Assembly (NCBI GenBank): GCA_002030045.1
Contig: LQBI01000034.1
Coordinates: 41,157-105,156, forward strand
Direction of reading: 5' to 3'
DNA length: 64,000 nucleotides
Source: Candidatus Aegiribacteria sp. MLS_C
GTDB taxonomy: Bacteria > Fermentibacterota > Fermentibacteria > Fermentibacterales > JCC-6
How positions within the stretch are numbered: the first letter of the stretch is position 1; each line of letters opens with the position of its first letter. Shown piece by piece: positions 1-64,000 of the stretch. The notes below the pieces were generated by a model. The model had not been told where the DNA came from and searched no databases. It saw nothing but the letters and a program-made list of their open reading frames with translations. The translations under genes were made by a program, and so were the position numbers.

Positions 1-204
1 ACCGAGGTGCTGGGGCTCTTCACCGAGAACCCGGCGGGGAGGGCGGGACTGGCGGGATCGAAGGGACGCATTCACCCGGGGTCTCACGCCGACCTGCTGG
101 TCTTCGACGATGAGTGGGAGCTTCGGAGGGTCTACGCCGGAGGTCGATTGATGGCATTGGACGGTACTCCGGTGGTGAGTGGAACCTTCGAGAGCACCGG
201 CTAG
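1..204 (+). CDS. Amidohydrolase-family protein, C-terminal fragment (NagA/dihydroorotase-like); 5' end outside window
   Basis: Frame open from base 1. Tail ...GSHADLLVFDDEWELRRVYAGGRL resembles C-termini of metal-dependent amidohydrolases. Confidence 0.5.
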   Translation, partial: TEVLGLFTENPAGRAGLAGSKGRIHPGSHADLLVFDDEWELRRVYAGGRLMALDGTPVVSGTFESTG

Positions 205-219
205 GCATGGACCCGTCCT

Positions 220-1533
220 TCAGCGCAGGAACTGAGGGTCACCCCAGTCCCACAGGCGGTCCGTGTGGAGATCGACGTCCGCAGGTTCGGCGTTCCATTC
301 CATTACGGCCCAGCTGTTGGCTCCGTAGATATTGATGACGAAGCTGACGGCAGCGAGAATGATGAACACCGAGGTGACCAGGGTTCTCTTCCTTCCCCGT
401 TCCCTGCGCATCCACTGTAGGGCCGGAACGAGGAAATAGACGAGTACAGGGAGCACATCTCCGAAGTACCTGGGCCCGAAGGCGTGACCGCCCCACCACT
501 GCTTGAAACTCGATATTATCACCCAGTGCAGAACGAGGACTCCGGTCAGAATCATGTCCAGAAGCTTCCTCTTCCGGATACCGGCCCGGATCCCCCAGAG
601 CGCGAACAGCAGGACCGGGCTGAAGACGAAGAGACCCCTTCCCGGGCTTATCAGCGTTCCAGGCAGCGAAACCAGCAGGTTGACACCGGAATCCAGCCTT
701 CCGGGAAGGTAGTAGGGAGATACAGGGAAGCCGTAGACCGAAAGGTTGAAGGCGACGAAGGGCAGGGCTACAGGAAGGCTCCAGAGGAGGTACCTTATGA
801 ACTGTTTCCTGTACCTGATGAAGACGAAGATTGTCAGCAGCAGCACGGGAACGGCATTCGTCGGCCGGATGACGAAGGAGAAGGCCAGCGGAAGGGAGCA
901 GCATGCGGCCAGTGACGGTCTCTTCTCGGCCTCGGTGAGGAGGTAAAGAGTCAGGGCCAGCATCAGCATCGAAGGCCCGTGGGGCCAGAGTCCCCTGCTT
1001 GCGGTGGAGACGGCGGGGGAACAGAGGGAGAAGATGAAGACCAGCGCCAGCGAAAGGGGAATGGATCCCGTCAGGCGAAGACCGATCAGGAGGATGAAGA
1101 CTGAGGCGAGTGCCACTATGAAGGACGCCGTTACGACTTCGATGCCCTTGTGGAAGGAAACGCTGTCCAGTTCGCCGATATCGTCAACGGTCATGGCCCG
1201 AAGGCGGGTCTCCAGTGACGGTATGGCGGGGACCACGTGCCGGAAGAGCAGTTCCCCTGCCCCGACGAATGGAAGGGCCATCAGTGACGGCCCCACAGGG
1301 AAAATAGTGTAATAATGCCCCTCGATCTCCAGGAGGTCTCGGTAGCCCTCGGCGGCCAGCTCACGGTCGTACTCGTCAAGGTCGGTGTTTCCCTCCAGGA
1401 GGATGCTCCTGGCGGTGTGGACCGACCATATGGAATCGAAGGACTGAACGTTCCGCCCGGCAACATTCACAAGGAAGGTTACAAGGAAGACCGAGACCGC
1501 CAGGAGAGGTCGTGAAGCTGTGGGAAACCTCAT
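220..1533 (-). CDS. Polytopic membrane protein, GT-C (ArnT/PMT-like) glycosyltransferase candidate
   Basis: 437-aa ORF with many hydrophobic helices and basic loops. 4-nt overlap with prs upstream. Confidence 0.6.
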   Translation of the reverse strand: MRFPTASRPLLAVSVFLVTFLVNVAGRNVQSFDSIWSVHTARSILLEGNTDLDEYDRELAAEGYRDLLEIEGHYYTIFPVGPSLMALPFVGAGELLFRHVVPAIPSLETRLRAMTVDDIGELDSVSFHKGIEVVTASFIVALASVFILLIGLRLTGSIPLSLALVFIFSLCSPAVSTASRGLWPHGPSMLMLALTLYLLTEAEKRPSLAACCSLPLAFSFVIRPTNAVPVLLLTIFVFIRYRKQFIRYLLWSLPVALPFVAFNLSVYGFPVSPYYLPGRLDSGVNLLVSLPGTLISPGRGLFVFSPVLLFALWGIRAGIRKRKLLDMILTGVLVLHWVIISSFKQWWGGHAFGPRYFGDVLPVLVYFLVPALQWMRRERGRKRTLVTSVFIILAAVSFVINIYGANSWAVMEWNAEPADVDLHTDRLWDWGDPQFLR

Positions 1534-2570
1534 TTTCCGAGGAAGAGCGAACTAAGGCTCTTTCCCTCGTGAGTGCGCTTGATGGCCTCCGCGAAGATCC
1601 TTGCGACCGAGAGGGTCTCGATCCTGGTCAGCGGACCTCCCGTCACCTTCTCGGCCTCGGCTGTATTGAACTCCACGGTATCGGTTACGAAAAGCCTCGT
1701 GATGGGACTGTCCTCTATCCTCTTCACAGCATTCCCCGACAGGATGCCGTGTGTGATGAAGGCGTATACGTCCTCTGCACCCCGCTCCCTTGCGATCTCC
1801 GCGCACTGGACGAGGCTCTTTCCCGAGAGGATCTCGTCGTCGTTCATTATCACGGTCCTGCCTGTGAGGTCGTCAACACCCTCGACCGTCCTTACATGGG
1901 GGGTCTCGCTGTCATCCACCCTGACCTTCTTGACATACCCGGTCTTGATGTCCGGCGACATGCCCCTGTCCTTCATGAAGCGGGCAACGTGCATGGCGAG
2001 GAAATCGTTGTTCATTATGCTGCCTGAATCGGGGGCCACGAACGCCAGCCGCTCCCTGCCGAGCGAGACTATTCGGTCGAGGAATACCTCGTCGGCGTGG
2101 AGCTGGTCGACGGGTATGTTGCTGAAACCCTGGCTCTGGGGGCAGTGCAGGGTCATCGTAAGGACCCTGTCCGCCCTTACCGCCTCAAGCATGTCGAAGA
2201 TCATTTTCGCCGTTATCGCTATTCGGGGTTTGTCCTTCTTGTCGCTCCTGGCGTAGGGGAAGTACGGAGTGACGGCGGATATCCGGCCCGCACTGTCCTT
2301 GATGGCGTAGATCATCTGGAGGAGTTCCAGTATGTCCCCGGAGACGACCCCGTATGCGGTGTCCCGGTCCTGTAAAAGGGACCTCTCCCCCGACTGTATG
2401 ACGAAGACGTCCTTCTCCCTGACCGACTCCCCTACGAAATTCACCATGAGGTTGCCGTTGGTGAACCTTACGAATTCCACCGGTTCCGGCTCGATACCGA
2501 GTATCTCGCAGATGCGCAGGCCAAGCGGCTGACTGGCCCTGCCGCAGCAGATGGCTATCTTGCCGTACAT
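1530..2570 (-). CDS. prs: Ribose-phosphate pyrophosphokinase
   Basis: MYGKIAICCG..., LHCPQSQGFSNIPVD and VIMNDDEILSGKSL match PRPP synthetase signatures. Start moved to the ATG at 2570. Confidence 0.9.
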   Translation of the reverse strand: MYGKIAICCGRASQPLGLRICEILGIEPEPVEFVRFTNGNLMVNFVGESVREKDVFVIQSGERSLLQDRDTAYGVVSGDILELLQMIYAIKDSAGRISAVTPYFPYARSDKKDKPRIAITAKMIFDMLEAVRADRVLTMTLHCPQSQGFSNIPVDQLHADEVFLDRIVSLGRERLAFVAPDSGSIMNNDFLAMHVARFMKDRGMSPDIKTGYVKKVRVDDSETPHVRTVEGVDDLTGRTVIMNDDEILSGKSLVQCAEIARERGAEDVYAFITHGILSGNAVKRIEDSPITRLFVTDTVEFNTAEAEKVTGGPLTRIETLSVARIFAEAIKRTHEGKSLSSLFLGK

Positions 2571-2592
2571 CAATACCCCCCGTATAGCGGTT

Positions 2593-3054
2593 TCAGAAAG
2601 CTTCCAGAGTCTCCCAGTACTCGTCCACAGTGCCCAGAAGGACATTCAGCATCACGGCGAAGGATTCGAACCCCAGCCCGTTCTCGGTGGTGAATGTGTA
2701 CATCGCCGAGACCTCTCCCGTTTCGGAGTCAGCCGCGAACTTGACCCACGTGTTGTCCCAGTTGAGCTGGGCCAGGGTCTCCAGAGCGGCAGTCCTCTCC
2801 GCTCCCGCCTCGGGAACCACCCCGGGGGTGAGCGCCACCATCAGGCAGCCCTCCATCTCCGGGTCAACAAGAATGAACATGTAAGGGACCTGAACGGTAT
2901 CCTGGGACGTGGCAAGCAGCACGAACTCGTTGTCCGACCTCTCGTAGACAAGGTCTTCGCCTATCTGGTCGAGATATCCTGCGATGGTGTCTCCGCTTAT
3001 CTCGGCCACCGAAACCGTTACCGTAAGGAGCAATAACGCTGTAGCGTACTTCAA
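2593..3054 (-). CDS. Secreted YbjN-like (T3SS-chaperone-fold) hypothetical protein
   Basis: A TTG at 3054 preceded by GGAGG gives the signal peptide [17 protein letters not shown]. The C-terminal half resembles the YbjN family. Function uncertain. Confidence 0.45.
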
Positions 3055-3219
3055 ATTCAACCTCCATTTCGGGATTATGCATGGCGCTGTGAGTACCATT
3101 ATATTATGCCAATTGTGAGGGCTTGCGGAAAGACCCCGGGTCCGTACCGGAACGTACGACGACCAGATATCGCGCCCTTGTCAGGCGGGATCGGTGTACC
3201 TGAGCGACCGGAGGGTTCA

Positions 3220-3621
3220 ATGGAACGCAGGATCAGAGTTCTAATTGGCAAACCCGGACTGGACGGCCATGACCGCGGGGCAAAGTACATTGCCCGCGCC
3301 CTGCGGGATGCTGGAATGGAAGTAGTATACACAGGCATCAGACAGACCCCCGACGCCATCGCCAGCGCGGCCGTGCAGGAAGACGTCGATTTCGTGGGCC
3401 TGTCGCTCCTCTCCGGTGCCCACAACCACCTGTTCCCCGAAGTGGCCCGTCTCCTTCGGGAAAAGGGCGGGGATGACATCGTCCTCTTCGGAGGAGGCGT
3501 CATTCCGGAGGAGGACATCCCCGGACTGAAGGAGGCCGGCTTCAGGGCCATCTTCGCTCCCGGGACGTCGGCCACTGAGGTAGTTGACTTCATCAACAGG
3601 GAGATGCAGGACCGCGTCTAG
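3220..3621 (+). CDS. Methylmalonyl-CoA mutase, small B12-binding subunit/domain
   Basis: [34 protein letters not shown] carries the DxHxxG cobalamin-binding signature. Start set at MERRIRV. Confidence 0.85.
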
Positions 3622-4612
3622 CGTCGGTCGCACCTTGGAACCGGAGACGGATTTGTTCCCACGCGATACAGGCCTGCTGGTCGGGAAGGTCCTTCAGGGA
3701 GAGACGAGGACCCTGGCAAGGGTCCTGTCCATGGTGGAGAACGGGGATCCCCTTTCCGAGAGCATCATGCACGACATCTACGATCCGGCGAGGAGAAGCC
3801 TGACCGTAGGAGTGACAGGTCCTCCAGGCGCGGGCAAGAGCACTCTGACCTGCCGCCTGATAGGTTACTGGCGAGGCTCGGGCAGGAAGGTCGGCGTGAT
3901 CGCCGTGGATCCCTCGTCGCCGTTCTCGGGAGGGGCGCTGCTCGGGGACAGGGTTAGGATGCAGGAACACGCATCGGATCCCGGGGTCTTCATAAGGAGC
4001 ATGGGAAGCAGAGGGCACCTGGGAGGACTGGCGGGCTCGACGAGGGACGCACTGGAACTGCTGGCTGCGGCGGGATACGATCCGGTGATAGTCGAGACGG
4101 TGGGGGTTGGTCAGGCCGAGGTAGAGGTGGCCTCCCTTGCTGACATAACGCTGCTGGTACTGGTACCCGGAATGGGTGACGAGGTCCAGACCATGAAGGC
4201 AGGAATCATGGAGATCGGCGACATCATTGTCCTCAACAAGGCTGACAGGCAGGGGATAGACCAGCTTGAATCGTCGGTCATGGCCAGCCTGGAGCTTCTG
4301 CCGGAGGGTTCGCACAGGCCCCCCGTGGTCAGATGTTCATCCTTGACGGGCGACGGTATCGAGGAACTGACCGGGGAGATGGACGGGCTCCTGTCAGGAA
4401 TCCTGGACAGGGACAGTCTGGTCCGAAGGAGGACCACCCTCATCCTGGAGAGCATACTCAGGGAGAAGGGGCGTCACATGGCCGCCCGGGTCGTGGAGGC
4501 CAGGTTCGGCAGCATTGAGAGGGCCGTTGATCTCATTCTGGATGGGAAGACCACTCCTTACGGAATAGGCGTTCTACTTTCGGAGGAACATGCATCGAAG
4601 GCGGGAGACTGA
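3584..4612 (+). CDS. meaB: Methylmalonyl-CoA mutase-associated GTPase (MeaB/ArgK)
   Basis: P-loop [20 protein letters not shown] and NKAD motifs. Start uncertain; an in-frame TTG at 3635 is an alternative. Confidence 0.85.
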
Positions 4613-4613
4613 C

Positions 4614-5036
4614 ATGGGAGTCACGGGGATCGATCACGTAGGAATAGCTGTGGAAAGCCTGAACGAGGCCATTCCCTTCTACAGGGACCGCCTCGGACTG
4701 GAATACATCGGGACCGAGGAGGTGCCGGACCAGAAGGTCAGGGTAGCGATGTTCGCAGCGGGCGAATCCAGGATCGAACTGCTGGAACCCACGTCGCCGG
4801 ACAGCCCCATAGCCGCGGCCCTGGAGAAGAGAGGACCCGGTATCCACCACATCGCCTACTCGGTGGACGACGTGAGGTCAAAGGTGGGTTCCCTCGTCGG
4901 CATGGGGGTGCGAATGATCGACAGGGAGCCCAGGGAAGGCGCCGGAGGGGCCATGATAGCATTCATCCATCCCTCGGACAGCGGCAGGGTCCTGACGGAA
5001 CTATGTCAGCACACTCACTCGGATAAGGACAGCTGA
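4614..5036 (+). CDS. mce: Methylmalonyl-CoA epimerase (VOC fold)
   Basis: [16 protein letters not shown]...[16 protein letters not shown] lies 1 nt after the meaB stop. Confidence 0.85.
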
Positions 5037-5038
5037 AT

Positions 5039-6589
5039 ATGAGTTCTCTGGAAAAGGCAGACAGGCTGCGGGCGCTTCGGGCGGAAGCCTTCGCCGGAGG
5101 CGGCGAGGACAAGATCAGGAAGCAGCACGAGAAGGGCAAGCTCACGGCCCGGGAAAGGATCGACCTTCTTCTTGACGACGAGAGCTTCGAGGAGTTCGAC
5201 ATGCTGGTCACCCACCGGTCCACCAGTTTCGGGCTGGACAAACAGAGAATACCCGGTGACGGAGTGGTGACCGGTTACGGAACGATAGACGGCAGGCAGG
5301 TATACGTCTTCTCCCACGACTTTACCGTCCTGGGCGGAAGCCTGTCGGAGACCTTCGCCGAGAAGATACTCAAGATAATGGACATGGCGGCGATGAACGG
5401 AGCCCCGCTGATCGGGCTCAACGACTCGGGTGGAGCCAGGATACAGGAAGGGATAGAGAGCCTTGCCGGATACGGCAAGATATTTCTGAAGAACGTGCTC
5501 TACTCAGGGGTCATACCGCAGATATCAGCCATACTGGGACCCTGCGCAGGCGGCGCTGTATACAGTCCCGCCATCACCGACTTCACCATAATGGTCAAGG
5601 ACACAAGCTACATGTTCGTCACAGGTCCCACAGTTGTGAAGGCGGTCACCGGCGAGAACGTGACCAAGGAACAGCTGGGCGGACCGGCGATCCACAGCAA
5701 GCGAAGCGGTGTATGCAGCCTGGTGTGCGACGACGAGGAGGAGGCCATCCTCCTCATCCGGAAGCTGATCAGCTACATTCCCCAGAACAACATGGAGGAC
5801 CCCATCAGGGTCCCATGCTTGGACCCTCCCGACAGGAAGGAACTCTGGCTTGACGAGTTCGTACCGGACAATCCCAACAAGCCATACGAGATGCGCAGGG
5901 TGATCGAGGCGATTACAGACAACGGCGAATACCTCGAGATACAGCGCTCCTACGCTCCGAACATCATAGTGGCCTTCGCAAGGATGAACGGAAGGTCCGT
6001 CGGCCTGGTGGCAAACCAGCCCTCATATCTGGCCGGGGTGCTCGACAACGACGCTTCCATCAAGGCCGCCAGATTCGTCAGGTTCTGCGACGCCTTCAAC
6101 ATCCCTGTTGTAACCCTGGTGGACGTACCCGGTTTCATGCCCGGGACCGCGCAGGAGTACGCGGGAATAATAAGGAACGGCGCCAAGCTCCTCTTCGCCT
6201 ACGCCGAAGCAACGGTACCGAAGATCACCGTCATCATCCGCAAGGCCTACGGAGGGGCCTACGACGTCATGAGCTCCAAGCACATCAGGGCGGACATCAA
6301 CTACGCCTGGCCCACGGCGGAGATCGCGGTCATGGGACCCGACGGCGCTGTGGAGATAATCTTCAGGAGGGACATCGACGAGGCGAAGGACCCGGACGGG
6401 AGGAAGAGGGAGCTGGTGGAGCAGTACAGGGAAAGGTTCGCCAACCCCTACGATGCCGCCTCCCGCGGTTACCTGGACGACGTCATCATTCCCTCCAACA
6501 CCAGGTTCAGGGTGATAAAGGCCCTGGAGATGCTGGCCGGCAAACGCCAGGTCATCCCTCCCAAGAAGCACGGGAACATACCGTTATGA
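5039..6589 (+). CDS. mmdA: Methylmalonyl-CoA decarboxylase alpha subunit / carboxyltransferase
   Basis: 516 aa with acyl-CoA carboxyltransferase architecture (...GGARIQEG..., ...[11 protein letters not shown]...). Sits in an operon with OadG/BCCP/OadB-type genes. Confidence 0.85.
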
Positions 6590-6996
6590 CCGGGCTGGGG
6601 CTGGTCATGCTGTCCGTCAACGGATCCGGAGGCAGCGACGTCGTCAACGGCATCGGCATCGCGGTGGTGGGGATGCTGGCGGTCTTCTCCGGACTGGTTG
6701 TTCTCTCTTTCCTCCTTCCCCTGCTGGAGAACTGGGCGGAGAGGAGACCGGGGAAGTCCTCGGCTGAAGGACAGGGAAGGGATAAGGAAACCCCTGCCCT
6801 GACGCCTCTCAGCCCGGACGAGATCGCCGCTGTGAGTGCTGCAATACACGCACATTTCTGCCTTCTTGACCATATTGAGAGCATGAAACTTACCTGGGAG
6901 ACCTACGAGAAGCCCTACACTCCATGGAGACTTGCCGGCAGGGCCGAACTGCTGCAGGAGTGGGGATCACTTCAATACAGGATCAGGAGTCGCTGA
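6586..6996 (+). CDS. OadG-family small membrane subunit of Na+-decarboxylase (delta-like)
   Basis: ATGA overlap with mmdA. N-terminal TM segment [26 protein letters not shown] is typical of the OadG family. Confidence 0.6.
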
Positions 6997-6997
6997 A

Positions 6998-7438
6998 ATG
7001 CCTGAGTACAAGATCAAGGTCAACGGCAATACCTATACGGTTAACATCGGCAGGGTGACGGATGACTCTGTTGATGTGACCCTCGACGGCAGGACCTACA
7101 AGGTCGAGGTGGAGGCTCCCGCGAAGAAGGCCTCCAAGACCCCGGTCCTGAGCAGGAGACGGGAGGTCATCAACGCCGCCGACGGCCCGGTCCGGACATC
7201 CCCCCCCGGAGTTCCCGTCGACACCGGCGCAGTTGTGGCTCCCCTTCCCGGTGTGATTCTCAAGCTGATGGTCAAGGAGGGCGATGCGGTGACCGAGGGC
7301 CAGCCTGTGGCGATCATGGAAGCCATGAAGATGGAGAACGAGATCGAGGCACCGGTCTCCGGCAGGGTGGTACAGCTGATGGTCAAGGAGGGCGAGAACG
7401 TTCTCGAGAACGCGGTAATAATGAAAATCGGAGGCTGA
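6998..7438 (+). CDS. mmdC: Biotin carboxyl carrier subunit (gamma)
   Basis: Biotinyl-lysine motif EAMKMENEIEAP. Start at MPEYKIKV directly after the preceding stop. Confidence 0.8.
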   Translation: MPEYKIKVNGNTYTVNIGRVTDDSVDVTLDGRTYKVEVEAPAKKASKTPVLSRRREVINAADGPVRTSPPGVPVDTGAVVAPLPGVILKLMVKEGDAVTEGQPVAIMEAMKMENEIEAPVSGRVVQLMVKEGENVLENAVIMKIGG

Positions 7439-7441
7439 CGG

Positions 7442-8644
7442 ATGACCCTCTCCACCAGACTGGTGATCATGATGACCGGGGGCCTGCAGGCGGAGCGTCT
7501 GGACCTGCTGTCATACCTGGGAGACACCGGCTTCGGGCAGGTGCAGCCGGGCAACCTCATTATGATAGCGATCGGTCTCGTGATGATCTACATGGCCGTG
7601 AAGAAGGACTACGAACCCCTGCTCCTGGTCCCAATAGGATTCGGCATCATAGCCGGCAACATACCCTACAACCCGGATCTGATGCCCATAGGCTACCAGG
7701 ATGTCCTGGGCGGCCAGCAGTCGGTCTTCAGCCTCTTCTACATGGGAGTGAAGAGCGGTCTCTTCCCTCCCCTCATCTTCCTCGGAATAGGAGCGATGAC
7801 GGACTTCAGCGCGCTGCTCTCCAACCCCAAGCTCCTCCTCCTGGGAGCGGCCGCGCAGATAGGCATATTCCTGACGCTGCTGGGCTCCCTCCTGCTGGGG
7901 TTCGACCTTCAGGAAGCCGCCTCCATAGGCATAATCGGCGGAGCGGACGGCCCCACGGCAATATTCGTGGCCAGCCAGATGTCGCCGACCCTGCTTGGAG
8001 CCATAGCCATCGCGGCCTATTCCTACATGGGTCTGGTGCCGGTCATCCAGCCCCCCATAATGAGGCTGCTGACAACGAAGGAGGAGCGCAGGAGGAGGAT
8101 GAAGGCTGTCCGGACTGTATCCCAGACAGAGAAGATACTTTTTCCGATCGTGGCTTTCCTTGTCACTTCCTTCATCGCTCCCGGAGCGATAACCCTCCTT
8201 GGAATGCTGTTCTTCGGCAACCTCCTCAAGGAGTGCGGAGTTACGGACAGGCTTGCCAAGAGCGCACAGGGCGCCCTCAATAACATCGTGGTGATACTTC
8301 TGGGTTTTTCGGTGGGCACCAGTACCCAGGCCAGCTACTTCCTGACCATGGATTCCATCAAGATCTTCGTGCTGGGCGCCATCAGCTTCTCCATAGCCAC
8401 GGCCGGTGGAGTGCTGTTCGCCAAGTTCATGAACCTGTTCCTCAAGGGTGACAGGAAGATCAACCCCCTCATCGGCGCAGCCGGGGTGTCGGCAGTGCCC
8501 GATTCCGCCAGGGTTGCGGAGGTGGAGGGCAGGAAGTATGACAGGAACAACCATCTGCTGATGCATGCCATGGCCCCCAACGTTGCCGGCGTCATAGGCA
8601 GCGCCATAGCGGCAGGGGTTCTCCTGAGCATAATCCCTCACTAG
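7442..8644 (+). CDS. mmdB: Na+-translocating decarboxylase beta subunit (OadB/MmdB)
   Basis: 400-aa polytopic protein in operon context, with conserved ...IGGADGPTAIF... and ...GAAGVSAVP... regions. Confidence 0.85.
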   Translation: MTLSTRLVIMMTGGLQAERLDLLSYLGDTGFGQVQPGNLIMIAIGLVMIYMAVKKDYEPLLLVPIGFGIIAGNIPYNPDLMPIGYQDVLGGQQSVFSLFYMGVKSGLFPPLIFLGIGAMTDFSALLSNPKLLLLGAAAQIGIFLTLLGSLLLGFDLQEAASIGIIGGADGPTAIFVASQMSPTLLGAIAIAAYSYMGLVPVIQPPIMRLLTTKEERRRRMKAVRTVSQTEKILFPIVAFLVTSFIAPGAITLLGMLFFGNLLKECGVTDRLAKSAQGALNNIVVILLGFSVGTSTQASYFLTMDSIKIFVLGAISFSIATAGGVLFAKFMNLFLKGDRKINPLIGAAGVSAVPDSARVAEVEGRKYDRNNHLLMHAMAPNVAGVIGSAIAAGVLLSIIPH

Positions 8645-8656
8645 GAAGGGGATCGA

Positions 8657-9625
8657 ATGCCCGGTACCGGGGAATACGACTATCTTGTAACCGGAGGCGC
8701 AGGTTTCATCGGTTCCCACCTCTGCGAACTCCTGCTCTCCAGGGGGAACGGCGTGCTGGTGCTGGACGACCTCTCAACCGGCTCCCTGTCCAACCTTGAC
8801 GGGTGCTCGGGCAGGGAGGGTTTCAGGCTGGTGGTGGGATCGGTGCTGGACGAAGCGCTCACCAGGGGACTCGTCAACCAGAGCCGAAGGGTGATTCACC
8901 TGGCGGCGGCGGTGGGAGTGGAGAACATCATCCGCCAGCCGGTGGAGACCATCGAGACCAACGTGAGGGGGACCGAGACGGTCCTCATGGCAGCCCAGGC
9001 CACGGGAGTCCCGGTCTTCATAGCATCCACCTCGGAGATCTACGGCAAGAGCGAGAACGTCCCCTTCAGGGAGGACGGGGACATAGTCCTGGGAGCCACC
9101 GGAAGGAGCAGGTGGAGCTACGCATGCTCAAAGGCGGTGGACGAGTTCCTGGCCCTTGCCTACTGGAAGGACAAGGGGCTGCCGGTCGTCATAGGCAGGC
9201 TCTTCAATACTGTAGGACCGAGACAGTCGGGCAGGTACGGCATGGTCCTCCCGCGGTTCATGGAGCAGGCAAGGACGGGAAGGCCCCTGACAGTGTTCGG
9301 GGACGGCCGGCAGACGAGGTGCTTCAGTCTCGTTCACGAGATAGTCGATGCCATCGTATCCCTTTCGGAAAACCCGGAAGCGGTGGGCAGGGTGGTCAAC
9401 ATAGGCTCCACCAGGGAGATCGAGATACTGGAACTGGCCGAGAAGGTCAGGAGCATCTCGGGGTCCGATTCGGAGATAAGGCTGATACCATACGATGAGG
9501 CATACCCCGACGACTTCGAGGACATGCGCAGAAGGGTACCGGACGTGACTCTGCTCAGGGAACTCACCGGAAGGGTACCCGAGGCGGACGTGGACGCCAT
9601 AATCAGGGAGATCCTGGGAAGCTGA
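8657..9625 (+). CDS. NAD-dependent sugar-nucleotide epimerase/dehydratase (UDP-glucuronate decarboxylase-like)
   Basis: Rossmann motif VTGGAGFIGSHL and the YxxxK region YACSKAV. Confidence 0.8.
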   Translation: MPGTGEYDYLVTGGAGFIGSHLCELLLSRGNGVLVLDDLSTGSLSNLDGCSGREGFRLVVGSVLDEALTRGLVNQSRRVIHLAAAVGVENIIRQPVETIETNVRGTETVLMAAQATGVPVFIASTSEIYGKSENVPFREDGDIVLGATGRSRWSYACSKAVDEFLALAYWKDKGLPVVIGRLFNTVGPRQSGRYGMVLPRFMEQARTGRPLTVFGDGRQTRCFSLVHEIVDAIVSLSENPEAVGRVVNIGSTREIEILELAEKVRSISGSDSEIRLIPYDEAYPDDFEDMRRRVPDVTLLRELTGRVPEADVDAIIREILGS

Positions 9626-9657
9626 CCGGTCTCTTTCCGCTGTATAGTAGGTTTGCC

Positions 9658-10446
9658 ATGAACATAAGCGTCACGAGTCCCTCCAATTCCAGGTTGAAGG
9701 TATCAAGACAGCTGGATTCCAGGTCAGGCATAGTGAGGAACGGACTTTTCCTCATGGAGGGCCCCAGGTTCATATCCGACCTGCTGGTCTCGAGGGAGCC
9801 CGAATGGGTGATACTCTCCACGGATGCCCGCGGAGCTTCCCGTGAGACCGCAGCCAGGGTTTCCGGTATGGGGTGCGACGTGCTGGAGGTGCCGCCCGGC
9901 CTTTTCGCGGACATCTCCGACACGGATACATCACAGGGGATACTGGCGGTCTTCCCGCTGCCCGAGCCCGACTCAGTGAGCATTCCGGGAACGGGTCTGA
10001 TCCTTCTGCTGGACGGTGTGTCCGATCCCGGCAACACCGGGACCCTGATAAGGTCCGCAGCGGCCTTCGGTTGCAGCGGAGTGGTCACCGGCAGGGGCTG
10101 CTGCTTCCCTTACATTCCGAAGGTAACCAGGGCAGCAGCGGGACTGAACGCCAGGATACCGATCCTCTTCGACGCGGTACTCCCTTCCTTCATGCGAAGG
10201 CTCCGTCCCCGAACGGAGTTCATAGGGGCCGATCCCGCAGGCGATGAGGCGGCCGTTCTCAACCGGAGAAGGGAGAGCCTCGGACTGGTGATAGGATCCG
10301 AGGCGAGAGGCATTTCAACTGAGGTGGCGGAGCTGCTGGACCGCCGGGTTGCGATCCCGATGGCTCCGGGGGTGGAGTCGTTGAACGCCGCCGTCAGCGG
10401 TTCCATACTGCTCTACGAGGCGTGCAGGTCCCGCAGAACCGACTGA
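9658..10446 (+). CDS. TrmH/SpoU-family RNA 2'-O-methyltransferase
   Basis: LLDGVSDPGNTGTLIRSAAAFG and ESLNAAVSGSILLYE motifs. Confidence 0.8.
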   Translation: MNISVTSPSNSRLKVSRQLDSRSGIVRNGLFLMEGPRFISDLLVSREPEWVILSTDARGASRETAARVSGMGCDVLEVPPGLFADISDTDTSQGILAVFPLPEPDSVSIPGTGLILLLDGVSDPGNTGTLIRSAAAFGCSGVVTGRGCCFPYIPKVTRAAAGLNARIPILFDAVLPSFMRRLRPRTEFIGADPAGDEAAVLNRRRESLGLVIGSEARGISTEVAELLDRRVAIPMAPGVESLNAAVSGSILLYEACRSRRTD

Positions 10447-10497
10447 GCCCTGGAACATTCACGTCCGCTTCCAGCTAGATGCAAACTGTGGACCCCT

Positions 10498-11358
10498 TTG
10501 AAGATGGACTTGCCGCTTCGACCCGGCCGTAAGGAAAACATGCTCGTAATCAAAGTGATCACGCTTCTCATCTCCGCCCGGCTGCTGCTGCAGGCCGCCG
10601 GGGACATCAGGCCGTCGGGTTCGGTGGAAGTGTTCTATGGGAATGGTCTCCCTTCCCTGGAGGCTCTTCAGCTGACATCGGACCTGCTGGAGGATTTCGA
10701 GGGCTTCTTCACGGTGGACTTCCTGCCCGTGGACGATCCCTGGTCGGAGCACCTCCTGATGAGGTACGGCCTGTCCGTCGACAGCCTGTGCTTCTCGGTC
10801 GTGGTCAACGGGAGCCACCTTGCCCTCATGGACGGTGATACAGTGGACTTTCGAGACATGCCTGTGAGGATGCACGGAACCGGCGGGCCAGAGGGGGACT
10901 GGACCCTCATGCAGCTGGAGCGGGTCCTGCGGGACAACTCACTGCTCATTGGAGGCAGCCCTCCGGACAGCGGTTCCCGCCTGCTGGCGGACAGGATCCT
11001 GGAGGATGCCGTTTCACACCTGGGCGCCCCCTACGTCTGGGGAGGCACCGGCAGTACCGGCTTCGACTGCAGCGGATTTGCCTACAGGGTCTTCAACGAT
11101 AACGGTGTCCCGCTCCCGAGAGCGCTCGGCGACATCGAGACCATTGGCATACCGGTGGAGAGGGACGACCTGAGGCCCTGCGACATCCTGATCTTCGACA
11201 GCCCAAGGCACTCGGGGATATACATGGGCGACGGCCAGTTCATCCACTGCTCCTCCTGGCAGGACCGGGGCGTGGTCATAACTCCCCTGAGCAGCTCCAA
11301 CTACTCGAGGCGCTACTCCGGCGCGGTAAGGATACTGGGTACCGGGCCGGACTATTGA
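10498..11358 (+). CDS. NlpC/P60-family cell-wall peptidase with N-terminal extra domain
   Basis: GAPYVWGGTGSTGFDCSGFAYRVF (catalytic Cys) and ...RHSGIYMG... (His). Confidence 0.8.
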   Translation: MKMDLPLRPGRKENMLVIKVITLLISARLLLQAAGDIRPSGSVEVFYGNGLPSLEALQLTSDLLEDFEGFFTVDFLPVDDPWSEHLLMRYGLSVDSLCFSVVVNGSHLALMDGDTVDFRDMPVRMHGTGGPEGDWTLMQLERVLRDNSLLIGGSPPDSGSRLLADRILEDAVSHLGAPYVWGGTGSTGFDCSGFAYRVFNDNGVPLPRALGDIETIGIPVERDDLRPCDILIFDSPRHSGIYMGDGQFIHCSSWQDRGVVITPLSSSNYSRRYSGAVRILGTGPDY

Positions 11359-11476
11359 TATTTGATCACTGCTGACGGATACTGTCCATGTTATCATACC
11401 GATGAGTCACTCCATGAGAGATCTGGGGCTGCTTGTTCCAATGCTTGCGGCGAACGGCTGAGGCGCTCTGTCCACA

Positions 11477-11875
11477 ATGCTCACGGACGTCGAACACGAG
11501 ATGTCGGCGGAGGATCAGGTTATCTCCAGGTTTCAGGAGAGCGGCGGAATGATAACCGATACCGTCACCGGTCTTCTCTGGCGGGCGGCTCCCGACAGGG
11601 ACACCGACTGGATGACAGCTCACCACTGGGTCGAGAACCTGGAAGGCGGCGGATGGCGGTTGCCCGCGAAGCATGAACTCCTGACACTGTACGAAGCCGG
11701 GATCAGCTGGCACCGCCAGGGACCCCTCGAAAACGACGGACAGTCGGCATGGTCCGATTCAACCGGCCCCCGCGGGGCGAATGCTTGGATCTTCGACTTC
11801 CTGGTGGGCAGCGGCTCCATGACCGACACCGGGAGCTCCACCGGTATTCGGGGCTTCGCGGTCAGGGCACCCTGA
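11477..11875 (+). CDS. DUF1566-like (Lcl C-terminal domain) protein
   Basis: DTVTGLLW...WRLPAKHELLTLY pattern typical of DUF1566. Confidence 0.55.
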   Translation: MLTDVEHEMSAEDQVISRFQESGGMITDTVTGLLWRAAPDRDTDWMTAHHWVENLEGGGWRLPAKHELLTLYEAGISWHRQGPLENDGQSAWSDSTGPRGANAWIFDFLVGSGSMTDTGSSTGIRGFAVRAP

Positions 11876-12121
11876 ACATCTCTCCTAACAGCTGACTACT
11901 GTGAAGCAGTCGACCACTGAGTCCGGTACGGGAATCGGTCTTCCCGTGGCCCCGTCAACGAATGCCCGGTCGGTCTCACCGCGTGCAAGCAGCCGGTCAT
12001 CCGATCTCCTGACGAACTCGTACTTCATCAGAGACCTCCAGCGCGGCACGGTAGATACAGTCTCCTCCCGGCTTGCCCTCGACGGCCTCCGTCCTTCCGA
12101 TCCTGCTCCGCTGCAGACTGA

Positions 12122-12715
12122 TCAGTGGAAGAACACTGACAGACCGGCAGATATCCATCTGTCGGATAGATCAGGCAGGTGGAGGCGAAGGGCGATGTCG
12201 AACTCAGCGATCCCGGTGTGAAGGTCCTTGCCGATACCCAGGAAGGGACCCCAAGTGGTTCCTTTGTACTCGTCATGGTACCCGCCCCAGCCGGTCCCGT
12301 CCGTCCTGACCCAGGAACCATTGTAGAAGAGGATGTCCGAACCTGCCTGAACGTACACCTCACCCAGGCACTTCCTCAGTCCGACGGAAACAACTGCCAG
12401 GTCCACGGATCTCTCTATTATCCACGTACTGTCGGGGAAGGGATCGCCGAACAGCGGGTCGAACTCGTAGCCCACGTAAGAACCGGATATCTCCAGCTGG
12501 AAGGATGGAATGAACTCCAGCATGACGGATGCTCCCACCATCACCTCCGGCTCGGACGGCAGGAAGATGTTGTCCAGGTCCTGGATGTCATTTACGATCG
12601 GCCGGTCCCCGATCGAGGGGAACAGAAAGCGGGAAAATGGCCCCAGGCGGAGAGTGAATGCATCGGCCGGGTCTATGGAAAGAACTGACAGGAACACGAG
12701 AACCGCCGTCATCAT
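12122..12715 (-). CDS. Secreted beta-rich protein, outer-membrane-barrel-like (hypothetical)
   Basis: Start MMTAVLVFLSVLS lies 1 nt after the upstream stop. Alternating hydrophobic pattern; ends in an aromatic-rich strand. Confidence 0.5.
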   Translation of the reverse strand: MMTAVLVFLSVLSIDPADAFTLRLGPFSRFLFPSIGDRPIVNDIQDLDNIFLPSEPEVMVGASVMLEFIPSFQLEISGSYVGYEFDPLFGDPFPDSTWIIERSVDLAVVSVGLRKCLGEVYVQAGSDILFYNGSWVRTDGTGWGGYHDEYKGTTWGPFLGIGKDLHTGIAEFDIALRLHLPDLSDRWISAGLSVFFH

Positions 12716-12716
12716 C

Positions 12717-13268
12717 TCATTCACCCCCCAGCCCCAGCTCGAAGCCCATTCCCACGGAGACCCAGTACCGGGACATGTCATGCGATTCCAGTCCGGCGCT
12801 TACGTTTATGTTGTCCCCTACTGCCCTGCTGAGATCGACGAAGAAAGTCGAGCCGGTCCTCCGGACCGACAGCTGAGGGGGGCAATCCGCCCCCCAAATA
12901 CCAAGCAGTTCCCTTTTGGTTTCGAAGGTCCTGTATCCGGCTCCCGCCTCCACTGCCATGAAGCCCAGGTCCCTGGAGATCCCCACCTTCACCGCATGGG
13001 AAGAGGACCGGTAGTTGCTGAACAGGTCGCAGGAAACAGGTATGTCATCGAACTGCTCTCCCCCGTTGGGGAAAAGGTGCGAATACGACAGGTTGAGCCT
13101 GTAATAACCGTCAAAACCCAGTGAGAGTCCCGGTTCGATGAAGATACCCGGGTCGTAAAGGGCGTTGTCCCCTGAAGAGACCGGTCCCATCACGCCCGAA
13201 TCGACCCCTATCTCCATGTCCAGTGCAAGTACAGAGAATGCAGAGAGCAGAAAGGCGAACACCTTCAT
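12717..13268 (-). CDS. Small outer-membrane beta-barrel-like protein (hypothetical)
   Basis: Signal peptide MKVFAFLLSAFSVLA with beta-strand periodicity. Confidence 0.55.
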   Translation of the reverse strand: MKVFAFLLSAFSVLALDMEIGVDSGVMGPVSSGDNALYDPGIFIEPGLSLGFDGYYRLNLSYSHLFPNGGEQFDDIPVSCDLFSNYRSSSHAVKVGISRDLGFMAVEAGAGYRTFETKRELLGIWGADCPPQLSVRRTGSTFFVDLSRAVGDNINVSAGLESHDMSRYWVSVGMGFELGLGGE

Positions 13269-13407
13269 CGTATACCCTCCTTTACGCTCATAAAATATCC
13301 CGGGAGCGAGTCAGCTGTCAACACGGGATCATCGTACGGTACATTCCGTATTGCCGGGGCTTTGGCATGGCCCACCTTCCGGTTTAGATTCAGGTCAACT
13401 GTAGTGT

Positions 13408-13929
13408 GTGCTTTCCGAACAAGGCATCGAGAGGAGTGAAATGAGCCTCGGCAAGGACGAGTGCAGGAATCTTCTGGAGAGGGCGGAGACTTCCGGCAGG
13501 ACCTTCCCCATGAAGGCCGGCTGGAGGAAGGCCCAGGTCTTCGCGGGTGTACTTACCTGTTTTCTCATAATCACCATTCCACTGGGAGTATGGATAATAA
13601 TCCGCGCCAGGAAGGCGAAGGTGGGAATATCGGAGGAGGGCTTCGTGTTCACCTATCTCACCACCTTCGGCTACAGGTGGGACGAGATAGAGGAGTTCCA
13701 CGTCTCCGGTCTGAGCGGTATGGCCTTCGGCGGAGGCCTCGTCGGGCTTGCCGCGGCCACTGCGGTACAGAAGAAGACCCAGGGCCTCAAGGGCCCCCTC
13801 CAGTTCAAGGTCAAGGGCAAGAGGGGTTTGAAAATGATACCGGCCCACACAATCGAGAACTCCCTGGAGATGGCAAGGCAGATGGAGCAGCTCTCGGGAC
13901 TCAGCATACTGCCGGCTGAGCAGAGCTGA
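13408..13929 (+). CDS. Membrane protein with PH-like domain (hypothetical)
   Basis: TM hairpin VFAGVLTCFLIITIPLGVWIII followed by a soluble domain. The antisense ORF 13390-13977 looks like a shadow. Confidence 0.5.
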   Translation: MLSEQGIERSEMSLGKDECRNLLERAETSGRTFPMKAGWRKAQVFAGVLTCFLIITIPLGVWIIIRARKAKVGISEEGFVFTYLTTFGYRWDEIEEFHVSGLSGMAFGGGLVGLAAATAVQKKTQGLKGPLQFKVKGKRGLKMIPAHTIENSLEMARQMEQLSGLSILPAEQS

Positions 13930-13930
13930 T

Positions 13931-14758
13931 TTGCCGCTGCTCTCCGTGGTCATCCCGTCCAGGGACGGCCTGTCCATTCTTCGAAGCTACCTGCCTGCCG
14001 TCCTGAGGGAAACGGAGGCCGCAGGCGGGGAAGTGATCGTGGTGGACGACTGTTCCTCCGATGGTACCACGGATAGTCTCTTTAGGGATTTCCCCTCGGT
14101 CAGGACTTTTACCAGGACCGGCGGTCCGGGTTTCCCCATGGCGGTCAACGAGGGGATGCGAATGGCGGAAGGGGATTTCCTGCTTCTGCTGAACAACGAC
14201 ACCGTCCCGGAGGAGGGCAGTTTCGAAGCCCTCCTCCGGGAACTGGGTTCCTCTCCCGCCGATGTGGCCGCCGCGGTGCCCTCGATACCCCGGCCGGACG
14301 GTACCGACGACGGGGCCTTCCAGTGGGCATTCCGCCGAGGTCTGGCAGTCACCGGCCAGGACATCGGAGGAGAACCCTACCCCTCGGGAGCCTGTTCCCT
14401 GTGGCGCAGGGAGGCATGGGAGGCCCTCGGGGGCCTGAATGGTAGTTACGCTCCCATCTACTGGGAGGACGCGGACATGGGGGCCAGAATGACCAGGTCG
14501 GGGTACCAGATGATAAGGTGCCCCGAAATATCGGTAGCCCACCATCACGCCTCCACCATGGGATCAGGTGCCGGGACCTCGATCCTCAGGGAGAGGAACA
14601 GGTTCATCTTCATGGACCTGAACTGCACCGACCGGGCAATGCTGTCCGCCCGCGGAAGATGGCTCCCTGCGCACCTGACGAAAGCCATCCTCACGGGTAA
14701 CAGGGCATTCGTCCGGGGCTACCTCGCATACAGGTCATTGAGGAGGCTGGAAACCTGA
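13931..14758 (+). CDS. Family 2 glycosyltransferase
   Basis: LSVVIPSRDG...VIVVDDCSSDGT signature. TTG start 2 nt after the upstream stop. Confidence 0.8.
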   Translation: MPLLSVVIPSRDGLSILRSYLPAVLRETEAAGGEVIVVDDCSSDGTTDSLFRDFPSVRTFTRTGGPGFPMAVNEGMRMAEGDFLLLLNNDTVPEEGSFEALLRELGSSPADVAAAVPSIPRPDGTDDGAFQWAFRRGLAVTGQDIGGEPYPSGACSLWRREAWEALGGLNGSYAPIYWEDADMGARMTRSGYQMIRCPEISVAHHHASTMGSGAGTSILRERNRFIFMDLNCTDRAMLSARGRWLPAHLTKAILTGNRAFVRGYLAYRSLRRLET

Positions 14759-14949
14759 AAGTGCGCCTTCCGAGTCGTATTCGTGAAAGAAGCCCGGAAC
14801 CTGAAAGTGCGCCTTCCGAGTCGTATTCGTAAAAGAAGCCCGGAACCTGAAAGTGCGCCTTCCGAGTCGTATTCGTAAAAGAAGCCCGGAACCTGAAAGA
14901 GCGCCTTCCGAGTCGTATTCGTGAAAGAAACCCGGAACCTGAAAGTGCT
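14748..14949. repeat. 46-bp direct tandem repeat, about 4.3 copies
   Basis: CCTGAAAGTGCGCC recurs at 14754, 14800, 14846, 14892 and 14938, an exact 46-nt period. Units differ by 1-2 substitutions. The first unit contains the GT2 stop codon. Confidence 0.9.
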
Positions 14950-15582
14950 GGCTCCACCGAATGTTCGTCAGTGAGCAGGCTCAGAGCCTGATCATGATGC
15001 CCCCGCCGAAGGAGAGGCCGGTGGAGTAGCCGAACCCCCTTTCCATGTCGCCGTCACCTATGTAGACCGCATCTCCGAACAGGTGGAAACCCGAGTCGAA
15101 CCCGACCGCAAGACCTGCGTCTGCCCAGGGATGTAACTCGGTCCCCCGGAGATCCTGCGGGTAATCGGCATACCGCTGGTGGACCAGGGCATAACCGGCG
15201 AAGCACACGGGTTTCAGGCCGGTACCCGTACTACACGGTATTGCCCTGAAACACGCAGTGGCGTTGAAGAAGGCCAGCCCCCGACGCAGGCCTCCATAGT
15301 AAAGATATCGGGAACTTCTACCTGGCAGGTCAGAGCCGGCATCTGAGGAAATCCGCTCGAAAGTCCCAGGTTGTGGGTCACTTCCGCCTTGAATGACGCT
15401 TCCTCCGCGCAGAGCAGTACGATTGCCGCGGGGAAATCGAATCCCTGAAGTCGTCCTGTCCTCCCCTGGTGGACGGAACCGCCACTTCTACTGCTTGTTC
15501 CGAATTCGAGTGCGAGCATTTATAGTAGATAATCGTAGAAAGGTTCGCGAAAAGGTCCGCCCACAGCCTCGGAGGTGCAGCC

Positions 15583-17058
15583 ATGGGCAGTGATAATGCT
15601 GAAAAGAAGGAAGACAGGGACCGCAAGGAAAAGGCGGAAGAGAAGGAGGAGAAGCTTCGAATGCTGGGTCTCGAGCCCTTTGAGACCGACCGCAGCATGA
15701 AGCTTGACGGACGAACCCTGGAGTACACCGCCAGGCTGGGAGTGCTCCCGCTGAAGGACGACAAAGGCGAGACCAGGGCCGAGGTCTTCTTCACCGCCTA
15801 CGAGCTGGGAGGAGTTGAGGACAAATCCGCCAGACCCCTGACATTTGCATTCAACGGAGGTCCGGGGTCCTCATCGATCTGGCTCCACATGGGCGCGCTT
15901 GGTCCGAGGAGAGCGGTCATGGAGCCCGAGGGCTGGATGCCGTCCCCGCCCTACAGGATGGAAGACAACCCCGGAACCTGGCTTCCATTCACGGACCTTG
16001 TCTTCATAGACCCTGTGGGGACCGGTTTCAGCAGGGCGGCGAAGGACGAGTACTACAAGGACTACCTTAACTTCGAGGGTGACGTCAGGTCCGTGGGCGA
16101 GTTCATCCTCCTCTACCTCTCGCGGTACGGCCGATGGTCATCGCCGCTCTACATAGCAGGGGAGAGCTACGGCACCACCAGGGCAGCGGGACTGGCCCTT
16201 CACCTGTTCGGAATGGGCGTAGGGTTCAGCGGCCTGGTGCTCATATCAACGGCCCTGGACCTGAGACCCATCTTCTTCGGCGAATCCGACGACCTCCCGT
16301 TCCAGCTCTTCGTCCCCACTTACACAGCCACCGCCCGGTACCACGGAAGGCTCGGAGAGGACCTGCAGGCCAGGCCGCTTCCGGAACTGCTGGAGGAGGT
16401 TGAGGCCTGGGTCATGGACCGGCTGACCCCCGCCCTCATGAGGGGGGACGGCCTGGATAAGACAGAGACGACGGAAATCGCAGCGGAACTGGCCCGCTAC
16501 ACGGGCCTTGACCCGGAATACGTGAAAGGTTCCAGGCTCAGGATCCACATAAGCAGGTTCTGCAGGGAGCTGCTGCGCAGCGAGAAGCGGAGTGTAGGCC
16601 GTATCGACTCCCGATTCCGGGGCATAGAGGCTCTGGGAATCACCGAGTTTCCGGAGAGGGATCCCTCAATGACCGCGATAAACCCTCCCTACACCTCCAT
16701 GTTCAACCAGTACGTACGGGCCGAACTGGGCCTGGAAACGGACATGATCTACACCACGATGATGTGCGACGACCTGCGGAAGAAGTGGGAATGGGACAAG
16801 GGCAAGTTGCCCAGCACCGGAGACAAGCTCCGGAGCGCCATGTCGGCCAATCCATTCATGAGGGTGATGGTGGCACAGGGCTACTACGACCTGGCCACCC
16901 CCCACATGGCCACAAAGTACATGGTATCCCACGTGAACCTGGACCCGGAGCTCAGGGACAAGGTATCTACTGTCTACTACGAGGCTGGCCACATGTTCTA
17001 CCTGGATTCCGCATCCCTGATGAAGTTGCGCGACGATGCCTCCTCCTTCATCACCTGA
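15583..17058 (+). CDS. Serine carboxypeptidase, peptidase family S10
   Basis: FNGGPGSSSIWLHMG and catalytic IAGESYG motifs. Confidence 0.85.
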   Translation: MGSDNAEKKEDRDRKEKAEEKEEKLRMLGLEPFETDRSMKLDGRTLEYTARLGVLPLKDDKGETRAEVFFTAYELGGVEDKSARPLTFAFNGGPGSSSIWLHMGALGPRRAVMEPEGWMPSPPYRMEDNPGTWLPFTDLVFIDPVGTGFSRAAKDEYYKDYLNFEGDVRSVGEFILLYLSRYGRWSSPLYIAGESYGTTRAAGLALHLFGMGVGFSGLVLISTALDLRPIFFGESDDLPFQLFVPTYTATARYHGRLGEDLQARPLPELLEEVEAWVMDRLTPALMRGDGLDKTETTEIAAELARYTGLDPEYVKGSRLRIHISRFCRELLRSEKRSVGRIDSRFRGIEALGITEFPERDPSMTAINPPYTSMFNQYVRAELGLETDMIYTTMMCDDLRKKWEWDKGKLPSTGDKLRSAMSANPFMRVMVAQGYYDLATPHMATKYMVSHVNLDPELRDKVSTVYYEAGHMFYLDSASLMKLRDDASSFIT

Positions 17059-17065
17059 ACATGGT

Positions 17066-17092
17066 GGGGGTCGTCCGGTCATAGATGACCGG
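17066..17092 (+). terminator. Hairpin with GGGGTCGTCCGGTCAT motif after the S10 gene (REP-like or terminator-like)
   Basis: CCGGTCAT-AG-ATGACCGG palindrome 8 nt after the stop. The same motif follows katG and the 22033 gene. Confidence 0.4.
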
Positions 17093-17138
17093 CCTCCGGG
17101 CACCCTTTTGGCATCAATGAAGGGGGCGACTCGATCTT

Positions 17139-17812
17139 ATGCCTGCAGGTACCACTGAACCGTCCCATGAAGGTCTGTTCAGCTTCAGGATAGAGTTCAG
17201 CATCCAGTGTTCTAAGTGCGACGGTCACATCCCTCTTGACGGACCGGTGGAGAAGGCTTTCTGCCATGACTGCGGCTCCCCGGTGCAGATACCCAGGGAG
17301 TACTGGATGGATACATTGAGTAACAGCTGCAGGAAGATGCAGGACATGGAGATGGGAGGAGGCAGGGGTTCCATCCTCATGGGGACGTTCTGGGGCAACC
17401 TGGAACTGGCCCGTTTTGACCCCTACTGCGACAGCTGCAAGACCGACATCCAGGATCCATGGCACATGGAGCCCGGCACCGTGTACAGGTGCAGAAAGTG
17501 CGGCATGGAACATCACGTCGAAGCCCTCCGGAACGGCTCGTCGAAGGCGTGCCCCGGTTGAGACTGCTGGTCAATGCCCTGATGTCCGCCGAGGAACCTT
17601 CCCGGGAGGAAACCCCGGAACTTGTATACCTTTCATGCCCCTCCTGTGCCGCCTCCCTGGAAGTGGACGGGAAAAGCAGGATAACCGGCTTCAACTACTG
17701 CGGTAACGATGTTTACCTGCCTGACAGCGTGTGGAGGAAGTTCCATCCTGCCGGCAGGAAGAGAAGGTGTTTCTTGATTTGCGAGTATACAGATGAAGAC
17801 CCGGAAGCCTGA
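17139..17812 (+). pseudogene. Triple zinc-ribbon protein, paralogue of the C-terminal half of the next gene, interrupted by a frameshift near 17500-17512
   Basis: ORFs 17139-17561 and 17459-17812 together align end to end with aa 190-403 of 17793-19004. Frame changes between ...CRKCG and TSRRSPPE. Confidence 0.6.
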
Positions 17813-19004
17813 AGACCTGATCCGCCCCGAGAGACTGAGACAGGAGCGCCTGTTGTACCATCACAGTCCGCGCCGGTCCCTGTTGATCTCCGGCGTTATC
17901 ATTGCGGTGATGGTAGCCGCGGGCCTGTTCCTTTTCAGGGATGTACCGATGCTCAGGTTTATAATGGGTCTGTTCTCTCTTGGCCTGCTCATAAACCTCA
18001 GGAGGGAATGCTCTGTCAGGATCTGGGTGAACTGGCCATACATCGTCTACGAGTATCATTCCATCTTCAGGCACTTCAGGGAGTACATTGAGCCCTGGAG
18101 GATATCCGGACTCAACCCGGACATCGTCTCGATGTGGCGGGGCAACATCTCGGAGCGCCTCGTAATGGAGGTCGGCGACAGGGAACTGGTGGTGTCACCC
18201 TTCTATTCCGGCTATGACCCGGGTGAGAACCTGATAGTTGAAACGCTCCGCAGCCTTCCCGGGTCGAGGCAGCAGGCGGAAGAGAAGCTTGCAGAGGAGC
18301 ACAGGATAGACCATCCCGAGGAGCACCCGGAGGAGGAACCCGAGGTCGTCGAGGTCTGGGGTTTCCTGGAGATGGGCATACAGTGTCCCCGCTGCGAAGG
18401 TCCTGTAGCCGTCAATGGACCCTATACAGCACTTGTATGCCCGCATTGCAGCGCCGGCATCGATATGCAGCCATCCATATGGGCGGACCTTCTGGAAGAC
18501 GTTCCACAGGAGATCGCCGAGGACTGCGAAGAGGGTTACGGAGGCAAGAGCACGATCTGGGGCACTTACAACACGGAGCTGTTCTACGGCAGGATGAAAC
18601 CCTACTGCGAGGAATGCAAGCGGGATTACGACCTAGAGAACGATCCCGTGAAAGACGGAAGGATAACCTGTCCCGATTGCGGGTCCACCAGAAGCCTGCA
18701 GGTTCCACCTGAATGGTGGAAGAGTATATTCAGCGACGCTTCCATGATCATCGGTGCCGGGGAGTCATCCGACGAGAGCAACCTGGAGGGAGATCCTCTG
18801 AAGGGACCGGTCGTCTTCACCTGCACGAAATGCGGGGCGGCGGTAAAACTGGACGGGAGCAGCAGGGACCTGAAGTGCGAACACTGCGACGGCGAGATCC
18901 ACATACCGGACGACCTCTGGCTCCGCTTCCATCCTGCAGTGAAGAAGAAACGCTGGTTCGTAGGTTACCGCTGGGTTCCGGACACAGAAGAAGATGATGA
19001 ATGA
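17793..19004 (+). CDS. Membrane-anchored protein with three CxxC...CxxC zinc ribbons (hypothetical)
   Basis: Two N-terminal TM helices, an acidic linker, then QCPRC...CPHC, YCEEC...CPDC and TCTKC...CEHC. Confidence 0.7.
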   Translation: MKTRKPEDLIRPERLRQERLLYHHSPRRSLLISGVIIAVMVAAGLFLFRDVPMLRFIMGLFSLGLLINLRRECSVRIWVNWPYIVYEYHSIFRHFREYIEPWRISGLNPDIVSMWRGNISERLVMEVGDRELVVSPFYSGYDPGENLIVETLRSLPGSRQQAEEKLAEEHRIDHPEEHPEEEPEVVEVWGFLEMGIQCPRCEGPVAVNGPYTALVCPHCSAGIDMQPSIWADLLEDVPQEIAEDCEEGYGGKSTIWGTYNTELFYGRMKPYCEECKRDYDLENDPVKDGRITCPDCGSTRSLQVPPEWWKSIFSDASMIIGAGESSDESNLEGDPLKGPVVFTCTKCGAAVKLDGSSRDLKCEHCDGEIHIPDDLWLRFHPAVKKKRWFVGYRWVPDTEEDDE

Positions 19005-19090
19005 GAATATTTTACAGCTTCATCTCGAAAGGATCCCTTCGGAGAGCGGAGACTCCATGATTGAACCCATGGCAGTTGACGACAGGCCCA

Positions 19091-19109
19091 GATAATAATA
19101 TTTCTTATC
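19091..19109. promoter_or_regulatory. Fur/PerR-box-like operator upstream of perR
   Basis: GATAATAATATTTCTTATC matches 14/19 of the Fur consensus GATAATGATAATCATTATC, with GATAA/TTATC inverted ends. It lies 29 nt upstream of the perR ATG. Confidence 0.5.
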
Positions 19110-19137
19110 TAGGATTAAATACGAGAGGGTTGATTCC

Positions 19138-19590
19138 ATGGATACCTCGGGATCGGAACTGAGCGTCCTGTCCGCTGCCTTGAAAGGGGCCGGTATACGG
19201 ATGACCCATCAGCGCATCGAGGTATTCAGTGAACTGCAGGCTTCCCACGGCCACCCCAGCGTGACTGAGATCTACGAGGGAGTCAGGAAAAGGCTTCCGA
19301 GCATATCACCCGATACGGTATACAGAACTCTCAGGCTCTTCTCGGAACTCGGGCTGATAATCCCACACAGTTCCACGTCAAGCGTAACGAGGTTCGACGT
19401 GAACGTGCACGAGCATCATCATTTCGTATGTACAAGGTGCTCCAGGATCTTCGATTTCACGAGTTCTTCCATCGACCCACTCGAGGTTCCCAGGGAAGCC
19501 GAATCATTTGGTGAGGTCCAGGGGGTCCAGCTGGAAGTAAGAGGCATCTGCAGGGATTGCCTTCGAAGAGAACGAACGCAGGAGGAATGA
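19138..19590 (+). CDS. perR: Fur-family regulator, PerR-like
   Basis: Winged-helix region RMTHQRIEVF...SPDTVYRTLRLF, metal site HHHFVCTRC...CRDC. Immediately upstream of katG. Confidence 0.8.
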   Translation: MDTSGSELSVLSAALKGAGIRMTHQRIEVFSELQASHGHPSVTEIYEGVRKRLPSISPDTVYRTLRLFSELGLIIPHSSTSSVTRFDVNVHEHHHFVCTRCSRIFDFTSSSIDPLEVPREAESFGEVQGVQLEVRGICRDCLRRERTQEE

Positions 19591-21813
<2,223 letters not shown>

Positions 21814-21828
21814 TCCAGGTCGTACGCA

Positions 21829-21863
21829 GGGGTCGTCCGGTCATCATCGGACCGGACGACCCC
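21829..21863 (+). terminator. Perfect 14-bp stem hairpin after katG (intrinsic-terminator or REP-like; no U-tract)
   Basis: GGGGTCGTCCGGTC-ATCATCG-GACCGGACGACCCC, 16 nt after the stop. Confidence 0.55.
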
Positions 21864-22032
21864 GATCACGGATACCCGAGTGCTCATGAACCGCGCACGA
21901 CCCGGGTCGATCCCGGAACCATATCTCATTCCACCGGAAGAATTCGCTCATTCTTCTCCCTGCTTGACTTGCTGGGCGGTCATGAACCGGTATGTTAGAG
22001 TCTGAAGGGAACATGGGAGAAAGAAGGTAGCC

Positions 22033-22683
22033 ATGGGCTTACCGGGATTCTTTCGGCGGATCGTAACGGGATACCTGCTTCTGGCGCTGTCCGCGGTCTG
22101 CATCTCATCGGAGATCCGTCCCCTCGATGGCAGAGCGGATGAAAGGGACTATCTCATAAGTGTCGAGTACCACTATTGGATGTACACCTATGAGTTGCAT
22201 TACGATGATGAGGTCCCATGCTGGGCCACCGATCTGGGGAACTACCAGGGCGTGATGTTCAGGCTAGAGGACTTCTTTCTATCTCCCCCCTATGAAACAG
22301 AGCTGAGTCATGCTGAATTCTGGTTCTACCATCACCCGTTGTATCCATGGGGTACCGATGAATTCCAGGCTGAGGTCTGGTGGGGAGAGGAAACAGCGCC
22401 ATTCTATCAGTTGGATGAACAGCAGGCTCTGGCGCTTCATTACAGCCCCACCATTGTAGATTTTGACCCATATTTATTTGTGTACGACTGCTTTTGGGTG
22501 ATCGTGGATACGGAACAGTCGGCAGGCGGCGGGCCGTGGCTTCTTGCGGATTCCTCGGGAAATTTCACAGGTGCCTTCCACAGCTTCTACAGCGATGATT
22601 TCATCGTCTGGCACTGGCTCTCCGGCTCCGGTCTGGGTCTGGACACCGAAACATGGGGCTGCATCAAGGGTCTCTACAGGTAG
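22033..22683 (+). CDS. Secreted hypothetical protein ending in a TWGCIKGLYR motif
   Basis: Signal peptide ...YLLLALSAVCISS; aromatic-rich. Confidence 0.6.
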   Translation: MGLPGFFRRIVTGYLLLALSAVCISSEIRPLDGRADERDYLISVEYHYWMYTYELHYDDEVPCWATDLGNYQGVMFRLEDFFLSPPYETELSHAEFWFYHHPLYPWGTDEFQAEVWWGEETAPFYQLDEQQALALHYSPTIVDFDPYLFVYDCFWVIVDTEQSAGGGPWLLADSSGNFTGAFHSFYSDDFIVWHWLSGSGLGLDTETWGCIKGLYR

Positions 22684-22848
22684 GGATTCGGGGTCGTACG
22701 GTCATCAATGACCATGCGACTCTGGTTACGATTATTGAATTATCAACGTATTAGCATCTACTAATCCACATCATGCGATCTCAGATCATTGGTTGCTATT
22801 GACTCACGGAAAGCTTTGAAGTATCTACAATGTAGATACGGAGGTTAT

Positions 22849-23085
22849 ATGAAGACAACAGTCAGAAAATGGGGAAACAGCCTTGCGGTTCGAATACCGA
22901 AGGCCATTTCGGAAGAACTCAGTATTGATGAGACAACCGTACTGGAAATGGTAACCAGGGATGGAATGCTTATCCTTGAGCCCAAGCACAGGTACCGACT
23001 AAAGGATATGCTCAATGAGATCACTGATGAGAATCTGCACGGCGAAATCGATACCGGCACGAGAACAGGTGTTGAGGAATGGTAG
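22849..23085 (+). CDS. mazE: MazE/AbrB-family antitoxin
   Basis: MKTTVRKWGNSLAVRIPKAI (SpoVT/AbrB swapped-hairpin motif). GGAGG lies 3 nt upstream of the ATG at 22849. Confidence 0.8.
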   Translation: MKTTVRKWGNSLAVRIPKAISEELSIDETTVLEMVTRDGMLILEPKHRYRLKDMLNEITDENLHGEIDTGTRTGVEEW

Positions 23086-23420
23086 TGACGATAGAACCAC
23101 CAGAACAAGGTGATCTTATCTGGCTGTCCTTCGATCCACAGAAGGGACATGAGCAGCAAGGCAGAAGGCCGGCACTTGTGCTGTCTCCCAGAGCATACAA
23201 CGAAAGAATCGGACTGGCGTTGATGTGCCCGATAACCAGCAGGAAAAAGGGTTACCCCTTTGAAGTCGATCTGCCAGACGATTGCCCAGTCTCTGGAGTA
23301 ATTCTCTCGGATCAGGTTAAAAGTCTGGACTGGAAAGCAAGAGAAGCTGAAATTGCCGGAACCGCTCCACAAATAGTACTCTCAGAGGTCCTGCAGAAGC
23401 TCTACACCTTACTTGCATAG
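23079..23420 (+). CDS. mazF: MazF/PemK-family mRNA interferase toxin
   Basis: GDLIWLSFDPQKGHEQQGRRPALVLSP...CPITSRKKGYPFEV. Overlaps mazE by 7 nt. Confidence 0.85.
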   Translation: MVVTIEPPEQGDLIWLSFDPQKGHEQQGRRPALVLSPRAYNERIGLALMCPITSRKKGYPFEVDLPDDCPVSGVILSDQVKSLDWKAREAEIAGTAPQIVLSEVLQKLYTLLA

Positions 23421-23538
23421 CTCAAAAGCCATCTGAACTGCAATCCTCATGGATATATGGCGGGCCATCTGCATTGCAGTTGGAACACGTTAGTAGTTCA
23501 TCTTGATATTATGAACAGGCTACCCGATTACGAACTGA

Positions 23539-24738
23539 TCAGGATCCAGTGAAGATGTTCACATACCTCTGGTACATGAATCTCCTGTTTCTTTTTCGAC
23601 CTGTGATCTCACTCAGTATGCCCGTTTCAACGAAACGCTGAACAAGGTCATTTGCGGTTGGGTACGAAGTACCGATCAAAGACCTGATATCATGAACGGA
23701 TACAATAGGCACTCTGTAGAGCAACTCTAGAACTCTATGACCGTTCCCTGCAGCACGACCGAACTCCGCAGTGATGATCCTCCGATCTGTTTCCCGCAGA
23801 GCAATTATCCTTCTAGCGGTCTCCGTCGCCTGGATACTGACTTCAACGATGCCGGTAAGAAAGAATACCAACCAATCCTCCCATGCCCCCCGTTCTCGGA
23901 TATCCTGTAACCTTTCGTAATACTCCATACGGTGCTTCTTCAGATAGTACGAGAGGTAAAGCACCGGTTTGCTCAGTACCTGCTTCTCACATAACAGGAA
24001 TGTAATGAGAAGCCTGCCTATCCTTCCATTCCCGTCCAGGAAGGGATGGATGGTCTCGAACTGCGCATGTGCGAGGCCGATGTTCACGAGCAGAGGCAAC
24101 CGTGAATCATCATGAAGGAACTTCTCCAGATCACCGAGGAGCCCTGTGACCTCCTCCGGAGGGGGAGGAACAAATGTCGCCTCCGCAAGAGTGCAGCCTC
24201 CGGGACCTATCCAGTTCTGGCTCCGGCGGAGTTCACCGGGAGTAAGTCGGGACCCTCTCACTCCCTCCATAAGTTTGTGGTGGATCTCCCGGAAGAGCCT
24301 GACCGAAAGTGGAAGCTCCTTGAGTCGCTCAAGACCATAGTTCATGGCACGGACATAGTTGATCACTTCGCCCACGTCCTTTGGCCGCTGAGGATCGAGT
24401 ATCCTTGCCTCTGCCTCCAGTATGTCCTGAAGGGAGCTCTGAGTCCCTTCGATCTGGCTTGATAGCACCGCTTCCTTCCGAATGTACATGTAGACGAAAA
24501 GATCGGGATCAGGGAGAGTGAGTATTGAACCATCCAGCCTTCCAAGCGCCCTGTCGGCTTTCGATAGCAGCTCCTGCAGGATACCAGCTATCCTGATCGG
24601 CGGTTCTGGAGGAAGAGGATCAGGTATAAAAGCGGAGTATCCGGTTGATTGAAGAGCATATCTTCCTGAACGGGTCGACTGTGAACTCTGTTCATCATGC
24701 TGCACCAATTCAGATCCTCCCTTTAATACACAACACAT
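23539..24738 (-). CDS. Fic-family protein (AMPylase-type)
   Basis: Fic motif HPFLDGNGRIGRLL plus a C-terminal winged-helix-like region. Exact start uncertain. Confidence 0.85.
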   Translation of the reverse strand: MCCVLKGGSELVQHDEQSSQSTRSGRYALQSTGYSAFIPDPLPPEPPIRIAGILQELLSKADRALGRLDGSILTLPDPDLFVYMYIRKEAVLSSQIEGTQSSLQDILEAEARILDPQRPKDVGEVINYVRAMNYGLERLKELPLSVRLFREIHHKLMEGVRGSRLTPGELRRSQNWIGPGGCTLAEATFVPPPPEEVTGLLGDLEKFLHDDSRLPLLVNIGLAHAQFETIHPFLDGNGRIGRLLITFLLCEKQVLSKPVLYLSYYLKKHRMEYYERLQDIRERGAWEDWLVFFLTGIVEVSIQATETARRIIALRETDRRIITAEFGRAAGNGHRVLELLYRVPIVSVHDIRSLIGTSYPTANDLVQRFVETGILSEITGRKRNRRFMYQRYVNIFTGS

Positions 24739-24747
24739 AGGCCCTTC

Positions 24748-24770
24748 ATATTAAGGTTTAACCTTAATAT
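24748..24770. promoter_or_regulatory. Perfect 23-bp palindrome upstream of fic (candidate operator)
   Basis: ATATTAAGGTT-T-AACCTTAATAT with 11-bp arms, 10 nt upstream of the longest fic ORF start. Confidence 0.45.
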
Positions 24771-24830
24771 AGGCTCATTCGAATTGCCTGTGCAAGGTTT
24801 CACCATTGTGAACACGGGGTCGGAACACGG

Positions 24831-24976
24831 GGTCGTACGTTACTTCGGGTCACTTACAAATGACTTTTCTCCGGAATATGCAGATCAGACGATCTACTGG
24901 TCCTGGTTTTCCTAGCAACGGCGGTTTTCATATGCGGCAAATTTCTTCTGTAAGTAACCCGAAGTAACGTACGACC
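24831..24976. repeat. 146-bp MITE-like element with 28-bp terminal inverted repeats
   Basis: GGTCGTACGTTACTTCGGGTCACTTACA (24831-24858) pairs with TGTAAGTAACCCGAAGTAACGTACGACC (24949-24976) at 27/28. No ORF inside. Confidence 0.5.
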
Positions 24977-25282
24977 ACGGCTGCCGACACTGGCTGCGGA
25001 ACCTTTGCCTGATCGGTGAGGGTGCCCTCATCGGTGGTGTAGAGCCTTAGTGGTTCTTAATTATAATCGTGGCGGGTCGCCTGCATCGCAGTTGGAACAC
25101 AATCCTCGCAAATCTAAATAGTCTCATGGACCCTTTTATCATCACAACTGAAGCTCTGAAAAGTGAAACTACTTAGTACTTAGTAAATGATATCCTTCTG
25201 GTTTGCGGAAATCCGATAGATCATTCTGCTATTAGATATGTGCACATAGTAATGAGGGATTGTATCAAATCCTACATCTGTT

Positions 25283-25347
25283 TATACAACAACAATCTAG
25301 GGGACGATTGGTTCTGAATTATAATCATGGCGGAGGGGGTGGGATTC
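25283..25347. repeat. 65-bp direct repeat, distal copy (contains a 20-nt tRNA-Ser 3' end remnant)
   Basis: 62/65 identical to 27661-27725. Includes TGGCGGAGGGGGTGGGATTC. Confidence 0.8.
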
Positions 25348-25451
25348 ACTTCGACTCGCCCGTGAATCTGGCGAATCACGTTCTCGCTCAGTGTAAACTC
25401 ACCATTTCAGTCTTCGACTGAAGGTCCGAATCACCGGCTTCATTACGAAAG

Positions 25452-25480
25452 AAAAACCCCCGAAGAAGGGGGTTTCACTT
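25452..25480 (-). terminator. Orphan intrinsic-terminator-like hairpin
   Basis: AAAAACCCCC-GAAGAA-GGGGGTTT. The U-tract is better on the minus strand (GGGGGTTTTTCTTTC), but no gene reads into it. Confidence 0.4.
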
Positions 25481-25629
25481 TCGTGGCGGGGCATCTTAAC
25501 ACATTATCGAACTATCTTCAATCAATGTAACCCAGTATTCAATGCTATTTCCTTTCTTTGAAGGAAGAGCGATATTACTTTCCAGTATCAGAACTAGGGG
25601 GTGCTGGTTCTGCATATCTGGGGGTTACA

Positions 25630-27519
25630 ATGAAATTCAACATCGTATCTAAGCTACTACTTGCATTACTGATTATCATGAAGATAACTATGGCAGAGGA
25701 ATATGGAACTATTGAGGGGGTGGTCACTGCTCCTTTCGGTCAACCTCCGTCTCAGAACTGGATGATTGGTGTAACCAGTGGTGGGTACGGAAGCTCTACA
25801 GATTCTGAAGGATATTACTCCTTCAGCCTTCCAGAAGGATGCTACGATGTGCGGACGTATTTCATGGGAACGGACACAACTGTGAGCAACGTTCATGTCT
25901 ATCCGGATTCAACAACCGAGTTGAATATCATGATAATTGGGGATCTTCGCAGGTATGCCTGGTCCGAAGTCTCTGATCCTCTAAGTAATATCGAAACAAG
26001 TGAAGTCCAGATAGCCCTAGAAACTGATGAAGCTGCATTGCCAGAATACTTCGGACTATTCTTCAAAGGAGAGCACTGTTACTTTGATTGGATTTCGGAT
26101 TACTCGATCCGTGCTGATCTTCCTCTGAATAATGAGTACTTGAGCTGGTACACTCCTGAAATGGCGGAAAGGAACATAATCCTTGGAAGCGAAGATCCGG
26201 ACACTACACTGCGTATCATCGATAACCGCCGGTACGCACGTGTTCTTGAGAAGATTAATAACCTTCCCACACTCATGGGAATCAATGGAATAAGCGACGA
26301 GATGACCAGGAACGGTTTTCGGATGGATCGTACAGTCATCGATCTGCTTGAGTATGGGTATCCTGCACTCGAGGATTTTGGTCTTGTGACAGCTAAAGTC
26401 ACTTTTCCTGAAAGTCGTCATTGGAGGGTGCTGCTTGTCTTCAAAGACAAGGCGGTTGTATTGCTTGATTCAGGGCAGCAACAGACGTTTGATTTCGGCA
26501 TGGACATCAGAGAATGCGTAGTCTCCAGGAACGGCAGATACATTATAGCATATGAGGCAATAGGTAGGGAATACAGGGGAGGAGATGCCCTGTTCCTGGA
26601 TACGGAGACTTCACGGTCTATCGTTTTCGATCCCAGCCCCCAGAGGATAAACACCGACCCATACATATCTTCTCATGGAGTTATAATCGGTAGGCATTAT
26701 TACACTCAGGGTCACGTATCCGATAGTGGTGAGTTTGCTCGGCTCGATTTCTCAAGGGAGTTTCTGTACTTCGATTCCGATTTGTCAGTTCTGTGGACTA
26801 TCGATCTCGAAGAATATGGCATCATGCCCGATTGTGTGAACTACCTTACTCCTGATGGTTCTATCGTCCTTCTGTTCGGTATCCTGAATCAGGAACAAGT
26901 ACTGAGTTTTTTTGATCAATACTCCAATCAGCTTGAAGTTCTAACGCTTCATGGTGATCTCCGAGATATGCTATACCAGGATGAGAAAGGGCCTATAGCT
27001 GTAAATGACTTATCAACAGTAATGCTGATCGCCAGCAATATAAGCTCTGGTCCTTTGCAGTATCCGGGACCGGGAACACTTGTAGTTGACCTGGAATCAA
27101 GAAGCATAGTACAGCACTGGCAGAGTTCCTCTTATACCAAGTTTCCCTGTCTGTCACCAGATGGAACCTACGGAGCTCATATTGTCCTTTCGTCTCCTGC
27201 TGATCATCAGACATATGAGATCAGGAATATTCCCGATAACGAAACAGTATATTCATATGAACTCGAGCAAGACGACATATGGACACTTCGAAGATTTAGT
27301 GGATTGGCTGAGAATGGGAATTCACTTATTCGCTTGGTTACACGTTCAAGGGCCAGACACGTTCTCATGGACAGTGAAGGATCATTACTGTGGGTTTCTG
27401 CTACCAGAGCAATCTTCCCGTCTTCGATCGGATGTACGGAACTAGCAAGAGACGGTTTGGCACTTGCTTATCTTGATGACAACTATCTGAATATTCTGGA
27501 GTTTTCACAGTCTGAATAA
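25630..27519 (+). CDS. Secreted protein: CarboxypepD_reg-like N-domain plus beta-propeller-like region (hypothetical)
   Basis: Signal peptide MKFNIVSKLLLALLIIMKITMA, then GTIEGVV...TDSEGYYSFSLPEGCYDV. Low G+C; start moved to the ATG at 25630. Confidence 0.7.
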   Translation: MKFNIVSKLLLALLIIMKITMAEEYGTIEGVVTAPFGQPPSQNWMIGVTSGGYGSSTDSEGYYSFSLPEGCYDVRTYFMGTDTTVSNVHVYPDSTTELNIMIIGDLRRYAWSEVSDPLSNIETSEVQIALETDEAALPEYFGLFFKGEHCYFDWISDYSIRADLPLNNEYLSWYTPEMAERNIILGSEDPDTTLRIIDNRRYARVLEKINNLPTLMGINGISDEMTRNGFRMDRTVIDLLEYGYPALEDFGLVTAKVTFPESRHWRVLLVFKDKAVVLLDSGQQQTFDFGMDIRECVVSRNGRYIIAYEAIGREYRGGDALFLDTETSRSIVFDPSPQRINTDPYISSHGVIIGRHYYTQGHVSDSGEFARLDFSREFLYFDSDLSVLWTIDLEEYGIMPDCVNYLTPDGSIVLLFGILNQEQVLSFFDQYSNQLEVLTLHGDLRDMLYQDEKGPIAVNDLSTVMLIASNISSGPLQYPGPGTLVVDLESRSIVQHWQSSSYTKFPCLSPDGTYGAHIVLSSPADHQTYEIRNIPDNETVYSYELEQDDIWTLRRFSGLAENGNSLIRLVTRSRARHVLMDSEGSLLWVSATRAIFPSSIGCTELARDGLALAYLDDNYLNILEFSQSE

Positions 27520-27660
27520 TCGATAAGCTCTGTACACCATTAGAAGAATCATTGATCAGATTGTATTCGAACCCTGTATACTATTGTTGTGTATGTACAT
27601 GTGGTATGAGCATGTCCAGATCACGCTGATGCAAGAATTGTATCGAACCACACATATATC

Positions 27661-27725
27661 TATACAGCAACAATCTAGGGGACGATTGATTCTGAATTGT
27701 AATCATGGCGGAGGGGGTGGGATTC
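27661..27725. repeat. 65-bp direct repeat, tRNA-proximal copy
   Basis: Spans 45 nt downstream of tRNA-Ser plus its last 20 nt. Confidence 0.8.
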
Positions 27726-27796
27726 GAACCCACGGACCCCAAAAAGGGATCAACGGTTTTCGAGACCGTCCCGTTCAACCGCTCCGGCACCCCTCC
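27706..27796 (-). tRNA. tRNA-Ser (anticodon CGA), encoded CCA
   Basis: Reverse complement folds as GGAGGGG/CCCCTCC acceptor, ACGGT-CTCGAAA-ACCGT anticodon arm, long variable arm and GGGTTCGAATCCC T-arm. 91 nt. Confidence 0.9.
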
Positions 27797-27970
27797 GCGG
27801 GGAGGCAAAATATGACGGGAAGTAGAAGTTTCGGCAAGTGTTAGCAGCTTCTGGGCTATTTACATCGGGAACCAAAAAACACATTGATTCACTACACTTT
27901 GGCAGGACTGGTGTTCTATTGTTGTGGTCATATATTTCTGGAAACACAGAAATCCTTAAGGAGAATACAA

Positions 27971-28792
27971 TTGAATAATCCATTAGCGTTCTTTGCATTG
28001 CTGGCATCGGCGCTTTTCATGACCGCCTGCCTGCCGGAGGAACGAACGCCGGGAATAGGGCCCGAGTTCAACTCCGTCCTTCTCGTGGACACCGGCCCCA
28101 CACCGGGCGACTTCATTCAGGGCGACCTCTCGGTCTTCACTCTGAGGTGGACACCAGCCGAGGACGCTGAGTGGTACGATATAAGGATTTCTCCGGATCA
28201 CATCACTGATTCCAACTGGGATCACGCTCTCCGGATCGATTCCGTCCCGGCGCAGGATACAACGGAAATGGTGGTCTATGTAGAGGTCCAGCCGGAAGTA
28301 TTCGAGAACACATGCATCTCCTGCGGCCTCTGCGTGGACGCCTGTCCCCAGGACGCCATGAGCCTCGTGGGAGGAAAGGCCGTCATCGACCTGGAGAAGT
28401 GCACCGCCTGCGGAGAATGCGTTGCAGTATGTCCTGTGAACGCAATCACCGACAGCAGATTCGGTCAGGCCTACTACTTCGCAGTAAGAGCCATGAGTTC
28501 CGGCAACACATGGTCCGAGCTCATAACGACGGACAGCAGGTACAGGCTTCGGTACATGAACTACGAACCCTGGTGCGGCGACTGTGCCTACGAGTGCTAT
28601 ATCCTGCTGGATTCCTGCGGCCCCGGCTGTCCGGTGGACGCCATATGGTACACTCCTGACGGAGGCACCCCCGGAGTGGATTCCGGGCTGGTGCATATCG
28701 ACTACGATCTTTGCATCGACTGCGGCCAGTGCTTCATACAGTGCCGCCAGTACGGTCTCTGGTCAATAATGAAGGAGGTGGTGGAAGAATGA
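27971..28792 (+). CDS. Exported lipoprotein with FN3-like region and two 4Fe-4S dicluster-type domains
   Basis: In-frame TTG at 27971, 7 nt after AAGGAG, gives [20 protein letters not shown] (lipobox). Motifs [32 protein letters not shown]...CGPGCP and [11 protein letters not shown]. Confidence 0.75.
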
Positions 28793-29283
28793 GGGCACTG
28801 ATCACTGCAGTACTGCTCATCTCGGCATCCACGGGTTTCTGTTCGCTTACGTTCTCTCAGGGTTCCGGGGGCGGGATCGTCGAATGGGAACCCTTCGAGA
28901 GTGAATACCGGTCGCTGGTGTTGAGGGCGTCCGACACCGAATACGATGCCGGTGACACGGACTGGGGAGAGGTCCTGGCGACCATCGTACCCGATGAAAA
29001 CGGGGTCTTCCCGTCATCCGTACAGTTGCCCGCAGCCTTCTTCGTTGACCGGGACAGGTGCATTTCCGACGGGATATGCGTTTCACAGTGCCCAACCGGG
29101 GCGATCACCCTCGATCCGGAGGGGAAGGCAGTCATCGATTCCGACCTTTGCATAGCCTGCGGCATATGCGCCGCTGTTTGCCCTGTTAATGCGATATTTG
29201 CGCCCAATGCCGGGCTTCACTACGGACTGTTCGGTGTTACGGGTGAGGGGGCGGAGGAGTTCATCCAGGGGTCCGGGGAATGA
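28789..29283 (+). CDS. Exported ferredoxin-like protein (one Asp-substituted and one canonical 4Fe-4S motif)
   Basis: ATGA overlap with the previous gene. Signal [17 protein letters not shown]. Motifs [12 protein letters not shown] and [12 protein letters not shown]. Confidence 0.75.
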
Positions 29284-29516
29284 CCCGCAAGGCAGCCGTA
29301 GTAACCGCCATTCTCTTCATACTTGCAGCGGCGGCCATCGCCCAGACACTGGTCTACAGGGTGGACCGCTCCGTCTGCACCGGATGCGGGGACTGCGCCG
29401 CCGTCTGTCCCGTAGACGCTGTGGAGATCATAGACGGGAAGTCCCATATCGATCCCGAGAAGTGCATAGGATGCGGCTTCTGCCAGGGGGTGTGCACCTA
29501 TGATGCGATACGCTAG
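29280..29516 (+). CDS. Exported 2x[4Fe-4S] ferredoxin-like protein (78 aa)
   Basis: ATGA overlap. Signal [23 protein letters not shown]. Motifs [12 protein letters not shown] and [11 protein letters not shown]. Confidence 0.75.
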
Positions 29517-29748
29517 GTACATCGTCGCCGCGCTGGCGGGGATAGTCCTCATGCTGGCCTGCGAGGGACCCCTGGACTCCACCCAGCTCATGGTAAACAC
29601 CGACGACTGCATCGGCTGCGGTGAATGCGTGGAGGTCTGTCCCTACAACGCCATCGAGATCATAGGCGGAGACGCGGTCATTGATCCCTCCCTTTGCCAC
29701 TTCTGCTACAGGTGCGTCGAGCAGTGCCCGGAAGGAGCAATATACTGA
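29500..29748 (+). CDS. Lipoprotein 2x[4Fe-4S] ferredoxin-like protein (82 aa)
   Basis: Signal with lipobox [21 protein letters not shown]. Motifs CIGCGECVEVCP and CHFCYRCVEQCP. Confidence 0.75.
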   Translation: MMRYARYIVAALAGIVLMLACEGPLDSTQLMVNTDDCIGCGECVEVCPYNAIEIIGGDAVIDPSLCHFCYRCVEQCPEGAIY

Positions 29749-30953
29749 TGAGATACATCATTCCGTTCCTTCTGGTATTCCCACTCGCCGCCTCCGCCGT
29801 CACCCTGGACAGCTGGCTGAACTTCACCACAGGCGGCGACAGTCTGTCCCCGCAGCTCGGCACCCTGGACATCGGGGGCCTTCTGCAGGGCAACGGCTGG
29901 GGAGTCCTTCTTCAGGAGAAGCACGTGAGCATGGATACCACCGGAGTGGTGGACAGGGTTCTCAACAGTTACAGCCGGACGGACCTGGACATCAGCATCC
30001 AGGCCGGCCCTGTAAGGATCAACCCGGACCTCGTATGGACGGTGGACCTGGGCGACGATGAGCCGGAGCTGGTCCTGCCCGTACAGGGCGGCATAGCCTA
30101 CAGGGAAGGGTCCCTGAGACCCGGTCTTGGCATCGAGGCACAGGTCAGCGAGAACCTCAAGTTCTTCGCGGACGGCTTCTACTGGAGCCGGGACATCGTG
30201 CACGAGGACGGCAGCGACCTCGGCTGGACGGATACCCGCTTCAGCGGCGGGGCCACCTGGGACTCCCCGTGGATAGCTTCCCTGACGGTGGCGGGTCTGA
30301 CCCACAACACCGTTGCGGACTACATAGACTACGACAACACCTGGAACCGTTACGACGTGAGCGTCGCCCTCCATCCCTCTACACTGCCCAGGAACATGTA
30401 CGTGACTGGAGAGGTCACCTATTCCGTCTACGACGGCAGGGATTTCCTGGACGCCGAGATAGCCGACAGGCTCACCTCCAGGGTGCGGCTGATGCAGATG
30501 GGAATCATACCGTCCATTTCGGTGAACACGATTTTCGAGTCCTCGGTGGATTTCGACGGAGAGACGGTGAGGAACGCCTGCACCGCCCTGGAGTCCAGGC
30601 TGGTCTGGAGGTTCCTCAGGGACCGGGAAGTCCCATCCGCGGTCATCCTCTCAGGGCGGCTCACTCGTTCGTCCATAAGGACCGAGAAGGCTGGTATCTT
30701 CTCCAGGATCAACATTTACCGCGGGCTTTCCCTGCTGGCCGAGGCCGAGGCCAGGGTAACCCCCACCTCTGTGGCCGGGGCAGGTCCAGACAGGCAGAGG
30801 TACGTGTTCGGACCTGGCCTGGAGTACCAGTTCGGGAACAGGGCCCGTATCTGGGGTATTGTGGAACAAGAGAGGACCGATTTGACCCGCAACGAGAACT
30901 GGTGGCGCATCAGGTCGGGCCTGGAGTTCTACCCGGGAACCGTGAGCTTCTGA
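29748..30953 (+). CDS. Outer-membrane beta-barrel protein (hypothetical, 401 aa)
   Basis: TGATG overlap with the previous gene. Signal MRYIIPFLLVFPLAASA. Amphipathic beta periodicity and C-terminal ...LEFYPGTVSF (terminal Phe). Confidence 0.65.
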   Translation: MRYIIPFLLVFPLAASAVTLDSWLNFTTGGDSLSPQLGTLDIGGLLQGNGWGVLLQEKHVSMDTTGVVDRVLNSYSRTDLDISIQAGPVRINPDLVWTVDLGDDEPELVLPVQGGIAYREGSLRPGLGIEAQVSENLKFFADGFYWSRDIVHEDGSDLGWTDTRFSGGATWDSPWIASLTVAGLTHNTVADYIDYDNTWNRYDVSVALHPSTLPRNMYVTGEVTYSVYDGRDFLDAEIADRLTSRVRLMQMGIIPSISVNTIFESSVDFDGETVRNACTALESRLVWRFLRDREVPSAVILSGRLTRSSIRTEKAGIFSRINIYRGLSLLAEAEARVTPTSVAGAGPDRQRYVFGPGLEYQFGNRARIWGIVEQERTDLTRNENWWRIRSGLEFYPGTVSF

Positions 30954-30999
30954 GAAGCCTGCGGGCAATTCCCGCAGGCTCCCATGAGAGGATGTCCTA

Positions 31000-32136
31000 T
31001 TGTTTGAGGGCTTCGGGACCGGACTGACCCTGGGACTCGCCACCGGTACCGCCTGCCTGGCCTCGTGCGGGCCCATATACGCATCCTACCTCATGGCGGA
31101 GAAAAGGACCGGTCTGCAGCCTCTCTGGGTGGTGCTGAAACTGAACGCGGGCAGGTTCCTGGCCTACGCCATCTTCGGAGCCATCGTGGGCTACCTGGGC
31201 GGAAGCATCCCCGTATCCGTCAGGGTGCCCATGGCGCTCTCCGGATACATCCTCTTCTCCATATACCTGCTAATGTCCGTTGTCCGCGTACGCAAGACAT
31301 GCACCGGATGCCATGCCGGCAGGTTCATCAGGATAACTCGCAGTTCCTTCCTTCTCGGTGTGCTCACCGGCTTCTCCATCTGTCCTGCCTTCCTGATAGC
31401 CCTCACCAGGGCCTTCGATTCCAGCGGTCCGCTGAACGGCATGATGATGTTCACCGGCTTCTTCGCCGGAACCACAGTATACATGCTTCCCTTCGCCCTC
31501 TTCGGTCTTCTCACGATGAAGGACTGGATAACCAGGGCGGCGAGGGTCATAGCGGTGGTCGTCGCCGTCTACTTCATGGCCGTGGGGATACGGGGCCTGG
31601 CGGGATGGATCACAAGGCCGGAGGTGAGGGAGACCGGCGCCAATGCCGCCGTGGAGGACTCCCACCTTACCGGGGACGAGGCTGGATCGATATTCGCCAT
31701 CGAGGATGCGGATACCCTCTATGTGTTCGCCTTAACCGACGACCCTACCGATGCCGGCACTCGGCTGGCGCAGGACATGCAGGCGGATTTCCTTCCTCCC
31801 CGTCGAGTTGTCGAGGCTTCCGCGGAGGACTGCACAGAACGGATACTTACCATACCCCAGCTTTCCGCCGTCATAGTCCCTGCATGGGTCGATCCGAGGT
31901 ACGGAGCGGAACTCGAGCCCTGGCAGGAGGGACTGGCGGCCCTGGTGCGGGAGAGGCGGCTAAGGGCTTTCGCCGTGGAGTACCAGCCATACTGCTCCGA
32001 CAGGTACAGGGGCATCGAGTCCTTCCTGGAGAGGTACAGTTTCAGGACCGATCCCGATTCGGGTTTCGTTTTCCTGATGCTGAACCCCCTGGCCTGTTCC
32101 CCTGCGGAGTGTTCGACCTGCGACATTCCCCATTAG
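31000..32136 (+). CDS. Polytopic inner-membrane protein, DsbD_2/CcdA-like, with about 170-aa C-terminal extra domain
   Basis: TTG start after GAGAGG. TM1 motif GTACLASCGPIY resembles the HCxxMCGP signature of the DsbD_2 family. About 6 TM helices; tail ends CSPAECSTCDIPH. Confidence 0.6.
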   Translation: MFEGFGTGLTLGLATGTACLASCGPIYASYLMAEKRTGLQPLWVVLKLNAGRFLAYAIFGAIVGYLGGSIPVSVRVPMALSGYILFSIYLLMSVVRVRKTCTGCHAGRFIRITRSSFLLGVLTGFSICPAFLIALTRAFDSSGPLNGMMMFTGFFAGTTVYMLPFALFGLLTMKDWITRAARVIAVVVAVYFMAVGIRGLAGWITRPEVRETGANAAVEDSHLTGDEAGSIFAIEDADTLYVFALTDDPTDAGTRLAQDMQADFLPPRRVVEASAEDCTERILTIPQLSAVIVPAWVDPRYGAELEPWQEGLAALVRERRLRAFAVEYQPYCSDRYRGIESFLERYSFRTDPDSGFVFLMLNPLACSPAECSTCDIPH

Positions 32137-32175
32137 ATTAACCCTGTGGACTTGCCGGCAATTCATCCCTAAGGA

Positions 32176-33384
32176 GTGAAGATGTTCGAGAAGGCTTCCA
32201 GCGGTTATTCCGGACCGAAGATCAAATCCGACTGCCTGGTCACCTATGAGAGTTCCGCCGATGGTCTTGCCGTGGCCATCACGGGAGAGGCTGACACCGG
32301 GCCCCTGGAGGTCGCAGTAAGGCGCACCGCCTCCAGGATGGGTATAGATACGGGAAGAGTGACGGTGGAGAACTGCGGAGCGGCCCCGTTCACCGCGGCG
32401 GCGCGCTTCGAGGCTTCGGCCAGGAAGGTTCTCGGCGACGCTTTTCCACTTCCTCCGGCCGTGCGGACGCCGGAGCCTTCGCTCCGCGACAGGCCCAGGA
32501 GGTCCAGGCTTTACGTTCCGGGCAACATGCCCAGGTTCATCGAGAAAGCGCTGGGATCCGGCGCCGACGGTATAATCCTGGACCTGGAGGACAGTATATC
32601 GCCGGACCGCAAGCAGGAGGCCCGAATAATGGTGGCCCACGCCCTGGCCACCATGGACTTCGGCGACATGGAGGTCATGGTCCGCATCAACCAGGGGGAT
32701 GCGGGGCGTGAGGACCTTGAATGGATCGTCCCGCAGCCCGTGCAGCACATACTGATCCCCAAGGTCGAGATACCTGAGCAAGTTATCGAGGTCAGCGGTC
32801 AGATCGGCGGCATAGCGGCGCGGTGCGGCCGCGATCCCCTGATCTGGCTTATGCCAATCATCGAGAGCCCCCTGGGGATTTTCAACGCCCTGGACATAGC
32901 CAGGTCCGTCCCCGGGAGGATGGCGGCGCTCACCCTCGGGCTCCAGGATCTCTCCGCGGAGATGGGTGTCGTGCCCACCACCGAAGGAACCGAGAGCTTC
33001 ACCGCCAGGAGCCTGGTGATACTGGCCGCCAGGGCGGGAGGCCTGCAGCCCATCGATACGGTTTACGCGGACGTGAAGAACGAGGAGGGGCTGCGGGAGT
33101 CCGTCAGCAGGGCCGGGGCCCTGGGCTTCGTGGGCAAGGGCTGCATCCATCCCGACCAGGTCCCGGTGATAAACGAGGGATTCCTTCCCGACAGGGACTC
33201 CGTGCACAGGGCGAGGAAGATAGTAATGGCCATGGAGGAAGCTACAAGGAAGGGGCTTGGAGCCGTCGCCCTTGGCTCGAAGATGATAGACCCGCCGGTG
33301 GCGAGGCAGGCCCAGGTGCTGGTGGACAACGCGGTCAGGCTTGGCCTCATCTCCGTTGACTGGCGCAGCGAGGAGGAGGAATGA
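32176..33384 (+). CDS. Fusion of citrate-lyase ACP-like (CitD) domain and citryl-CoA lyase beta-subunit-like (CitE/HpcH) domain
   Basis: The N-terminal 95 aa align to the CitD pattern (IKSDCLV..., ...ENCGAAPFTAAARFEA). The rest is CitE-like (RSRLYVPGN...DGIILDLEDS...). Confidence 0.7.
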   Translation: MKMFEKASSGYSGPKIKSDCLVTYESSADGLAVAITGEADTGPLEVAVRRTASRMGIDTGRVTVENCGAAPFTAAARFEASARKVLGDAFPLPPAVRTPEPSLRDRPRRSRLYVPGNMPRFIEKALGSGADGIILDLEDSISPDRKQEARIMVAHALATMDFGDMEVMVRINQGDAGREDLEWIVPQPVQHILIPKVEIPEQVIEVSGQIGGIAARCGRDPLIWLMPIIESPLGIFNALDIARSVPGRMAALTLGLQDLSAEMGVVPTTEGTESFTARSLVILAARAGGLQPIDTVYADVKNEEGLRESVSRAGALGFVGKGCIHPDQVPVINEGFLPDRDSVHRARKIVMAMEEATRKGLGAVALGSKMIDPPVARQAQVLVDNAVRLGLISVDWRSEEEE

Positions 33385-33923
33385 TGCAGTGCCCGAAGTG
33401 TCATGTGGAACTGAAGTCGGCGGAACTGCTTGGAGTCCGGATAGATGCATGCCCTTCCTGCGGGGGCAGTTTCTTCGACAGGAACGAGCTGAGGCAGGCC
33501 AGGAACCAGGCGGACAGCGATCTGGCCTGGATGGAGTTCGACCTCTGGAAGGAGACGGATTCCTTCCACGTGGCCAGGGAATCCATCACCTGTCCATCCT
33601 GCGGCGAGAAGATGGCCACTATCGGATACGCCGACACCGGCGTCCAGATCGACTACTGCAGGGACTGCGGAGGTATCTGGCTGGACAGCGGGGAGTTCCC
33701 CAGGATAATAAAGGAACTCGAGAAGGACCTGGACAGCATGACGGTCTCGGAGTACCTCAAGGAGAGCGTCCGGGAAATGGAGGAGCTGATAGGGGCAGAT
33801 GAGAACCTGGGTGAGGAATGGAAGCACTTCAGGACCGTCCTCAAGCTCCTCGAGTACAGGGTGCTGGCGGAACACCGCACCCTTGCAAGGATAATAGAGA
33901 ACTTCCGGAGCCCCTTCGGCTGA
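33381..33923 (+). CDS. Double TFIIB-type zinc-ribbon protein with helical C-terminal domain
   Basis: MQCPKC...CPSCGGSFFDRNEL and CPSCG...CRDCGGIWLDSGEF. ATGA overlap with the previous gene. Confidence 0.7.
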   Translation: MMQCPKCHVELKSAELLGVRIDACPSCGGSFFDRNELRQARNQADSDLAWMEFDLWKETDSFHVARESITCPSCGEKMATIGYADTGVQIDYCRDCGGIWLDSGEFPRIIKELEKDLDSMTVSEYLKESVREMEELIGADENLGEEWKHFRTVLKLLEYRVLAEHRTLARIIENFRSPFG

Positions 33924-34736
33924 TCAGCCCCCTGCCGCCCTGGCCCGAACGCTGAACATCAGCGGGACAAGGTCCAGTTCCCCGGGCATCCGCCACCTTC
34001 CGTAGCCGCACTCCGTCATGGATGGCAGGGCCTTCCACGGCAGGTACTTGTGCTCGTGCATGAACTCTATTCTGAGACCGGCCCCCAGAAGGGCGTTGAC
34101 CACGTCACTCACTGTCCACTGCCATTCCCACGAGGGAGACCTGACGACGTACCCGTCCCCGGCGTAGTCCGGGCAGTCCCCCGGCCATTTCACCGGATCC
34201 GTCCTGTGGAAGTAGTCGTACTTCACTCTCAGGCCTTCCGACTCATCGTCGAAGACGTTCAGGAACGGGTGCCCCTCCATGATGTAGAAGGTCCCTCCGG
34301 GCTTCAGGAACGACCTTGCGATACTCGCCCATGCCTCCAGGTCCGACAGCCAGCACAGGACACCCACCGATGTGTAGACGATGTCGAAGGTATCGCTGAG
34401 CACCCCGGGAAGGTCGTATACACTTGACCGGATGAACCTGGCCTTCAGACCGCATTTTTCGGCCAGGCGGCCCGCCACCTCCAGGGAGACCGGTGAGATA
34501 TCCACACCTGTGACTGAGGCTCCAAGCCTGGCCCAGGAGAGAGTGTCGGTGCCGATGTGGCACTGCAGATGGAGAAGGCTCCTGCCGGCCACGTCGCCCA
34601 CCTCGCGAAGCTGTACCTCGTCTATAAGGTGTCCGCCATCCAGGAGCCTTCCGTACTCGTAGGAACTCTCATGGGCAGAAGCCAGCTCGTCCCAGTGAAC
34701 CCTGTTGCCCTCTTCAGCCTCCGTGGACCTCTGCAT
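33924..34736 (-). CDS. Class I SAM-dependent methyltransferase
   Basis: LLHLQCHIGTDTLSWARLGASVTGVDIS motif I. Start set at MQRSTEAE, 10 nt after the upstream stop. Confidence 0.8.
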   Translation of the reverse strand: MQRSTEAEEGNRVHWDELASAHESSYEYGRLLDGGHLIDEVQLREVGDVAGRSLLHLQCHIGTDTLSWARLGASVTGVDISPVSLEVAGRLAEKCGLKARFIRSSVYDLPGVLSDTFDIVYTSVGVLCWLSDLEAWASIARSFLKPGGTFYIMEGHPFLNVFDDESEGLRVKYDYFHRTDPVKWPGDCPDYAGDGYVVRSPSWEWQWTVSDVVNALLGAGLRIEFMHEHKYLPWKALPSMTECGYGRWRMPGELDLVPLMFSVRARAAGG

Positions 34737-34746
34737 GTGCCGGGGG

Positions 34747-36507
34747 CTACAGCCCCTCGCCCCTTCCCTTCGCACTGGCGAGAAGGTCGCCGACGATTGG
34801 GAGCAGAATGATAATCAGCCATCCGAACAGGAACTCCTGTGAACGGAGACCGAAGCTGCCGTAGGGGACGGCTCTCTCGCGGATCTCGCTGAAGATCATC
34901 CAGATGATGCCCATGGGTATGAGCCATCGGATGCAGACGTTCCACCAGATACCTATCTGAAGACCGGAATTGCGGTTGATGTACTGACGCTGCTCCTCGG
35001 CCCCGGTTCCCCATCCTATTATCAGCACCTCTCCCAGCACCACCAGGGTGAGACCGAAGCTGTTCATGAAGTGGTCGGCTATGTCGAGTATATGGATGCC
35101 CATTCCCGTGAGCATCGGTATCCCCAGCAGGAATGAAAGCCCGCCGACGATCAGGTTGGCCTTCCCGTGGGAAGTGTTCCATTTGTCCTTTACTGAAGCG
35201 GTAACCGCCTCCAGCAGGCTGAAGGCCGAATCAACCGCAAGTGTCAGCAGCATCAGGAAAAAGAGCACTCCGAACAGCCTGGCGGCGGGGAGCTGGGTGA
35301 TGATGTGAGGATAGGCAACGAAAGCGAGCCCCGGACCCGAAGATACAACATGGGATACAGGCACACCCAGCGACTCGGCGTGGTGTCCCAGGGCGGAAAA
35401 GACTGCCATGCCGCCGAAGAAGGCCGTGACCGCGTCGGCTATGCCTACGATCATGGCGTTTGCGGCGATGTTGGTCTTCTTCGGCAGGAAGCTGCCGTAT
35501 GCGATCATGATGGCGAAACCCACGCTCAGGCTGAAGAAGACCTGGGATATGGCCGCCAGCCAGAGCTTCCCGCTCATCAGGTTGGACCATACCGGGGTCA
35601 GGTAGAAGGAGAGACCCTGACCGGCACCGGACAGGGAGATACCCCTGATGACGAAGACGACCAGCAGCGCCCAGGGGACCAGCACGGTGAAATAGACCAC
35701 CTTGCTCACGGTCCTGGTGCCCTTCCAGACGGATGCGACTATCCAGATCCAGGCCAGGGAGAAGCCAATGAACAGGGGCCACTTGAAATCACCCATGTCC
35801 CACGGTGAGGAGGTCACTCCCAGGAATTCGTTGAAGAAGAAGTCACCGGGAGAGCCCATGAACGCGTTGGCATCGTCCACGGTGTTGAAACCGTAGAGAT
35901 GTCCGCCGAAGGCCACCAGTATCGTGCCGTAACCGGTCATGTCGCCGGCAGGGTCAGCGCAGACCACGCAGGGCTCGGCGGTGACAGGAGAGACGAAACT
36001 CCTGCCGACGAGGGAATCCGGTACTTCCGCAAGCACCGCCATGTCCTCCAGGTCTGTCTCGGCGATGGCGTAGCGGGTGTCGGCGTAGACCCCTTCCTCC
36101 TGCTCCCAGCCCAGGGTGGCGGCCTCGTAGGTGTAGTTCATGCTCCAGCCCATGATGATGGCGTAGTAGGTGACTATGATGAAGCCTACCCCTGCAGCGA
36201 ACCAGCCGAACCATTCCAGGCGCGGGGTTATCTTCCTGAAGGAGCCGGGAGCCGCCTGCTGGAACTTGTGCCCGATGCTGAACTCCAGCATGAGCAGCGG
36301 TATCCCGGCCAGGAAAAGGCATACGAAGTAGGCCACCAGGAAGGCTCCGCCCCCGTTCTCGTAGGTGATGTACGGGAAACGCCAGATGTTTCCGAGGCCG
36401 ATGGCCGACCCGATGGCGGCCAGGACGAAAGCCGTCCTGCTGTTCCAGGTTTCTCTTATGGCAGCCAAGGTTCTCCCCCTTTTCCCGGTTTCAGGCAATG
36501 GTCGCAC
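34747..36507 (-). CDS. Sodium-dependent transporter, SNF/NSS family, with large extracellular-loop insertion
   Basis: AIGSAIGLGNIWRFPY signature with 11-12 TM helices. About 80 extra residues at aa 136-222. Confidence 0.9.
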   Translation of the reverse strand: MRPLPETGKRGRTLAAIRETWNSRTAFVLAAIGSAIGLGNIWRFPYITYENGGGAFLVAYFVCLFLAGIPLLMLEFSIGHKFQQAAPGSFRKITPRLEWFGWFAAGVGFIIVTYYAIIMGWSMNYTYEAATLGWEQEEGVYADTRYAIAETDLEDMAVLAEVPDSLVGRSFVSPVTAEPCVVCADPAGDMTGYGTILVAFGGHLYGFNTVDDANAFMGSPGDFFFNEFLGVTSSPWDMGDFKWPLFIGFSLAWIWIVASVWKGTRTVSKVVYFTVLVPWALLVVFVIRGISLSGAGQGLSFYLTPVWSNLMSGKLWLAAISQVFFSLSVGFAIMIAYGSFLPKKTNIAANAMIVGIADAVTAFFGGMAVFSALGHHAESLGVPVSHVVSSGPGLAFVAYPHIITQLPAARLFGVLFFLMLLTLAVDSAFSLLEAVTASVKDKWNTSHGKANLIVGGLSFLLGIPMLTGMGIHILDIADHFMNSFGLTLVVLGEVLIIGWGTGAEEQRQYINRNSGLQIGIWWNVCIRWLIPMGIIWMIFSEIRERAVPYGSFGLRSQEFLFGWLIIILLPIVGDLLASAKGRGEGL

Positions 36508-36574
36508 GAATATGGTAATTTACTGCTAACGAAAGCCTGGTCCGGTCAAGTGCCGGGAAGCACATGGAAACCTG

Positions 36575-38230
36575 TCAGTGGGGCGGGAACTCCAGATCCC
36601 GGGTCTCGGGGTCGTCGCAGGACCTGGGAAGACGCTTGCGGGTGATTCGTCTCCAGAGGCCTATCCTGCCCAGGAAGCTGAGTATGGCGCCGTAGAAGCA
36701 CAGGTACTTGCAGAAGAACCTCGGGAAGAAGATCAGTACGGTTATGGTGATAATGGCGATAGTTAGCGAGCCGACGATGAAGAACGAGAAGATCGTGTGG
36801 AAGGGATCGATGCTGCAGAAGAAGGCCTGTGGCTGGAGGTCGTGGAAGTACCCGCTGCTGGCCAGGATGATGAACCCGAAGAAGAGCAGCGCCAGCAGAT
36901 ACCTGAAGCCGGACAAGACAAGGTGGACCTTGTGGGGGAACCTGGGAGGCCTGGGAACATGCAGCTTGCCCAGCAGGTCCTGAAGGGCGCCGAAGGGGCA
37001 GACCCAGCCGCAGAAGACCCTGTCGAAGAAGGCGCTCCAGAGCATCGGCAGTATGAGCACCCCGATGCCCAGTATGCCCAGGAATGCAAGCCCCATGGGC
37101 AGGAACGCATACTGCACCAGGCCGATGGGACAGTAGCACCCCTGTACCAGGAAACCGAGCACCGCGAGGGAGATGATCTGGACGGTCATGTGGGCCAGCT
37201 TCCTCTTTTTCCTCTGCGCTCTGCCGAGCCCGCAGAGGCGGTTCTTGAGGATGGTGGACGCGAGGAGCAGGACCGCGGTCACGACCAGTATTATGAGCGT
37301 CCTGGTCATTCCTCCGCCGGAGGGGTTCCTGCAGCCGCTCCATCCCATGTAATGAGCGCACAGACGGTTCTCGGGAGTCGGGCACGCGGCTTCGGGCGGC
37401 AGCCCCAGAGGGCATCCGCCTGCAACCTGAACCAGGTTGTAGGCGCGGCCATGGACATTCATCCGAAGGGTAGAGGCGGTATCCCTGGGCGGCACTCCGG
37501 GATTGTCGCAGAAGGAATCGGAATTCGCGTCGGTATACAATGCGCATGAAGGACTGTCCTCAGGACAGGCCTCCTCGGGGGTGAAACCCAGGGGACATGC
37601 GACGAGTGGAGAGCTTACCTCCTCTATCGTGATGGTGTCCACGAAGACGGAGTCCTCCGAGATCTCTATCTGTATCTCCTCGGTGATCCTGGATGAATCC
37701 GTCAGCCTCTCGTGCAGTTCCCAGACGATGCAGGGGTAGCCGGCAACGGTCTCGCCCCTGGGGTCAACGCAGTAGAGGTTCCCCTGGTCGTTGCTGAGCA
37801 CCACGATCCTGTCCCCTATCGTGGCCTGCCGCAGGTCGCCCTCCGGATGCTCCGGTGATGCGCCGGCGGGGGCAGCGTCCTCCGGTTCCTCCTCGAGGAT
37901 GTCTTCCGGAAGCTCCGGGACCGATAGGGCCGAGGTGTCCGGGTCCGGTTCCTCGAACGCGGCCTCGGGAAGCGTATCGGAGAACGGCTCTTCGATGGTT
38001 GTGTCTGCATGAATGATGGAGGTGTCCTGGTCCGCTTCCTCGACTCCATCGGCGTCCGTTCCGGACGGCTGGGGACCCGGGTTGTCGCAGAGCGCGTTCC
38101 CGTCGTCATCGGTGTAGAGAGCACAGGTGGGGTTCTCCTCCGGACATGCCTGGTCAGGAGTGAAGCCCAGAGGACACTGGCCAAGGCAAAGAGCTGCAAA
38201 GACAAGAACCGCGACCTCGGAAATCCTCAT
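36575..38230 (-). CDS. Membrane Fe-S protein (NapH/NosR-type Fer4_5 motifs) with Cys-rich repeat ectodomain
   Basis: Signal peptide, three CPLG-x2-P-x3-CP...C...C-x-NP repeats, then TM region with FCGWVCPFGALQD and FFCKYLCFYGAIL. Confidence 0.7.
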   Translation of the reverse strand: MRISEVAVLVFAALCLGQCPLGFTPDQACPEENPTCALYTDDDGNALCDNPGPQPSGTDADGVEEADQDTSIIHADTTIEEPFSDTLPEAAFEEPDPDTSALSVPELPEDILEEEPEDAAPAGASPEHPEGDLRQATIGDRIVVLSNDQGNLYCVDPRGETVAGYPCIVWELHERLTDSSRITEEIQIEISEDSVFVDTITIEEVSSPLVACPLGFTPEEACPEDSPSCALYTDANSDSFCDNPGVPPRDTASTLRMNVHGRAYNLVQVAGGCPLGLPPEAACPTPENRLCAHYMGWSGCRNPSGGGMTRTLIILVVTAVLLLASTILKNRLCGLGRAQRKKRKLAHMTVQIISLAVLGFLVQGCYCPIGLVQYAFLPMGLAFLGILGIGVLILPMLWSAFFDRVFCGWVCPFGALQDLLGKLHVPRPPRFPHKVHLVLSGFRYLLALLFFGFIILASSGYFHDLQPQAFFCSIDPFHTIFSFFIVGSLTIAIITITVLIFFPRFFCKYLCFYGAILSFLGRIGLWRRITRKRLPRSCDDPETRDLEFPPH

Positions 38231-38336
38231 CTACAATGTCCTCGTTATGGTAACGCGTGACCCTCCGGAGGAGACTGGATGAATATCAGGAAAACCGGCC
38301 GCTCCGGCCAGGAGCGACCGGTAACTGCAGGACCGC

Positions 38337-38834
38337 TTAAATGAACGAGGCCTTGATCTCACCGAAGGTTGAGCTGCTGAGGTCCAGGGTCCCGTTGATC
38401 TTCAGGTGCGGCACATTCTCGTTGCTAACGGAAGCCTGCTGCTCGTTGTAGAGACCGAAGATGCAGCGGGTGCCGGTACCGGCCCAGCTCCAGGAATAAA
38501 GTGAGCCTGCACCCGAAGACCATTCAACCTCGATCAGGAGGTTCTCGTCGCCGCTGTACCAGTAGGGGGTGTCCAGCGTCACGTCGAACCAGCCACCCAC
38601 GGGGACCACCGGTGTGATGTAGGGGGAATCGCTGAGGACAAGCGTCCTGGTCCCGGGAATATAGTTGTCATCGAAAGTGGTGCCGAGTTCATCGCCGGCG
38701 CAGAGTCCGATATAGACCTTCAGATCGTTGAACGTTCCCTGATCCTCGGGGGAGGGGAACCTCCTCCAGGAGAAACTCTCTATCTCGATGGCGTCGCCTA
38801 TCTCACTCGCGAGCACTACCACCTGGTAGCGCAT
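38337..38834 (-). CDS. Hypothetical beta-rich protein ending in TFGEIKASFI; may extend upstream through an in-frame TGA to 38954
   Basis: 165-aa ORF from MRYQVVV. The same frame upstream encodes a signal peptide (38954-38847) separated only by the TGA at 38846-38844. Confidence 0.6.
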   Translation of the reverse strand: MRYQVVVLASEIGDAIEIESFSWRRFPSPEDQGTFNDLKVYIGLCAGDELGTTFDDNYIPGTRTLVLSDSPYITPVVPVGGWFDVTLDTPYWYSGDENLLIEVEWSSGAGSLYSWSWAGTGTRCIFGLYNEQQASVSNENVPHLKINGTLDLSSSTFGEIKASFI

Positions 38835-38846
38835 GCTTAATGATCA
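38813..38846 (-). other. In-frame UGA plus SECIS-like hairpin (candidate selenocysteine recoding site)
   Basis: UGA, then an 11-nt spacer, then GCGCUACC-AGGU-GGUAGUGC (8-bp stem including one G-U, GGU in loop). Context W-C-G-S-UGA gives CxxU. Confidence 0.35.
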
Positions 38847-39048
38847 AGAACCGCACCAGGGCTCGTTCTGACCGAAGTCGGAACTCCCTATCTCTATCGT
38901 GCTGGCCAGGCCGAGACACGCGATGACAACCAGCAAAGTCCCTGTCATCCTCAATTTGTACTCCCATCATCAAAGGTTTCCGTCATCACATAGTATACGA
39001 ATATAGCATGCTTTTGTTCCCGGGCAATGTTTCTGGAAACGCTCCTCC

Positions 39049-39077
39049 TTGACATTCTGCACGAAAGATGAATATTT
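39049..39077 (+). promoter_or_regulatory. Sigma70-like promoter for tRNA-Asp
   Basis: TTGACA, a 16-17 nt spacer, then AATATT/ATATTT, about 18 nt upstream of the tRNA 5' end. Confidence 0.45.
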
Positions 39078-39094
39078 GCATCCCTAATCGGAGC

Positions 39095-39171
39095 GGTCCG
39101 GTAGTTCAATTGGTTAGAGCACCGGCCTGTCACGCCGGAAGTTGCGAGTTCGAGTCTCGTCCGGACCGCCA
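39095..39171 (+). tRNA. tRNA-Asp (anticodon GTC), encoded CCA
   Basis: GGTCCGG/CCGGACC acceptor, CCGGC-CTGTCAC-GCCGG anticodon arm, GCGAG-TTCGAGT-CTCGT T-arm. 77 nt. Confidence 0.9.
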
Positions 39172-39182
39172 TTGCATATAGA

Positions 39183-39210
39183 GGCCCCCGCATGGCGGGG
39201 GTTTTCTGTT
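39183..39210 (+). terminator. Rho-independent terminator after tRNA-Asp
   Basis: CCCCCGC-ATG-GCGGGGG followed by TTTTCTGTTT. Confidence 0.7.
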
Positions 39211-39235
39211 TGTGACGCTGAACCAGTGCGGGGGA

Positions 39236-39556
39236 TCAGAGCTTGACCACTGACAATGTTCCTGACAATCCTTCGGATGCCCCACGGATGATGTAACTGC
39301 CGGAAGGAACCTCATTACCACACGCATCGCAGCCGTTCCATAGGAACACTCTATCACCGGTGTTATCGAGAGTTCGGACGATGCGACCTGACAGATCGTA
39401 GATATTGAGTTGATTAGGAAGGGGATCTGATATTACTGTGATCTCTGCACTCTCGAAGAAAGGATTTGCAGAGGTGTGGAGGATTAGGTCACCTGAACTG
39501 ATAGGGGATTCTGTCTCCGCTTCGATGCCTTCAAAATCGTGATCGAACCAGCCCAT
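39236..39556 (-). pseudogene. Orphan T9SS type-A/FlgD-Ig-like C-terminal sorting domain (truncated gene remnant)
   Basis: ...LNIYDLSGRIVRTL...WNGCDACGNEVPSGSYII...LSVVKL matches the sorting domains at the C-termini of 41351-43951 and 53900-55951. There is no N-terminal passenger, and G+C is lower. Confidence 0.5.
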
Positions 39557-39755
39557 GACGATCCAGCTACCGCCTACCTCAACACCGTCCCGGACAGACT
39601 CAATTCAGTACGGGACTGCCGCCCCGGGCATTCTCTGCAGCAGACCGTCCGATCGGACCGGAGACTTGTCCAGTGCACACGGCTGGAATATGCTTATTCG
39701 TCCAGAATTGTGGATTCAAGGCTGCGGAGTCGTTCAGAGAGCGGAGTTGACAGGT

Positions 39756-40073
39756 ATGTACAGGCAGAGACTGCCCAGCGTTCCGATGGTCGAGCATGCC
39801 GCCGTTGGGAAGAAGACCGTGGAATGGGAGATCCCGGACAGGGTCGCGGTGGCTCTCGCCTTCATAAAGAACTACGGCTACACGGTGATGGCGAAGGTGA
39901 GGGTCAAGAAGGAGCACTGGTGGAGCCGAAGCTGGACGAATACCGCAGTGCATGCCCCGACCATTGATGAATCCATGGAGAAGTGCATCGAGTTCCTCGA
40001 GAAGCATGGCTACACCGTGGAGTACGACGCGGACCGTCTCGCCGGTCTTCTCGGAACCGGGCCCGATGCATGA
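39756..40073 (+). CDS. Hypothetical protein (about 105 aa)
   Basis: ORF from MYRQRLPSV...; coding-like composition with no recognisable motif. Confidence 0.35.
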   Translation: MYRQRLPSVPMVEHAAVGKKTVEWEIPDRVAVALAFIKNYGYTVMAKVRVKKEHWWSRSWTNTAVHAPTIDESMEKCIEFLEKHGYTVEYDADRLAGLLGTGPDA

Positions 40074-40097
40074 CCAGCCCGATCGCCCGATCGGCGG

Positions 40098-41189
40098 TCA
40101 GGGACCTGTGACCGGAAGCTCGCAGGCGTAGAGTCTGGAACCTTCTGCGAAAACGAGCCAGCTTCCCCGAGGGGTCTCCAGCCCTCGGCAGTAGCTCAGT
40201 TCATAATCCCCGAGGCCATCCAGCAGGACCGCGTCCGGTGATTCGAACTCCTCCCAGTCCATGTTCCCCAGCATGATATCCTCCGGTGAATCGTCAGTGC
40301 TGAAGACGTATTCGCCGTCTGGAAACGCCGCGAGAACCCTGAGTGAAGCGCCGGGGTTCACGATCCGGGTGCCGTCGGCGTATCTTAGGACCTGTACACC
40401 GTTCTTCTCCGCCAGCCACGCATCCGGCAGCACCCAGCTGCACACCACGCCGGAGTGGCCGGGATAGGGGTCCTCGAAGATCATCTCACGGGACACCACG
40501 TCGATCACCATCGAAGCGGGATACCCGCCTGTGGCGGCCAGGTCTGACCACGGATTGACGAAGTAACCGTCATTGACGAGAGTGTCCGGTCCGCCGGTCC
40601 GCTCTGCGGTCCCCGTGTCTATGAGATAGCCTGATATGACGTTCGAATCATCATGCCGAGTCACGTATGCGGCGAAGTCCTCAGGTGTGGGCCGACATCC
40701 GAGAAGTACTCCTCCGAAAAGGTACCCGGAATCGCTGGTGAAATCGAAGCTCGGACTGGTCCCTATGTCCAAGGACAGTGAAGCGATCCGGGCGTTAGAG
40801 CCGTCCGGCCCGCACAGGACCACGATCACCGGTCCGGGGATGAAGGTTCCCTCGATCTGCATACTGTCAGGGAAACGCACCTGCTGGGTGAAGCAGATGG
40901 TGGAACCGTCGGGGCTCGATGCCTGCAGGAGAGTATTGGTATTGCCTGTCCACTCCGGAGTTCCTTCCTCCCAGTCGCAGCTGATAATCTCTACCGAAGC
41001 GGGATCATCCGGGTCGACGCTCCGTATGCTCTCGTCCGGGCCCACGAAGAGAACGGTCCCGTTGCCCAGTGCAAGGAAGGAAGTCGGTCCGTAGTAGGCA
41101 TCGAGAGAGTCGGCAAGCAACAGAGGCTCCACGCGGTACGCTGCCGGCGCCATCGCGATCAGGAGTAAATGGATCAGCGTAAGCATCAC
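40098..41189 (-). CDS. Secreted beta-propeller-like hypothetical protein
   Basis: Signal MMLTLIHLLLIAMAPAA with repeated DG/beta-strand pattern. Confidence 0.6.
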   Translation of the reverse strand: MMLTLIHLLLIAMAPAAYRVEPLLLADSLDAYYGPTSFLALGNGTVLFVGPDESIRSVDPDDPASVEIISCDWEEGTPEWTGNTNTLLQASSPDGSTICFTQQVRFPDSMQIEGTFIPGPVIVVLCGPDGSNARIASLSLDIGTSPSFDFTSDSGYLFGGVLLGCRPTPEDFAAYVTRHDDSNVISGYLIDTGTAERTGGPDTLVNDGYFVNPWSDLAATGGYPASMVIDVVSREMIFEDPYPGHSGVVCSWVLPDAWLAEKNGVQVLRYADGTRIVNPGASLRVLAAFPDGEYVFSTDDSPEDIMLGNMDWEEFESPDAVLLDGLGDYELSYCRGLETPRGSWLVFAEGSRLYACELPVTGP

Positions 41190-41350
41190 TTCAAACCCCT
41201 TTTCATGAACCCTGCGGCAGGTTCATCGGCCACGGGCACAACCGCCCAGTCTCCATCCGACTGATCATAAGATGAAAACGGGCATCGGGTAAGATGCCCG
41301 TTCCGGTAGTGAAGGCAATGGAACCATAATCCGGGATGCTCCGGTCGAGG

Positions 41351-43951
41351 TCACTCGATTATGACCAGCTCCAGCGTCTCCTCGAACCCCGCGGTCCGCA
41401 TGCGGCAGAAGTAGACCCCCGGGACCAGGTTGGCGACGGTGATCTGGTGGCTCCCGGCCGGGAGCGGCCCGTCCATAATGCTCTCCACGACCCTCCCGAC
41501 GACGTCGTAGAGGAGGATCTCGATCTCCTGCTGCTGGGGGACCGACACTCCTATGACGGTGCAGTCCTTCCCGGGGTTGTCTCCGGCATGGAAGAGGTCG
41601 AAGCTCTCGGGGGTCTCCTGCCCGGGAGCGCCGCCCATGTGTACCGGCGGGGCGAACTCCGAGGAGTTCCCCAGGCTGTCGGTAGAGGTTGCGGTGATGG
41701 AGTCGCTGAGCTGGAAGGGGACCTCGGTCACGATGGAGATCACCTGCTGTCCCGGCGAGTGACAGGCTCCCGACCCGAGGTAGATCCTTCCCTGATCCCC
41801 CTGTGAGACGAAGAAATCGAGCTCAAGCGGGAAGGCTGAGTTCCCCGGAAGCGAGGGAACGCTGCAGGTTACGTTCAGAGAAGTGAAGCTGACCGCTACA
41901 TCTGAGACCTCAGGGTAGTTCTGAAGCCTGTTTGCTCCCTGGTCGGGGTCGTCGGGATCGTTGGGTGTGGGACCGTCCTCCCCGAGGTCGATCCCTGCGC
42001 CTTCGTTGGCGAAGACCGAGTTCCTGACAATGGCGTTGCCGTTGTCGGATCTCACGCAGACACCGGACCCTCCGTTGAAGGCTATCGTGTTCGAGCAGCT
42101 GCGACTCCGGCCTCCAACCGTGTTGTTCGGTGAGCCGTCGTCCACGAGGATGCCGTGGATGCCGTTGCCCAGCGGTCCGGTGCCCAGGGACGTGGTGCCT
42201 ATCATGTTTCCCTGAAGAACGTTCCCGCTCGAGTTCCTTATCCTGATGCCGTGTCCGGTGTTGCCGGACACGAGATTGCCGAGACCGGAGGAACAGCCTC
42301 CTATAGTGTTGCCGTCGGCATTGTCGTACAGGTAGATGCCTTCGGATTCGTTGGGAATGGAAGCGGTGCCGGTGATGTCGGTGCCGATGTAGTTTCCCTG
42401 GACAAGGTTGCCCGAGCATCCGGAGATGAAGACCCCGTACTTGTTGCCCGATATCAGGTTCCGATCCGAGGGACCGTTGCCGCCTATCTCGTTGTCGCTG
42501 GAGCCTCCTGCGATGTTGACCCCCCATCCGTTGCCCAATGCGACAGTGCCGGTGGCGTCTGTGCCTATGAAGTTGCCCATAATGTTGTTGTCCGAGCAGC
42601 CGCTGATGGTCACGCCGCAGACTCCGTTGCCGGAGATGATGTTCCTGGACGCAACGGTGGTACCTCCGACTATGTTGGCGTCAGCCCCGCCGGACAGGGA
42701 GACCCCCGAGTAGAGGTTCCCCAGTCCGGAGGTGCCGTGGACATCGGCTCCTATAATGTTGCCCTGGACAATGGCTCCGGTCGATCCCTGAATGTCGATG
42801 CCGTGTACTGCATTGCCGGATATGAGGTTGCCCTGGCCGGCTCCGGTTCCGCCCACTGTGGTGTGGTCGGATGTCCCGAATATGCATATGCCGCTCCAGT
42901 GGTTGCCCGCGGCGTGGATCCCCCCGGAGTCTGTGCCGATATAATTACCTGTAATGCTGTTGTGGGTCGAGCCAGACAGGCTTATCCCGTGTCTGCCGTT
43001 GCCGGAGATGGTGTTGCGCATCTCCGCGGAATCGCCTCCTATGGCGGCGTAGTCACCGGTGCAGCTGACGCCGTTCCCGCCGTTGCCCAGGGGAATGGTG
43101 CCGGTGGCATCGAGACCGATGATGTTGGAGACGACGGTGGAGCGCTGGGAGTACTGGAGGAAGACCCCGTCCTGGGAGTTGCCCGACACCAGGTTGCCCC
43201 CTCCGCCGGGGACGCCGATGGTCTGGTGGTCTCCGCAGGACCTTATGCCGCAGCCACCGTTGGGCACCGCCGCGGTCCCGGAAGCATCTGTACCGATGAA
43301 GTTACCGGTAACGACGCAGCTGTCGCAGTTGACAAGCGATATCCCGTCGCCTTCATTGCCCGATATGACGTTCCTCTCTCCCGGAGTCGTCCCTCCGATG
43401 ATCACTCCGTTGGAAGATGTCTGCTGGACCTGTACGCCGCTGTCCTGGTTGGGTACTGCGGTAGATCCGATGATGTCGAGTCCTATGTAGTTCCCGTCTA
43501 TCCTCGTACCGAAGGAGTTCAGAAGGTAGATACCGACCCTGTCGAAGCCGTTCACAGCCAGTCCGCTCACCCTGCTGCTGTCGCTGTCGGTAAAGAAATA
43601 AAGCCCGCCCACGCCGGATCCGGCCAGGGAGCCGTTAAGCTCTATCATCAGCACGGCGGCGGTGCTGTCCGTGGCTCTGGCGGCTCCCGGCTGGGAGTAG
43701 CCATCGATGACGATCCTGCCTGTGAAGGCCGGCAGCCAGGAGGTAGGGCTTATGGTGTGGGGTCCAGTTCCCGGGATGTCGAAGAGGATGCTGTCCGGTC
43801 CGGTGGAACCGTTGGCGTCCAGAATGGCCTGTCTGAGACTGCCGGGACCCGAATTCCAGGTGCCGGTCACGGTGAAGGTGTCGCAGTCCGCGACCCGGAT
43901 CGCGATGAGAAGGAACAGCAGATGTAACCAGGGCCTCGTCGGGAAATGCAT
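41351..43951 (-). CDS. Large secreted right-handed beta-helix (CASH/NosD-like) repeat protein with T9SS-type C-terminal domain
   Basis: Start MHFPTRPWLHLLFLLIAIRVADC after GAGGAG. About 20 copies of ...N.I.GN.IG.D..G... repeats. Tail ...LLYDVVGRVVE...PGVYFCRM... Confidence 0.8.
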   Translation of the reverse strand: MHFPTRPWLHLLFLLIAIRVADCDTFTVTGTWNSGPGSLRQAILDANGSTGPDSILFDIPGTGPHTISPTSWLPAFTGRIVIDGYSQPGAARATDSTAAVLMIELNGSLAGSGVGGLYFFTDSDSSRVSGLAVNGFDRVGIYLLNSFGTRIDGNYIGLDIIGSTAVPNQDSGVQVQQTSSNGVIIGGTTPGERNVISGNEGDGISLVNCDSCVVTGNFIGTDASGTAAVPNGGCGIRSCGDHQTIGVPGGGGNLVSGNSQDGVFLQYSQRSTVVSNIIGLDATGTIPLGNGGNGVSCTGDYAAIGGDSAEMRNTISGNGRHGISLSGSTHNSITGNYIGTDSGGIHAAGNHWSGICIFGTSDHTTVGGTGAGQGNLISGNAVHGIDIQGSTGAIVQGNIIGADVHGTSGLGNLYSGVSLSGGADANIVGGTTVASRNIISGNGVCGVTISGCSDNNIMGNFIGTDATGTVALGNGWGVNIAGGSSDNEIGGNGPSDRNLISGNKYGVFISGCSGNLVQGNYIGTDITGTASIPNESEGIYLYDNADGNTIGGCSSGLGNLVSGNTGHGIRIRNSSGNVLQGNMIGTTSLGTGPLGNGIHGILVDDGSPNNTVGGRSRSCSNTIAFNGGSGVCVRSDNGNAIVRNSVFANEGAGIDLGEDGPTPNDPDDPDQGANRLQNYPEVSDVAVSFTSLNVTCSVPSLPGNSAFPLELDFFVSQGDQGRIYLGSGACHSPGQQVISIVTEVPFQLSDSITATSTDSLGNSSEFAPPVHMGGAPGQETPESFDLFHAGDNPGKDCTVIGVSVPQQQEIEILLYDVVGRVVESIMDGPLPAGSHQITVANLVPGVYFCRMRTAGFEETLELVIIE

Positions 43952-44141
43952 CGGAATCTCCTCATGCTCGGCCCCGCAGGGGGAGTGGATCGTTTTAGCC
44001 TTTGACCCGGCCGTCTTCACCGATATTCTCTCTACAGGGAAGAGCCTTGTAAATACCACTCGGAAACATAAAGGGAAAGCCCCTCCGTCGGGGGGAGGGG
44101 CCAGCACTTGCGGGGATATATACGGGTGTGTCAGGAAATGC

Positions 44142-44309
44142 TCAGGTACCCCTTACCATGCAGCCTCCGGGTCCGGATGCATTCTGGCATGAACCCACCA
44201 TGGGACCCTTGAAACCGGGTCCCTTGCAGAATGTGAGGACCGTTTCCTCCACCATGAGCTTAACGCGTTCAAGAGCGGGTCTGACGTATTTCTTCCTGGT
44301 TTCCTTCAT
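44142..44309 (-). CDS. Candidate RiPP precursor peptide A1 (55 aa)
   Basis: MKETRKKYVRPALERVKLMVEETVLTFCKGPGFKGPMVGSCQNASGPGGCMVRGT, about 65% identical to the peptide at 46291-46458. Last gene of the rSAM cluster. Confidence 0.6.
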   Translation of the reverse strand: MKETRKKYVRPALERVKLMVEETVLTFCKGPGFKGPMVGSCQNASGPGGCMVRGT

Positions 44310-44418
44310 AGCCTTCCACCGGATCCTTTGAGTGAACCTGTACCATAATCCTCTATTTGGTTTCCTCCAACTATTCCCGACCTGATAGGTAAGTTGTTCT
44401 ATCATTCCAACACTGTTA

Positions 44419-45360
44419 TCAGCTGAAAGTTCCTCGGGGCGTTGCACCGTCACTTCTCGGAATAACGGTGTCCCATTTCATGGTGAGCGTACTCCCGGCG
44501 TCCCAGGATGACTGCTCCGGGGCAGGACACTCGCGAAACCCCATGGAGGAGTAGAGCCGCAGGGCCCTGCGGTTGTCCCTCCTGACCGCAAGGCGGAGAT
44601 CACCACTTCCGGAGGAGGCCGCCTGTTCTATGACCAAGGCGGTAAGCATCCTGCCGATACCGGCCCCGCGCAGGGGACGGGCAACCTTCATTCCGAAGAG
44701 CCAGTCACAGCCGGAGAGTGGCGTATCCGGTCCGAACCTGACCAGCTGCGCCGAGCCGACGGTCCTTCCCAGGATGACGGCGTTGAAGGAAACCCAGGAG
44801 ACGTCACCGTTACTAGAAGCCCCCTTTTCCGGGGCATATGTCCGGGTGTACTTCACCAGGGGTCTCACCAGTAGCGAGTAAAGCCTCCGCAGCGGGCGGG
44901 CGAATGTCAGCATGGAAACAGCCATGCCGGCTGCACGGACCCCGTGGTGCCTTGCCCGCCTCAGGACGAAGGACATTCTCAGCGCCAAACCTGTCCCCGG
45001 CGTCATGGACAGGTCGAGTTCCCTCCCGCTCCTCCTGGCGGAGACGACCCTGCCTATTACATCCTCGATACGGATGCTGTATGTGGACCAGGGGCTGGCG
45101 TCGCAGCTCATGGTGATGCTCGAACCGTCCAGGGACCTGAGACGGTGCACGGTGCAACCTCCCCCGGCGGTGCGGTGAAGCAGGACATCGCCCCTTTCAG
45201 GGCTCTTGCCGGTGACGCCCTCGGCCACCAGCAGGTCTCCGTCCCTTATGGTAGGAAACATGCTGGACCCGGAGGCGAAGAACGGGAGCCTTCCTCCCCT
45301 GCTCAGAACCGTATCGGCAAGTTCGGCGAGATCCCGGGAATCCAGGCTCAGATTCTGCAT
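44419..45360 (-). CDS. Fusion protein: S24/S26 (SipW/LexA-like) peptidase domain plus GNAT acetyltransferase domain
   Basis: FFASGSSMFPTIRDGDLL (nucleophile Ser) and CTVHRL in place of the LexA KR motif. C-terminal GAGIGRMLTALVIEQA...ALRLYSSMGF is GNAT motif A. Confidence 0.75.
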   Translation of the reverse strand: MQNLSLDSRDLAELADTVLSRGGRLPFFASGSSMFPTIRDGDLLVAEGVTGKSPERGDVLLHRTAGGGCTVHRLRSLDGSSITMSCDASPWSTYSIRIEDVIGRVVSARRSGRELDLSMTPGTGLALRMSFVLRRARHHGVRAAGMAVSMLTFARPLRRLYSLLVRPLVKYTRTYAPEKGASSNGDVSWVSFNAVILGRTVGSAQLVRFGPDTPLSGCDWLFGMKVARPLRGAGIGRMLTALVIEQAASSGSGDLRLAVRRDNRRALRLYSSMGFRECPAPEQSSWDAGSTLTMKWDTVIPRSDGATPRGTFS

Positions 45361-46238
45361 TCCAGGAAATCCACCACACCTTTGTCGGGCACGAAGCGGA
45401 GTTCTCCGAAGGCAACCCGTTCCTCTGTCTCTTCGCAGAACCGGAGGCTGAACTCCATTCCCTCCCTGCTCCAGACAGGCAGGAAGCTCCTCCGGAGGAG
45501 CATGGACACCGCACGGGCGCCACTCACCGGAGCAAGCACGTTCTTCCGTCCATGGAAGAGGAAGCTGACTGCGGTCAGGGGGACCCCCTCCGCGGACACG
45601 TCGGACATGTCGCCGTGCCAGGGAGTGCCGTACATGGCGATGGCCCCCTCCCTCTCCCTCAGTATTATTCTATCGTCGTTGAGGATGCGGGCCCGGTCCC
45701 TCCAGAGAGAAGCCATTGTGGACTTGCCGTGGGTGGAGTTGCCGGGGAAGAGCAGTCCCCTGCCCCCGCTCTCGAGGCCGCAGGCGTGCACCATGAGCCC
45801 CAGGCCGCGGGACAGCAGGAGGACCATGAGTACCTCTGAGAGAGGGAACTCCAGCGGGTCGCGCTCCCCTTCGAGGAGGGAATGACCGCCCCGTCCTGCT
45901 ATGGTCCACACGTCTCCGGTGGTGAGTCCTTCATCGAAGGAGGCGAGCCTGTACGGGGTCCCTCCCATTACAGGGGACCTAAGCAGCATGTGGATGCCGC
46001 CCCCCCCCTCCCAGAGGCTCCATACAGTGTTCGAGTCGAAAACCTTGCGGCTGGAGGGAGGAAGCAGCTCCTCCAGCTCACGAGGCGAATCGTGCACATT
46101 GAGCGCCAGGTCCGCCTCCGCTGCCGATCGGTGGAAATCCCTGTATCGTCCCTCGTTCAGGGCTCCCATGTACCGGGAAGGGCCTGTAATGGAGAAAACA
46201 AGGCCGCCAATGGAAAGGTAGACCGTACTCTCGCTCAT
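45348..46238 (-). CDS. HPr-kinase-related (HprK-like) kinase
   Basis: P-loop FPGNSTHGKSTMA and ...MYGTPWHGD resemble the HPrK C-terminal domain family. Confidence 0.75.
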   Translation of the reverse strand: MSESTVYLSIGGLVFSITGPSRYMGALNEGRYRDFHRSAAEADLALNVHDSPRELEELLPPSSRKVFDSNTVWSLWEGGGGIHMLLRSPVMGGTPYRLASFDEGLTTGDVWTIAGRGGHSLLEGERDPLEFPLSEVLMVLLLSRGLGLMVHACGLESGGRGLLFPGNSTHGKSTMASLWRDRARILNDDRIILREREGAIAMYGTPWHGDMSDVSAEGVPLTAVSFLFHGRKNVLAPVSGARAVSMLLRRSFLPVWSREGMEFSLRFCEETEERVAFGELRFVPDKGVVDFLECRI

Positions 46239-46290
46239 GCTGCCACCGGTTTTCGAAGGATCCCGACGGGAGAGTGTTCCGGGAACCGGC

Positions 46291-46458
46291 TCAGGTTCCT
46301 CTTACCTGGCAGGGCTGAGGGGAGCCGGAAGTCCGGCATGCAGAAACACCGGGCCCCTTGAAGCCGGGCCCCTTGCAGAAAGTGAGTACGATCTCCTCCA
46401 CCATCAGCCGCACCCGGCTGATGCAGGGTCTTTCATACTTCTTCCTGGATTTTTCCAC
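46291..46458 (-). CDS. Candidate RiPP precursor peptide A2 (55 aa, GTG start; absent from the ORF track)
   Basis: Manual translation gives (M)EKSRKKYERPCISRVRLMVEEIVLTFCKGPGFKGPGVSACRTSGSPQPCQVRGT. GGAG lies 7 nt upstream of the GTG. Same length as A1. Confidence 0.6.
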   Translation of the reverse strand: MEKSRKKYERPCISRVRLMVEEIVLTFCKGPGFKGPGVSACRTSGSPQPCQVRGT

Positions 46459-46493
46459 TGGTGATCTCCGTATCCGTTATGCGTAAGTATTAT

Positions 46494-47591
46494 TCACTTT
46501 ACCTTATTATATGGATGACGGTCGCCGAGGCCAAGTGCCTCGGCCCGGAGCAGGGCGGTGCGGCAGAGGTACTCCACCCTGGCCTCCGGGTCCCCGTGCT
46601 CCAGGTACCCCCATGCGGGGCACTGGCCGCACAGTGACCTGAGCCTGCAGGTCCTGCAGGGCGGATCACTGGCCCACTGCCTGGAGAGCACCTCCGGCAC
46701 GAAGGACCTCCATCCCTCCCTGAAGGAACCCTCCGGAATGCTGTAGGTCCTGTCCCTGGACATCATGCAGACTCTGAGCATGCCGAAGGCGTCCACATGG
46801 AAGGTGTTCATTCCGGCCCCGCACTGGTATATGCTTCCGGAACCGTCCTCCGAGGCTGCGAAGTCCTCCGCCAGCTCGCGGCATTCCTGCATCCTCTCCT
46901 CGTCCCTCGCGTCCAGCTCCACGGTCTCCTCCGGAGTCAGTCTGTAGCGCAGGGGGGAGTGATCGCCGTCAAGACCGCTGTTTATTGCCGTGTCGAACCT
47001 GAACTGTATGCCGTAGTCCTTCGCCAGGGTCTTCATGGAGCCTATCTCATGCGAGTTCAGGGTCATGACCATGGTCTTGAGGCCGACCCTGACGCCCCTG
47101 TCAAGCAGCCTCTCCAGTCCCGCGAGAGCCATTCCAAGCGAGCCGGGAACGCCGGTGACCCGCCTGGAGGTGGCCTCGGTGGAGCCGTAGATGGAGATCT
47201 CCACCAGATACGGTGGCATGGATGCCAGGAAATCCGCGGTATCATCGGTTATGAGGGTGCCGTTGGTGAAGAGCATGGGCAGGATGCCCCTCGATTTCAC
47301 GTGCCCGTATACTTCCCTGAAATCGGGTCTCAGAAGGGGCTCCCCGCCGGTGAGCAGCAGCCACAGGCAGCCCTCGTCGGCGATCTGGTCGATGACGTCC
47401 ATGAGGGCTTCCGTTCCCAGTCCGGGTTCCGGTTCCCTGGATCCCGAAATATAGCAGTGGACGCACCGGAGGTTGCACCTGGAAGTCAGCTCCATGGTCC
47501 CGGAGATGGGGATGCGGTCCCTCAGCGCTCCCCTGTAGAGCCTGTTCCTGAAGTGAAGGTAGCCGGAATCCGGAAGGCTGGGACAGTCCAA
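46494..47591 (-). CDS. Radical SAM enzyme with C-terminal SPASM domain (peptide maturase type)
   Basis: CNLRCVHCY (CxxxCxxC), and SPASM cysteines ...YQCGAG...RVCM... and CRTCRLRSLCGQCPAWGY. Confidence 0.9.
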   Translation of the reverse strand: MDCPSLPDSGYLHFRNRLYRGALRDRIPISGTMELTSRCNLRCVHCYISGSREPEPGLGTEALMDVIDQIADEGCLWLLLTGGEPLLRPDFREVYGHVKSRGILPMLFTNGTLITDDTADFLASMPPYLVEISIYGSTEATSRRVTGVPGSLGMALAGLERLLDRGVRVGLKTMVMTLNSHEIGSMKTLAKDYGIQFRFDTAINSGLDGDHSPLRYRLTPEETVELDARDEERMQECRELAEDFAASEDGSGSIYQCGAGMNTFHVDAFGMLRVCMMSRDRTYSIPEGSFREGWRSFVPEVLSRQWASDPPCRTCRLRSLCGQCPAWGYLEHGDPEARVEYLCRTALLRAEALGLGDRHPYNKVK

Positions 47592-47592
47592 G

Positions 47593-47904
47593 TCAGTTCC
47601 CCGGGGACCCTTCTGCCTCGAGGACGCGGTGGATTGCGCCCGCCGCCAGCAGCTCCTCCGCGTACTCCTCCAGGTCGGCCAGGACTGTGTCGATATCCAC
47701 CTGGAACTCCTCCACGAAGGTCACGGCTATCTCGTAGATGCTTCGGACGCCGTCGATGGAATTCCAGAACCTCGCGCCCGTCTCGTTGAGGACGAAGATG
47801 CTGTCGGTCTCGTCGGCGTTCCTGCTTATGGGGACGAGTATCGTTTCCCCGGCGATCTCCCTGAATACCATTCCAGGGTCCCGCCTGAAGATGATCTCCT
47901 GCAT
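47593..47904 (-). CDS. PqqD-family RiPP recognition element protein
   Basis: 103 aa. ...FREIAGETILVP...FVLNETGARFWNSIDGVRSIYEI... matches the PqqD fold pattern. Stop lies 1 nt from the rSAM start. Confidence 0.8.
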   Translation of the reverse strand: MQEIIFRRDPGMVFREIAGETILVPISRNADETDSIFVLNETGARFWNSIDGVRSIYEIAVTFVEEFQVDIDTVLADLEEYAEELLAAGAIHRVLEAEGSPGN

Positions 47905-48141
47905 TTGATGCCTTCCTGTTGGTCGGTCCCGTGCTACAACAATACAGGCCCCGGCCGGTTCCTGTCAAAAAGCAACGGGCAGACGGGCCTTCCAGGCAAG
48001 CGCAGCGTCAGGGAGCATGGCAAACCATCGCGCAGCCAAATGGGAACATGGACGCGGAGCGAAGCTCTTAGAATAATTCGGGCGATAGCCGATTCGGCGG
48101 CCGGGCTTTTCGGGCCGTCATCATCATGCGAGGGAGGACGT

Positions 48142-49446
48142 ATGAGGATTCTCGCCGTTCTGCTGCTGGCGGGCTTTGCCGCCGGGACGGTCCTTGCCAG
48201 TAACATCGACTACCTCACCAACAGGAGCGTGAGCTACTTCAGGAACTTCGCGCGCAACCCGGCGACGGATGGTGCGGACCTGGTCACATACAACCCTGCC
48301 GGACTGGTTTTCCTCGAGGAGGGTTTCCACGTCAGCTTCGGCAACCAGTTCCTTCTCAAGGACTATACCATAGAGGCGGTGCCCTTCTGGGACACCACCA
48401 CTACCGAGACATACGAGTCCACTGAACCCACGCTCTTCCTGCCCGACCTGTACACCGTGTACAGGACCGCTGACCTGGCAGTCTTCGGCTCCTTCACGGC
48501 ACCCGCCGGAGGGGGCTCCCTGGACTACAAGGAAGGCGTCTACGCCATGTCGCTTATCGAGACCGGGCTGCAGCAGGCGCTGAACATGAACCCCTACTAC
48601 TTCGCAGTAATGGACGGAGGGAACCTGAAGGCCTCCTCACAGTACCTTGCAGGGACCCTGGGCGGTTCATACGCCTTCAGCGACATCTTCTCCATGGGCC
48701 TGGCCGGCCGGTACGTCGCCGGAAAGAGGACATACGAGGGCCAGGCGGACTTCAACATATTCGGCCCGGATTCCACCGGTCAGATAATACCCGTGGGGAC
48801 CTCAAGCAGGATACTGGACGTGGAAAAATCGGCCAGCGGCTTTGGCGGCGTTCTAAGCCTGGACGTTATGCCCACTCCGGACCTGAACGTTGCCCTCAGG
48901 TACGAGACCGCCACCTCCCTGGAGTGGGAGACTACGGTCAAGGAGAACAGCTGGGCGCCCTACTGGCTGCCGGATTCCAGCTTCACCGACGGCTACCAGC
49001 AGCGGAGGGACCTTCCCGCCATAGTCGCCGGCGGTGTGTCCTACAGGTTCTCACCCGCCTTCAAGCTGAGCACTACCTTCAATTACTATCTCGTGGAGGA
49101 TGCCGACCAGGGGGATGACGACGGGCTGGACGACGCCTACGGGAACGGTCTGGATATCGGCCTCGGAATGGACTACCAGGTCTCCCCGAGGATCCTTCTG
49201 GGTCTCGGTTATCTCCACAGCGACCTGGGAGGCAGCGATTCCACCTACACCGACTTCGAGTACAACCTGAGCTACGACGCCATAGGCACAGGGCTCAGGT
49301 ACGCGGTGAACGACAGGTTCGCTCTGAACTTCGGCGCCGGACACAACATCTACCAGGAAGGCAGCGGAGTAGGCCCATTCGAGGACTGCACCTACAGCAA
49401 GTCCGTCTGGTACTTCGGGCTGGGAGCCGAACTCAGCTTCAAGTAG
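48142..49446 (+). CDS. FadL/TodX-family outer-membrane hydrophobic-compound channel
   Basis: Start MRILAVLLLAGFAAGTVLA after GGGAGG. ...DGADLVTYNPAGLVFL... motif; C-terminal ...GLGAELSFK. Confidence 0.8.
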   Translation: MRILAVLLLAGFAAGTVLASNIDYLTNRSVSYFRNFARNPATDGADLVTYNPAGLVFLEEGFHVSFGNQFLLKDYTIEAVPFWDTTTTETYESTEPTLFLPDLYTVYRTADLAVFGSFTAPAGGGSLDYKEGVYAMSLIETGLQQALNMNPYYFAVMDGGNLKASSQYLAGTLGGSYAFSDIFSMGLAGRYVAGKRTYEGQADFNIFGPDSTGQIIPVGTSSRILDVEKSASGFGGVLSLDVMPTPDLNVALRYETATSLEWETTVKENSWAPYWLPDSSFTDGYQQRRDLPAIVAGGVSYRFSPAFKLSTTFNYYLVEDADQGDDDGLDDAYGNGLDIGLGMDYQVSPRILLGLGYLHSDLGGSDSTYTDFEYNLSYDAIGTGLRYAVNDRFALNFGAGHNIYQEGSGVGPFEDCTYSKSVWYFGLGAELSFK

Positions 49447-49580
49447 AGCTGCATGAGTGCGAAGGTGAGGGGGCCGCGTTCAGCGGCCCCCTTCCTGTTA
49501 CATTCTGTTACGGACCCATCACACCCGGTTCCTGTTCCACCCTCAGGATATTCCCGAAGAACGATCCTTGAAGGGAGGAA

Positions 49581-50465
49581 ATGATGAAGACTCTGACAGC
49601 GGTTGCAACGCTGATCCTGCTGGCCGCGGCAGGCTGCGTGCAGGAGCCCGGGACGGCGATGTCGGACACCGAGAACATCCAGGAGCTTCTGCGGAACAGC
49701 GATCTCGCGTCCATGACGCCCCTGGAGGGACAGGGTGAGAGCGGAGGAGGCAGGGACGCCGGGTTCCCGGAGCACTGGTGGAGGTCGCTGACCAGCGAGG
49801 AGCCCATGGATTTCCTGCTGGAGAACGACCCTGCATCGGGCATCTGCACGGTGACGGTCTCAAGGACACTCCAGGCTTCCTTCAATATCGACGTCACCCA
49901 TGACGGGGTATTGAACCCAGGTATCAAGCCCATATCAGACCTGAGGACCAGGCGCGTGATACTCGAGAGGACCGGCGAGGATACGGATCCTCACGGAGGC
50001 TGGGAGCTGACGCACCTGACCCCGGCCGTCTACTCGCTGGACTCGGGGCTGGAGCAGCAGGTTTTCGTACAGTCCATGAGGATCTACGCCGGGGACGAAC
50101 TGATCTGGGAATGCGACTCACCCGGGACATTCTACGCCGTGGAGGACGGGCTGCCCGTGCTGGAACCGGGCACCCTTGTGAGGGTCGAGGCCGAGTTCCT
50201 GCACACATCGCCCCTCTACCAGCCTCCGTTCTACGCCTACGTCCACGGACCCTGTCCCGTATGGCCCCGCCACTGGATGAACGACGAGGGTTTGTGGGGA
50301 GACAGGGTGGCCGGCGACGGCGTACTGTCGTACGAGTGGTACGTGGAGGGAACATCCGACCACTGGTTCGTGGCCGTGGACGTCATAGACGCCGACACAA
50401 TGCTGGACCAGGAGGAGGACGACTACGACTCCGGCGCCTGGGGCATCCCGGCGCTCAAGAACTGA
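49581..50465 (+). CDS. Lipoprotein, hypothetical
   Basis: MMKTLTAVATLILLAAAGC lipobox. Confidence 0.6.
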   Translation: MMKTLTAVATLILLAAAGCVQEPGTAMSDTENIQELLRNSDLASMTPLEGQGESGGGRDAGFPEHWWRSLTSEEPMDFLLENDPASGICTVTVSRTLQASFNIDVTHDGVLNPGIKPISDLRTRRVILERTGEDTDPHGGWELTHLTPAVYSLDSGLEQQVFVQSMRIYAGDELIWECDSPGTFYAVEDGLPVLEPGTLVRVEAEFLHTSPLYQPPFYAYVHGPCPVWPRHWMNDEGLWGDRVAGDGVLSYEWYVEGTSDHWFVAVDVIDADTMLDQEEDDYDSGAWGIPALKN

Positions 50466-50483
50466 AGAAAGGAAGTGATCAGT

Positions 50484-51026
50484 ATGTCTGCAGGAGGAAA
50501 AGTGATCGGTCTGGCAGCGATGGTGCTGCTGCTCGGCGCGGGAACGCTGCTGGCCCAGGGACCGGGAGGTTACGGGGGTATGTCGGGTGGGCCGATGATG
50601 GGTCCCGGAAGCGGCGGAGGACCGCAGGGCGGCCTCGGCATGGAGCACCTGGAGAGGTTCCGCATGATGTTCAGGGGGCTGGACCTCACGGAGGAGCAGG
50701 CCGAGGAGATAAGGTCCATAGTCGGTACCGCAAGGGAGGAAGCCAGGGAACTGATAGAGGCGGCCGGACCAGTGGAGGACGGGGAGAGCTTCATGGATAT
50801 CTTCACCTCTCCCGCGCTGACCGTCAGGGACCTGGAGGAAAGCATTGACCAGATGGACGAGGTCCGCGACCAGGTCAGGGGCATTGTGCTTCAGGCCATC
50901 GTGGACGTCCATGACGTGCTTACGGCCGAACAGCTCCAGAGGCTTGCGGAGATGGCGGATGAGTACGGCCACGGAGCCGGCGGATGGAGCGGTGCCGGAC
51001 CTGGACCGGGCGGAGGTCGCTGGTAG
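50484..51026 (+). CDS. Spy/CpxP-family (LTxxQ) periplasmic chaperone-like protein
   Basis: Signal peptide, Gly-rich linker, and LTEEQ and LTAEQ motifs. Confidence 0.65.
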   Translation: MSAGGKVIGLAAMVLLLGAGTLLAQGPGGYGGMSGGPMMGPGSGGGPQGGLGMEHLERFRMMFRGLDLTEEQAEEIRSIVGTAREEARELIEAAGPVEDGESFMDIFTSPALTVRDLEESIDQMDEVRDQVRGIVLQAIVDVHDVLTAEQLQRLAEMADEYGHGAGGWSGAGPGPGGGRW

Positions 51027-51051
51027 AGCAGGTCTGGAAACACACTCCCCG

Positions 51052-51090
51052 GGGGGAGGGGCGCCACCCCGGCCCCTCCCCCTTCCCTTT
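51052..51090 (+). terminator. Intrinsic terminator-like hairpin
   Basis: GGGGGAGGGGC-9 nt-GCCCCTCCCCC followed by TTCCCTTT. Confidence 0.55.
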
Positions 51091-51326
51091 GCTCCCGCCG
51101 GCCGCGGTATCCATGTTTCCCTCGAGGACGAGGCACCATGTCCTGCGACCACTATCATCCTTTCCAGAGGCATCCATTGACGTTGAATGGGAAGCCGGCC
51201 GCCGCGGAGCAGCGCTTGCGGCAGCCTTCCCTTCGTGCAATACTGCAGGCAGGAAGAAGGGTTTTGATACCGCGGTTTTCCTCCGGGAACGGAGCTGCAT
51301 GCGGGGACCTCCGGGAGGTCGCGGTG
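51091..51326 (+). promoter_or_regulatory. Long structured 5' leader of fhs (unclassified cis-regulatory RNA candidate)
   Basis: 10-bp long-range pairing of 51102-51111 with 51266-51275, an internal GGGAAG.../...CTTCCC helix, and a GACCTCC/GGAGGTC hairpin covering the SD. Confidence 0.3.
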
Positions 51327-53030
51327 ATGAATGTAACGGACATGGAGGACGAAGTGAGTAGTTTCCCTACCAATATCGAGATCGCGAAATCCGTCGTTCC
51401 ACTACCGATGGCGGAGGTGGCGGAGAAGCTGGGGCTCGGGGTCGAGGACCTTGACCTCTACGGAAGCGACAAGGCCAAGGTGCACCTGGAAGCTATCGAG
51501 AAAGGGAACGGGGACCGGGGCAGACTCGTCCTGGTCTCGGCAATGACGCCGACCCCGGCCGGCGAGGGCAAGACAACCACCACCATAGGACTGACACAGG
51601 GGCTGGGCAGGCTGGGCAAGTCCGTATCCTGCGCCATAAGGGAGCCGTCACTCGGACCCATCTTCGGTATCAAGGGAGGCGCGGCGGGAGGAGGCTACTC
51701 ACAGGTTATTCCGATGGAAGACATCAACCTGCACTTCACCGGCGACATGCACGCGATAACCTGTGCCAACAACCTCCTTTCGGCGGCGCTGGACAACCAT
51801 CTGCACCAGGACAACCCCCTGAAGCTGGATCCGAGGACGGTGAGCTTCAGGCGGGTCATGGACATGAACGACCGCTCCCTCAGGGACATCATCATAGGAC
51901 TGGGCGGAAGGACCCAGGGCGTGCCCCGCGAGGAAGGGTTCGATATAACTGCGGCAAGCGAGATAATGGCCATACTCGCACTGTCCACTGACATGAACGA
52001 CCTCAAGGAGAGGCTGAAGAGGATATTCATCGGCCTCACCTACGACAGGGAGCAGGTGGTGGCCGAGGAAATCGGTGTGACCGGCGCAATGGCCATGCTG
52101 CTGAAGGACGCGATCAAGCCGAACCTGGTCCAGACACTGGAGGGAAACCCCGCCTTCGTACACTGCGGACCCTTCGCCAACATTGCCCACGGGTGCAATT
52201 CCATACTGGCCACCAGGATGGCCATCGCCTTCTCCGACTGGGCCATCACCGAGGCCGGTTTCGGGTTCGACCTGGGAGCCGAAAAGTTCTTCGACATAAA
52301 GTGCCGGTACGGGAAGCTCTGCCCCAGCCTGGTTGTTCTCGTGGCGACCTGCAGGGCCCTGAAACTGCATGGAGGAATGAAGAAGAGCCAGCTGACGGAA
52401 GCCAGCACAGAAGCTGTGACGAGGGGGCTGCCCAACATGGAGAAGCACCTGGAGAACATCCGCAAGTTCGGTCTTCCGGCTGTGGTTTGCGTCAACAGGT
52501 TCGCCGGCGATACCGACACCGAGCTGGAAGCGGTCCTGGACAGGTGCCGGGAACTGGGAGTGCCCGCCGCGGTGGGCGACGGCTTCGCCGAGGGCGGCAG
52601 GGGGATGGAGGAGCTGGCATCCCTGGTGGTGGAGAACGCCAGTGACCGCTGCGGGTCGTTCAAACCCCTCTACGACTGGAACTGGAGCGTCGAGGACAAG
52701 ATCGCGAAGGTGGCAAAGGAGATATACGGTGCCGAGTACATAGACTACACACCTCTGGCAAGGAAGGACCTGAGCACCATAACAAGGCTGGGCTACGACA
52801 AACTGCCTGTGTGCATCGCCAAGACGCAGAAGTCGCTGTCGGACAATCCGGCCCTTCTGGGTAGGCCCAAGGATTTCGTCGTGACGGTCAGGGAGATAGA
52901 GATAGCGGCAGGTGCCGGGTTCCTCGTTCCCATCACGGGAAACATCATGCGGATGCCCGGACTTCCCAGGGAACCGGCGGCTAATCACATGGACGTGGAT
53001 GAATCCGGCAACGTGACCGGCCTTTTCTAG
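51327..53030 (+). CDS. fhs: Formate-tetrahydrofolate ligase
   Basis: ...TNIEIAKS..., PTPAGEGKTTTTIGL and ...LVQTLEGNPAFVHCGPFANIAHG... signatures. Start moved to the ATG at 51327. Confidence 0.95.
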   Translation: MNVTDMEDEVSSFPTNIEIAKSVVPLPMAEVAEKLGLGVEDLDLYGSDKAKVHLEAIEKGNGDRGRLVLVSAMTPTPAGEGKTTTTIGLTQGLGRLGKSVSCAIREPSLGPIFGIKGGAAGGGYSQVIPMEDINLHFTGDMHAITCANNLLSAALDNHLHQDNPLKLDPRTVSFRRVMDMNDRSLRDIIIGLGGRTQGVPREEGFDITAASEIMAILALSTDMNDLKERLKRIFIGLTYDREQVVAEEIGVTGAMAMLLKDAIKPNLVQTLEGNPAFVHCGPFANIAHGCNSILATRMAIAFSDWAITEAGFGFDLGAEKFFDIKCRYGKLCPSLVVLVATCRALKLHGGMKKSQLTEASTEAVTRGLPNMEKHLENIRKFGLPAVVCVNRFAGDTDTELEAVLDRCRELGVPAAVGDGFAEGGRGMEELASLVVENASDRCGSFKPLYDWNWSVEDKIAKVAKEIYGAEYIDYTPLARKDLSTITRLGYDKLPVCIAKTQKSLSDNPALLGRPKDFVVTVREIEIAAGAGFLVPITGNIMRMPGLPREPAANHMDVDESGNVTGLF

Positions 53031-53046
53031 GCGGGACCGGAGGTCC

Positions 53047-53880
53047 ATGCCGGGCAGGAAACCCCTGTCATCGTCCGGGCCGCTCCTTTACGGACTATCC
53101 GTCTTCGTTCGAAGGATGGTCCGAAGGCTGCGATGGTCCTTCGGGAATGAACGCTGGGCGCTGTGTGGAAGCATCGACCCCCTTCCCGAACTGGTGGTCG
53201 CCCACAGGTCGATCCTGATCAGGAAACTGGAGGGTACCGACCTGCGGCTTCAGAGTAACAAGACCGCGAGCCTGGGAATAGCGGCACCCCTTGTTGACGG
53301 CACCATACTGGAGCCCGGAGAGACCTTCTCGTTCTGGCGGCTGGTAGGCAGGCCCACGGCGGGGAGGGGGTTCCCTCCCGGGCTCCAGCTGTCCTTCGGC
53401 CGAATGGTGGCCATGACCGGGGGCGGGCTGTGCCAGATGTCGAACCTTCTCCACTGGATGGTGCTCCATACTCCCCTTGAGGTCACCGAACGCCACAGGC
53501 ACAGCTTCGACCCGTTCCCTGACTACCGCAGGACGGTACCCTTCGGCACCGGCGCCACGGTTTTCTACAACTACCTGGACCTGTGCTTCAGGAACGGAAC
53601 GGAACAGAGGTTCCAGGTCAGGGTAGGCCTGGATGATGAGTATCTCACGGGGGAGATAAGGTGCGAAGCACCGCTTCCGGAAGTCTGCCGCATAGAGGAG
53701 AGGGACCACCGTTTCGTCAGGAGGAAGGGAGTCGTCTACAGGGAGAACAGGCTGTGGAGGGTCAGAATGGACCCGAAGACCTCCCGTACAATAGACGAGA
53801 CGCTGATAATGGAAAACTGCGTTGCGGTCAGCTATGACGCAGATGCCGTTCCGGGACTGAAGGTGGAGGAGGAGGACTGA
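53047..53880 (+). CDS. VanW-family protein
   Basis: GETFSFWRLVGRPTAGRGF...GGGLCQMSNLLH is the VanW-domain pattern. Confidence 0.75.
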   Translation: MPGRKPLSSSGPLLYGLSVFVRRMVRRLRWSFGNERWALCGSIDPLPELVVAHRSILIRKLEGTDLRLQSNKTASLGIAAPLVDGTILEPGETFSFWRLVGRPTAGRGFPPGLQLSFGRMVAMTGGGLCQMSNLLHWMVLHTPLEVTERHRHSFDPFPDYRRTVPFGTGATVFYNYLDLCFRNGTEQRFQVRVGLDDEYLTGEIRCEAPLPEVCRIEERDHRFVRRKGVVYRENRLWRVRMDPKTSRTIDETLIMENCVAVSYDADAVPGLKVEEED

Positions 53881-53899
53881 GTCCCCCTCCTCCTCGAGG

Positions 53900-55951
53900 T
53901 CATCTGGCTATTACCATCCTCGTGGCCCCGGTCCCCGAGGGTCCCGCCAGCACAACCGAATAGACACCGGAGGGCAGAGGCGCTCCGGAACCGTCCATGC
54001 CGTCGAAGGATAGGCTTCCCGAACCCTGCGGAAGCATGCCGGAGTGGAGTTCCCGCACAGCCCTGCCGGCCATGTCGAACACGGTCACGGAGAACTCCCC
54101 TGATGCCGGCAGGTCGTAGGCTATGGAGCAGCCGTACCTTGCGGGATTCGGTGCCGGGGAATACAGGATCGGCGCCGCGGGAGCCTGATCATCGCCTTCC
54201 TCGATCCCGGTCTGTCCGGCAATGAAGATAACCGCCGGGTCGCCCAGAAGGTTGTTCTCCTGTGTGACCCAGTCTATCAGCGGCACGGTCACCAGTGACT
54301 GGATCTCGTCCTTGGCGTTGCACTGGATTACGCCTATCTGCGTCACGCCGAACCCGAAAAGCTGCTCCGCGAACTTGATCTCCAGCCATTCGGAGGGCCC
54401 CCTGGCCGGAGGGGTACCCCAGCCGTAGCTGGAATTGAACATCACCGCGATGGCCCCGCCGAAGGGCGAGAGCATGAGCCGCTCGGCTATGCATGCGCCT
54501 TCAGTCAGCTCTCCCGCCATGCAGGCTATGGAGTGGAACACGGTTAGCATGTCGATGTTGTGCATATCCGCGTAGTTGGTGGTGGCCACCATTTCCGTTG
54601 GAGCGTAGTCGTACCAGTAGATGCCGCCCCAGTTCCCGTGGCCATGGACCGAACCGAAGGAGCACCCCTCGTTGATGATGTCTATCTGGTTGTTTGGATG
54701 GCCGTACTCGTCCTCGTAGAGCTTTTCCACGGTCCAGTAGGCGGGAATGTACTCGGCTATGTCCTCGCACACGAAGCTGCCCCAGTAGTCAGGGGGCCAG
54801 AGACCGGCGCCCATGAGCAGGGCCGTGGTCCTCCAGTCGCCCTCCGGGGTCGTGGTCTCGTAGGAGATGGTCTTTTCCACCATGTTCTCCAGGAAGTTCT
54901 CGCTGTCGGAGCAGAACCTGCCCACGTAGAGGTCGCTATAGTAGTTGATGCCGTCCCCGGCCTCGCCGTACTTGTGGTCGCCGTCACCGTCCCAGGTTCC
55001 GTCCAGGTCGATGTAGTAATGGTCGGCGACGTTGTTCAGCACCGTCTGGCCGCTGTTGATGGCGTAGCTGGAGATGCGGGTGGTCTCGCCGTAGTCGCCC
55101 ACAATGAGGGCGTATACCAGGGAATGGTTCTGGAACTGGTCCTTGAGGTAGTTCCTTATTTTCTCCGGAGTATCATACCCCGTGTAGTTTTCGGTTATGT
55201 ACTGCACCGTCACGTACTCGGCCTCGCCAGTGTGGAGGTTCCTGTGGGCAACCAGGGGCTCCAGCACGGAAGCCATGCCGCTGTCCCCTATCGCCACCCA
55301 GACAGGGTCTCCGTCGGTATCCGAACGGGTCGCCGGAGACCAGGCGGAAAGCGCCTCGGGATTCTCTACCATCTGCTCCACAGCCGGCCTGAAAGCGGCG
55401 AGCTGGCGTCCGGTGAGGGAGACGGTCTCCGCCGAGGCGTCATTCGAACAGCGGACGGTGACGTCGGCTGCGGTTATCAGCCGAAGGTCGCCCGAAAGGG
55501 GGTCGTAGACGAAGGGGACCAGTACGAACCCGCCCAGCCTGAAGCCCGACCTGCCGCCGGACCTCCAGGCGCTCACCGGCCTGTCGGGGAATCCCTCCGG
55601 ACTAGAGTACACCGGGGAGGGCGAAGCGGGCTCGAAGGGACGGCTCAGGATGCTGTAGGTCACCGGCGCTATCCTGTAGCTGCCGGGCAGGGCCTCTGAC
55701 CCCAGGACTTCCACCGAGACGTCCTCGATCGAGGTACCCTGAGGGATTACGAAGGTATAAGCCACGCCCTGAAGCGAAGGTTCTCCCTCCCGGAACGGGA
55801 CCACTCCCTCGGGGATGGAGACCACGTCCCAGCCCATCCAGGAGGAGAGTTCCACCTGGTCCGCCTCGATGCTGAAACGGAAGCTGATGTCATCAGCCCC
55901 GGCAGCCGTCGAGAGAGCCAGAAGCGTGAACAGTATCATGTATCTATGCAT
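53900..55951 (-). CDS. Peptidase C25 (gingipain-like) with T9SS-type C-terminal domain
   Basis: Signal peptide, GSVHGHGNWGG (His), FHSIACMAGE (Cys), tail ...VTVFDMAGRAVREL...PSGVYSVV... Confidence 0.8.
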   Translation of the reverse strand: MHRYMILFTLLALSTAAGADDISFRFSIEADQVELSSWMGWDVVSIPEGVVPFREGEPSLQGVAYTFVIPQGTSIEDVSVEVLGSEALPGSYRIAPVTYSILSRPFEPASPSPVYSSPEGFPDRPVSAWRSGGRSGFRLGGFVLVPFVYDPLSGDLRLITAADVTVRCSNDASAETVSLTGRQLAAFRPAVEQMVENPEALSAWSPATRSDTDGDPVWVAIGDSGMASVLEPLVAHRNLHTGEAEYVTVQYITENYTGYDTPEKIRNYLKDQFQNHSLVYALIVGDYGETTRISSYAINSGQTVLNNVADHYYIDLDGTWDGDGDHKYGEAGDGINYYSDLYVGRFCSDSENFLENMVEKTISYETTTPEGDWRTTALLMGAGLWPPDYWGSFVCEDIAEYIPAYWTVEKLYEDEYGHPNNQIDIINEGCSFGSVHGHGNWGGIYWYDYAPTEMVATTNYADMHNIDMLTVFHSIACMAGELTEGACIAERLMLSPFGGAIAVMFNSSYGWGTPPARGPSEWLEIKFAEQLFGFGVTQIGVIQCNAKDEIQSLVTVPLIDWVTQENNLLGDPAVIFIAGQTGIEEGDDQAPAAPILYSPAPNPARYGCSIAYDLPASGEFSVTVFDMAGRAVRELHSGMLPQGSGSLSFDGMDGSGAPLPSGVYSVVLAGPSGTGATRMVIAR

Positions 55952-55954
55952 TGT

Positions 55955-56959
55955 CTACCTTTCATTCCCCCCTGATGCGAGATTCCTCATCTCGCTGTCC
56001 ACCATCTCGTCCACCATCTCCTCGAAGGATATCTCGGGTTCCCAGCCGAGAATGCGCTTCGCCTTAGATGCATCGCCCCTCAGCGCGTCGACCTCGGTGG
56101 GTCTTAAGTACCTTTCATCAACGGTAACGTATTCGTGCCAGTCCAGTTCCAGCCTTCCGAATGCCCTGTCCAGCAGGTCCCGTATGGATTGTGTCCTGCC
56201 GGTGGCCACTACGAAGTCGTCCCCGTGGGGCTGCTGCAGCATCATGTACATGGCCCTCACGAAGTCCCTGGCATGACCCCAGTCCCTCTTGGCGTCCAGG
56301 TTGCCAAGGGGAAGTGTGGACTGCAGCCCCATCTTTATCCTAGCCGCCGCAGCCGCCACCTTCCTGGTCACGAAGTTCCGGCCTCTCCTCGGGGATTCGT
56401 GGTTGAACAGGATTCCGCTGGAGGCGTGAAGACCGTAGCCGGTCCTGTAATTCACCACCATCCAGTGGGAGTAGAGCTTGGCGGCGGCGTAGGGGCTCCT
56501 GGGATGGAAGGGTGTCTCCTCGTTCTGCGGCGGAGGTGAGGAACCGAACATCTCGCTGGTGGAGGCCTGGTAGAACCTGCATTCACCCACCAGACCCACC
56601 TCCCTTATGGCGTCGAGCAGTCTCGCCACGCCCAGGGCGTCCACGTCTGCGGTGTACTCGGGCATGTCGAAGGAGATCCTCACATGGCTCTGGGCCGCCA
56701 GGTTGTAGATCTCCTGGGGACCCACCTTCTCCAGTATCCTGTTCAGGGCGCTGGAGTCGGTCATGTCGCCGTAGTGCAGGAAGAGTCTCTGCCTGTAGAT
56801 CTCCGGGTCCTGAATGAGGTTTTCGATCCTCTCGCGGTTGAAGCTGCTGGACCTCCGCACTATGCCGTGGATCTCGTAGTCCTTCTGCAGGAGCAGTTCC
56901 GCCAGGTAGGAGCCGTCCTGTCCGGTTATACCGGTGATGAGGGCCTTTTTCATCTCCAC
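55955..56959 (-). CDS. gmd: GDP-mannose 4,6-dehydratase
   Basis: [22 protein letters not shown]... and a typical Gmd sequence throughout. Confidence 0.95.
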
Positions 56960-57247
56960 CTGTCCTTCATGGCCGGCACTGTCCCAAGCTCCTGCGCTGT
57001 CACATGTTGTGGCATAGTCCTGTTTCGCTGCACTGCACCGGAACCTTCCGATCCCGTCGGGACCGTTTCACATGGCAGGATCATCAGTTACCCTTACCAT
57101 AATAACAATACTATCGCGATGGCAGCGTGAAAACCGCCGCTTTGTGCCGGGGGCTTGCACAGCCTTCCCGCCGGGCCTAGAATACTTGACAAGAGCATGT
57201 CCCGCGACTTCCGAACGGCGGTACGATATTGCAGGAGGGAGGGCAGA

Positions 57248-57838
57248 GTGCGGATCGAGCTTCTCCTCATCACACTGGTGTGCATGAGCGTTCAGGCACA
57301 GGAAGGACCGGAGGCCGAAGGGGACGAGCGCGGTTTCACCTTCACCGGCACGGTGACAAGGGGAGAGGACCTGCTGCTGGAGATACCCGGAGGCCTGAAC
57401 TTCTTCCTGGATTTCATAGGGTACGGTCCCGAGGGATGGTCCGTCAGGATCTTCGACCCGGCCAGGCCCGGGGATAATTTCTGTGCCGTGGTCACTCCGC
57501 CCTACAGGGGTATAAACGCTCTGCAGATCTACGCCTGGCACTTCTTCAACGAGGACCGGACCGGACCCAATGACGGGTCGGTTAACGCACCCGGCGAGGA
57601 GAGGCGGTTCTTCTTCGTGACCGATATCCCCTCCTACGACCGGGCTTTCGAACTGCTGTCCACAATGCTCTGGCCCGAAGGACCGGAAGCGGCCGACTCG
57701 GCGGCGGCGGCCCACGACCGGATACTTCGCGAGGAGGGCAGAATAACAATCGGCGAACTGGAAACGGGATGCATTCCCGGCACGGACAGTGTCTGGATCG
57801 AACGGATGGAAATAGAGGTTGAACTTTTCATCCAGTGA
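57248..57838 (+). CDS. Secreted hypothetical protein
   Basis: GTG start after GGAGGGAGGG gives the signal (M)RIELLLITLVCMSVQA. The 287-aa antisense ORF looks like a shadow. Confidence 0.5.
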   Translation: MRIELLLITLVCMSVQAQEGPEAEGDERGFTFTGTVTRGEDLLLEIPGGLNFFLDFIGYGPEGWSVRIFDPARPGDNFCAVVTPPYRGINALQIYAWHFFNEDRTGPNDGSVNAPGEERRFFFVTDIPSYDRAFELLSTMLWPEGPEAADSAAAAHDRILREEGRITIGELETGCIPGTDSVWIERMEIEVELFIQ

Positions 57839-57955
57839 GGATCCGCCGGTTACCGCACTCCGTTCCTCCTGCAGGGCGGCGGAGAACATTTGCAGGTACC
57901 GGAGCACCACGCGCGTCTCAGGTGGCGCCATTCAACAGGGAGGGCATGATCGCAC

Positions 57956-58411
57956 ATGGCTTTCAGAACGCAGATAAACTGGGGAGTGTTCGGGATCTTC
58001 GGATTCCTGATACTCGGTTTCATAATCGCGGGGATCCTCGTCCCATCCGGTGCCGAGACCGACGACGGACATCCTCTGAACATATTCTTCTTCTTCATGG
58101 CCGGGATGTTCTTCCTGAGCACGTTCGGCGTCATCCTGTGGGCCACCCTGTCCAACAGGAGGCGCCAGAGGATCGAGAGCAGCTGGTACGACGCCGAGGC
58201 CCAGATACTGGAAGTCGGCGAAACCGGGACCTACATCAACAACCAGCCCAGGATAAGGTTCAGGCTCCAGGTCAACTCTCCGGTCCATCCACCCTGCGAA
58301 GTGGTCCACAAGCAGGTAATACCGCTCACCGCCCTTGCCCAGTACCAGCCCGGCAGGACGATCACGGTCAAGGTCAACCCTGAGGATCCCGAGGACATCC
58401 TCATTACCTGA
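57956..58411 (+). CDS. DUF3592-like two-TM membrane protein
   Basis: Two TM helices followed by a small beta domain. Confidence 0.5.
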   Translation: MAFRTQINWGVFGIFGFLILGFIIAGILVPSGAETDDGHPLNIFFFFMAGMFFLSTFGVILWATLSNRRRQRIESSWYDAEAQILEVGETGTYINNQPRIRFRLQVNSPVHPPCEVVHKQVIPLTALAQYQPGRTITVKVNPEDPEDILIT

Positions 58412-58425
58412 GAAAGGGGAGGTCT

Positions 58426-58995
58426 TTGACGGAAAGACACGTATGCCCCGTCTGGCAGGGCTACCTGCTTGCAAGCCCCCTCAGAAGGCTGGTCGATAAT
58501 CCGGCGAGGAACCTCGCTCCTTACGTCGGCAGAGGGATGAAGGTGCTGGATATAGGCTGTGCCATGGGATTCTACACCCTTCCCATGGCCGGGATGGTGG
58601 GAGAAGGGGGCAGGGTCGTCTGCGTCGACCTGCAGGAGAAGATGGTCAGGAACCTCGTAGGAAGGGCCCGGAAGAAGGGCCTGCACGGGATGATAGAGGC
58701 CAGGGTATGTACCGGGACCGACCTCAACCTTTCGGACATGAAGGATGCCTTCGAATTCGCGCTTGCGGCCTCGGTGGTGCACGAGGTCCCCGACCAGGAG
58801 GGCTTCTTCCGCCAGGTGATGGAGGTCCTGCGGCCCGAAGGGAGGCTCCTGGTCATCGAGCCGGCACGGCACGTCCCGGAAGATGCCTTCGGTCTCACCG
58901 TCGAGAACGCTTCAGGGAAGGGCTTCGACCTGCTTAAGAGGCATAATAGGTGGCTGCGCCGGCTGGCGCTCTTTCAAAAACCCCGGGGCCGATGA
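58426..58995 (+). CDS. Class I SAM-dependent methyltransferase
   Basis: VLDIGCAMGFYTLPMA motif I. Confidence 0.8.
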   Translation: MTERHVCPVWQGYLLASPLRRLVDNPARNLAPYVGRGMKVLDIGCAMGFYTLPMAGMVGEGGRVVCVDLQEKMVRNLVGRARKKGLHGMIEARVCTGTDLNLSDMKDAFEFALAASVVHEVPDQEGFFRQVMEVLRPEGRLLVIEPARHVPEDAFGLTVENASGKGFDLLKRHNRWLRRLALFQKPRGR

Positions 58996-59948
58996 ACCCG
59001 CAAGCTCCGTCCATCCCGCTCTCGGTGATCATAGTGAACTACAACTGCGGAAGTCAGCTGCTGGACTGCCTCGATTCCCTCTACCGGACCGTCACCGTCT
59101 CTCCGATGGAAGTGATAGTGGTCGACAACGGATCGAAGGACGGCTCGGTACAGCTGGCCAGGACTTCCTTTCCCGCCGCCAGGTTCATAGAGAACGATTT
59201 CAACAACTGGTTCACCGGAGCTACGAACCAGGGTATTCAGGAAAGCAGCGGCAGGTACCTGCTGTGCCTGAACCCGGACACGGTCTGCCACCCGGACGCG
59301 GTGGACTCCATGGTCGGGTTCATGGAAAGCCATCCCGAAGCCGGCATCGTGGGGCCCAGGCTGGTGAACGGGGACGGCACCCTGCAGCCTTCATGCAGGA
59401 AGTTCCTCAGGTCCAGGTACCTGGTCCTGAAGCATCTCCTTCCATGGAAGCTGCTCCCGAATTCATGGAAGAGGAGAGTGGTCCTCGAATACTGGGACCA
59501 CGGGAGCACCATAGAGTCCGACTGGCTCATAGGCGCCTGCATTCTGGCCAGAAGAGAAGCGGTGGACGACGTGGGCCTGAAGGACGAGGCGTTCCCCCTC
59601 TTCCACGAGGAGACGGACTGGTGCTACAGGATGAGGGAGAGAGGATGGAAGGTCTGGTTCCTTCACACCGCGGGAATAACCCACCTGGGCAGCCAGTCCG
59701 TGTCCAGAGTATGGGGGGACAGGCTGATACTGGAGTTCTACAGGGGCAAGCACAGGTTCATAGGGAAACACTTCGGGCTGTTTCCACTCCTGGTCCACAG
59801 GCTCCTGCTGACCGGTCTTCTCTCGCTGAGGCTTGCAGCAGTACTCATCAGGAGGCTCTTCAGTTCGAAAGCCGGACTGAAAGCCGAAACCTCTTTCCTC
59901 CTGGGCGGGATCGCCGTTCAGCTCGGAATGGCCCGAAGAAAGGAATGA
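58992..59948 (+). CDS. Family 2 glycosyltransferase
   Basis: ATGA overlap. LSVIIVNYNCG...VIVVDNGSKDGS and ...EETDWCYR... motifs. Confidence 0.85.
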   Translation: MNPQAPSIPLSVIIVNYNCGSQLLDCLDSLYRTVTVSPMEVIVVDNGSKDGSVQLARTSFPAARFIENDFNNWFTGATNQGIQESSGRYLLCLNPDTVCHPDAVDSMVGFMESHPEAGIVGPRLVNGDGTLQPSCRKFLRSRYLVLKHLLPWKLLPNSWKRRVVLEYWDHGSTIESDWLIGACILARREAVDDVGLKDEAFPLFHEETDWCYRMRERGWKVWFLHTAGITHLGSQSVSRVWGDRLILEFYRGKHRFIGKHFGLFPLLVHRLLLTGLLSLRLAAVLIRRLFSSKAGLKAETSFLLGGIAVQLGMARRKE

Positions 59949-60015
59949 CCGTTCCGCCCTGGCCCGTCACCTTCCTGCCGCCCACGGGGATCGTACAGGA
60001 TCGAGGAGGAATTCC

Positions 60016-60735
60016 ATGAAGACCTGTCTGGTAGCTCTTGCAGCGGTAACCATGGCTCTTGCACAGGATGCCGAAACCCCTTCCTGGGAAGGCTTCCTCT
60101 CGGTCGGCGGTCTGTTCACCTCCGGCAACACAGAAGTATGCCAGATTGACACCGGCCTGGAGATCGGCAGGCGGCTGGCGGGACAGCGCTTCAGGGGCGA
60201 TCTCGAGGCATCGGCCTCCTACGGGTCCCGGGACGGCGAGGCCTACCTTGAAAAGTACCGTTCCACCCTCACATTCATCTTCACCATGACCGGGAACAAC
60301 TACGCCACCGCCGGCGGCTACTGGACAAGGGACGAGTTCACCGGCATAGGCCACGAGTGGGGCATCACCGCGGGTCTCGGCAGGAAACTGGTACGCACGG
60401 GCAGCCTGACTGTTTCGATGGAGGCAGGCGCGGGCCTTCTGAACAGGGAGAACACCGACGGGGAGACCCTGGAGACCTCCGCAGGCTACACCGGCCTCGA
60501 CTTCGAGCTGCTGCCGGGAGGATCCTGGACCCTGGCGGAATCCTTCAGGTTCACAACGGACTTCCAGGACAGCGATAACTATTCGATGGAGAGCGTCCTG
60601 GAGGCGAATTCGTCCATAACCGGAAGCCTCTCTCTGGTGACTGGGTACGATGTGGTCTTCCACAACGTCCCCCCGGTGGAGGGCAACGAGAAGACGGACA
60701 CATCGCTCCGGGTCCAGCTGAGGCTGGGGATCTAG
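60016..60735 (+). CDS. DUF481-family (YdiY-like) outer-membrane barrel protein
   Basis: Signal MKTCLVALAAVTMALA. WEGFLSVGGLFTSGNTE is the opening pattern of DUF481. Confidence 0.65.
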   Translation: MKTCLVALAAVTMALAQDAETPSWEGFLSVGGLFTSGNTEVCQIDTGLEIGRRLAGQRFRGDLEASASYGSRDGEAYLEKYRSTLTFIFTMTGNNYATAGGYWTRDEFTGIGHEWGITAGLGRKLVRTGSLTVSMEAGAGLLNRENTDGETLETSAGYTGLDFELLPGGSWTLAESFRFTTDFQDSDNYSMESVLEANSSITGSLSLVTGYDVVFHNVPPVEGNEKTDTSLRVQLRLGI

Positions 60736-60757
60736 CCGCAGACACCGTCCTTGAGGG

Positions 60758-61561
60758 TCATGTGACAACCCCGTTGAGGATGGAGATCAGCCCGAGAACG
60801 GCCAGGGCTGCCAGTGCGAGTCTCCTGAACAGGGGTTCGCTGACCCTCCGGGCGGTACGAATGCCCAGGAGGGAACCGGCGACGACGGCGGGAAAGAGGT
60901 ACGCGGTCTTCAGGGCCGCCTGTCCCGTCATGAGCCCGCCTGCGACGAAGGCGGGTATGGACGCGATGTTCAGCAGCAGGAAGTAGGCGGCCAGGGAAGC
61001 CCTGAACTGGTGCTTCACCACATCCTGGTTCGCCAGGAAGAGTATCACCGGAGGACCGCTGAACGTGGTGGCCCCGTTCAGTATGCCGCTGGCAAGGCCA
61101 ACGGGTATCATTGCCAGCCGTTCTCTGCCGATCCTTAGGCGGAACCCCGACGAGTAGACGATCGCCGACAGTGTAACCAGTGTCCCGACGACGATCTTCA
61201 ACGTTCCTCCGTGTAACGACTTCAGGAGCCAGATGCCGGGGGGAAGTCCAGCGATTCCGGCGAAAAGCAGCGGCAGTATCCTTTTCGTGTCCAGACTGTG
61301 TCTTGACTGCAGAAGGACAAGCAGGTTGAGGAATATGCTGGTGGCCGAGAGCATGGGGACCGCAGTCTGGACGGGCATCAGGAAAAGCAGCAGAGGAAGG
61401 GAGAACAGCGAGTAACCGAAACCGGTGAGGCCCTGTAGAAAGGCTCCCGCGAGGAGTATGCCGGCGATCCCGGCGGTGTCCAGTTCACGCCTCCGGTACG
61501 GAGGATTCCCGGTAGGCGTAGGTTCGGAAAAGGGCGGACTCGAAAACTCCAAGGAGCGCAA
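60758..61561 (-). CDS. TauE/SafE-family anion exporter
   Basis: Polytopic. ...FLQGLTGFGYSLFSLPLL... and ...LASGILNGATTFSGPPVILF... repeats. Start uncertain (77-nt overlap with the upstream ORF). Confidence 0.7.
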   Translation of the reverse strand: MRSLEFSSPPFSEPTPTGNPPYRRRELDTAGIAGILLAGAFLQGLTGFGYSLFSLPLLLFLMPVQTAVPMLSATSIFLNLLVLLQSRHSLDTKRILPLLFAGIAGLPPGIWLLKSLHGGTLKIVVGTLVTLSAIVYSSGFRLRIGRERLAMIPVGLASGILNGATTFSGPPVILFLANQDVVKHQFRASLAAYFLLLNIASIPAFVAGGLMTGQAALKTAYLFPAVVAGSLLGIRTARRVSEPLFRRLALAALAVLGLISILNGVVT

Positions 61562-62009
61562 GGTAGGCGAATACCTCCTTCATTTTCGCGGTGCCCGTTC
61601 CCAGTTCCGGTCGCGGCAGCAGGAGGATGAACAGCAGCAGGAGAGTTACTGCTACCAGGACGATGTGCATCCCGTTGCCGAAGCGCCGGCGGAACATCAT
61701 GACCAGGAGCAGCGACGCCAGGGGGAAGACGGCGAGACAGGCGAAACCGGTCACCAGGTTGGCCGTGTAGTCGGTCCTTGTGAACTCCCTGCCTTCAGCG
61801 GCGGCCTCGGCGGCCCATGCCTCCTCGGCCGCCACCTTCCTCGACTGGAAGACCAAGTCGGAGATCCCGCCTATCAGGCACACCACCACGCAGAAGACCG
61901 CGAAGGCGTAGAGCATGAAGAGAATGCCCCCGGCCAGGATCGCTCTCAGGACATCAGGGAAGTCTTCACGAATATCACTCAAGGGAAACCGTCTCATCCA
62001 GCAGGGCAA
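61485..62009 (-). CDS. Membrane hypothetical protein
   Basis: Four hydrophobic segments with coding-like composition. Confidence 0.4.
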   Translation of the reverse strand: MPCWMRRFPLSDIREDFPDVLRAILAGGILFMLYAFAVFCVVVCLIGGISDLVFQSRKVAAEEAWAAEAAAEGREFTRTDYTANLVTGFACLAVFPLASLLLVMMFRRRFGNGMHIVLVAVTLLLLFILLLPRPELGTGTAKMKEVFAYLALLGVFESALFRTYAYRESSVPEA

Positions 62010-62886
62010 GGAAGCCGGAGACGTCGCCTACGAATCCCGGTCCCATCATCGGGCGGCTTTCCCGGTCATGGCAGTCGGATCCGCCGGTGACCACCAGTCC
62101 CAGTTCGTCGGCAAGTTCCAGCAGGTGTTCCACATGCCCGGGTGTATGGCCCGGGTAGTAGACCTCCAGCCCCGATACTCCGGCAGCAAGGAACTGCGGC
62201 AGCAGCTTCTCCACGGTGGAGAGAGGGGGAAGGACTTCCCTGTAGTGGCTCTCGCCGGGGTAGGAGCCGGCAGCGGGGTGAGCTAGAACCGGAACCACCG
62301 GCCGGTTCCGGAAGAAATCGGCCAGGCGTTCCAGAGGAACTCCCGAGGGGACGTAGGCAGGACTGTCGTTGCCCATGATCCTGCCGATCTTCTCTTTCGA
62401 GAGCCCGTGGCCTTCCGCCAGGGCCATTGCGAAATGTCTCCTGGATGCGTTGTCGGAAAGGGCGGACACCTCCTCCGTCCGAAGCTTCCTTCGAAGCAGG
62501 GGTTTCCTGCCCCCGGGTCCGAATTCCCTGTTGATGCGGACCACCCTTTCTTCCACCAGGGCCGGTCCCCTGCCCTCGGAAACCGTCCCCTTCAGGGCTT
62601 CGAGGAAATCCGCGTCTTCGAGCAGCCTCCTGTGGAAATAGGCGAGGACATGAAGGGACCCGGTGAAGGTCTTCGTGGCGAAGCGCACCGTGATCTCGAT
62701 GCCCGGTATCAGACGGATGGATAGGCGGTCCGCCTCGGCGATCGCCTCAGGGAGACCGGCCACGGTGTCGTGGTCGGTTATGGCCAAGGTGGAAAGACCG
62801 ATGAGGCAGGCTTCCCGCACGAGTTCCGCCGGGGTCATGTCTCCGTCGGAAAAGGTCGAATGGAGATGAAGGTCTGTTCCCGGCAT
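61975..62886 (-). CDS. PHP-domain metal-dependent phosphoesterase
   Basis: MPGTDLHLHSTFSDGD...LAITDHDT signature. Start set at MPGTD. Confidence 0.8.
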   Translation of the reverse strand: MPGTDLHLHSTFSDGDMTPAELVREACLIGLSTLAITDHDTVAGLPEAIAEADRLSIRLIPGIEITVRFATKTFTGSLHVLAYFHRRLLEDADFLEALKGTVSEGRGPALVEERVVRINREFGPGGRKPLLRRKLRTEEVSALSDNASRRHFAMALAEGHGLSKEKIGRIMGNDSPAYVPSGVPLERLADFFRNRPVVPVLAHPAAGSYPGESHYREVLPPLSTVEKLLPQFLAAGVSGLEVYYPGHTPGHVEHLLELADELGLVVTGGSDCHDRESRPMMGPGFVGDVSGFLALLDETVSLE

Positions 62887-62974
62887 GCTCTTCCGCCCTC
62901 GTCCTTTCAGGGTTTCGAGTACTATACCTGCCATGACCCTCGAGTATAAGTGCCTCGGTCAATGTACCGGGGTG

Positions 62975-63571
62975 TCAGGACAGGGTCGAGAAGAATTCCA
63001 GGCCGAGTAATGCTCCGCCTGCGGCCGCCGCTGCCTGCAGTAGCAGGGACAGGCCCCAGGGGGGGCTTTCTCCGGTCGCCGGACCGTTACTCCTCTCCCT
63101 CATGGACCTGAAGAACGAGGAGAGTATGATGGCCAGCGGAACGCCGCCCATCAGCAGGAATGTCACGGCGCAGATGACCCAGCCCCACGCCAGTCCGCCC
63201 CCCGTGCCGATTCCGAAGCCGAACTCGACGAAGTTCCAGCCCAGGACCAGGAAGAGGGCCGACCAGGCAAGTGCCATCAGATTCGGCCCCCCCACCTTCG
63301 ACCCTGCGTACATGGAGGCGAACATCGAGCCCACCATGAGCATTATGGAGACCGGGAACACCCACACCCAGTCCGGTGCCTGGTGAGCTATCTGGTAAGG
63401 TCCTCCGCTGGCTACGAAACCGCCCAGCCTCATGACACCCCTCATTCCCATGTACAGCAGCGCCAGGCAGAAGGCGAACACGAAAACCGAAAAAAGGAAG
63501 ACAGCCCACTTTGCCGGACCGGCATCACCTCCCCTGTTAACGGGCCTGCCGGTAATGAAAGCCTTCTCCAT
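62975..63571 (-). CDS. Membrane hypothetical protein
   Basis: Five or six hydrophobic helices; follows the upstream gene by 1 nt. Confidence 0.5.
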   Translation of the reverse strand: MEKAFITGRPVNRGGDAGPAKWAVFLFSVFVFAFCLALLYMGMRGVMRLGGFVASGGPYQIAHQAPDWVWVFPVSIMLMVGSMFASMYAGSKVGGPNLMALAWSALFLVLGWNFVEFGFGIGTGGGLAWGWVICAVTFLLMGGVPLAIILSSFFRSMRERSNGPATGESPPWGLSLLLQAAAAAGGALLGLEFFSTLS

Positions 63572-63572
63572 C

Positions 63573-64000
63573 TCATCTCCTCATCCTCAGGAACACCTTT
63601 GCCAGTTCGGCCATCTCCGCCAGCCGGCCCTTCCTGTTATCCCTTATCCTGTCGTAGAGGTCGACGTTGTCCGCCGGCGGAGTGTTATCCCCCTCCGCCG
63701 GCACAAGGCTGATCGCCTCCGCCGGGCATTTGGGAACGCAGAGCCCGCACCCTATGCACCTCGCCTCATCTACCACGGCTGTACCGCCCGGACCCTTCAG
63801 GGATACCGCGTTGACCTGGCACCTCTTCACGCAGATGCCGCATCCGGTGCAGCCGGCTTCCTCCACTACCGCCGTGAAGCTCCGGGTCCAGAAGTCGACG
63901 GGGCGGGGCAGCATCTTCTGCAAGCCCAGCATTCCGCAGCAGCAGCCGCAGCAGGAGCATATGAAGTCCGGGTCCATGGCGTTGGAAGGCTGGAGGACCA
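63573..64000 (-). CDS. Fe-S protein, C-terminal part (Cys cluster plus 2x[4Fe-4S] domain); 5' end outside window
   Basis: CSCCGCCCG, CTGCGICVKRC and CIGCGLCVPKCP. The frame stays open to the window edge upstream of the listed Met. Confidence 0.7.
   Translation of the reverse strand, partial: VLQPSNAMDPDFICSCCGCCCGMLGLQKMLPRPVDFWTRSFTAVVEEAGCTGCGICVKRCQVNAVSLKGPGGTAVVDEARCIGCGLCVPKCPAEAISLVPAEGDNTPPADNVDLYDRIRDNRKGRLAEMAELAKVFLRMRR

Follow-up and report, generated by a model that had tools for sequence, protein, structure and literature searches.

The window analysed here is a 64,000-nt stretch of Candidatus Aegiribacteria sp. MLS_C (Fermentibacterota; GCA_002030045.1, contig LQBI01000034.1, positions 41,157-105,156, forward strand). 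At 27971-32136 it carries six tightly coupled plus-strand genes, g1 to g6 (Table 1), whose open reading frames were checked at these coordinates and agree with independent gene calls on two metagenome contigs bearing an identical locus. An earlier note had described six coupled genes on one strand with short overlaps and a single gap, and the coordinates and all of the junctions are as it claimed. Synteny in relatives, which had been set beforehand as a check, is kept: the unit recurs in ~55 Fermentibacterota species among the species representatives of the phylum, an arrangement that by sequence comparison is far beyond chance.

Table 1. Genes of the operon and of the linked downstream pair (window coordinates).
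Feature	Position	Strand	Length, start and junction	Description
g1	27971-28792	+	273 aa; TTG start, AAGGAGA ribosome-binding site before start	Predicted lipoprotein; weakly FN3-like N-domain, two 2x[4Fe-4S] modules (4 clusters, 16 ligand Cys); Fer4 families E 2.5e-19 (Pfam)
g2	28789-29283	+	164 aa; ATGA overlap with g1	Signal-peptide protein; short N-domain and one 2-cluster ferredoxin module; Fer4 E 5e-18 (Pfam)
g3	29280-29516	+	78 aa; ATGA overlap with g2	Ferredoxin with N-terminal signal or anchor helix; Fer4 E 4e-16 (Pfam)
g4	29500-29748	+	82 aa; 17-nt overlap with g3	Predicted lipoprotein ferredoxin, 2 clusters; Fer4 E 1e-19 (Pfam)
g5	29748-30953	+	401 aa; TGATG junction with g4	Predicted outer-membrane beta-barrel, ~20-22 strands, short loops, signal peptide, C-terminal ...GTVSF
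g6	31000-32136	+	TTG start; 46-nt gap after g5	DsbD_2-type six-helix inner-membrane protein; acidic periplasmic alpha/beta domain ~224-365 (AF2 model)
Fer4_5 (NapH/NosR-type) membrane protein	36575-38230	-		Pfam Fer4_5 E 2.9e-14; signal peptide, three periplasmic 4-Cys repeats, CxxxCP
165-aa protein, family unnamed	38337-38834	-	165 aa	Always beside the Fer4_5 gene, in 1-3 copies (phmmer across loci); association only

Computation places ~10 [4Fe-4S]-type sites on the first four products, all behind export signals: two lipoprotein signals (g1, g4), one signal peptide (g2) and one signal or anchor helix (g3). The Pfam check proposed in the earlier note returned Fer4 in all four (E 1e-16 to 1e-20) and DsbD_2 in g6, with no significant match for g5. 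Among 48-52 orthologues whose overall identity is just 35-45%, 38 of the 40 cluster-ligand positions are invariant, and in Fermentibacterota all 40 ligand Cys positions and both lipobox Cys vary little or not at all. In g1, lipobox Cys20 and the 16 ligand Cys are kept in 48/48 orthologues; seven ligand Cys of g2, eight Cys of g3 and the lipobox Cys21 of g4 are each kept in 52/52. By sequence these modules are dicluster ferredoxins of the canonical electron-transfer type, with a full set of conserved ligands. The claim that all four proteins carry paired CxxCxxCxxxCP motifs holds as to the Fer4 modules and fails in detail: the first motif of g2 is CxxDxxCxxxCP (at position 94, 46/52 orthologues have Cys where this protein has Asp), the second motif of g3 ends in CT rather than CP, and g1 has two modules, the second of which is atypical (CxxCxxxC...CP).

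The ferredoxin modules of g1-g4 are very probably extracytoplasmic, as had been proposed, because the lipobox Cys of g1 and g4 is invariant, some g3 orthologues bear Tat motifs, and relatives fuse such modules to fn3 or T9SS domains. Fibrobacter and Chitinispirillaceae encode a fusion of a signal peptide, five to six fn3 repeats and Fer4, and Cloacimonadota join Fer4 to Por_Secre_tail/FlgD_ig (type IX secretion tails). A Cys following the hydrophobic stretch is also found in g4-like proteins of Fibrobacterota, Cloacimonadota and other related loci. The remark that no signal has a twin arginine is correct for this window, where g3 has TRK, but does not extend to relatives: RR is present in 15/52 Fermentibacterota g3 orthologues, and those of Fibrobacter and Chitinispirillaceae have canonical Tat motifs (e.g. 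MNRRTILR, RRRTILK). The absence of Tat signals is, on this comparison, lineage-specific and not general. RnfB-type proteins anchor cytoplasmic polyferredoxins by an N-terminal helix, and g3 lacks an obvious cleavage site, so that one could read the helices as N-out anchors, the ferredoxin domains as cytoplasmic, and the barrel and g6 as unrelated neighbours. We give this very little credence given the conserved lipoboxes and the Tat motifs, fn3 arrays and T9SS tails just described; moreover, the signals have positively charged n-regions, with acidic residues after the helix in g1 and g4, and translational coupling ties the genes to that of the barrel in an order that is syntenic in ~55 species. 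In this organism g1 may be surface-exposed; the likeness of its N-domain to the fn3 repeats of relatives (hhalign E 2e-4, probability 45%) is suggestive only.

The AlphaFold2 model of g5 is all-beta (pLDDT 83.8), in agreement with its earlier assignment as an outer-membrane barrel, and with the fold modelled confidently it is predicted to be large, wide and plug-less, with ~20-22 strands. Foldseek matches it to TonB-dependent-transporter barrels, MtrB (6r2q_B, rank 2), Occ porins and ushers, all at TM ~0.45-0.5. The family is an orphan with 23 representatives among 1.84 billion proteins, and neither Pfam nor that search revealed a sequence relationship to the MtrB/OmbB families. As ~22 strands in 401 aa leave no room for a plug, a partner probably must occlude g5, and by geometry and analogy a ferredoxin may be seated inside the barrel. 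The core order of small exported ferredoxins, barrel-sized gene and g6 is shared by Fermentibacterota, Fibrobacterota, Cloacimonadota and unassigned metagenome contigs. No homology could be detected between the barrels of the three phyla (hhalign probability 0.7%), and their shared position may reflect analogous recruitment or merely fast divergence.

The parallel that the earlier note drew with MtrCAB-type conduits holds for the layout. MtrCAB of Shewanella and Pcc/Ext of Geobacter likewise combine, in one operon, exported redox proteins, a plug-less barrel of 20-26 strands and a redox lipoprotein at the surface, their presumed job of passing electrons across the outer membrane would be the same, and MtrB ranks high among the structural matches of g5. 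In contrast to those systems, g5 is unrelated in sequence to MtrB/OmbB, the hosts are quinone-poor FCB-group fermenters rather than respiring Proteobacteria or Desulfobacterota, c-type haem motifs are lacking, and the cofactors would be [4Fe-4S] clusters. A motif scan found no CxxCH-rich ORF anywhere in the 64,000-nt window, in keeping with the statement that no multihaem cytochrome is encoded. DmsEFAB, the extracellular DMSO reductase of Shewanella, reportedly has an Fe-S protein, DmsB, outside the outer membrane that is fed through a barrel. It would be a precedent for an Fe-S protein working there, but DmsB is Tat-exported with a molybdoenzyme and its conduit is a decahaem cytochrome.

Downstream of the operon we find a Fer4_5 membrane protein of the NapH/NosR type, a candidate partner that the earlier reading of the window had overlooked. 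Every Fermentibacterota locus with sufficient flanking sequence has its gene 0.4-5.5 kb downstream of g6, and in Fibrobacterota and other relatives a NapH-like polyferredoxin follows g6 immediately, a pattern that makes it a probable partner of the operon. The adjacent 165-aa protein has no Pfam match. NapGH and NosR show the same pairing of a Fer4_5 membrane protein (CxxxCP) with exported poly-[4Fe-4S] ferredoxins, and some g3 orthologues bear Tat signals as NapG does. The present system differs in having no nitrate or N2O reductase, in its several small ferredoxins (two of them lipoproteins) and outer-membrane barrel, in Fermentibacterota signals that are mostly not twin-arginine, and in periplasmic Cys repeats where a cytoplasmic ferredoxin domain would be. 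Unlike its counterparts in relatives, the Fer4_5 protein of this locus is without a cytoplasmic polyferredoxin domain, and no cytoplasmic donor module is encoded within the operon here.

The likeness to NapGH raises the possibility of a chain that stays in the periplasm, in which g1-g4, as electron carriers of the NapG, NrfC or HybA kind, work for a reductase or oxidase of the periplasm whose genes lie elsewhere, or for a soluble substrate (for instance polysulfide), while g5 is a substrate porin and no electrons cross the outer membrane. The NapH-like partner, the Tat-bearing g3 orthologues, the non-homology of the barrels across phyla and the Foldseek matches of g5 to Occ/OprD-type substrate porins, which equal that to MtrB, would all be accounted for. 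We nonetheless consider it rather unlikely: none of the ~90 loci inspected has a gene for a catalytic subunit (molybdopterin, hydrogenase, haem or copper) within or beside it, the ferredoxin module of relatives sits on long fn3 stalks or carries T9SS sorting domains that point to the cell surface, and an unplugged ~22-strand barrel is far bigger than small solutes require.

At the level of protein families g6 is, by sequence, the one constant across the related operons. Residues 9-192 match Pfam DsbD_2 (E 1.7e-20), and four Cys are invariant across phyla: C19 and C23 in helix 1, C104 in a cytoplasmic loop and C128-Pro in helix 4. In the model three of these Cys are embedded in the membrane and the fourth faces the cytoplasm, with a further domain in the periplasm. 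Lys and Arg number 11.0 in the putative cytoplasmic loops and 1.3 in the periplasmic loops (44 homologues). The earlier description of a polytopic DsbD_2-like protein with an extra domain is right as to family and additional domain; the helix-1 motif is CxxxC, not CxxC. g6 resembles CcdA/DsbD (System II; CcdA-ResA) in its six helices, inverted repeat and Cys-Pro in helices 1 and 4, in being encoded with exported Cys-rich apoproteins as possible clients, and, as in DsbD, in its N-out/C-out topology and periplasmic C-terminal domain. It differs in matching Pfam DsbD_2 rather than DsbD, without a sequence match to CcdA in the PDB (searches by sequence and by fold gave no PDB match at all), and in its additional helix-1 Cys and invariant cytoplasmic-loop Cys. 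By fold search its periplasmic domain does not resemble thioredoxin; the domain is Cys-free outside Fermentibacterota, the C-terminal Cx4CxxC tail being phylum-specific. In place of cytochromes, g6 would have ferredoxins as clients.

Weakest of all is the proposal that electrons enter at the inner membrane through g6, given the linked NapH-like Fer4_5 partner and the occurrence of g6 among Fe-S scaffold/carrier and thioredoxin-type genes. In loci L064 and L069, close relatives that effectively represent one lineage, g6 lies between genes for NifU_N, MinD-Fer4 ATPases, a radical SAM protein and an Mrp/NUBPL ATPase, with TrxB-like and thioredoxin-like genes (read from translations) also among its neighbours. 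A maturation role may fit this context at least as well as electron entry. Because of the CcdA-like inverted repeat, the four invariant Cys and these neighbours, g6 most probably belongs to biogenesis and is less probably itself the transmembrane electron step. The ferredoxins of Fermentibacterota, being mostly without Tat signals, would have to acquire their clusters after Sec export.

The same features could be taken to mean that the Cys-rich g1-g4 bind and shuttle clusters or iron scavenged from sulfidic surroundings, with g5 as uptake pore and g6 as cluster or metal importer or exporter. g6 does belong to a transporter superfamily, its four Cys are suited to cluster or metal ligation, its relatives lie among NifU_N, Mrp/NUBPL and MinD-Fer4 genes, and the habitat is sulfidic (PMC5763382). 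This reading is improbable, since g1-g4 are of the canonical electron-transfer type with all ligands conserved, TonB box, plug and ABC importer are all absent, and the NuoEF/GltD-like and Rnf modules attached to related operons suit electron flow rather than metal uptake. The modules of related operons include a NuoE/F fusion with a GltD-like protein, NADH-oxidising in type (L087, L092), RnfG-C-D-E-A without RnfB (L088), an 830-aa DPD/GltD-like protein (L070, L074, L085) and NapH-like polyferredoxins (L063, L072-77, L082, L086, L089-92). By sequence, related operons have redox modules linked to NAD(P)H at their cytoplasmic end. An electron route through the envelope predicts just such a physical link to NAD(P)H/ferredoxin oxidoreductases and membrane polyferredoxins.

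We therefore lean, with some reserve, towards the reading that the six genes and the nearby NapH-like protein let a strictly anaerobic fermenter move electrons across its envelope by a haem-free, Fe-S-based route. The electrons would come from NAD(P)H or ferredoxin in the cytoplasm and enter a membrane Fe-S module, NapH-like here and, in relatives, NapH-like with NuoEF/GltD-like proteins, an RnfB-less Rnf or a DPD-like flavoprotein. They would pass to the anchored ferredoxin g3 and the lipoprotein g4, together with g2, and cross the outer membrane through or alongside g5 to the FN3-like lipoprotein g1 and a final acceptor outside the cell, which may be sulfur, a mineral, humics or a partner cell; the reverse flow would also be possible. 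g6 would act like CcdA in passing reducing equivalents to the exported ferredoxins, or would provide them with Fe-S clusters or precursors of these. Against this reading count the lack of detectable homology between the barrels of the phyla, the missing cytoplasmic donor module in the operon here, the single lineage behind the Fe-S-assembly context of g6 and, to our knowledge, the want of any maturation route for Sec-exported Fe-S proteins and of a precedent for low-potential, oxygen-labile clusters at the cell surface. FLEET of Listeria and lactic acid bacteria is a non-cytochrome route by which a fermenter dumps NADH electrons outside via lipoprotein-bound cofactors, as proposed here, but it is Gram-positive, quinone- and flavin-dependent, and without outer membrane, barrel or Fe-S modules. 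The ecology of Fermentibacteria fits such a route because they are strict anaerobes without a respiratory chain, found at sulfidic and methane-rich sites (PMC5763382, PMC5030696). A literature search found no earlier description of such a system, in accord with the earlier note; if the proposal is true, exported ferredoxins would provide a haem-free trans-envelope electron route that is new to the literature.

The earlier note described six plus-strand open reading frames, and an ORF listing and direct translation reproduce them together with their junctions. Two metagenome contigs have the identical locus, and gene calls made independently on them yield these six genes too. We refer to them as g1 to g6: four ferredoxin-domain proteins with export signals (g1-g4; 273, 164, 78 and 82 aa), a 401-aa putative barrel (g5) and a DsbD_2-type membrane protein (g6). 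Pfam assigns Fer4-type dicluster domains to g1-g4 (E 1e-16 to 1e-20) and DsbD_2 (PF13386, E 1.7e-20) to residues 9-192 of g6, the sole Pfam match of that protein; g5 has no significant match in Pfam, and NCBIfam yielded only generic ferredoxin matches below cut-offs, with none for g5 or g6. The paired CxxCxxCxxxCP motifs first read from the sequence hold in general, but the first motif of g2 is CxxDxxCxxxCP and the second motif of g3 ends in CT, and g1, a dicluster Fer4 protein as described, actually comprises two dicluster modules of which the second is atypical. The cysteine motif in helix 1 of g6 is likewise present, but its pattern is CxxxC. As first noted, no multihaem cytochrome is encoded: there is none anywhere in the window, and CxxCH motifs number zero in g1-g6 and one in the whole window, within a Zn-ribbon protein. 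A promoter and terminator scan was uninformative.

Features of the operon and its surroundings (window coordinates)
Feature	Position	Strand	Remarks
KatG-like ORF	19138-21813	+	region with a 725-aa ORF; N-terminus catalase-peroxidase (KatG)-like by eye
Low-G+C block	22000-27800		G+C 45-49% vs about 60% elsewhere
653-aa ORF	25558-27519		in the low-G+C block; GC3 0.44
tRNA-Ser(cga)	27706-27796	-	end of the low-G+C block
g1	27971-28792	+	TTG start behind AAGGAGA
g2	28789-29283	+	overlaps g1 by ATGA
g3	29280-29516	+	overlaps g2 by ATGA
g4	29500-29748	+	17-nt overlap with g3
g5	29748-30953	+	TGATG junction with g4
g6	31000-32136	+	TTG start; 46-nt gap before
citE-like gene	32176-33384	+	citrate lyase beta / HpcH; ACP-like N-terminal extension; 40 nt past g6
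Fer4_5 membrane protein	36575-38230	-	Pfam E 2.9e-14; signal peptide, three periplasmic four-Cys repeats (CPLGxxPxxACPxxxxxC...C), CxxxCP
165-aa protein of unknown family	38337-38834	-	pairs with the Fer4_5 gene throughout Fermentibacterota

Both metagenome contigs with the identical operon break ~220 nt upstream of g1, at the tRNA-Ser(cga) gene, which suggests that the low-G+C block is a strain-variable island inserted at the tRNA. The 653-aa ORF of this block has no NCBIfam match. The KatG-like ORF, which one would not expect in a presumed strict anaerobe, follows a small ORF that looks Fur/PerR-like by eye. At the other end of the operon, the citE-like gene probably lies outside the unit, since some genomes have it after g6 (locus L003) and others do not (L004); membership of the citE-like and Zn-ribbon genes that follow g6 was rejected on their absence from L004 and many other loci.

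One genome per GTDB species was scanned, and the 80 loci recovered were annotated with profiles built from the window proteins. We found the order g1-g2-g3-g4-g5-g6 in every Fermentibacterota locus with enough sequence (~55 species representatives), at g6 identities down to 47%, so the conserved synteny by which the earlier note proposed to judge its reading is present. The g5 and g6 homologues carry the names Candidatus Aegiribacteria, Fermentibacter or Sabulitectum, all of the phylum Fermentibacterota (formerly Hyd24-12). Of the 40 Fe-S ligand positions, 38 do not vary among 48-52 orthologues; C47 of g4 is Cys in 51 of 52, and position 94 of g2 is Cys in 46 of 52 and Asp in six, including the window. 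The Asp stands for the second Cys of the first cluster motif (g2 residues 91-94, 29058-29069), here as in five other species, and is the textbook mark of a cluster that is Asp-ligated or 3Fe-convertible. Also invariant is the Cys that closes the signal peptide of g1 (48/48, lipobox ...[AS][ASG]C-L) and of g4 (52/52, ...[AGS]C). Given this conservation of ligand and signal-ending cysteines, g1-g4 are predicted to be real cluster-binding modules, two of them, g1 and g4, lipoproteins. The N-terminal domain of g1 is weakly fibronectin type III-like (hhalign E 2e-4, probability 45%). The g1 lipoprotein-ferredoxin gene is tandemly duplicated in four Fermentibacterota loci (L009, L035, L057 and L059), and in another locus the g6 ORF extends to 785 aa (L044:7169-9526), perhaps through fusion with, or read-through into, the gene downstream.

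The signals of the window proteins have no twin arginine, as the first reading held: g3 has TRK, and g1, g2 and g4 are without paired basic residues. Within Fermentibacterota the n-region of g3 contains RR in 15 of 52 orthologues, RK or KR in 15, KK in 11 and neither in 11, and g4 has paired basic residues in 0 of 52. A (S/T)RRxFLK-type Tat signal is absent from the window and was found only in Fibrobacter and Chitinispirillaceae orthologues, where the g3 orthologue carries canonical motifs (MNRRTILR, NRRSLLK, RRRTILK); at locus L063 the lipoprotein g4 also has a canonical twin-arginine motif. The g4-like proteins of other phyla, too, have a Cys past the hydrophobic stretch. A Fibrobacter MAG and Chitinispirillaceae encode proteins of 824 and 1045 aa that run from a signal peptide through five or six fn3 repeats (E 1e-47 to 1e-51) to a terminal Fer4 dicluster, and locus L092 has a 738-aa fn3 protein in the same position with only a faint Fer4 match. 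The Fibrobacter loci recovered in this survey come from MAGs. Cloacimonadota have a 182-185-aa ferredoxin with a C-terminal type IX secretion sorting domain (Por_Secre_tail 36 bits, FlgD_ig 34 bits), and all small Fer4 proteins of loci L087-L092 bear signal or lipoprotein leaders. On the strength of the fn3 fusions, type IX tails and Tat motifs in relatives, the ferredoxin modules are predicted to be extracytoplasmic, and they are probably surface-exposed in some lineages. That the signals are instead membrane anchors, with the ferredoxin domains facing the cytoplasm, is highly improbable: the fn3 and type IX fusions and the invariant lipobox Cys are among the main points against it, and they also count against the two further alternatives discussed below. 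The export route of the same ferredoxin orthologue, as read from its signals, varies by lineage, with a Tat signal in one phylum and a Sec/lipoprotein signal in another.

The g5 protein was modelled with AlphaFold2 from a 36-sequence alignment (mean pLDDT 83.8). The model is all-beta, with 20 long and two short antiparallel strands, a signal helix and no plug domain. Searched against the PDB with Foldseek it matched only large outer-membrane barrels (TonB-dependent transporters, MtrB, Occ porins and ushers). MtrB, from the Mtr complex, ranked second (TM 0.46), and with TM-scores of about 0.45-0.5 for all matches the predicted likeness is generic and does not amount to family membership. An exhaustive HMMER profile search of 1.84 billion representatives, with the g5 alignment as query, returned only 23 proteins and nothing beyond the family, by which g5 is to be regarded as an orphan family; all 49 homologues with a source name are named Fermentibacterota. 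With hhalign, no homology was detected between g5 and the barrel-sized proteins of Fibrobacterota and Cloacimonadota. By a geometric argument, an unplugged barrel of ~22 strands would enclose a space about 3 nm wide; a dicluster ferredoxin of 6 kDa could occupy it in the way MtrA occupies MtrB.

Beyond Fermentibacterota, the genome scan recovered genes resembling g6 (g6-like) at 29-45% identity in Fibrobacterota and Cloacimonadota. Before each g6-like gene come, in this order, two to four small signal-peptide Fer4 genes, of which the final one encodes a lipoprotein wherever readable, and a 395-467-aa signal-peptide gene whose product ends in an aromatic or aliphatic residue in most loci. The gene directly after the g6-like gene in Fibrobacterota encodes a Fer4_5 (NapH-type) membrane protein of 508-529 aa that has several Fer4 motifs on the cytoplasmic side. 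A Fer4_5 membrane protein is likewise encoded in every Fermentibacterota locus with about 5 kb of downstream sequence, on the opposite strand and 0.4-5.5 kb from g6; a 155-170-aa protein comes with it in one to three copies, and the intervening genes vary.

Further g6-like homologues, from metagenomes, belong to longer operons that continue into additional redox modules. Loci L087 and L092, from one genome, add to the ferredoxins, the barrel-sized gene and the g6-like gene a NapH-like gene, a NuoE/NuoF-type fusion of 788-793 aa and a GltD-like gene; L089 and L091 have a NapH-like gene beyond the core, and L090 has one Fer4 gene, a g6-like gene and a NapH-like gene with no clear barrel gene. 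In the Cloacimonadota loci L070, L074 and L085 a cytoplasmic 830-aa GltD/DPD-like Fe-S flavoprotein abuts the operon or the g6-like gene alone; this upstream gene had been tried as an exported ferredoxin and was rejected. At L088 (9024-13197) genes of RnfG, RnfC, RnfD and RnfE/A type, with no RnfB, directly follow the exported ferredoxins, the barrel-sized gene and the g6-like gene. Since the flavin of RnfG faces the periplasm, this Rnf variant could hand electrons outward. Selenocysteine machinery (SelA, SelB and, by eye, a SelD-like ORF) adjoins related operons in three loci (L087:1-2841 and 16285-17095, L089:12166-15800, L069:12846-13781). The joining of NAD(P)H-linked modules to exported ferredoxins and a barrel is what an envelope electron route predicts, and not what a metal-uptake or purely structural role does. 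Two alternatives were weighed here. The ferredoxins might form a periplasm-only chain serving an enzyme encoded elsewhere, with g5 a substrate porin, which we consider unlikely, or the operon might serve Fe-S or iron trafficking, which we consider more improbable still. Against both, as against the signal anchors, stand the NADH-module fusions and the absence of a catalytic subunit in about 90 loci.

The AlphaFold2 model of g6 has six helices, then a confidently predicted alpha/beta domain (pLDDT about 90 over residues about 230-360) and a tail that is Cys-rich and disordered. Foldseek found no significant match in the PDB for the model, its C-terminal domain included (best E 0.07), and a profile search of PDB sequences found none, with no CcdA or DsbD chain even at E up to 10. 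Over 44 homologues, Lys+Arg average 11.0 in the loops assigned to the cytoplasm vs 1.3 in the opposite loops, a skew by which g6 is predicted to be N-out/C-out with its extra domain in the periplasm; that domain is acidic (Asp+Glu 25.5 vs Lys+Arg 9.2). Four cysteines are invariant across all phyla, namely C19 and C23 in helix 1, C104 in a basic cytoplasmic loop and C128, followed by Pro, in helix 4; C23-G-P and C128-P are invariant over three phyla, and the C-terminal Cx4CxxC tail is confined to Fermentibacterota. In the CcdA/DsbD arrangement, an inverted six-helix repeat carries a Cys-Pro in its first and in its fourth helix, and g6 resembles it in this architecture but not in sequence family.

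In L064 and L069, two loci closely related to each other, the g6-like gene lies among genes for a NifU_N (IscU-like) scaffold, MinD/CbiA-Fer4 ATPases, a radical SAM protein and an Mrp/NUBPL ATPase, with TrxB-like and Trx-like ORFs read by eye from the translations of L069. This Fe-S/thiol-redox neighbourhood (L064:378-5140, L069:3806-12481) contains no barrel gene and also encodes a 4HBT thioesterase and a NifX-like domain. Stand-alone 205-aa DsbD_2 paralogues (L071, L081) adjoin Fib_succ_major lipoproteins and give no functional clue, and the neighbours in L082 and L083 were uninformative as well. The earlier note made g6 the inner-membrane electron step, a role that we now find doubtful in view of this Fe-S biogenesis context and of the NapH-like and Rnf modules in relatives. 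Because those relatives have other transmembrane modules, and because most signals in the phylum are not of the Tat type, a biogenesis factor for the exported ferredoxins is the likelier role, one we would put a little short of an even chance. By analogy with CcdA in cytochrome c maturation, g6 would supply reducing equivalents or clusters to them.

In the mechanism we propose, a membrane Fe-S module would take electrons from cytoplasmic NAD(P)H or ferredoxin and hand them to the anchored g3 and the lipoprotein g4; g2 and the barrel would relay them to g1, as a lipoprotein on the outer face, and from there they would reach an external acceptor or partner. The hosts, from sulfidic and methane-rich habitats, are strict anaerobes described as obligate fermenters without a respiratory chain (PMC5763382, PMC5030696), for which an external sink for electrons would be of use. 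From the computed export signals, the conserved ligands of about ten clusters, the barrel fold, the topology and cysteines of g6, the synteny and the linked redox modules, the operon emerges as a strong candidate for an envelope redox system of a new kind. The original interpretation has partial support and gains strength from comparative genomics, but the role it gave to g6 is in doubt and it had missed the NapH-like partner. The furthest-reaching reading, a haem-free conduit made wholly of Sec/lipoprotein-exported [4Fe-4S] modules that are loaded in the periplasm via a DsbD_2-type exporter of reducing equivalents or clusters, we put forward only tentatively, as less likely than not.

The MtrCAB and Pcc conduits come nearest in working, yet the operon has neither their defining haem motifs nor MtrB/OmbB-family sequence, and MtrB and g5 are alike in predicted fold only. 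With NapGH it shares the logic of a membrane polyferredoxin and a periplasmic ferredoxin, but it lacks a reductase and, for the most part, Tat signals. The NapH-type Fer4_5/CxxxCP partner of NapG/NrfC/HybA-type systems is present here as well, in the minus-strand Fer4_5 protein. In DmsEFAB an Fe-S protein works outside the outer membrane, and the conduit there is a cytochrome. Literature searches covering the biology of Fermentibacteria, the DsbD_2 family, non-cytochrome conduits and ferredoxins that are exported, periplasmic or extracellular turned up no account of such a system, and the Fermentibacteria genome papers (main texts and the supplement of one) contain nothing on the operon genes or on Tat.

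The old assumption that Fe-S proteins must receive their clusters in the cytoplasm and leave it folded, through Tat, becomes directly testable here; the ferredoxin orthologue always lies beside a Cys-rich transporter of the g6 type, which elsewhere adjoins IscU-like and Mrp-like genes. If the full conduit with periplasmic loading is real, it would add a new class of extracellular electron transfer (EET) machinery and the first extracytoplasmic pathway of Fe-S maturation, widespread in uncultured fermenters and syntrophs of the FCB group (Fermentibacterota, Fibrobacterota, Cloacimonadota). EET in double-membraned bacteria is currently explained almost wholly by multihaem cytochromes threaded through barrels, and if Fe-S modules do the same job, EET surveys that count haem motifs would be blind to whole phyla of fermenters and syntrophs. 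Because it is these organisms that prevail in anaerobic digesters, methane seeps and sulfidic sediments, models in which they dispose of reducing power as H2 or formate only would then need revision.

Follow-up and report, generated by a model that had tools for sequence, protein, structure and literature searches.

Introduction

Serine phosphorylation by HprK-like kinases has been shown in the biosynthesis of linear polyphosphorylated peptides (LPP) and of paeninodin. In the paeninodin/pseudomycoidin lasso peptide systems (PadeK, ThcoK, PsmK), the HprK-fold kinase stands alongside a PqqD-type RiPP recognition element (RRE), and the precursors combine a YxxPxL-type leader with a C-terminal Ser, which is the phosphosite in the paeninodin type. 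The LPP pathway of Bacillota consists of LppA/B/K/S/D/N (Popov et al., Nat Commun 2026, PMC13381572). Its leader peptidase LppS is signal peptidase I (SpI)-like, needs the RRE and has experimentally validated S29 and H68; the leader has the form YxxP...FET and is cut 16 residues past the Tyr, and LppK phosphorylates core Ser3, the unphosphorylated precursor being poorly cleaved (PMC13381572). LPP was described as restricted to Bacillota, the C-termini of its precursors are variable, and the co-occurrence tables of that paper contain no radical SAM domain (PMC13381572).

Trios of a PqqD protein, a radical SAM (rSAM)/SPASM enzyme and an HprK-related P-loop protein exist as in-silico definitions only, namely GeoRSP and SynChlorMet (TIGR04248-04251). 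In sactipeptide and ranthipeptide systems, rSAM/SPASM maturases (SkfB, AlbA, CteB, PapB) with a full 7-Cys auxiliary motif serve a Cys-rich core and carry the RRE as an N-terminal domain, and the mycofactocin enzyme MftC, which has a discrete PqqD-type partner (MftB), acts on the peptide C-terminus. Here we describe a locus whose closest characterised counterpart is the LPP pathway, and which represents a large, unstudied family of more than ten phyla. In this family a radical SAM enzyme joins a kinase and a signal-peptidase-like protein, machinery whose first characterisation dates from 2026.

Results

The window, which is the whole 64,000-nucleotide stretch of Candidatus Aegiribacteria sp. 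MLS_C that was analysed, carries a real and intact operon of six genes on the minus strand at 44142-47904. Read from 47904 downwards, they encode a PqqD-type RRE, a radical SAM/SPASM enzyme, a 55-aa precursor, an HprK/PEPCK-fold P-loop kinase, a peptidase-GNAT fusion and a second 55-aa precursor. The positions and strand given for these ORFs in an earlier note on this DNA were borne out gene for gene, and its core reading as a RiPP operon (RRE, rSAM/SPASM, HPr-kinase-like kinase, peptidase-GNAT, two precursors) was backed by every in-silico test run. By consensus match only, the genes are bracketed by a sigma-70-like site (TTGACA-18-TATTGT, 47968-47939, minus strand) some 35 nt before the start of the PqqD gene, and by a terminator-like hairpin (44102-44078, minus strand) about 40 nt past the stop of the second precursor gene, with a GC-rich 9-bp stem (7 GC pairs) and a T-rich tail. 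A second promoter-like match, again to consensus only (TTGGCC-17-TATAAT, 46506..46534, minus strand), lies in the 3' end of the rSAM gene, just upstream of the first precursor gene.

A survey of the gene neighbourhoods of homologues, which the earlier note had proposed, found the cassette again: 46 loci of more than ten phyla have PqqD, rSAM, precursor, kinase and peptidase in this same order, and the taxa include Fermentibacteria, Acidobacteriota/Aminicenantes, Desulfobacterota, Omnitrophota, Nitrospirota, Planctomycetota, Chloroflexota, Verrucomicrobiota and Myxococcota. Small precursor-like ORFs adjoin the homologous rSAM genes in nearly all of these loci (39 tabulated and four found later, of 46), so the small ORFs are conserved beside rSAM homologues throughout this range. 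Neither an exporter nor an immunity gene was conserved across the 46 loci, and the same held for redox partner genes; an ABC-like gene occurred in 5 of 46, with none in the window.

Precursor A1 (46291..46458, minus strand) starts with GTG after GGAG, and the start of its paralogue A2 (44142..44309, minus strand) is an ATG internal to a 103-aa GTG ORF. With the cleavage site placed by analogy with LPP, both are predicted to have leaders of aa 1-23 (46390-46458 in A1 and 44241-44309 in A2, minus strand), followed by the predicted cores VLTFCKGPGFKGPGVSACRTSGSPQPCQVRGT (A1, aa 24-55, 46294-46389, minus strand) and VLTFCKGPGFKGPMVGSCQNASGPGGCMVRGT (A2, 44145-44240, minus strand). The two peptides are 62% identical and both end in VRGT, as the earlier note had observed; at a dS of 1.16, their dN/dS is 0.28, and both precursors are therefore under purifying selection. 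Both copies are retained in the near relative L086, where the A2 orthologue is annotated as a gene. The evidence for the operon exceeds chance by far, because the paralogues are under purifying selection, the copies are kept in this relative, small ORFs lie beside the rSAM homologues and signals bracket the six genes.

The precursor family spans 908 database clusters, every one of them labelled 'hypothetical' and none assigned to a Pfam family. Family comparison found Y8, P11, C28, C41 and C50 of A1 to be invariant. Pattern counts covered 159 sequences (39 locus precursors and 120 top hits): the YxxP leader motif was present in all 159, the distance from Tyr to the first Cys was 20 in 157, and two more cysteines follow, three in total being found in 119 of 120 top hits. 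A Lys comes directly after the first Cys in 117/120 top hits. Residues 14-15 past the Tyr are mostly Glu-Glu, with Glu or Asp at position 14 and Glu at position 15 in 118/120 top hits and 27/39 locus precursors, and position 16 is mostly V/A/T/S/I.

The discrete PqqD-family RRE (47593..47904, minus strand, 103 aa; PF05402, 51.2 bits, E 1.6e-13) keeps the 'VLNETG' motif, and its best NCBIfam match, the lasso PqqD chaperone, was below cut-off. In most of the 46 cassette loci its gene immediately precedes the rSAM gene, and the 1-nt spacing reported earlier is exact in the window. The rSAM/SPASM enzyme, a putative peptide maturase of 365 aa with a TTG start (46494..47591, minus strand; PF04055, 69.6 bits), has CNLRCVHC as its CxxxCxxC motif (C39/43/46) and a complete 7-Cys SPASM pattern (C257-x12-G-x4-C275, C312-x2-C-x5-C-x2-C324, C343), all these cysteines being invariant in 16 homologues. 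Its best PDB profile matches were SkfB (E 9e-23, aligned over residues 24-280), PqqE and CteB. The proteins that it resembles over its full length are all peptide maturases: CteB among the PDB entries, and MftC, AlbA and PapB among the NCBIfam models. In the NCBIfam search it reached the cut-off of no family, non-peptide families included, which agrees with the maturase role first suggested for it. The enzyme shares its SPASM architecture and a Cys-rich predicted core with the sactipeptide and ranthipeptide maturases but scores far below their family cut-offs, and its RRE is a separate protein. The reaction that it carries out is a guess, because the cross-link acceptor residues are not conserved among the precursors.

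The best NCBIfam match of the rSAM enzyme, MftC (117 bits, full length), brings up a reading that we regard as highly improbable, in which the peptide gives rise not to a peptide natural product but to a small cofactor-like molecule, as in mycofactocin or PQQ biosynthesis; the rSAM enzyme would act on the conserved C-terminal Gly-Ser/Thr and the peptidase would free the piece. A discrete PqqD-type partner and a conserved peptide C-terminus are shared with MftC, the best-conserved core positions lie at the ends (CK and G-S/T), and the lack of a conserved exporter fits as well. However, the score is less than half of the 265-bit cut-off, the window has neither an MftA-like GVY terminus nor Mft partner genes, and redox partners are not conserved with the cassette. 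Moreover, three cysteines with fixed spacing and variable loops are scaffold-like, two diverged paralogous cores per operon suggest product diversification, and the peptidase has as a homologue a proven leader peptidase, which cleaves at the leader-core junction.

The kinase gene (45348..46238, minus strand) encodes an HprK/PEPCK-fold P-loop phosphotransferase of 296 aa, which the precomputed Pfam assignment for this very protein places in the ScmC family (PF27840). Its Walker A motif is GNSTHGKST, and the HprK-type His (H151), the Walker A residues (G166-x4-G171-K172-T174) and the DD motif (D188-D189-R190) are invariant. Matches to named families, including HprK_rel_B, HprK_rel_A and ScmC of NCBIfam, were all partial and under the curated cut-offs. 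A PDB profile search returned HPr kinase at E 3e-4, and a deeper kinase profile (A5) had no match in the PDB by sequence. The AF2 model (pLDDT 92) had PEP carboxykinase (E 1e-6) and HprK/P (E 9e-4) as top Foldseek matches, so that the modelled fold matches PEPCK and HprK.

The earlier note had also raised GeoRSP membership, for which models exist (TIGR04302/04303/04355). That the locus belongs to this trio or to SynChlorMet, and is hence already catalogued in silico, now appears extremely unlikely. The architecture is of the same kind and PF27840 covers the kinase, but the matches to the GeoRSP models were weak (rSAM 73 bits against a cut-off of 400, PqqD 20 against 100, HprK_rel_B 26 against 200), and SynChlorMet was rejected on similar scores (ScmC 21/125, ScmE 89/400, ScmF 71/400 bits). 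Equivalog cut-offs were missed by a factor of 4-8, and relatives, including a three-rSAM Nitrospira variant, likewise scored far below them. To our knowledge, the GeoRSP and SynChlorMet definitions hold no signal-peptidase-like gene and no precursor of the window type, whereas in the present family the precursors form a defined family of their own and an SpI-like peptidase is conserved.

The peptidase-GNAT fusion (44419-45360, minus strand) has a Peptidase_S24 domain at aa 29-106 and an Acetyltransf_1 domain at aa 184-275, both above Pfam cut-offs. Its peptidase part (aa 1-118, 45007..45360, minus strand; PF00717, 25.7 bits against a cut-off of 23.3; partial TIGR02228 match) is a cytosolic homologue of archaeal/ER-type signal peptidase I, with an N-terminal helix in place of the membrane anchor. 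The predicted catalytic residues Ser33 and His72 are present, together with a conserved Asp87, and S33, M34, H72, R73 and D87 are invariant in 42 peptidase sequences; a stand-alone orthologue, L009, passes TIGR02228 (55.5 vs 51.85). Two long helices (aa 121-168, 44857-45000, minus strand) link this domain to a RimI-like GNAT domain (aa 170-297, 44470..44853, minus strand; PF00583, 39.9 bits), whose best NCBIfam match is rimI (E 2.4e-8). The AF2 model (pLDDT 91.5) had ribosomal-protein-alanine N-acetyltransferases (4j3g, 29% identity; 5isv) and NatA/NatE as top Foldseek matches, and the GNAT domain is nearest to N-alpha-acetyltransferases of the RimI/Nat type. Among the best 150 representatives at 50% identity the fusion recurs, most of them being about 290-400 aa and matching across both domains. 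As a part of the cassette, the peptidase-GNAT pair put forward in the earlier note holds for the peptidase, which is the conserved fifth gene, and the GNAT is a RimI-like addition specific to the clade.

Discussion

Compared with LPP, the window operon has the same discrete PqqD-type RRE and HprK-like kinase. Its putative leader peptidase is likewise a soluble relative of archaeal-type signal peptidase I in which Ser, His and Asp make up the triad and Ser and His lie 39 residues apart, as in LppS, and its leaders carry YxxP with Glu and a small residue at positions 15-16 past the Tyr. Unlike LPP, it has a radical SAM enzyme, a GNAT and a conserved Cys pattern; it lacks the LPP NTP-transferase and MsbA-type exporter, and at position -3 of the predicted cut it has Glu where LPP has Phe. 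The earlier statement that no peptidase partner was known to be characterised holds for the system with the rSAM enzyme but is outdated for the RRE/kinase/peptidase module, because LPP is now characterised (PMC13381572). Compared with the lasso peptides, the window operon has neither a cyclase (Asn-synthetase-like C protein) nor a B2 cysteine protease, and neither is conserved across the 46 loci; the slot of the cyclase is filled by the radical SAM enzyme.

We consider it likely that the six genes are one RiPP operon in which four proteins process A1 and A2 in the following order, and the product is most likely a small cross-linked, phosphorylated, leader-trimmed ribosomal peptide. First, the PqqD protein would bind the leader through the invariant Y-x-x-P-x-(L/I) and hand the precursor to the enzymes, like the RREs of lasso peptides and LPP. 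Second, the rSAM/SPASM enzyme, with three Fe-S clusters, would cross-link the core of about 32 residues, with thioether bonds formed by the invariant cysteines C28, C41 and C50 as the most likely chemistry. Third, the HprK/PEPCK-fold enzyme would move a phosphate from ATP onto a hydroxyl, the most likely target being the C-terminal Thr55, Ser in most relatives. Fourth, the N-terminal domain of the fusion (Ser33/His72) would remove the leader, with a predicted cut after Glu22-Ile/Thr23, 16 residues past the Tyr and in the same register as LppS at F-E-T. Fifth, the fused GNAT may acetylate Val24 at the new N-terminus, or possibly Lys29. By analogy, then, we predict that the leader is cut after EE-I/T and that the product carries a phosphate on its C-terminal Thr, cross-links through Cys and an N-acetyl group. 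The analysis itself establishes which genes are present, that their catalytic motifs are intact, how the cassette is conserved through the family and what pattern the precursors follow; what the rSAM enzyme does, which residue is phosphorylated, where exactly the leader is cut, whether acetylation occurs and in what order the steps run are inferences.

Phosphorylation of the C-terminal Thr had been suggested before, and the near-invariance of a C-terminal Ser/Thr across the family (36/39 locus precursors, 120/120 top hits) strengthens it short of proof; a few relatives (L021, L033, L038 and L039) have the kinase without such a residue. A rather unlikely alternative is that the kinase, LppK-like, targets the N-terminal part of the core at Thr26, the Thr of the VLT that opens the predicted core, and that phosphorylation gates leader cleavage. 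LppK, the one kinase characterised from a pathway with an SpI-like peptidase, indeed modifies core Ser3 and not the C-terminus, with poor cleavage of the unphosphorylated precursor (PMC13381572), and V-L-T occupies predicted core positions 1-3 in the Fermentibacteria/Acidobacteria clade. Yet a Ser/Thr at core +3 is found in only 15/39 locus precursors and 24/120 top hits, far fewer than at the C-terminus, where we place the phosphate.

As for the role of the product, a rather unlikely possibility is that the modified peptide is not a free antibiotic and acts together with, or upon, a giant Peptidase_C25 protein of the cell surface, for example as inhibitor, maturation factor or substrate; this concerns role rather than biosynthesis and is compatible with the RiPP operon. 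Two thirds of the loci have no C25 gene within the fetched flanks, but in 15 of 46, from at least six phyla, such a gene is the immediate, same-strand neighbour of the cassette, against 0 of 31 control rSAM loci. The window encodes a secreted Peptidase_C25 (gingipain/PorU family) protein with an FlgD_ig C-terminal domain (53900..55951, minus strand; PF01364, 163.7 bits), 6 kb upstream of the PqqD gene and on the same strand. Five genes intervene, four of them on the opposite strand, and this loose synteny is shared with L003, where the distance is also 6 kb; the protein is a possible distant partner of the cassette. LPP and paeninodin clusters are also found in cell-envelope (capsule) loci.

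Operon organization and conservation

The locus comprises six genes, all on the minus strand, and the ORF list for 40-52 kb places each of them where the earlier note had put it; Pfam likewise bore out the PqqD, radical SAM and S24-type peptidase plus GNAT identities proposed there. The PqqD gene (47593-47904) matches PF05402 at 51.2 bits against a gathering score of 23.4 (E 1.6e-13), and the rSAM gene (46494-47591; Radical_SAM PF04055, 69.6 bits, E 4.7e-19) starts with TTG one base past the PqqD stop. They are followed by the gene of precursor A1 (46291-46458), with GGAG upstream of its start, by the ORF of the P-loop kinase-like protein (45348-46238), and by the peptidase-GNAT fusion gene (44419-45360), which overlaps the preceding kinase gene by 13 nt and encodes Peptidase_S24 at aa 29-106 and GNAT at aa 184-275 according to Pfam. 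The gene of the second precursor, A2 (44142-44309), begins at an internal ATG within a longer GTG ORF, with GGTGGAAGG upstream of this start. GC content is uniform across the locus at ~0.61, and the six genes are flanked by a promoter-like site (47968-47939) and a T-tract hairpin (44102-44078), both of which are consensus matches only. A further near-consensus promoter-like site, TTGGCC-17-TATAAT (46506-46534, minus strand), lies inside the rSAM gene, at its 3' end and just 5' of A1, and could provide extra transcription of that precursor.

Databases contain more than 2000 relatives of the window rSAM; those from Candidatus Fermentibacteria are nearest (57-68% identity), and Acidobacteriota and Deltaproteobacteria come next (~47-50%). 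The gene order PqqD, rSAM, small ORF, ScmC-family protein and acetyltransferase-containing protein is the same in one Acidobacteriota genome and two Fermentibacteria-like contigs. We carried out the neighbourhood survey that the earlier note had proposed, taking one genome per species (80 loci) and running HMMs made from the first loci against all six-frame ORFs of the surveyed loci. A kinase-like gene adjoins the rSAM gene in 46 loci, which span, among others, Fermentibacteria, Acidobacteriota/Aminicenantes, Desulfobacterota, Omnitrophota, Nitrospirota, Planctomycetota, Chloroflexota, Verrucomicrobiota and Myxococcota. An adjacent PqqD gene and a homologous small ORF are present in most of these loci as well, so that the small ORFs read earlier as precursor genes are indeed kept beside homologous rSAM genes; the cassette was absent from the 31 more distant rSAM loci. 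Six Nitrospirota loci (L040-L043, L047, L048) carry a variant cassette with three rSAM/SPASM genes, a longer peptidase protein (~270-390 aa over the ORF) and, downstream, a sigma-factor-like gene that is conserved. Precursors of this variant are longer, with Cys-Ser instead of Cys-Lys, 3-5 Cys and ends of ...GPRAS or ...GARAS, and none of its proteins reached the cut-offs of SynChlorMet or GeoRSP, two systems of PqqD, rSAM and HprK-related proteins defined in silico.

Precursor family and predicted leader cleavage

A1 and A2 are old paralogues that share 62% identity and, with dS of 1.16 and dN/dS of 0.28, evolve under purifying selection; both are kept in L086, a relative's locus whose kinase is 88% identical. 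A profile built from 25 locus precursors matched 908 database clusters, all of them annotated 'hypothetical' and none with a Pfam family. The 120 top matches and 39 locus precursors were compared with the Tyr of their leader motif as anchor. All 159 sequences have YxxP; this motif, the family score and the gene adjacency together indicate that the PqqD protein is a PqqD-type RiPP recognition element (RRE). The distance from the Tyr to the first conserved Cys is exactly 20 residues in 157 of the 159, and that Cys is followed by Lys in 117/120 top matches and 29/39 locus precursors. Three Cys are found in 119 of the 120 top matches, with a Cys1-Cys2 spacing of 12-14 in 117 and a Cys2-Cys3 spacing of 4 in 101 (4-6 in all but one). 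The peptides end mostly in Gly-Ser, and in Gly-Thr within the window's clade. The last residue is Ser or Thr in 120/120 top matches, a figure that is somewhat circular because the search profile itself includes the C-terminal Gly-Ser; the locus precursors, found mainly via the leader, give a fairer estimate (36/39). The A1 leader carries an extra Cys at codon 12 (46423-46425; R-P-C-I-S), right after the invariant Pro, which is absent from A2 and most relatives and replaced by Gly in the L086 orthologue.

Past the Tyr, Glu-Glu predominates at positions 14-15 (Glu at position 15 in 118/120 top matches and 27/39 locus precursors), position 16 is mostly V, A, T, S or I, and in A2 and its Fermentibacteria relatives positions 15-16 are exactly Glu-Thr. 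In the linear polyphosphorylated peptide (LPP) pathway of Bacillota, the leader is cut after F-E-T, 16 residues past the Tyr of YxxP (PMC13381572). Since the pair of Glu and a small or beta-branched residue at positions 15-16 is LPP-like, cleavage is predicted there by analogy, as ...VEEI|VLTFCKG... in A1 and ...VEET|VLTFCKG... in A2, which would leave 32-residue cores; the residue at -3 is Glu in the window family versus Phe in LPP. Two other readings were considered and rejected. L-A-x-G-C-K was ruled out as a lipobox, given the Glu-Glu 6-7 residues upstream, the lack of a hydrophobic h-region and the Phe at -1 of the window peptides. A Lys-specific cut of Cys-Lys by a neighbouring Peptidase_C25 protein does not suit those Chloroflexota loci where a C25 gene is adjacent, which carry Cys-His or Cys-Phe.

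Putative maturation enzymes

The rSAM protein has the CxxxCxxC motif (C39/C43/C46) and a complete 7-Cys SPASM arrangement (C257-x12-G270-x4-C275, C312-x2-C315-x5-C321-x2-C324, C343), all invariant in 16 aligned homologues, and by these motifs it is placed in the radical SAM/SPASM subfamily. Two Cys outside these motifs, Cys3 in an N-terminal M-E/D-C-P motif and Cys75 in EGCLWLL, are also invariant in all 16. No curated NCBIfam cut-off was reached by the rSAM. The proteins similar to it over the full length are peptide maturases (MftC at 117 bits, AlbA, PapB, and CteB in PDB), SkfB being the best PDB match (residues 24-280), and alignment with haem and molybdopterin enzymes is confined to the N-terminal rSAM half. 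The rSAM was not assigned to any non-peptide family, in keeping with the maturase role first suggested for it. The rSAM gene stands beside an RRE and the precursors have three invariant core Cys; therefore, thioether cross-linking of the core is most likely its chemistry. For a sactipeptide or ranthipeptide, in which a Cys sulfur is joined to the C-alpha or the C-beta/gamma of an acceptor residue, the three invariant Cys and the SkfB/CteB-like similarity of the rSAM are indirect evidence. No acceptor residue for such cross-links is conserved among the precursors, and the enzyme might instead perform another rSAM reaction, such as modification of the C-terminal residue or of a Lys, but the RRE and the three invariant core Cys lead us to prefer thioether formation.

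For the kinase-like protein, NCBIfam matches to HprK-related kinase B, HprK-related kinase A and ScmC were partial and sub-threshold, and a local Pfam scan returned no match; precomputed Pfam annotation gives PF27840 (ScmC) for the window kinase and, among the 120 best of 559 relatives, for almost every one. Invariant residues are H151, the Walker A motif G166-x4-G171-K172-T174, and D188-D189-R190. We take His151, the Walker A Lys and the Asp-Asp pair to correspond to the catalytic His, P-loop Lys and Asp-Asp of HprK/P, from which their spacing hardly differs. The more diverse of two kinase alignment profiles (named A2, unrelated to the precursor) matches HPr kinase structures in PDB at E 3e-4; the deeper, less diverse profile A5 had no PDB sequence match. 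Structure models of the kinase and the fusion were made from alignments of database proteins. Structures matched by the AlphaFold2 model of the kinase (pLDDT 92.3) include PEP carboxykinases (E ~1e-6) and HprK/P (E ~1e-3; 9e-4), and its predicted fold is the known PEPCK/HprK-like P-loop fold. Walker A, the upstream His, Asp-Asp and the modelled fold thus point to membership of the HprK/PEPCK-like P-loop phosphotransferases. Taken together, the invariant motifs, the profile match and the modelled fold make the protein a credible phosphotransferase, whose substrate we infer. In paeninodin and pseudomycoidin, the residue phosphorylated by HprK-superfamily kinases is the C-terminal Ser (PMC12639078). 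The C-terminal Ser/Thr is the sole hydroxyl residue conserved throughout the precursor family, and we favour Thr55 as the probable phosphosite of the window precursors. Thr26 would be the candidate if the LPP kinase were the closer model, as LppK polyphosphorylates core Ser3 (PMC13381572) and the window core has Thr at +3; however, Ser or Thr occupies core position +3 in a minority of family sequences, and Thr55 is preferred.

The conserved fifth gene of the cassette aligns with the N-terminal third of the fusion only, being elsewhere a stand-alone peptidase of ~110-190 aa across the matched region. Fusion to a GNAT is limited to the Fermentibacteria clade, some Acidobacteriota and one Omnitrophota locus; even so, the fusion is recurrent, and of the best 150 representatives at 50% identity most align over both domains. 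Ser33-Met34, His72-Arg73 and Asp87 are invariant in 42 fusion proteins and 25 mixed sequences, and a His-Arg box is the mark of archaeal/ER-type signal peptidase I. The window fusion passes PF00717, and the stand-alone orthologue of locus L009 passes TIGR02228 (55.5 vs 51.85) and matches SipW too. With Ser-Met, His-Arg in place of Lys, and Asp, the peptidase domain falls within archaeal/ER-type signal peptidase I (S26B, SipW/Sec11-like), and its lack of an N-terminal membrane anchor is atypical for signal peptidase I. In the model of the fusion (pLDDT 91.5), an N-terminal helix (aa 8-20) and a beta-barrel (aa 24-110) are joined through two long linker helices (aa 121-168) to the GNAT domain (aa 170-297). 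In the fold search, matches to the GNAT domain predominated and the peptidase domain received no separate ranking. PF00583 (39.9 bits), the acetyl-CoA loop R231-G-A-G234-I-G236 and a RimI-type modelled fold indicate a GNAT N-acetyltransferase. The best matches are ribosomal-protein-alanine N-acetyltransferases (rimI in NCBIfam, 4j3g at 29% identity, 5isv), and NatA and NatE are matched as well.

Relation to known systems

Membership in GeoRSP, considered in the earlier note, was rejected, the scores falling far below the cut-offs of TIGR04302/TIGR04303/TIGR04355 (PqqD 19.6 vs 100, rSAM 72.9 vs 400, kinase 26 vs 200); relatives of the window proteins also lie under the GeoRSP and SynChlorMet equivalog cut-offs. 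SynChlorMet was rejected likewise (ScmC 21.1 vs 125, ScmE 88.8 vs 400, ScmF 71.2 vs 400, ScmD unmatched, and one rSAM gene where two are required), although the broader Pfam family PF27840 (ScmC) takes in the window kinase. A paeninodin-type lasso peptide was also discarded, as no Asn-synthetase-like lasso cyclase and no B2 transglutaminase-like protease are found among the operon genes.

The conserved LPP core consists of the archaeal-type SpI-like LppS, the discrete RRE LppB, the HprK-like LppK, an NTP-transferase and an MsbA-type exporter, and LppS is the LppB-dependent leader peptidase with catalytic S29, H68 and D93 (PMC13381572). The window shares the SpI-like peptidase, discrete RRE, HprK-like kinase and YxxP leader. 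Moreover, ...FASGSSMFPTI... and ...GCTVHRLR... of the window align with the LppS fragments ...PARGTSMYPFI... and ...GNLVAHRF..., reconstructed from mutagenesis primers, with a Ser-His spacing of 39 residues in both; the comparison with LppS, LppK and LppB draws on their described features and on these fragments. In contrast, the NTP-transferase and exporter are neither in the window operon nor conserved across the 46 loci, the leader reads YxKPxLxxVxLxxEEx versus YxxPxVLxHQxIxFETxxS in LPP, the LPP product is linear, and an rSAM enzyme is present in the window operon. The locus is outside GeoRSP, SynChlorMet, lasso peptides and the LPP family as defined. By analogy, it would work like an LPP/paeninodin-type module for recognition, phosphorylation and processing combined with a sacti/ranthipeptide-like rSAM/SPASM maturase. 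The authors of the LPP study stated that SpI-like peptidases had not previously been found in RiPP pathways and that LPPs are Bacillota-restricted (Popov et al., Nat Commun 2026, PMC13381572), and a radical SAM domain figures neither in the text of that study nor in its supplementary tables of co-occurrence. The searchable literature, which excludes subscription-only papers, gave no description of an rSAM combined with an LPP-type module and nothing relevant on GeoRSP, SynChlorMet, ScmC, HPr kinase with radical SAM, or peptidase C25 with radical SAM; the reviews checked for a kinase or S24 mentioned neither.

Genomic context and possible function

Clustering of all flanking ORFs of the 46 loci yielded one further conserved gene family, whose large products (680-1750 aa) contain a Peptidase_C25 (gingipain/PorU) domain and often Propeptide_C25 and DUF11-type repeats. 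A C25 gene directly adjoins the cassette on the same strand in 15/46 loci from several phyla (L013, L018, L020, L021, L023-L025, L027-L031, L033, L035, L038) versus 0/31 control loci. In the window, the C25 gene (53900-55951, minus strand) shares the strand of PqqD and lies ~6 kb upstream of it, as in the related locus L003. This adjacency suggests a cell-envelope role of the product, the link being loose for the window itself. A dedicated exporter is not conserved, ABC-like genes occurring in 5/46 loci and none in the window.

The most far-reaching interpretation, to which we give somewhat less than even weight, takes the operon to represent a large and so far undescribed class of RiPPs, whose precursors form at least 900 clusters across more than 10 mostly uncultured anaerobic phyla. 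Such a class would unite a lasso/LPP-type module (YxxP leader, discrete RRE, HprK-fold kinase, cytosolic signal-peptidase-like protease) with an rSAM/SPASM cross-linker, and yield a three-Cys cross-linked product with a phosphorylated C-terminal Ser/Thr and, in the window's clade, an N-acetyl group from the 'cut-and-cap' fusion; its role would be tied to giant C25 cell-surface proteases and not to classical bacteriocin export. If the proposed combination of an LPP/paeninodin-type module with an rSAM maturase is right, the logic of SpI-type leader peptidase and HprK-type kinase, first demonstrated in 2026 and thought to be Bacillota-only, reaches a much larger family in other phyla and is combinable with radical SAM chemistry. 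The family would supply a new peptide scaffold that bears cross-links, phosphate and, possibly, an N-acetyl cap, from lineages almost without characterised natural products, along with precise predictions of recognition motif, cleavage site, phosphosite and three donor Cys. The recurrent C25 adjacency hints at a cell-surface function, unusual for a RiPP. For genome mining, the cassette makes a widespread, well-defined target that comes with specific predictions, its chemistry and function being putative.

Several neighbouring features of the window were also recorded. Directly downstream of the terminator-like hairpin, 41351-44107 (minus strand) encodes a NosD-like parallel beta-helix protein of 918 aa that carries a T9SS sorting domain at its C-terminus, and L086 has a similar gene a few kb off its cassette; T9SS domains fit an FCB-group (Fermentibacteria-like) host. 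Divergent from the cassette, 47629-53880 (plus strand) encodes a FadL/OMP beta-barrel, a 294-aa no-family protein, an LTXXQ (Spy/CpxP-like) protein, a formate-tetrahydrofolate ligase and a VanW-like protein; this block is not syntenic in the relative's locus L005 and is syntenic in L003 and in the covered part of the L086 flank. A low-GC stretch at 22000-27800 (0.45-0.49 vs ~0.60 elsewhere in the window), with a Fic/DOC-family gene (23539-24738, minus strand), several no-family ORFs and a tRNA gene at its end (27709-27796, minus strand), looks like an island inserted at the tRNA.
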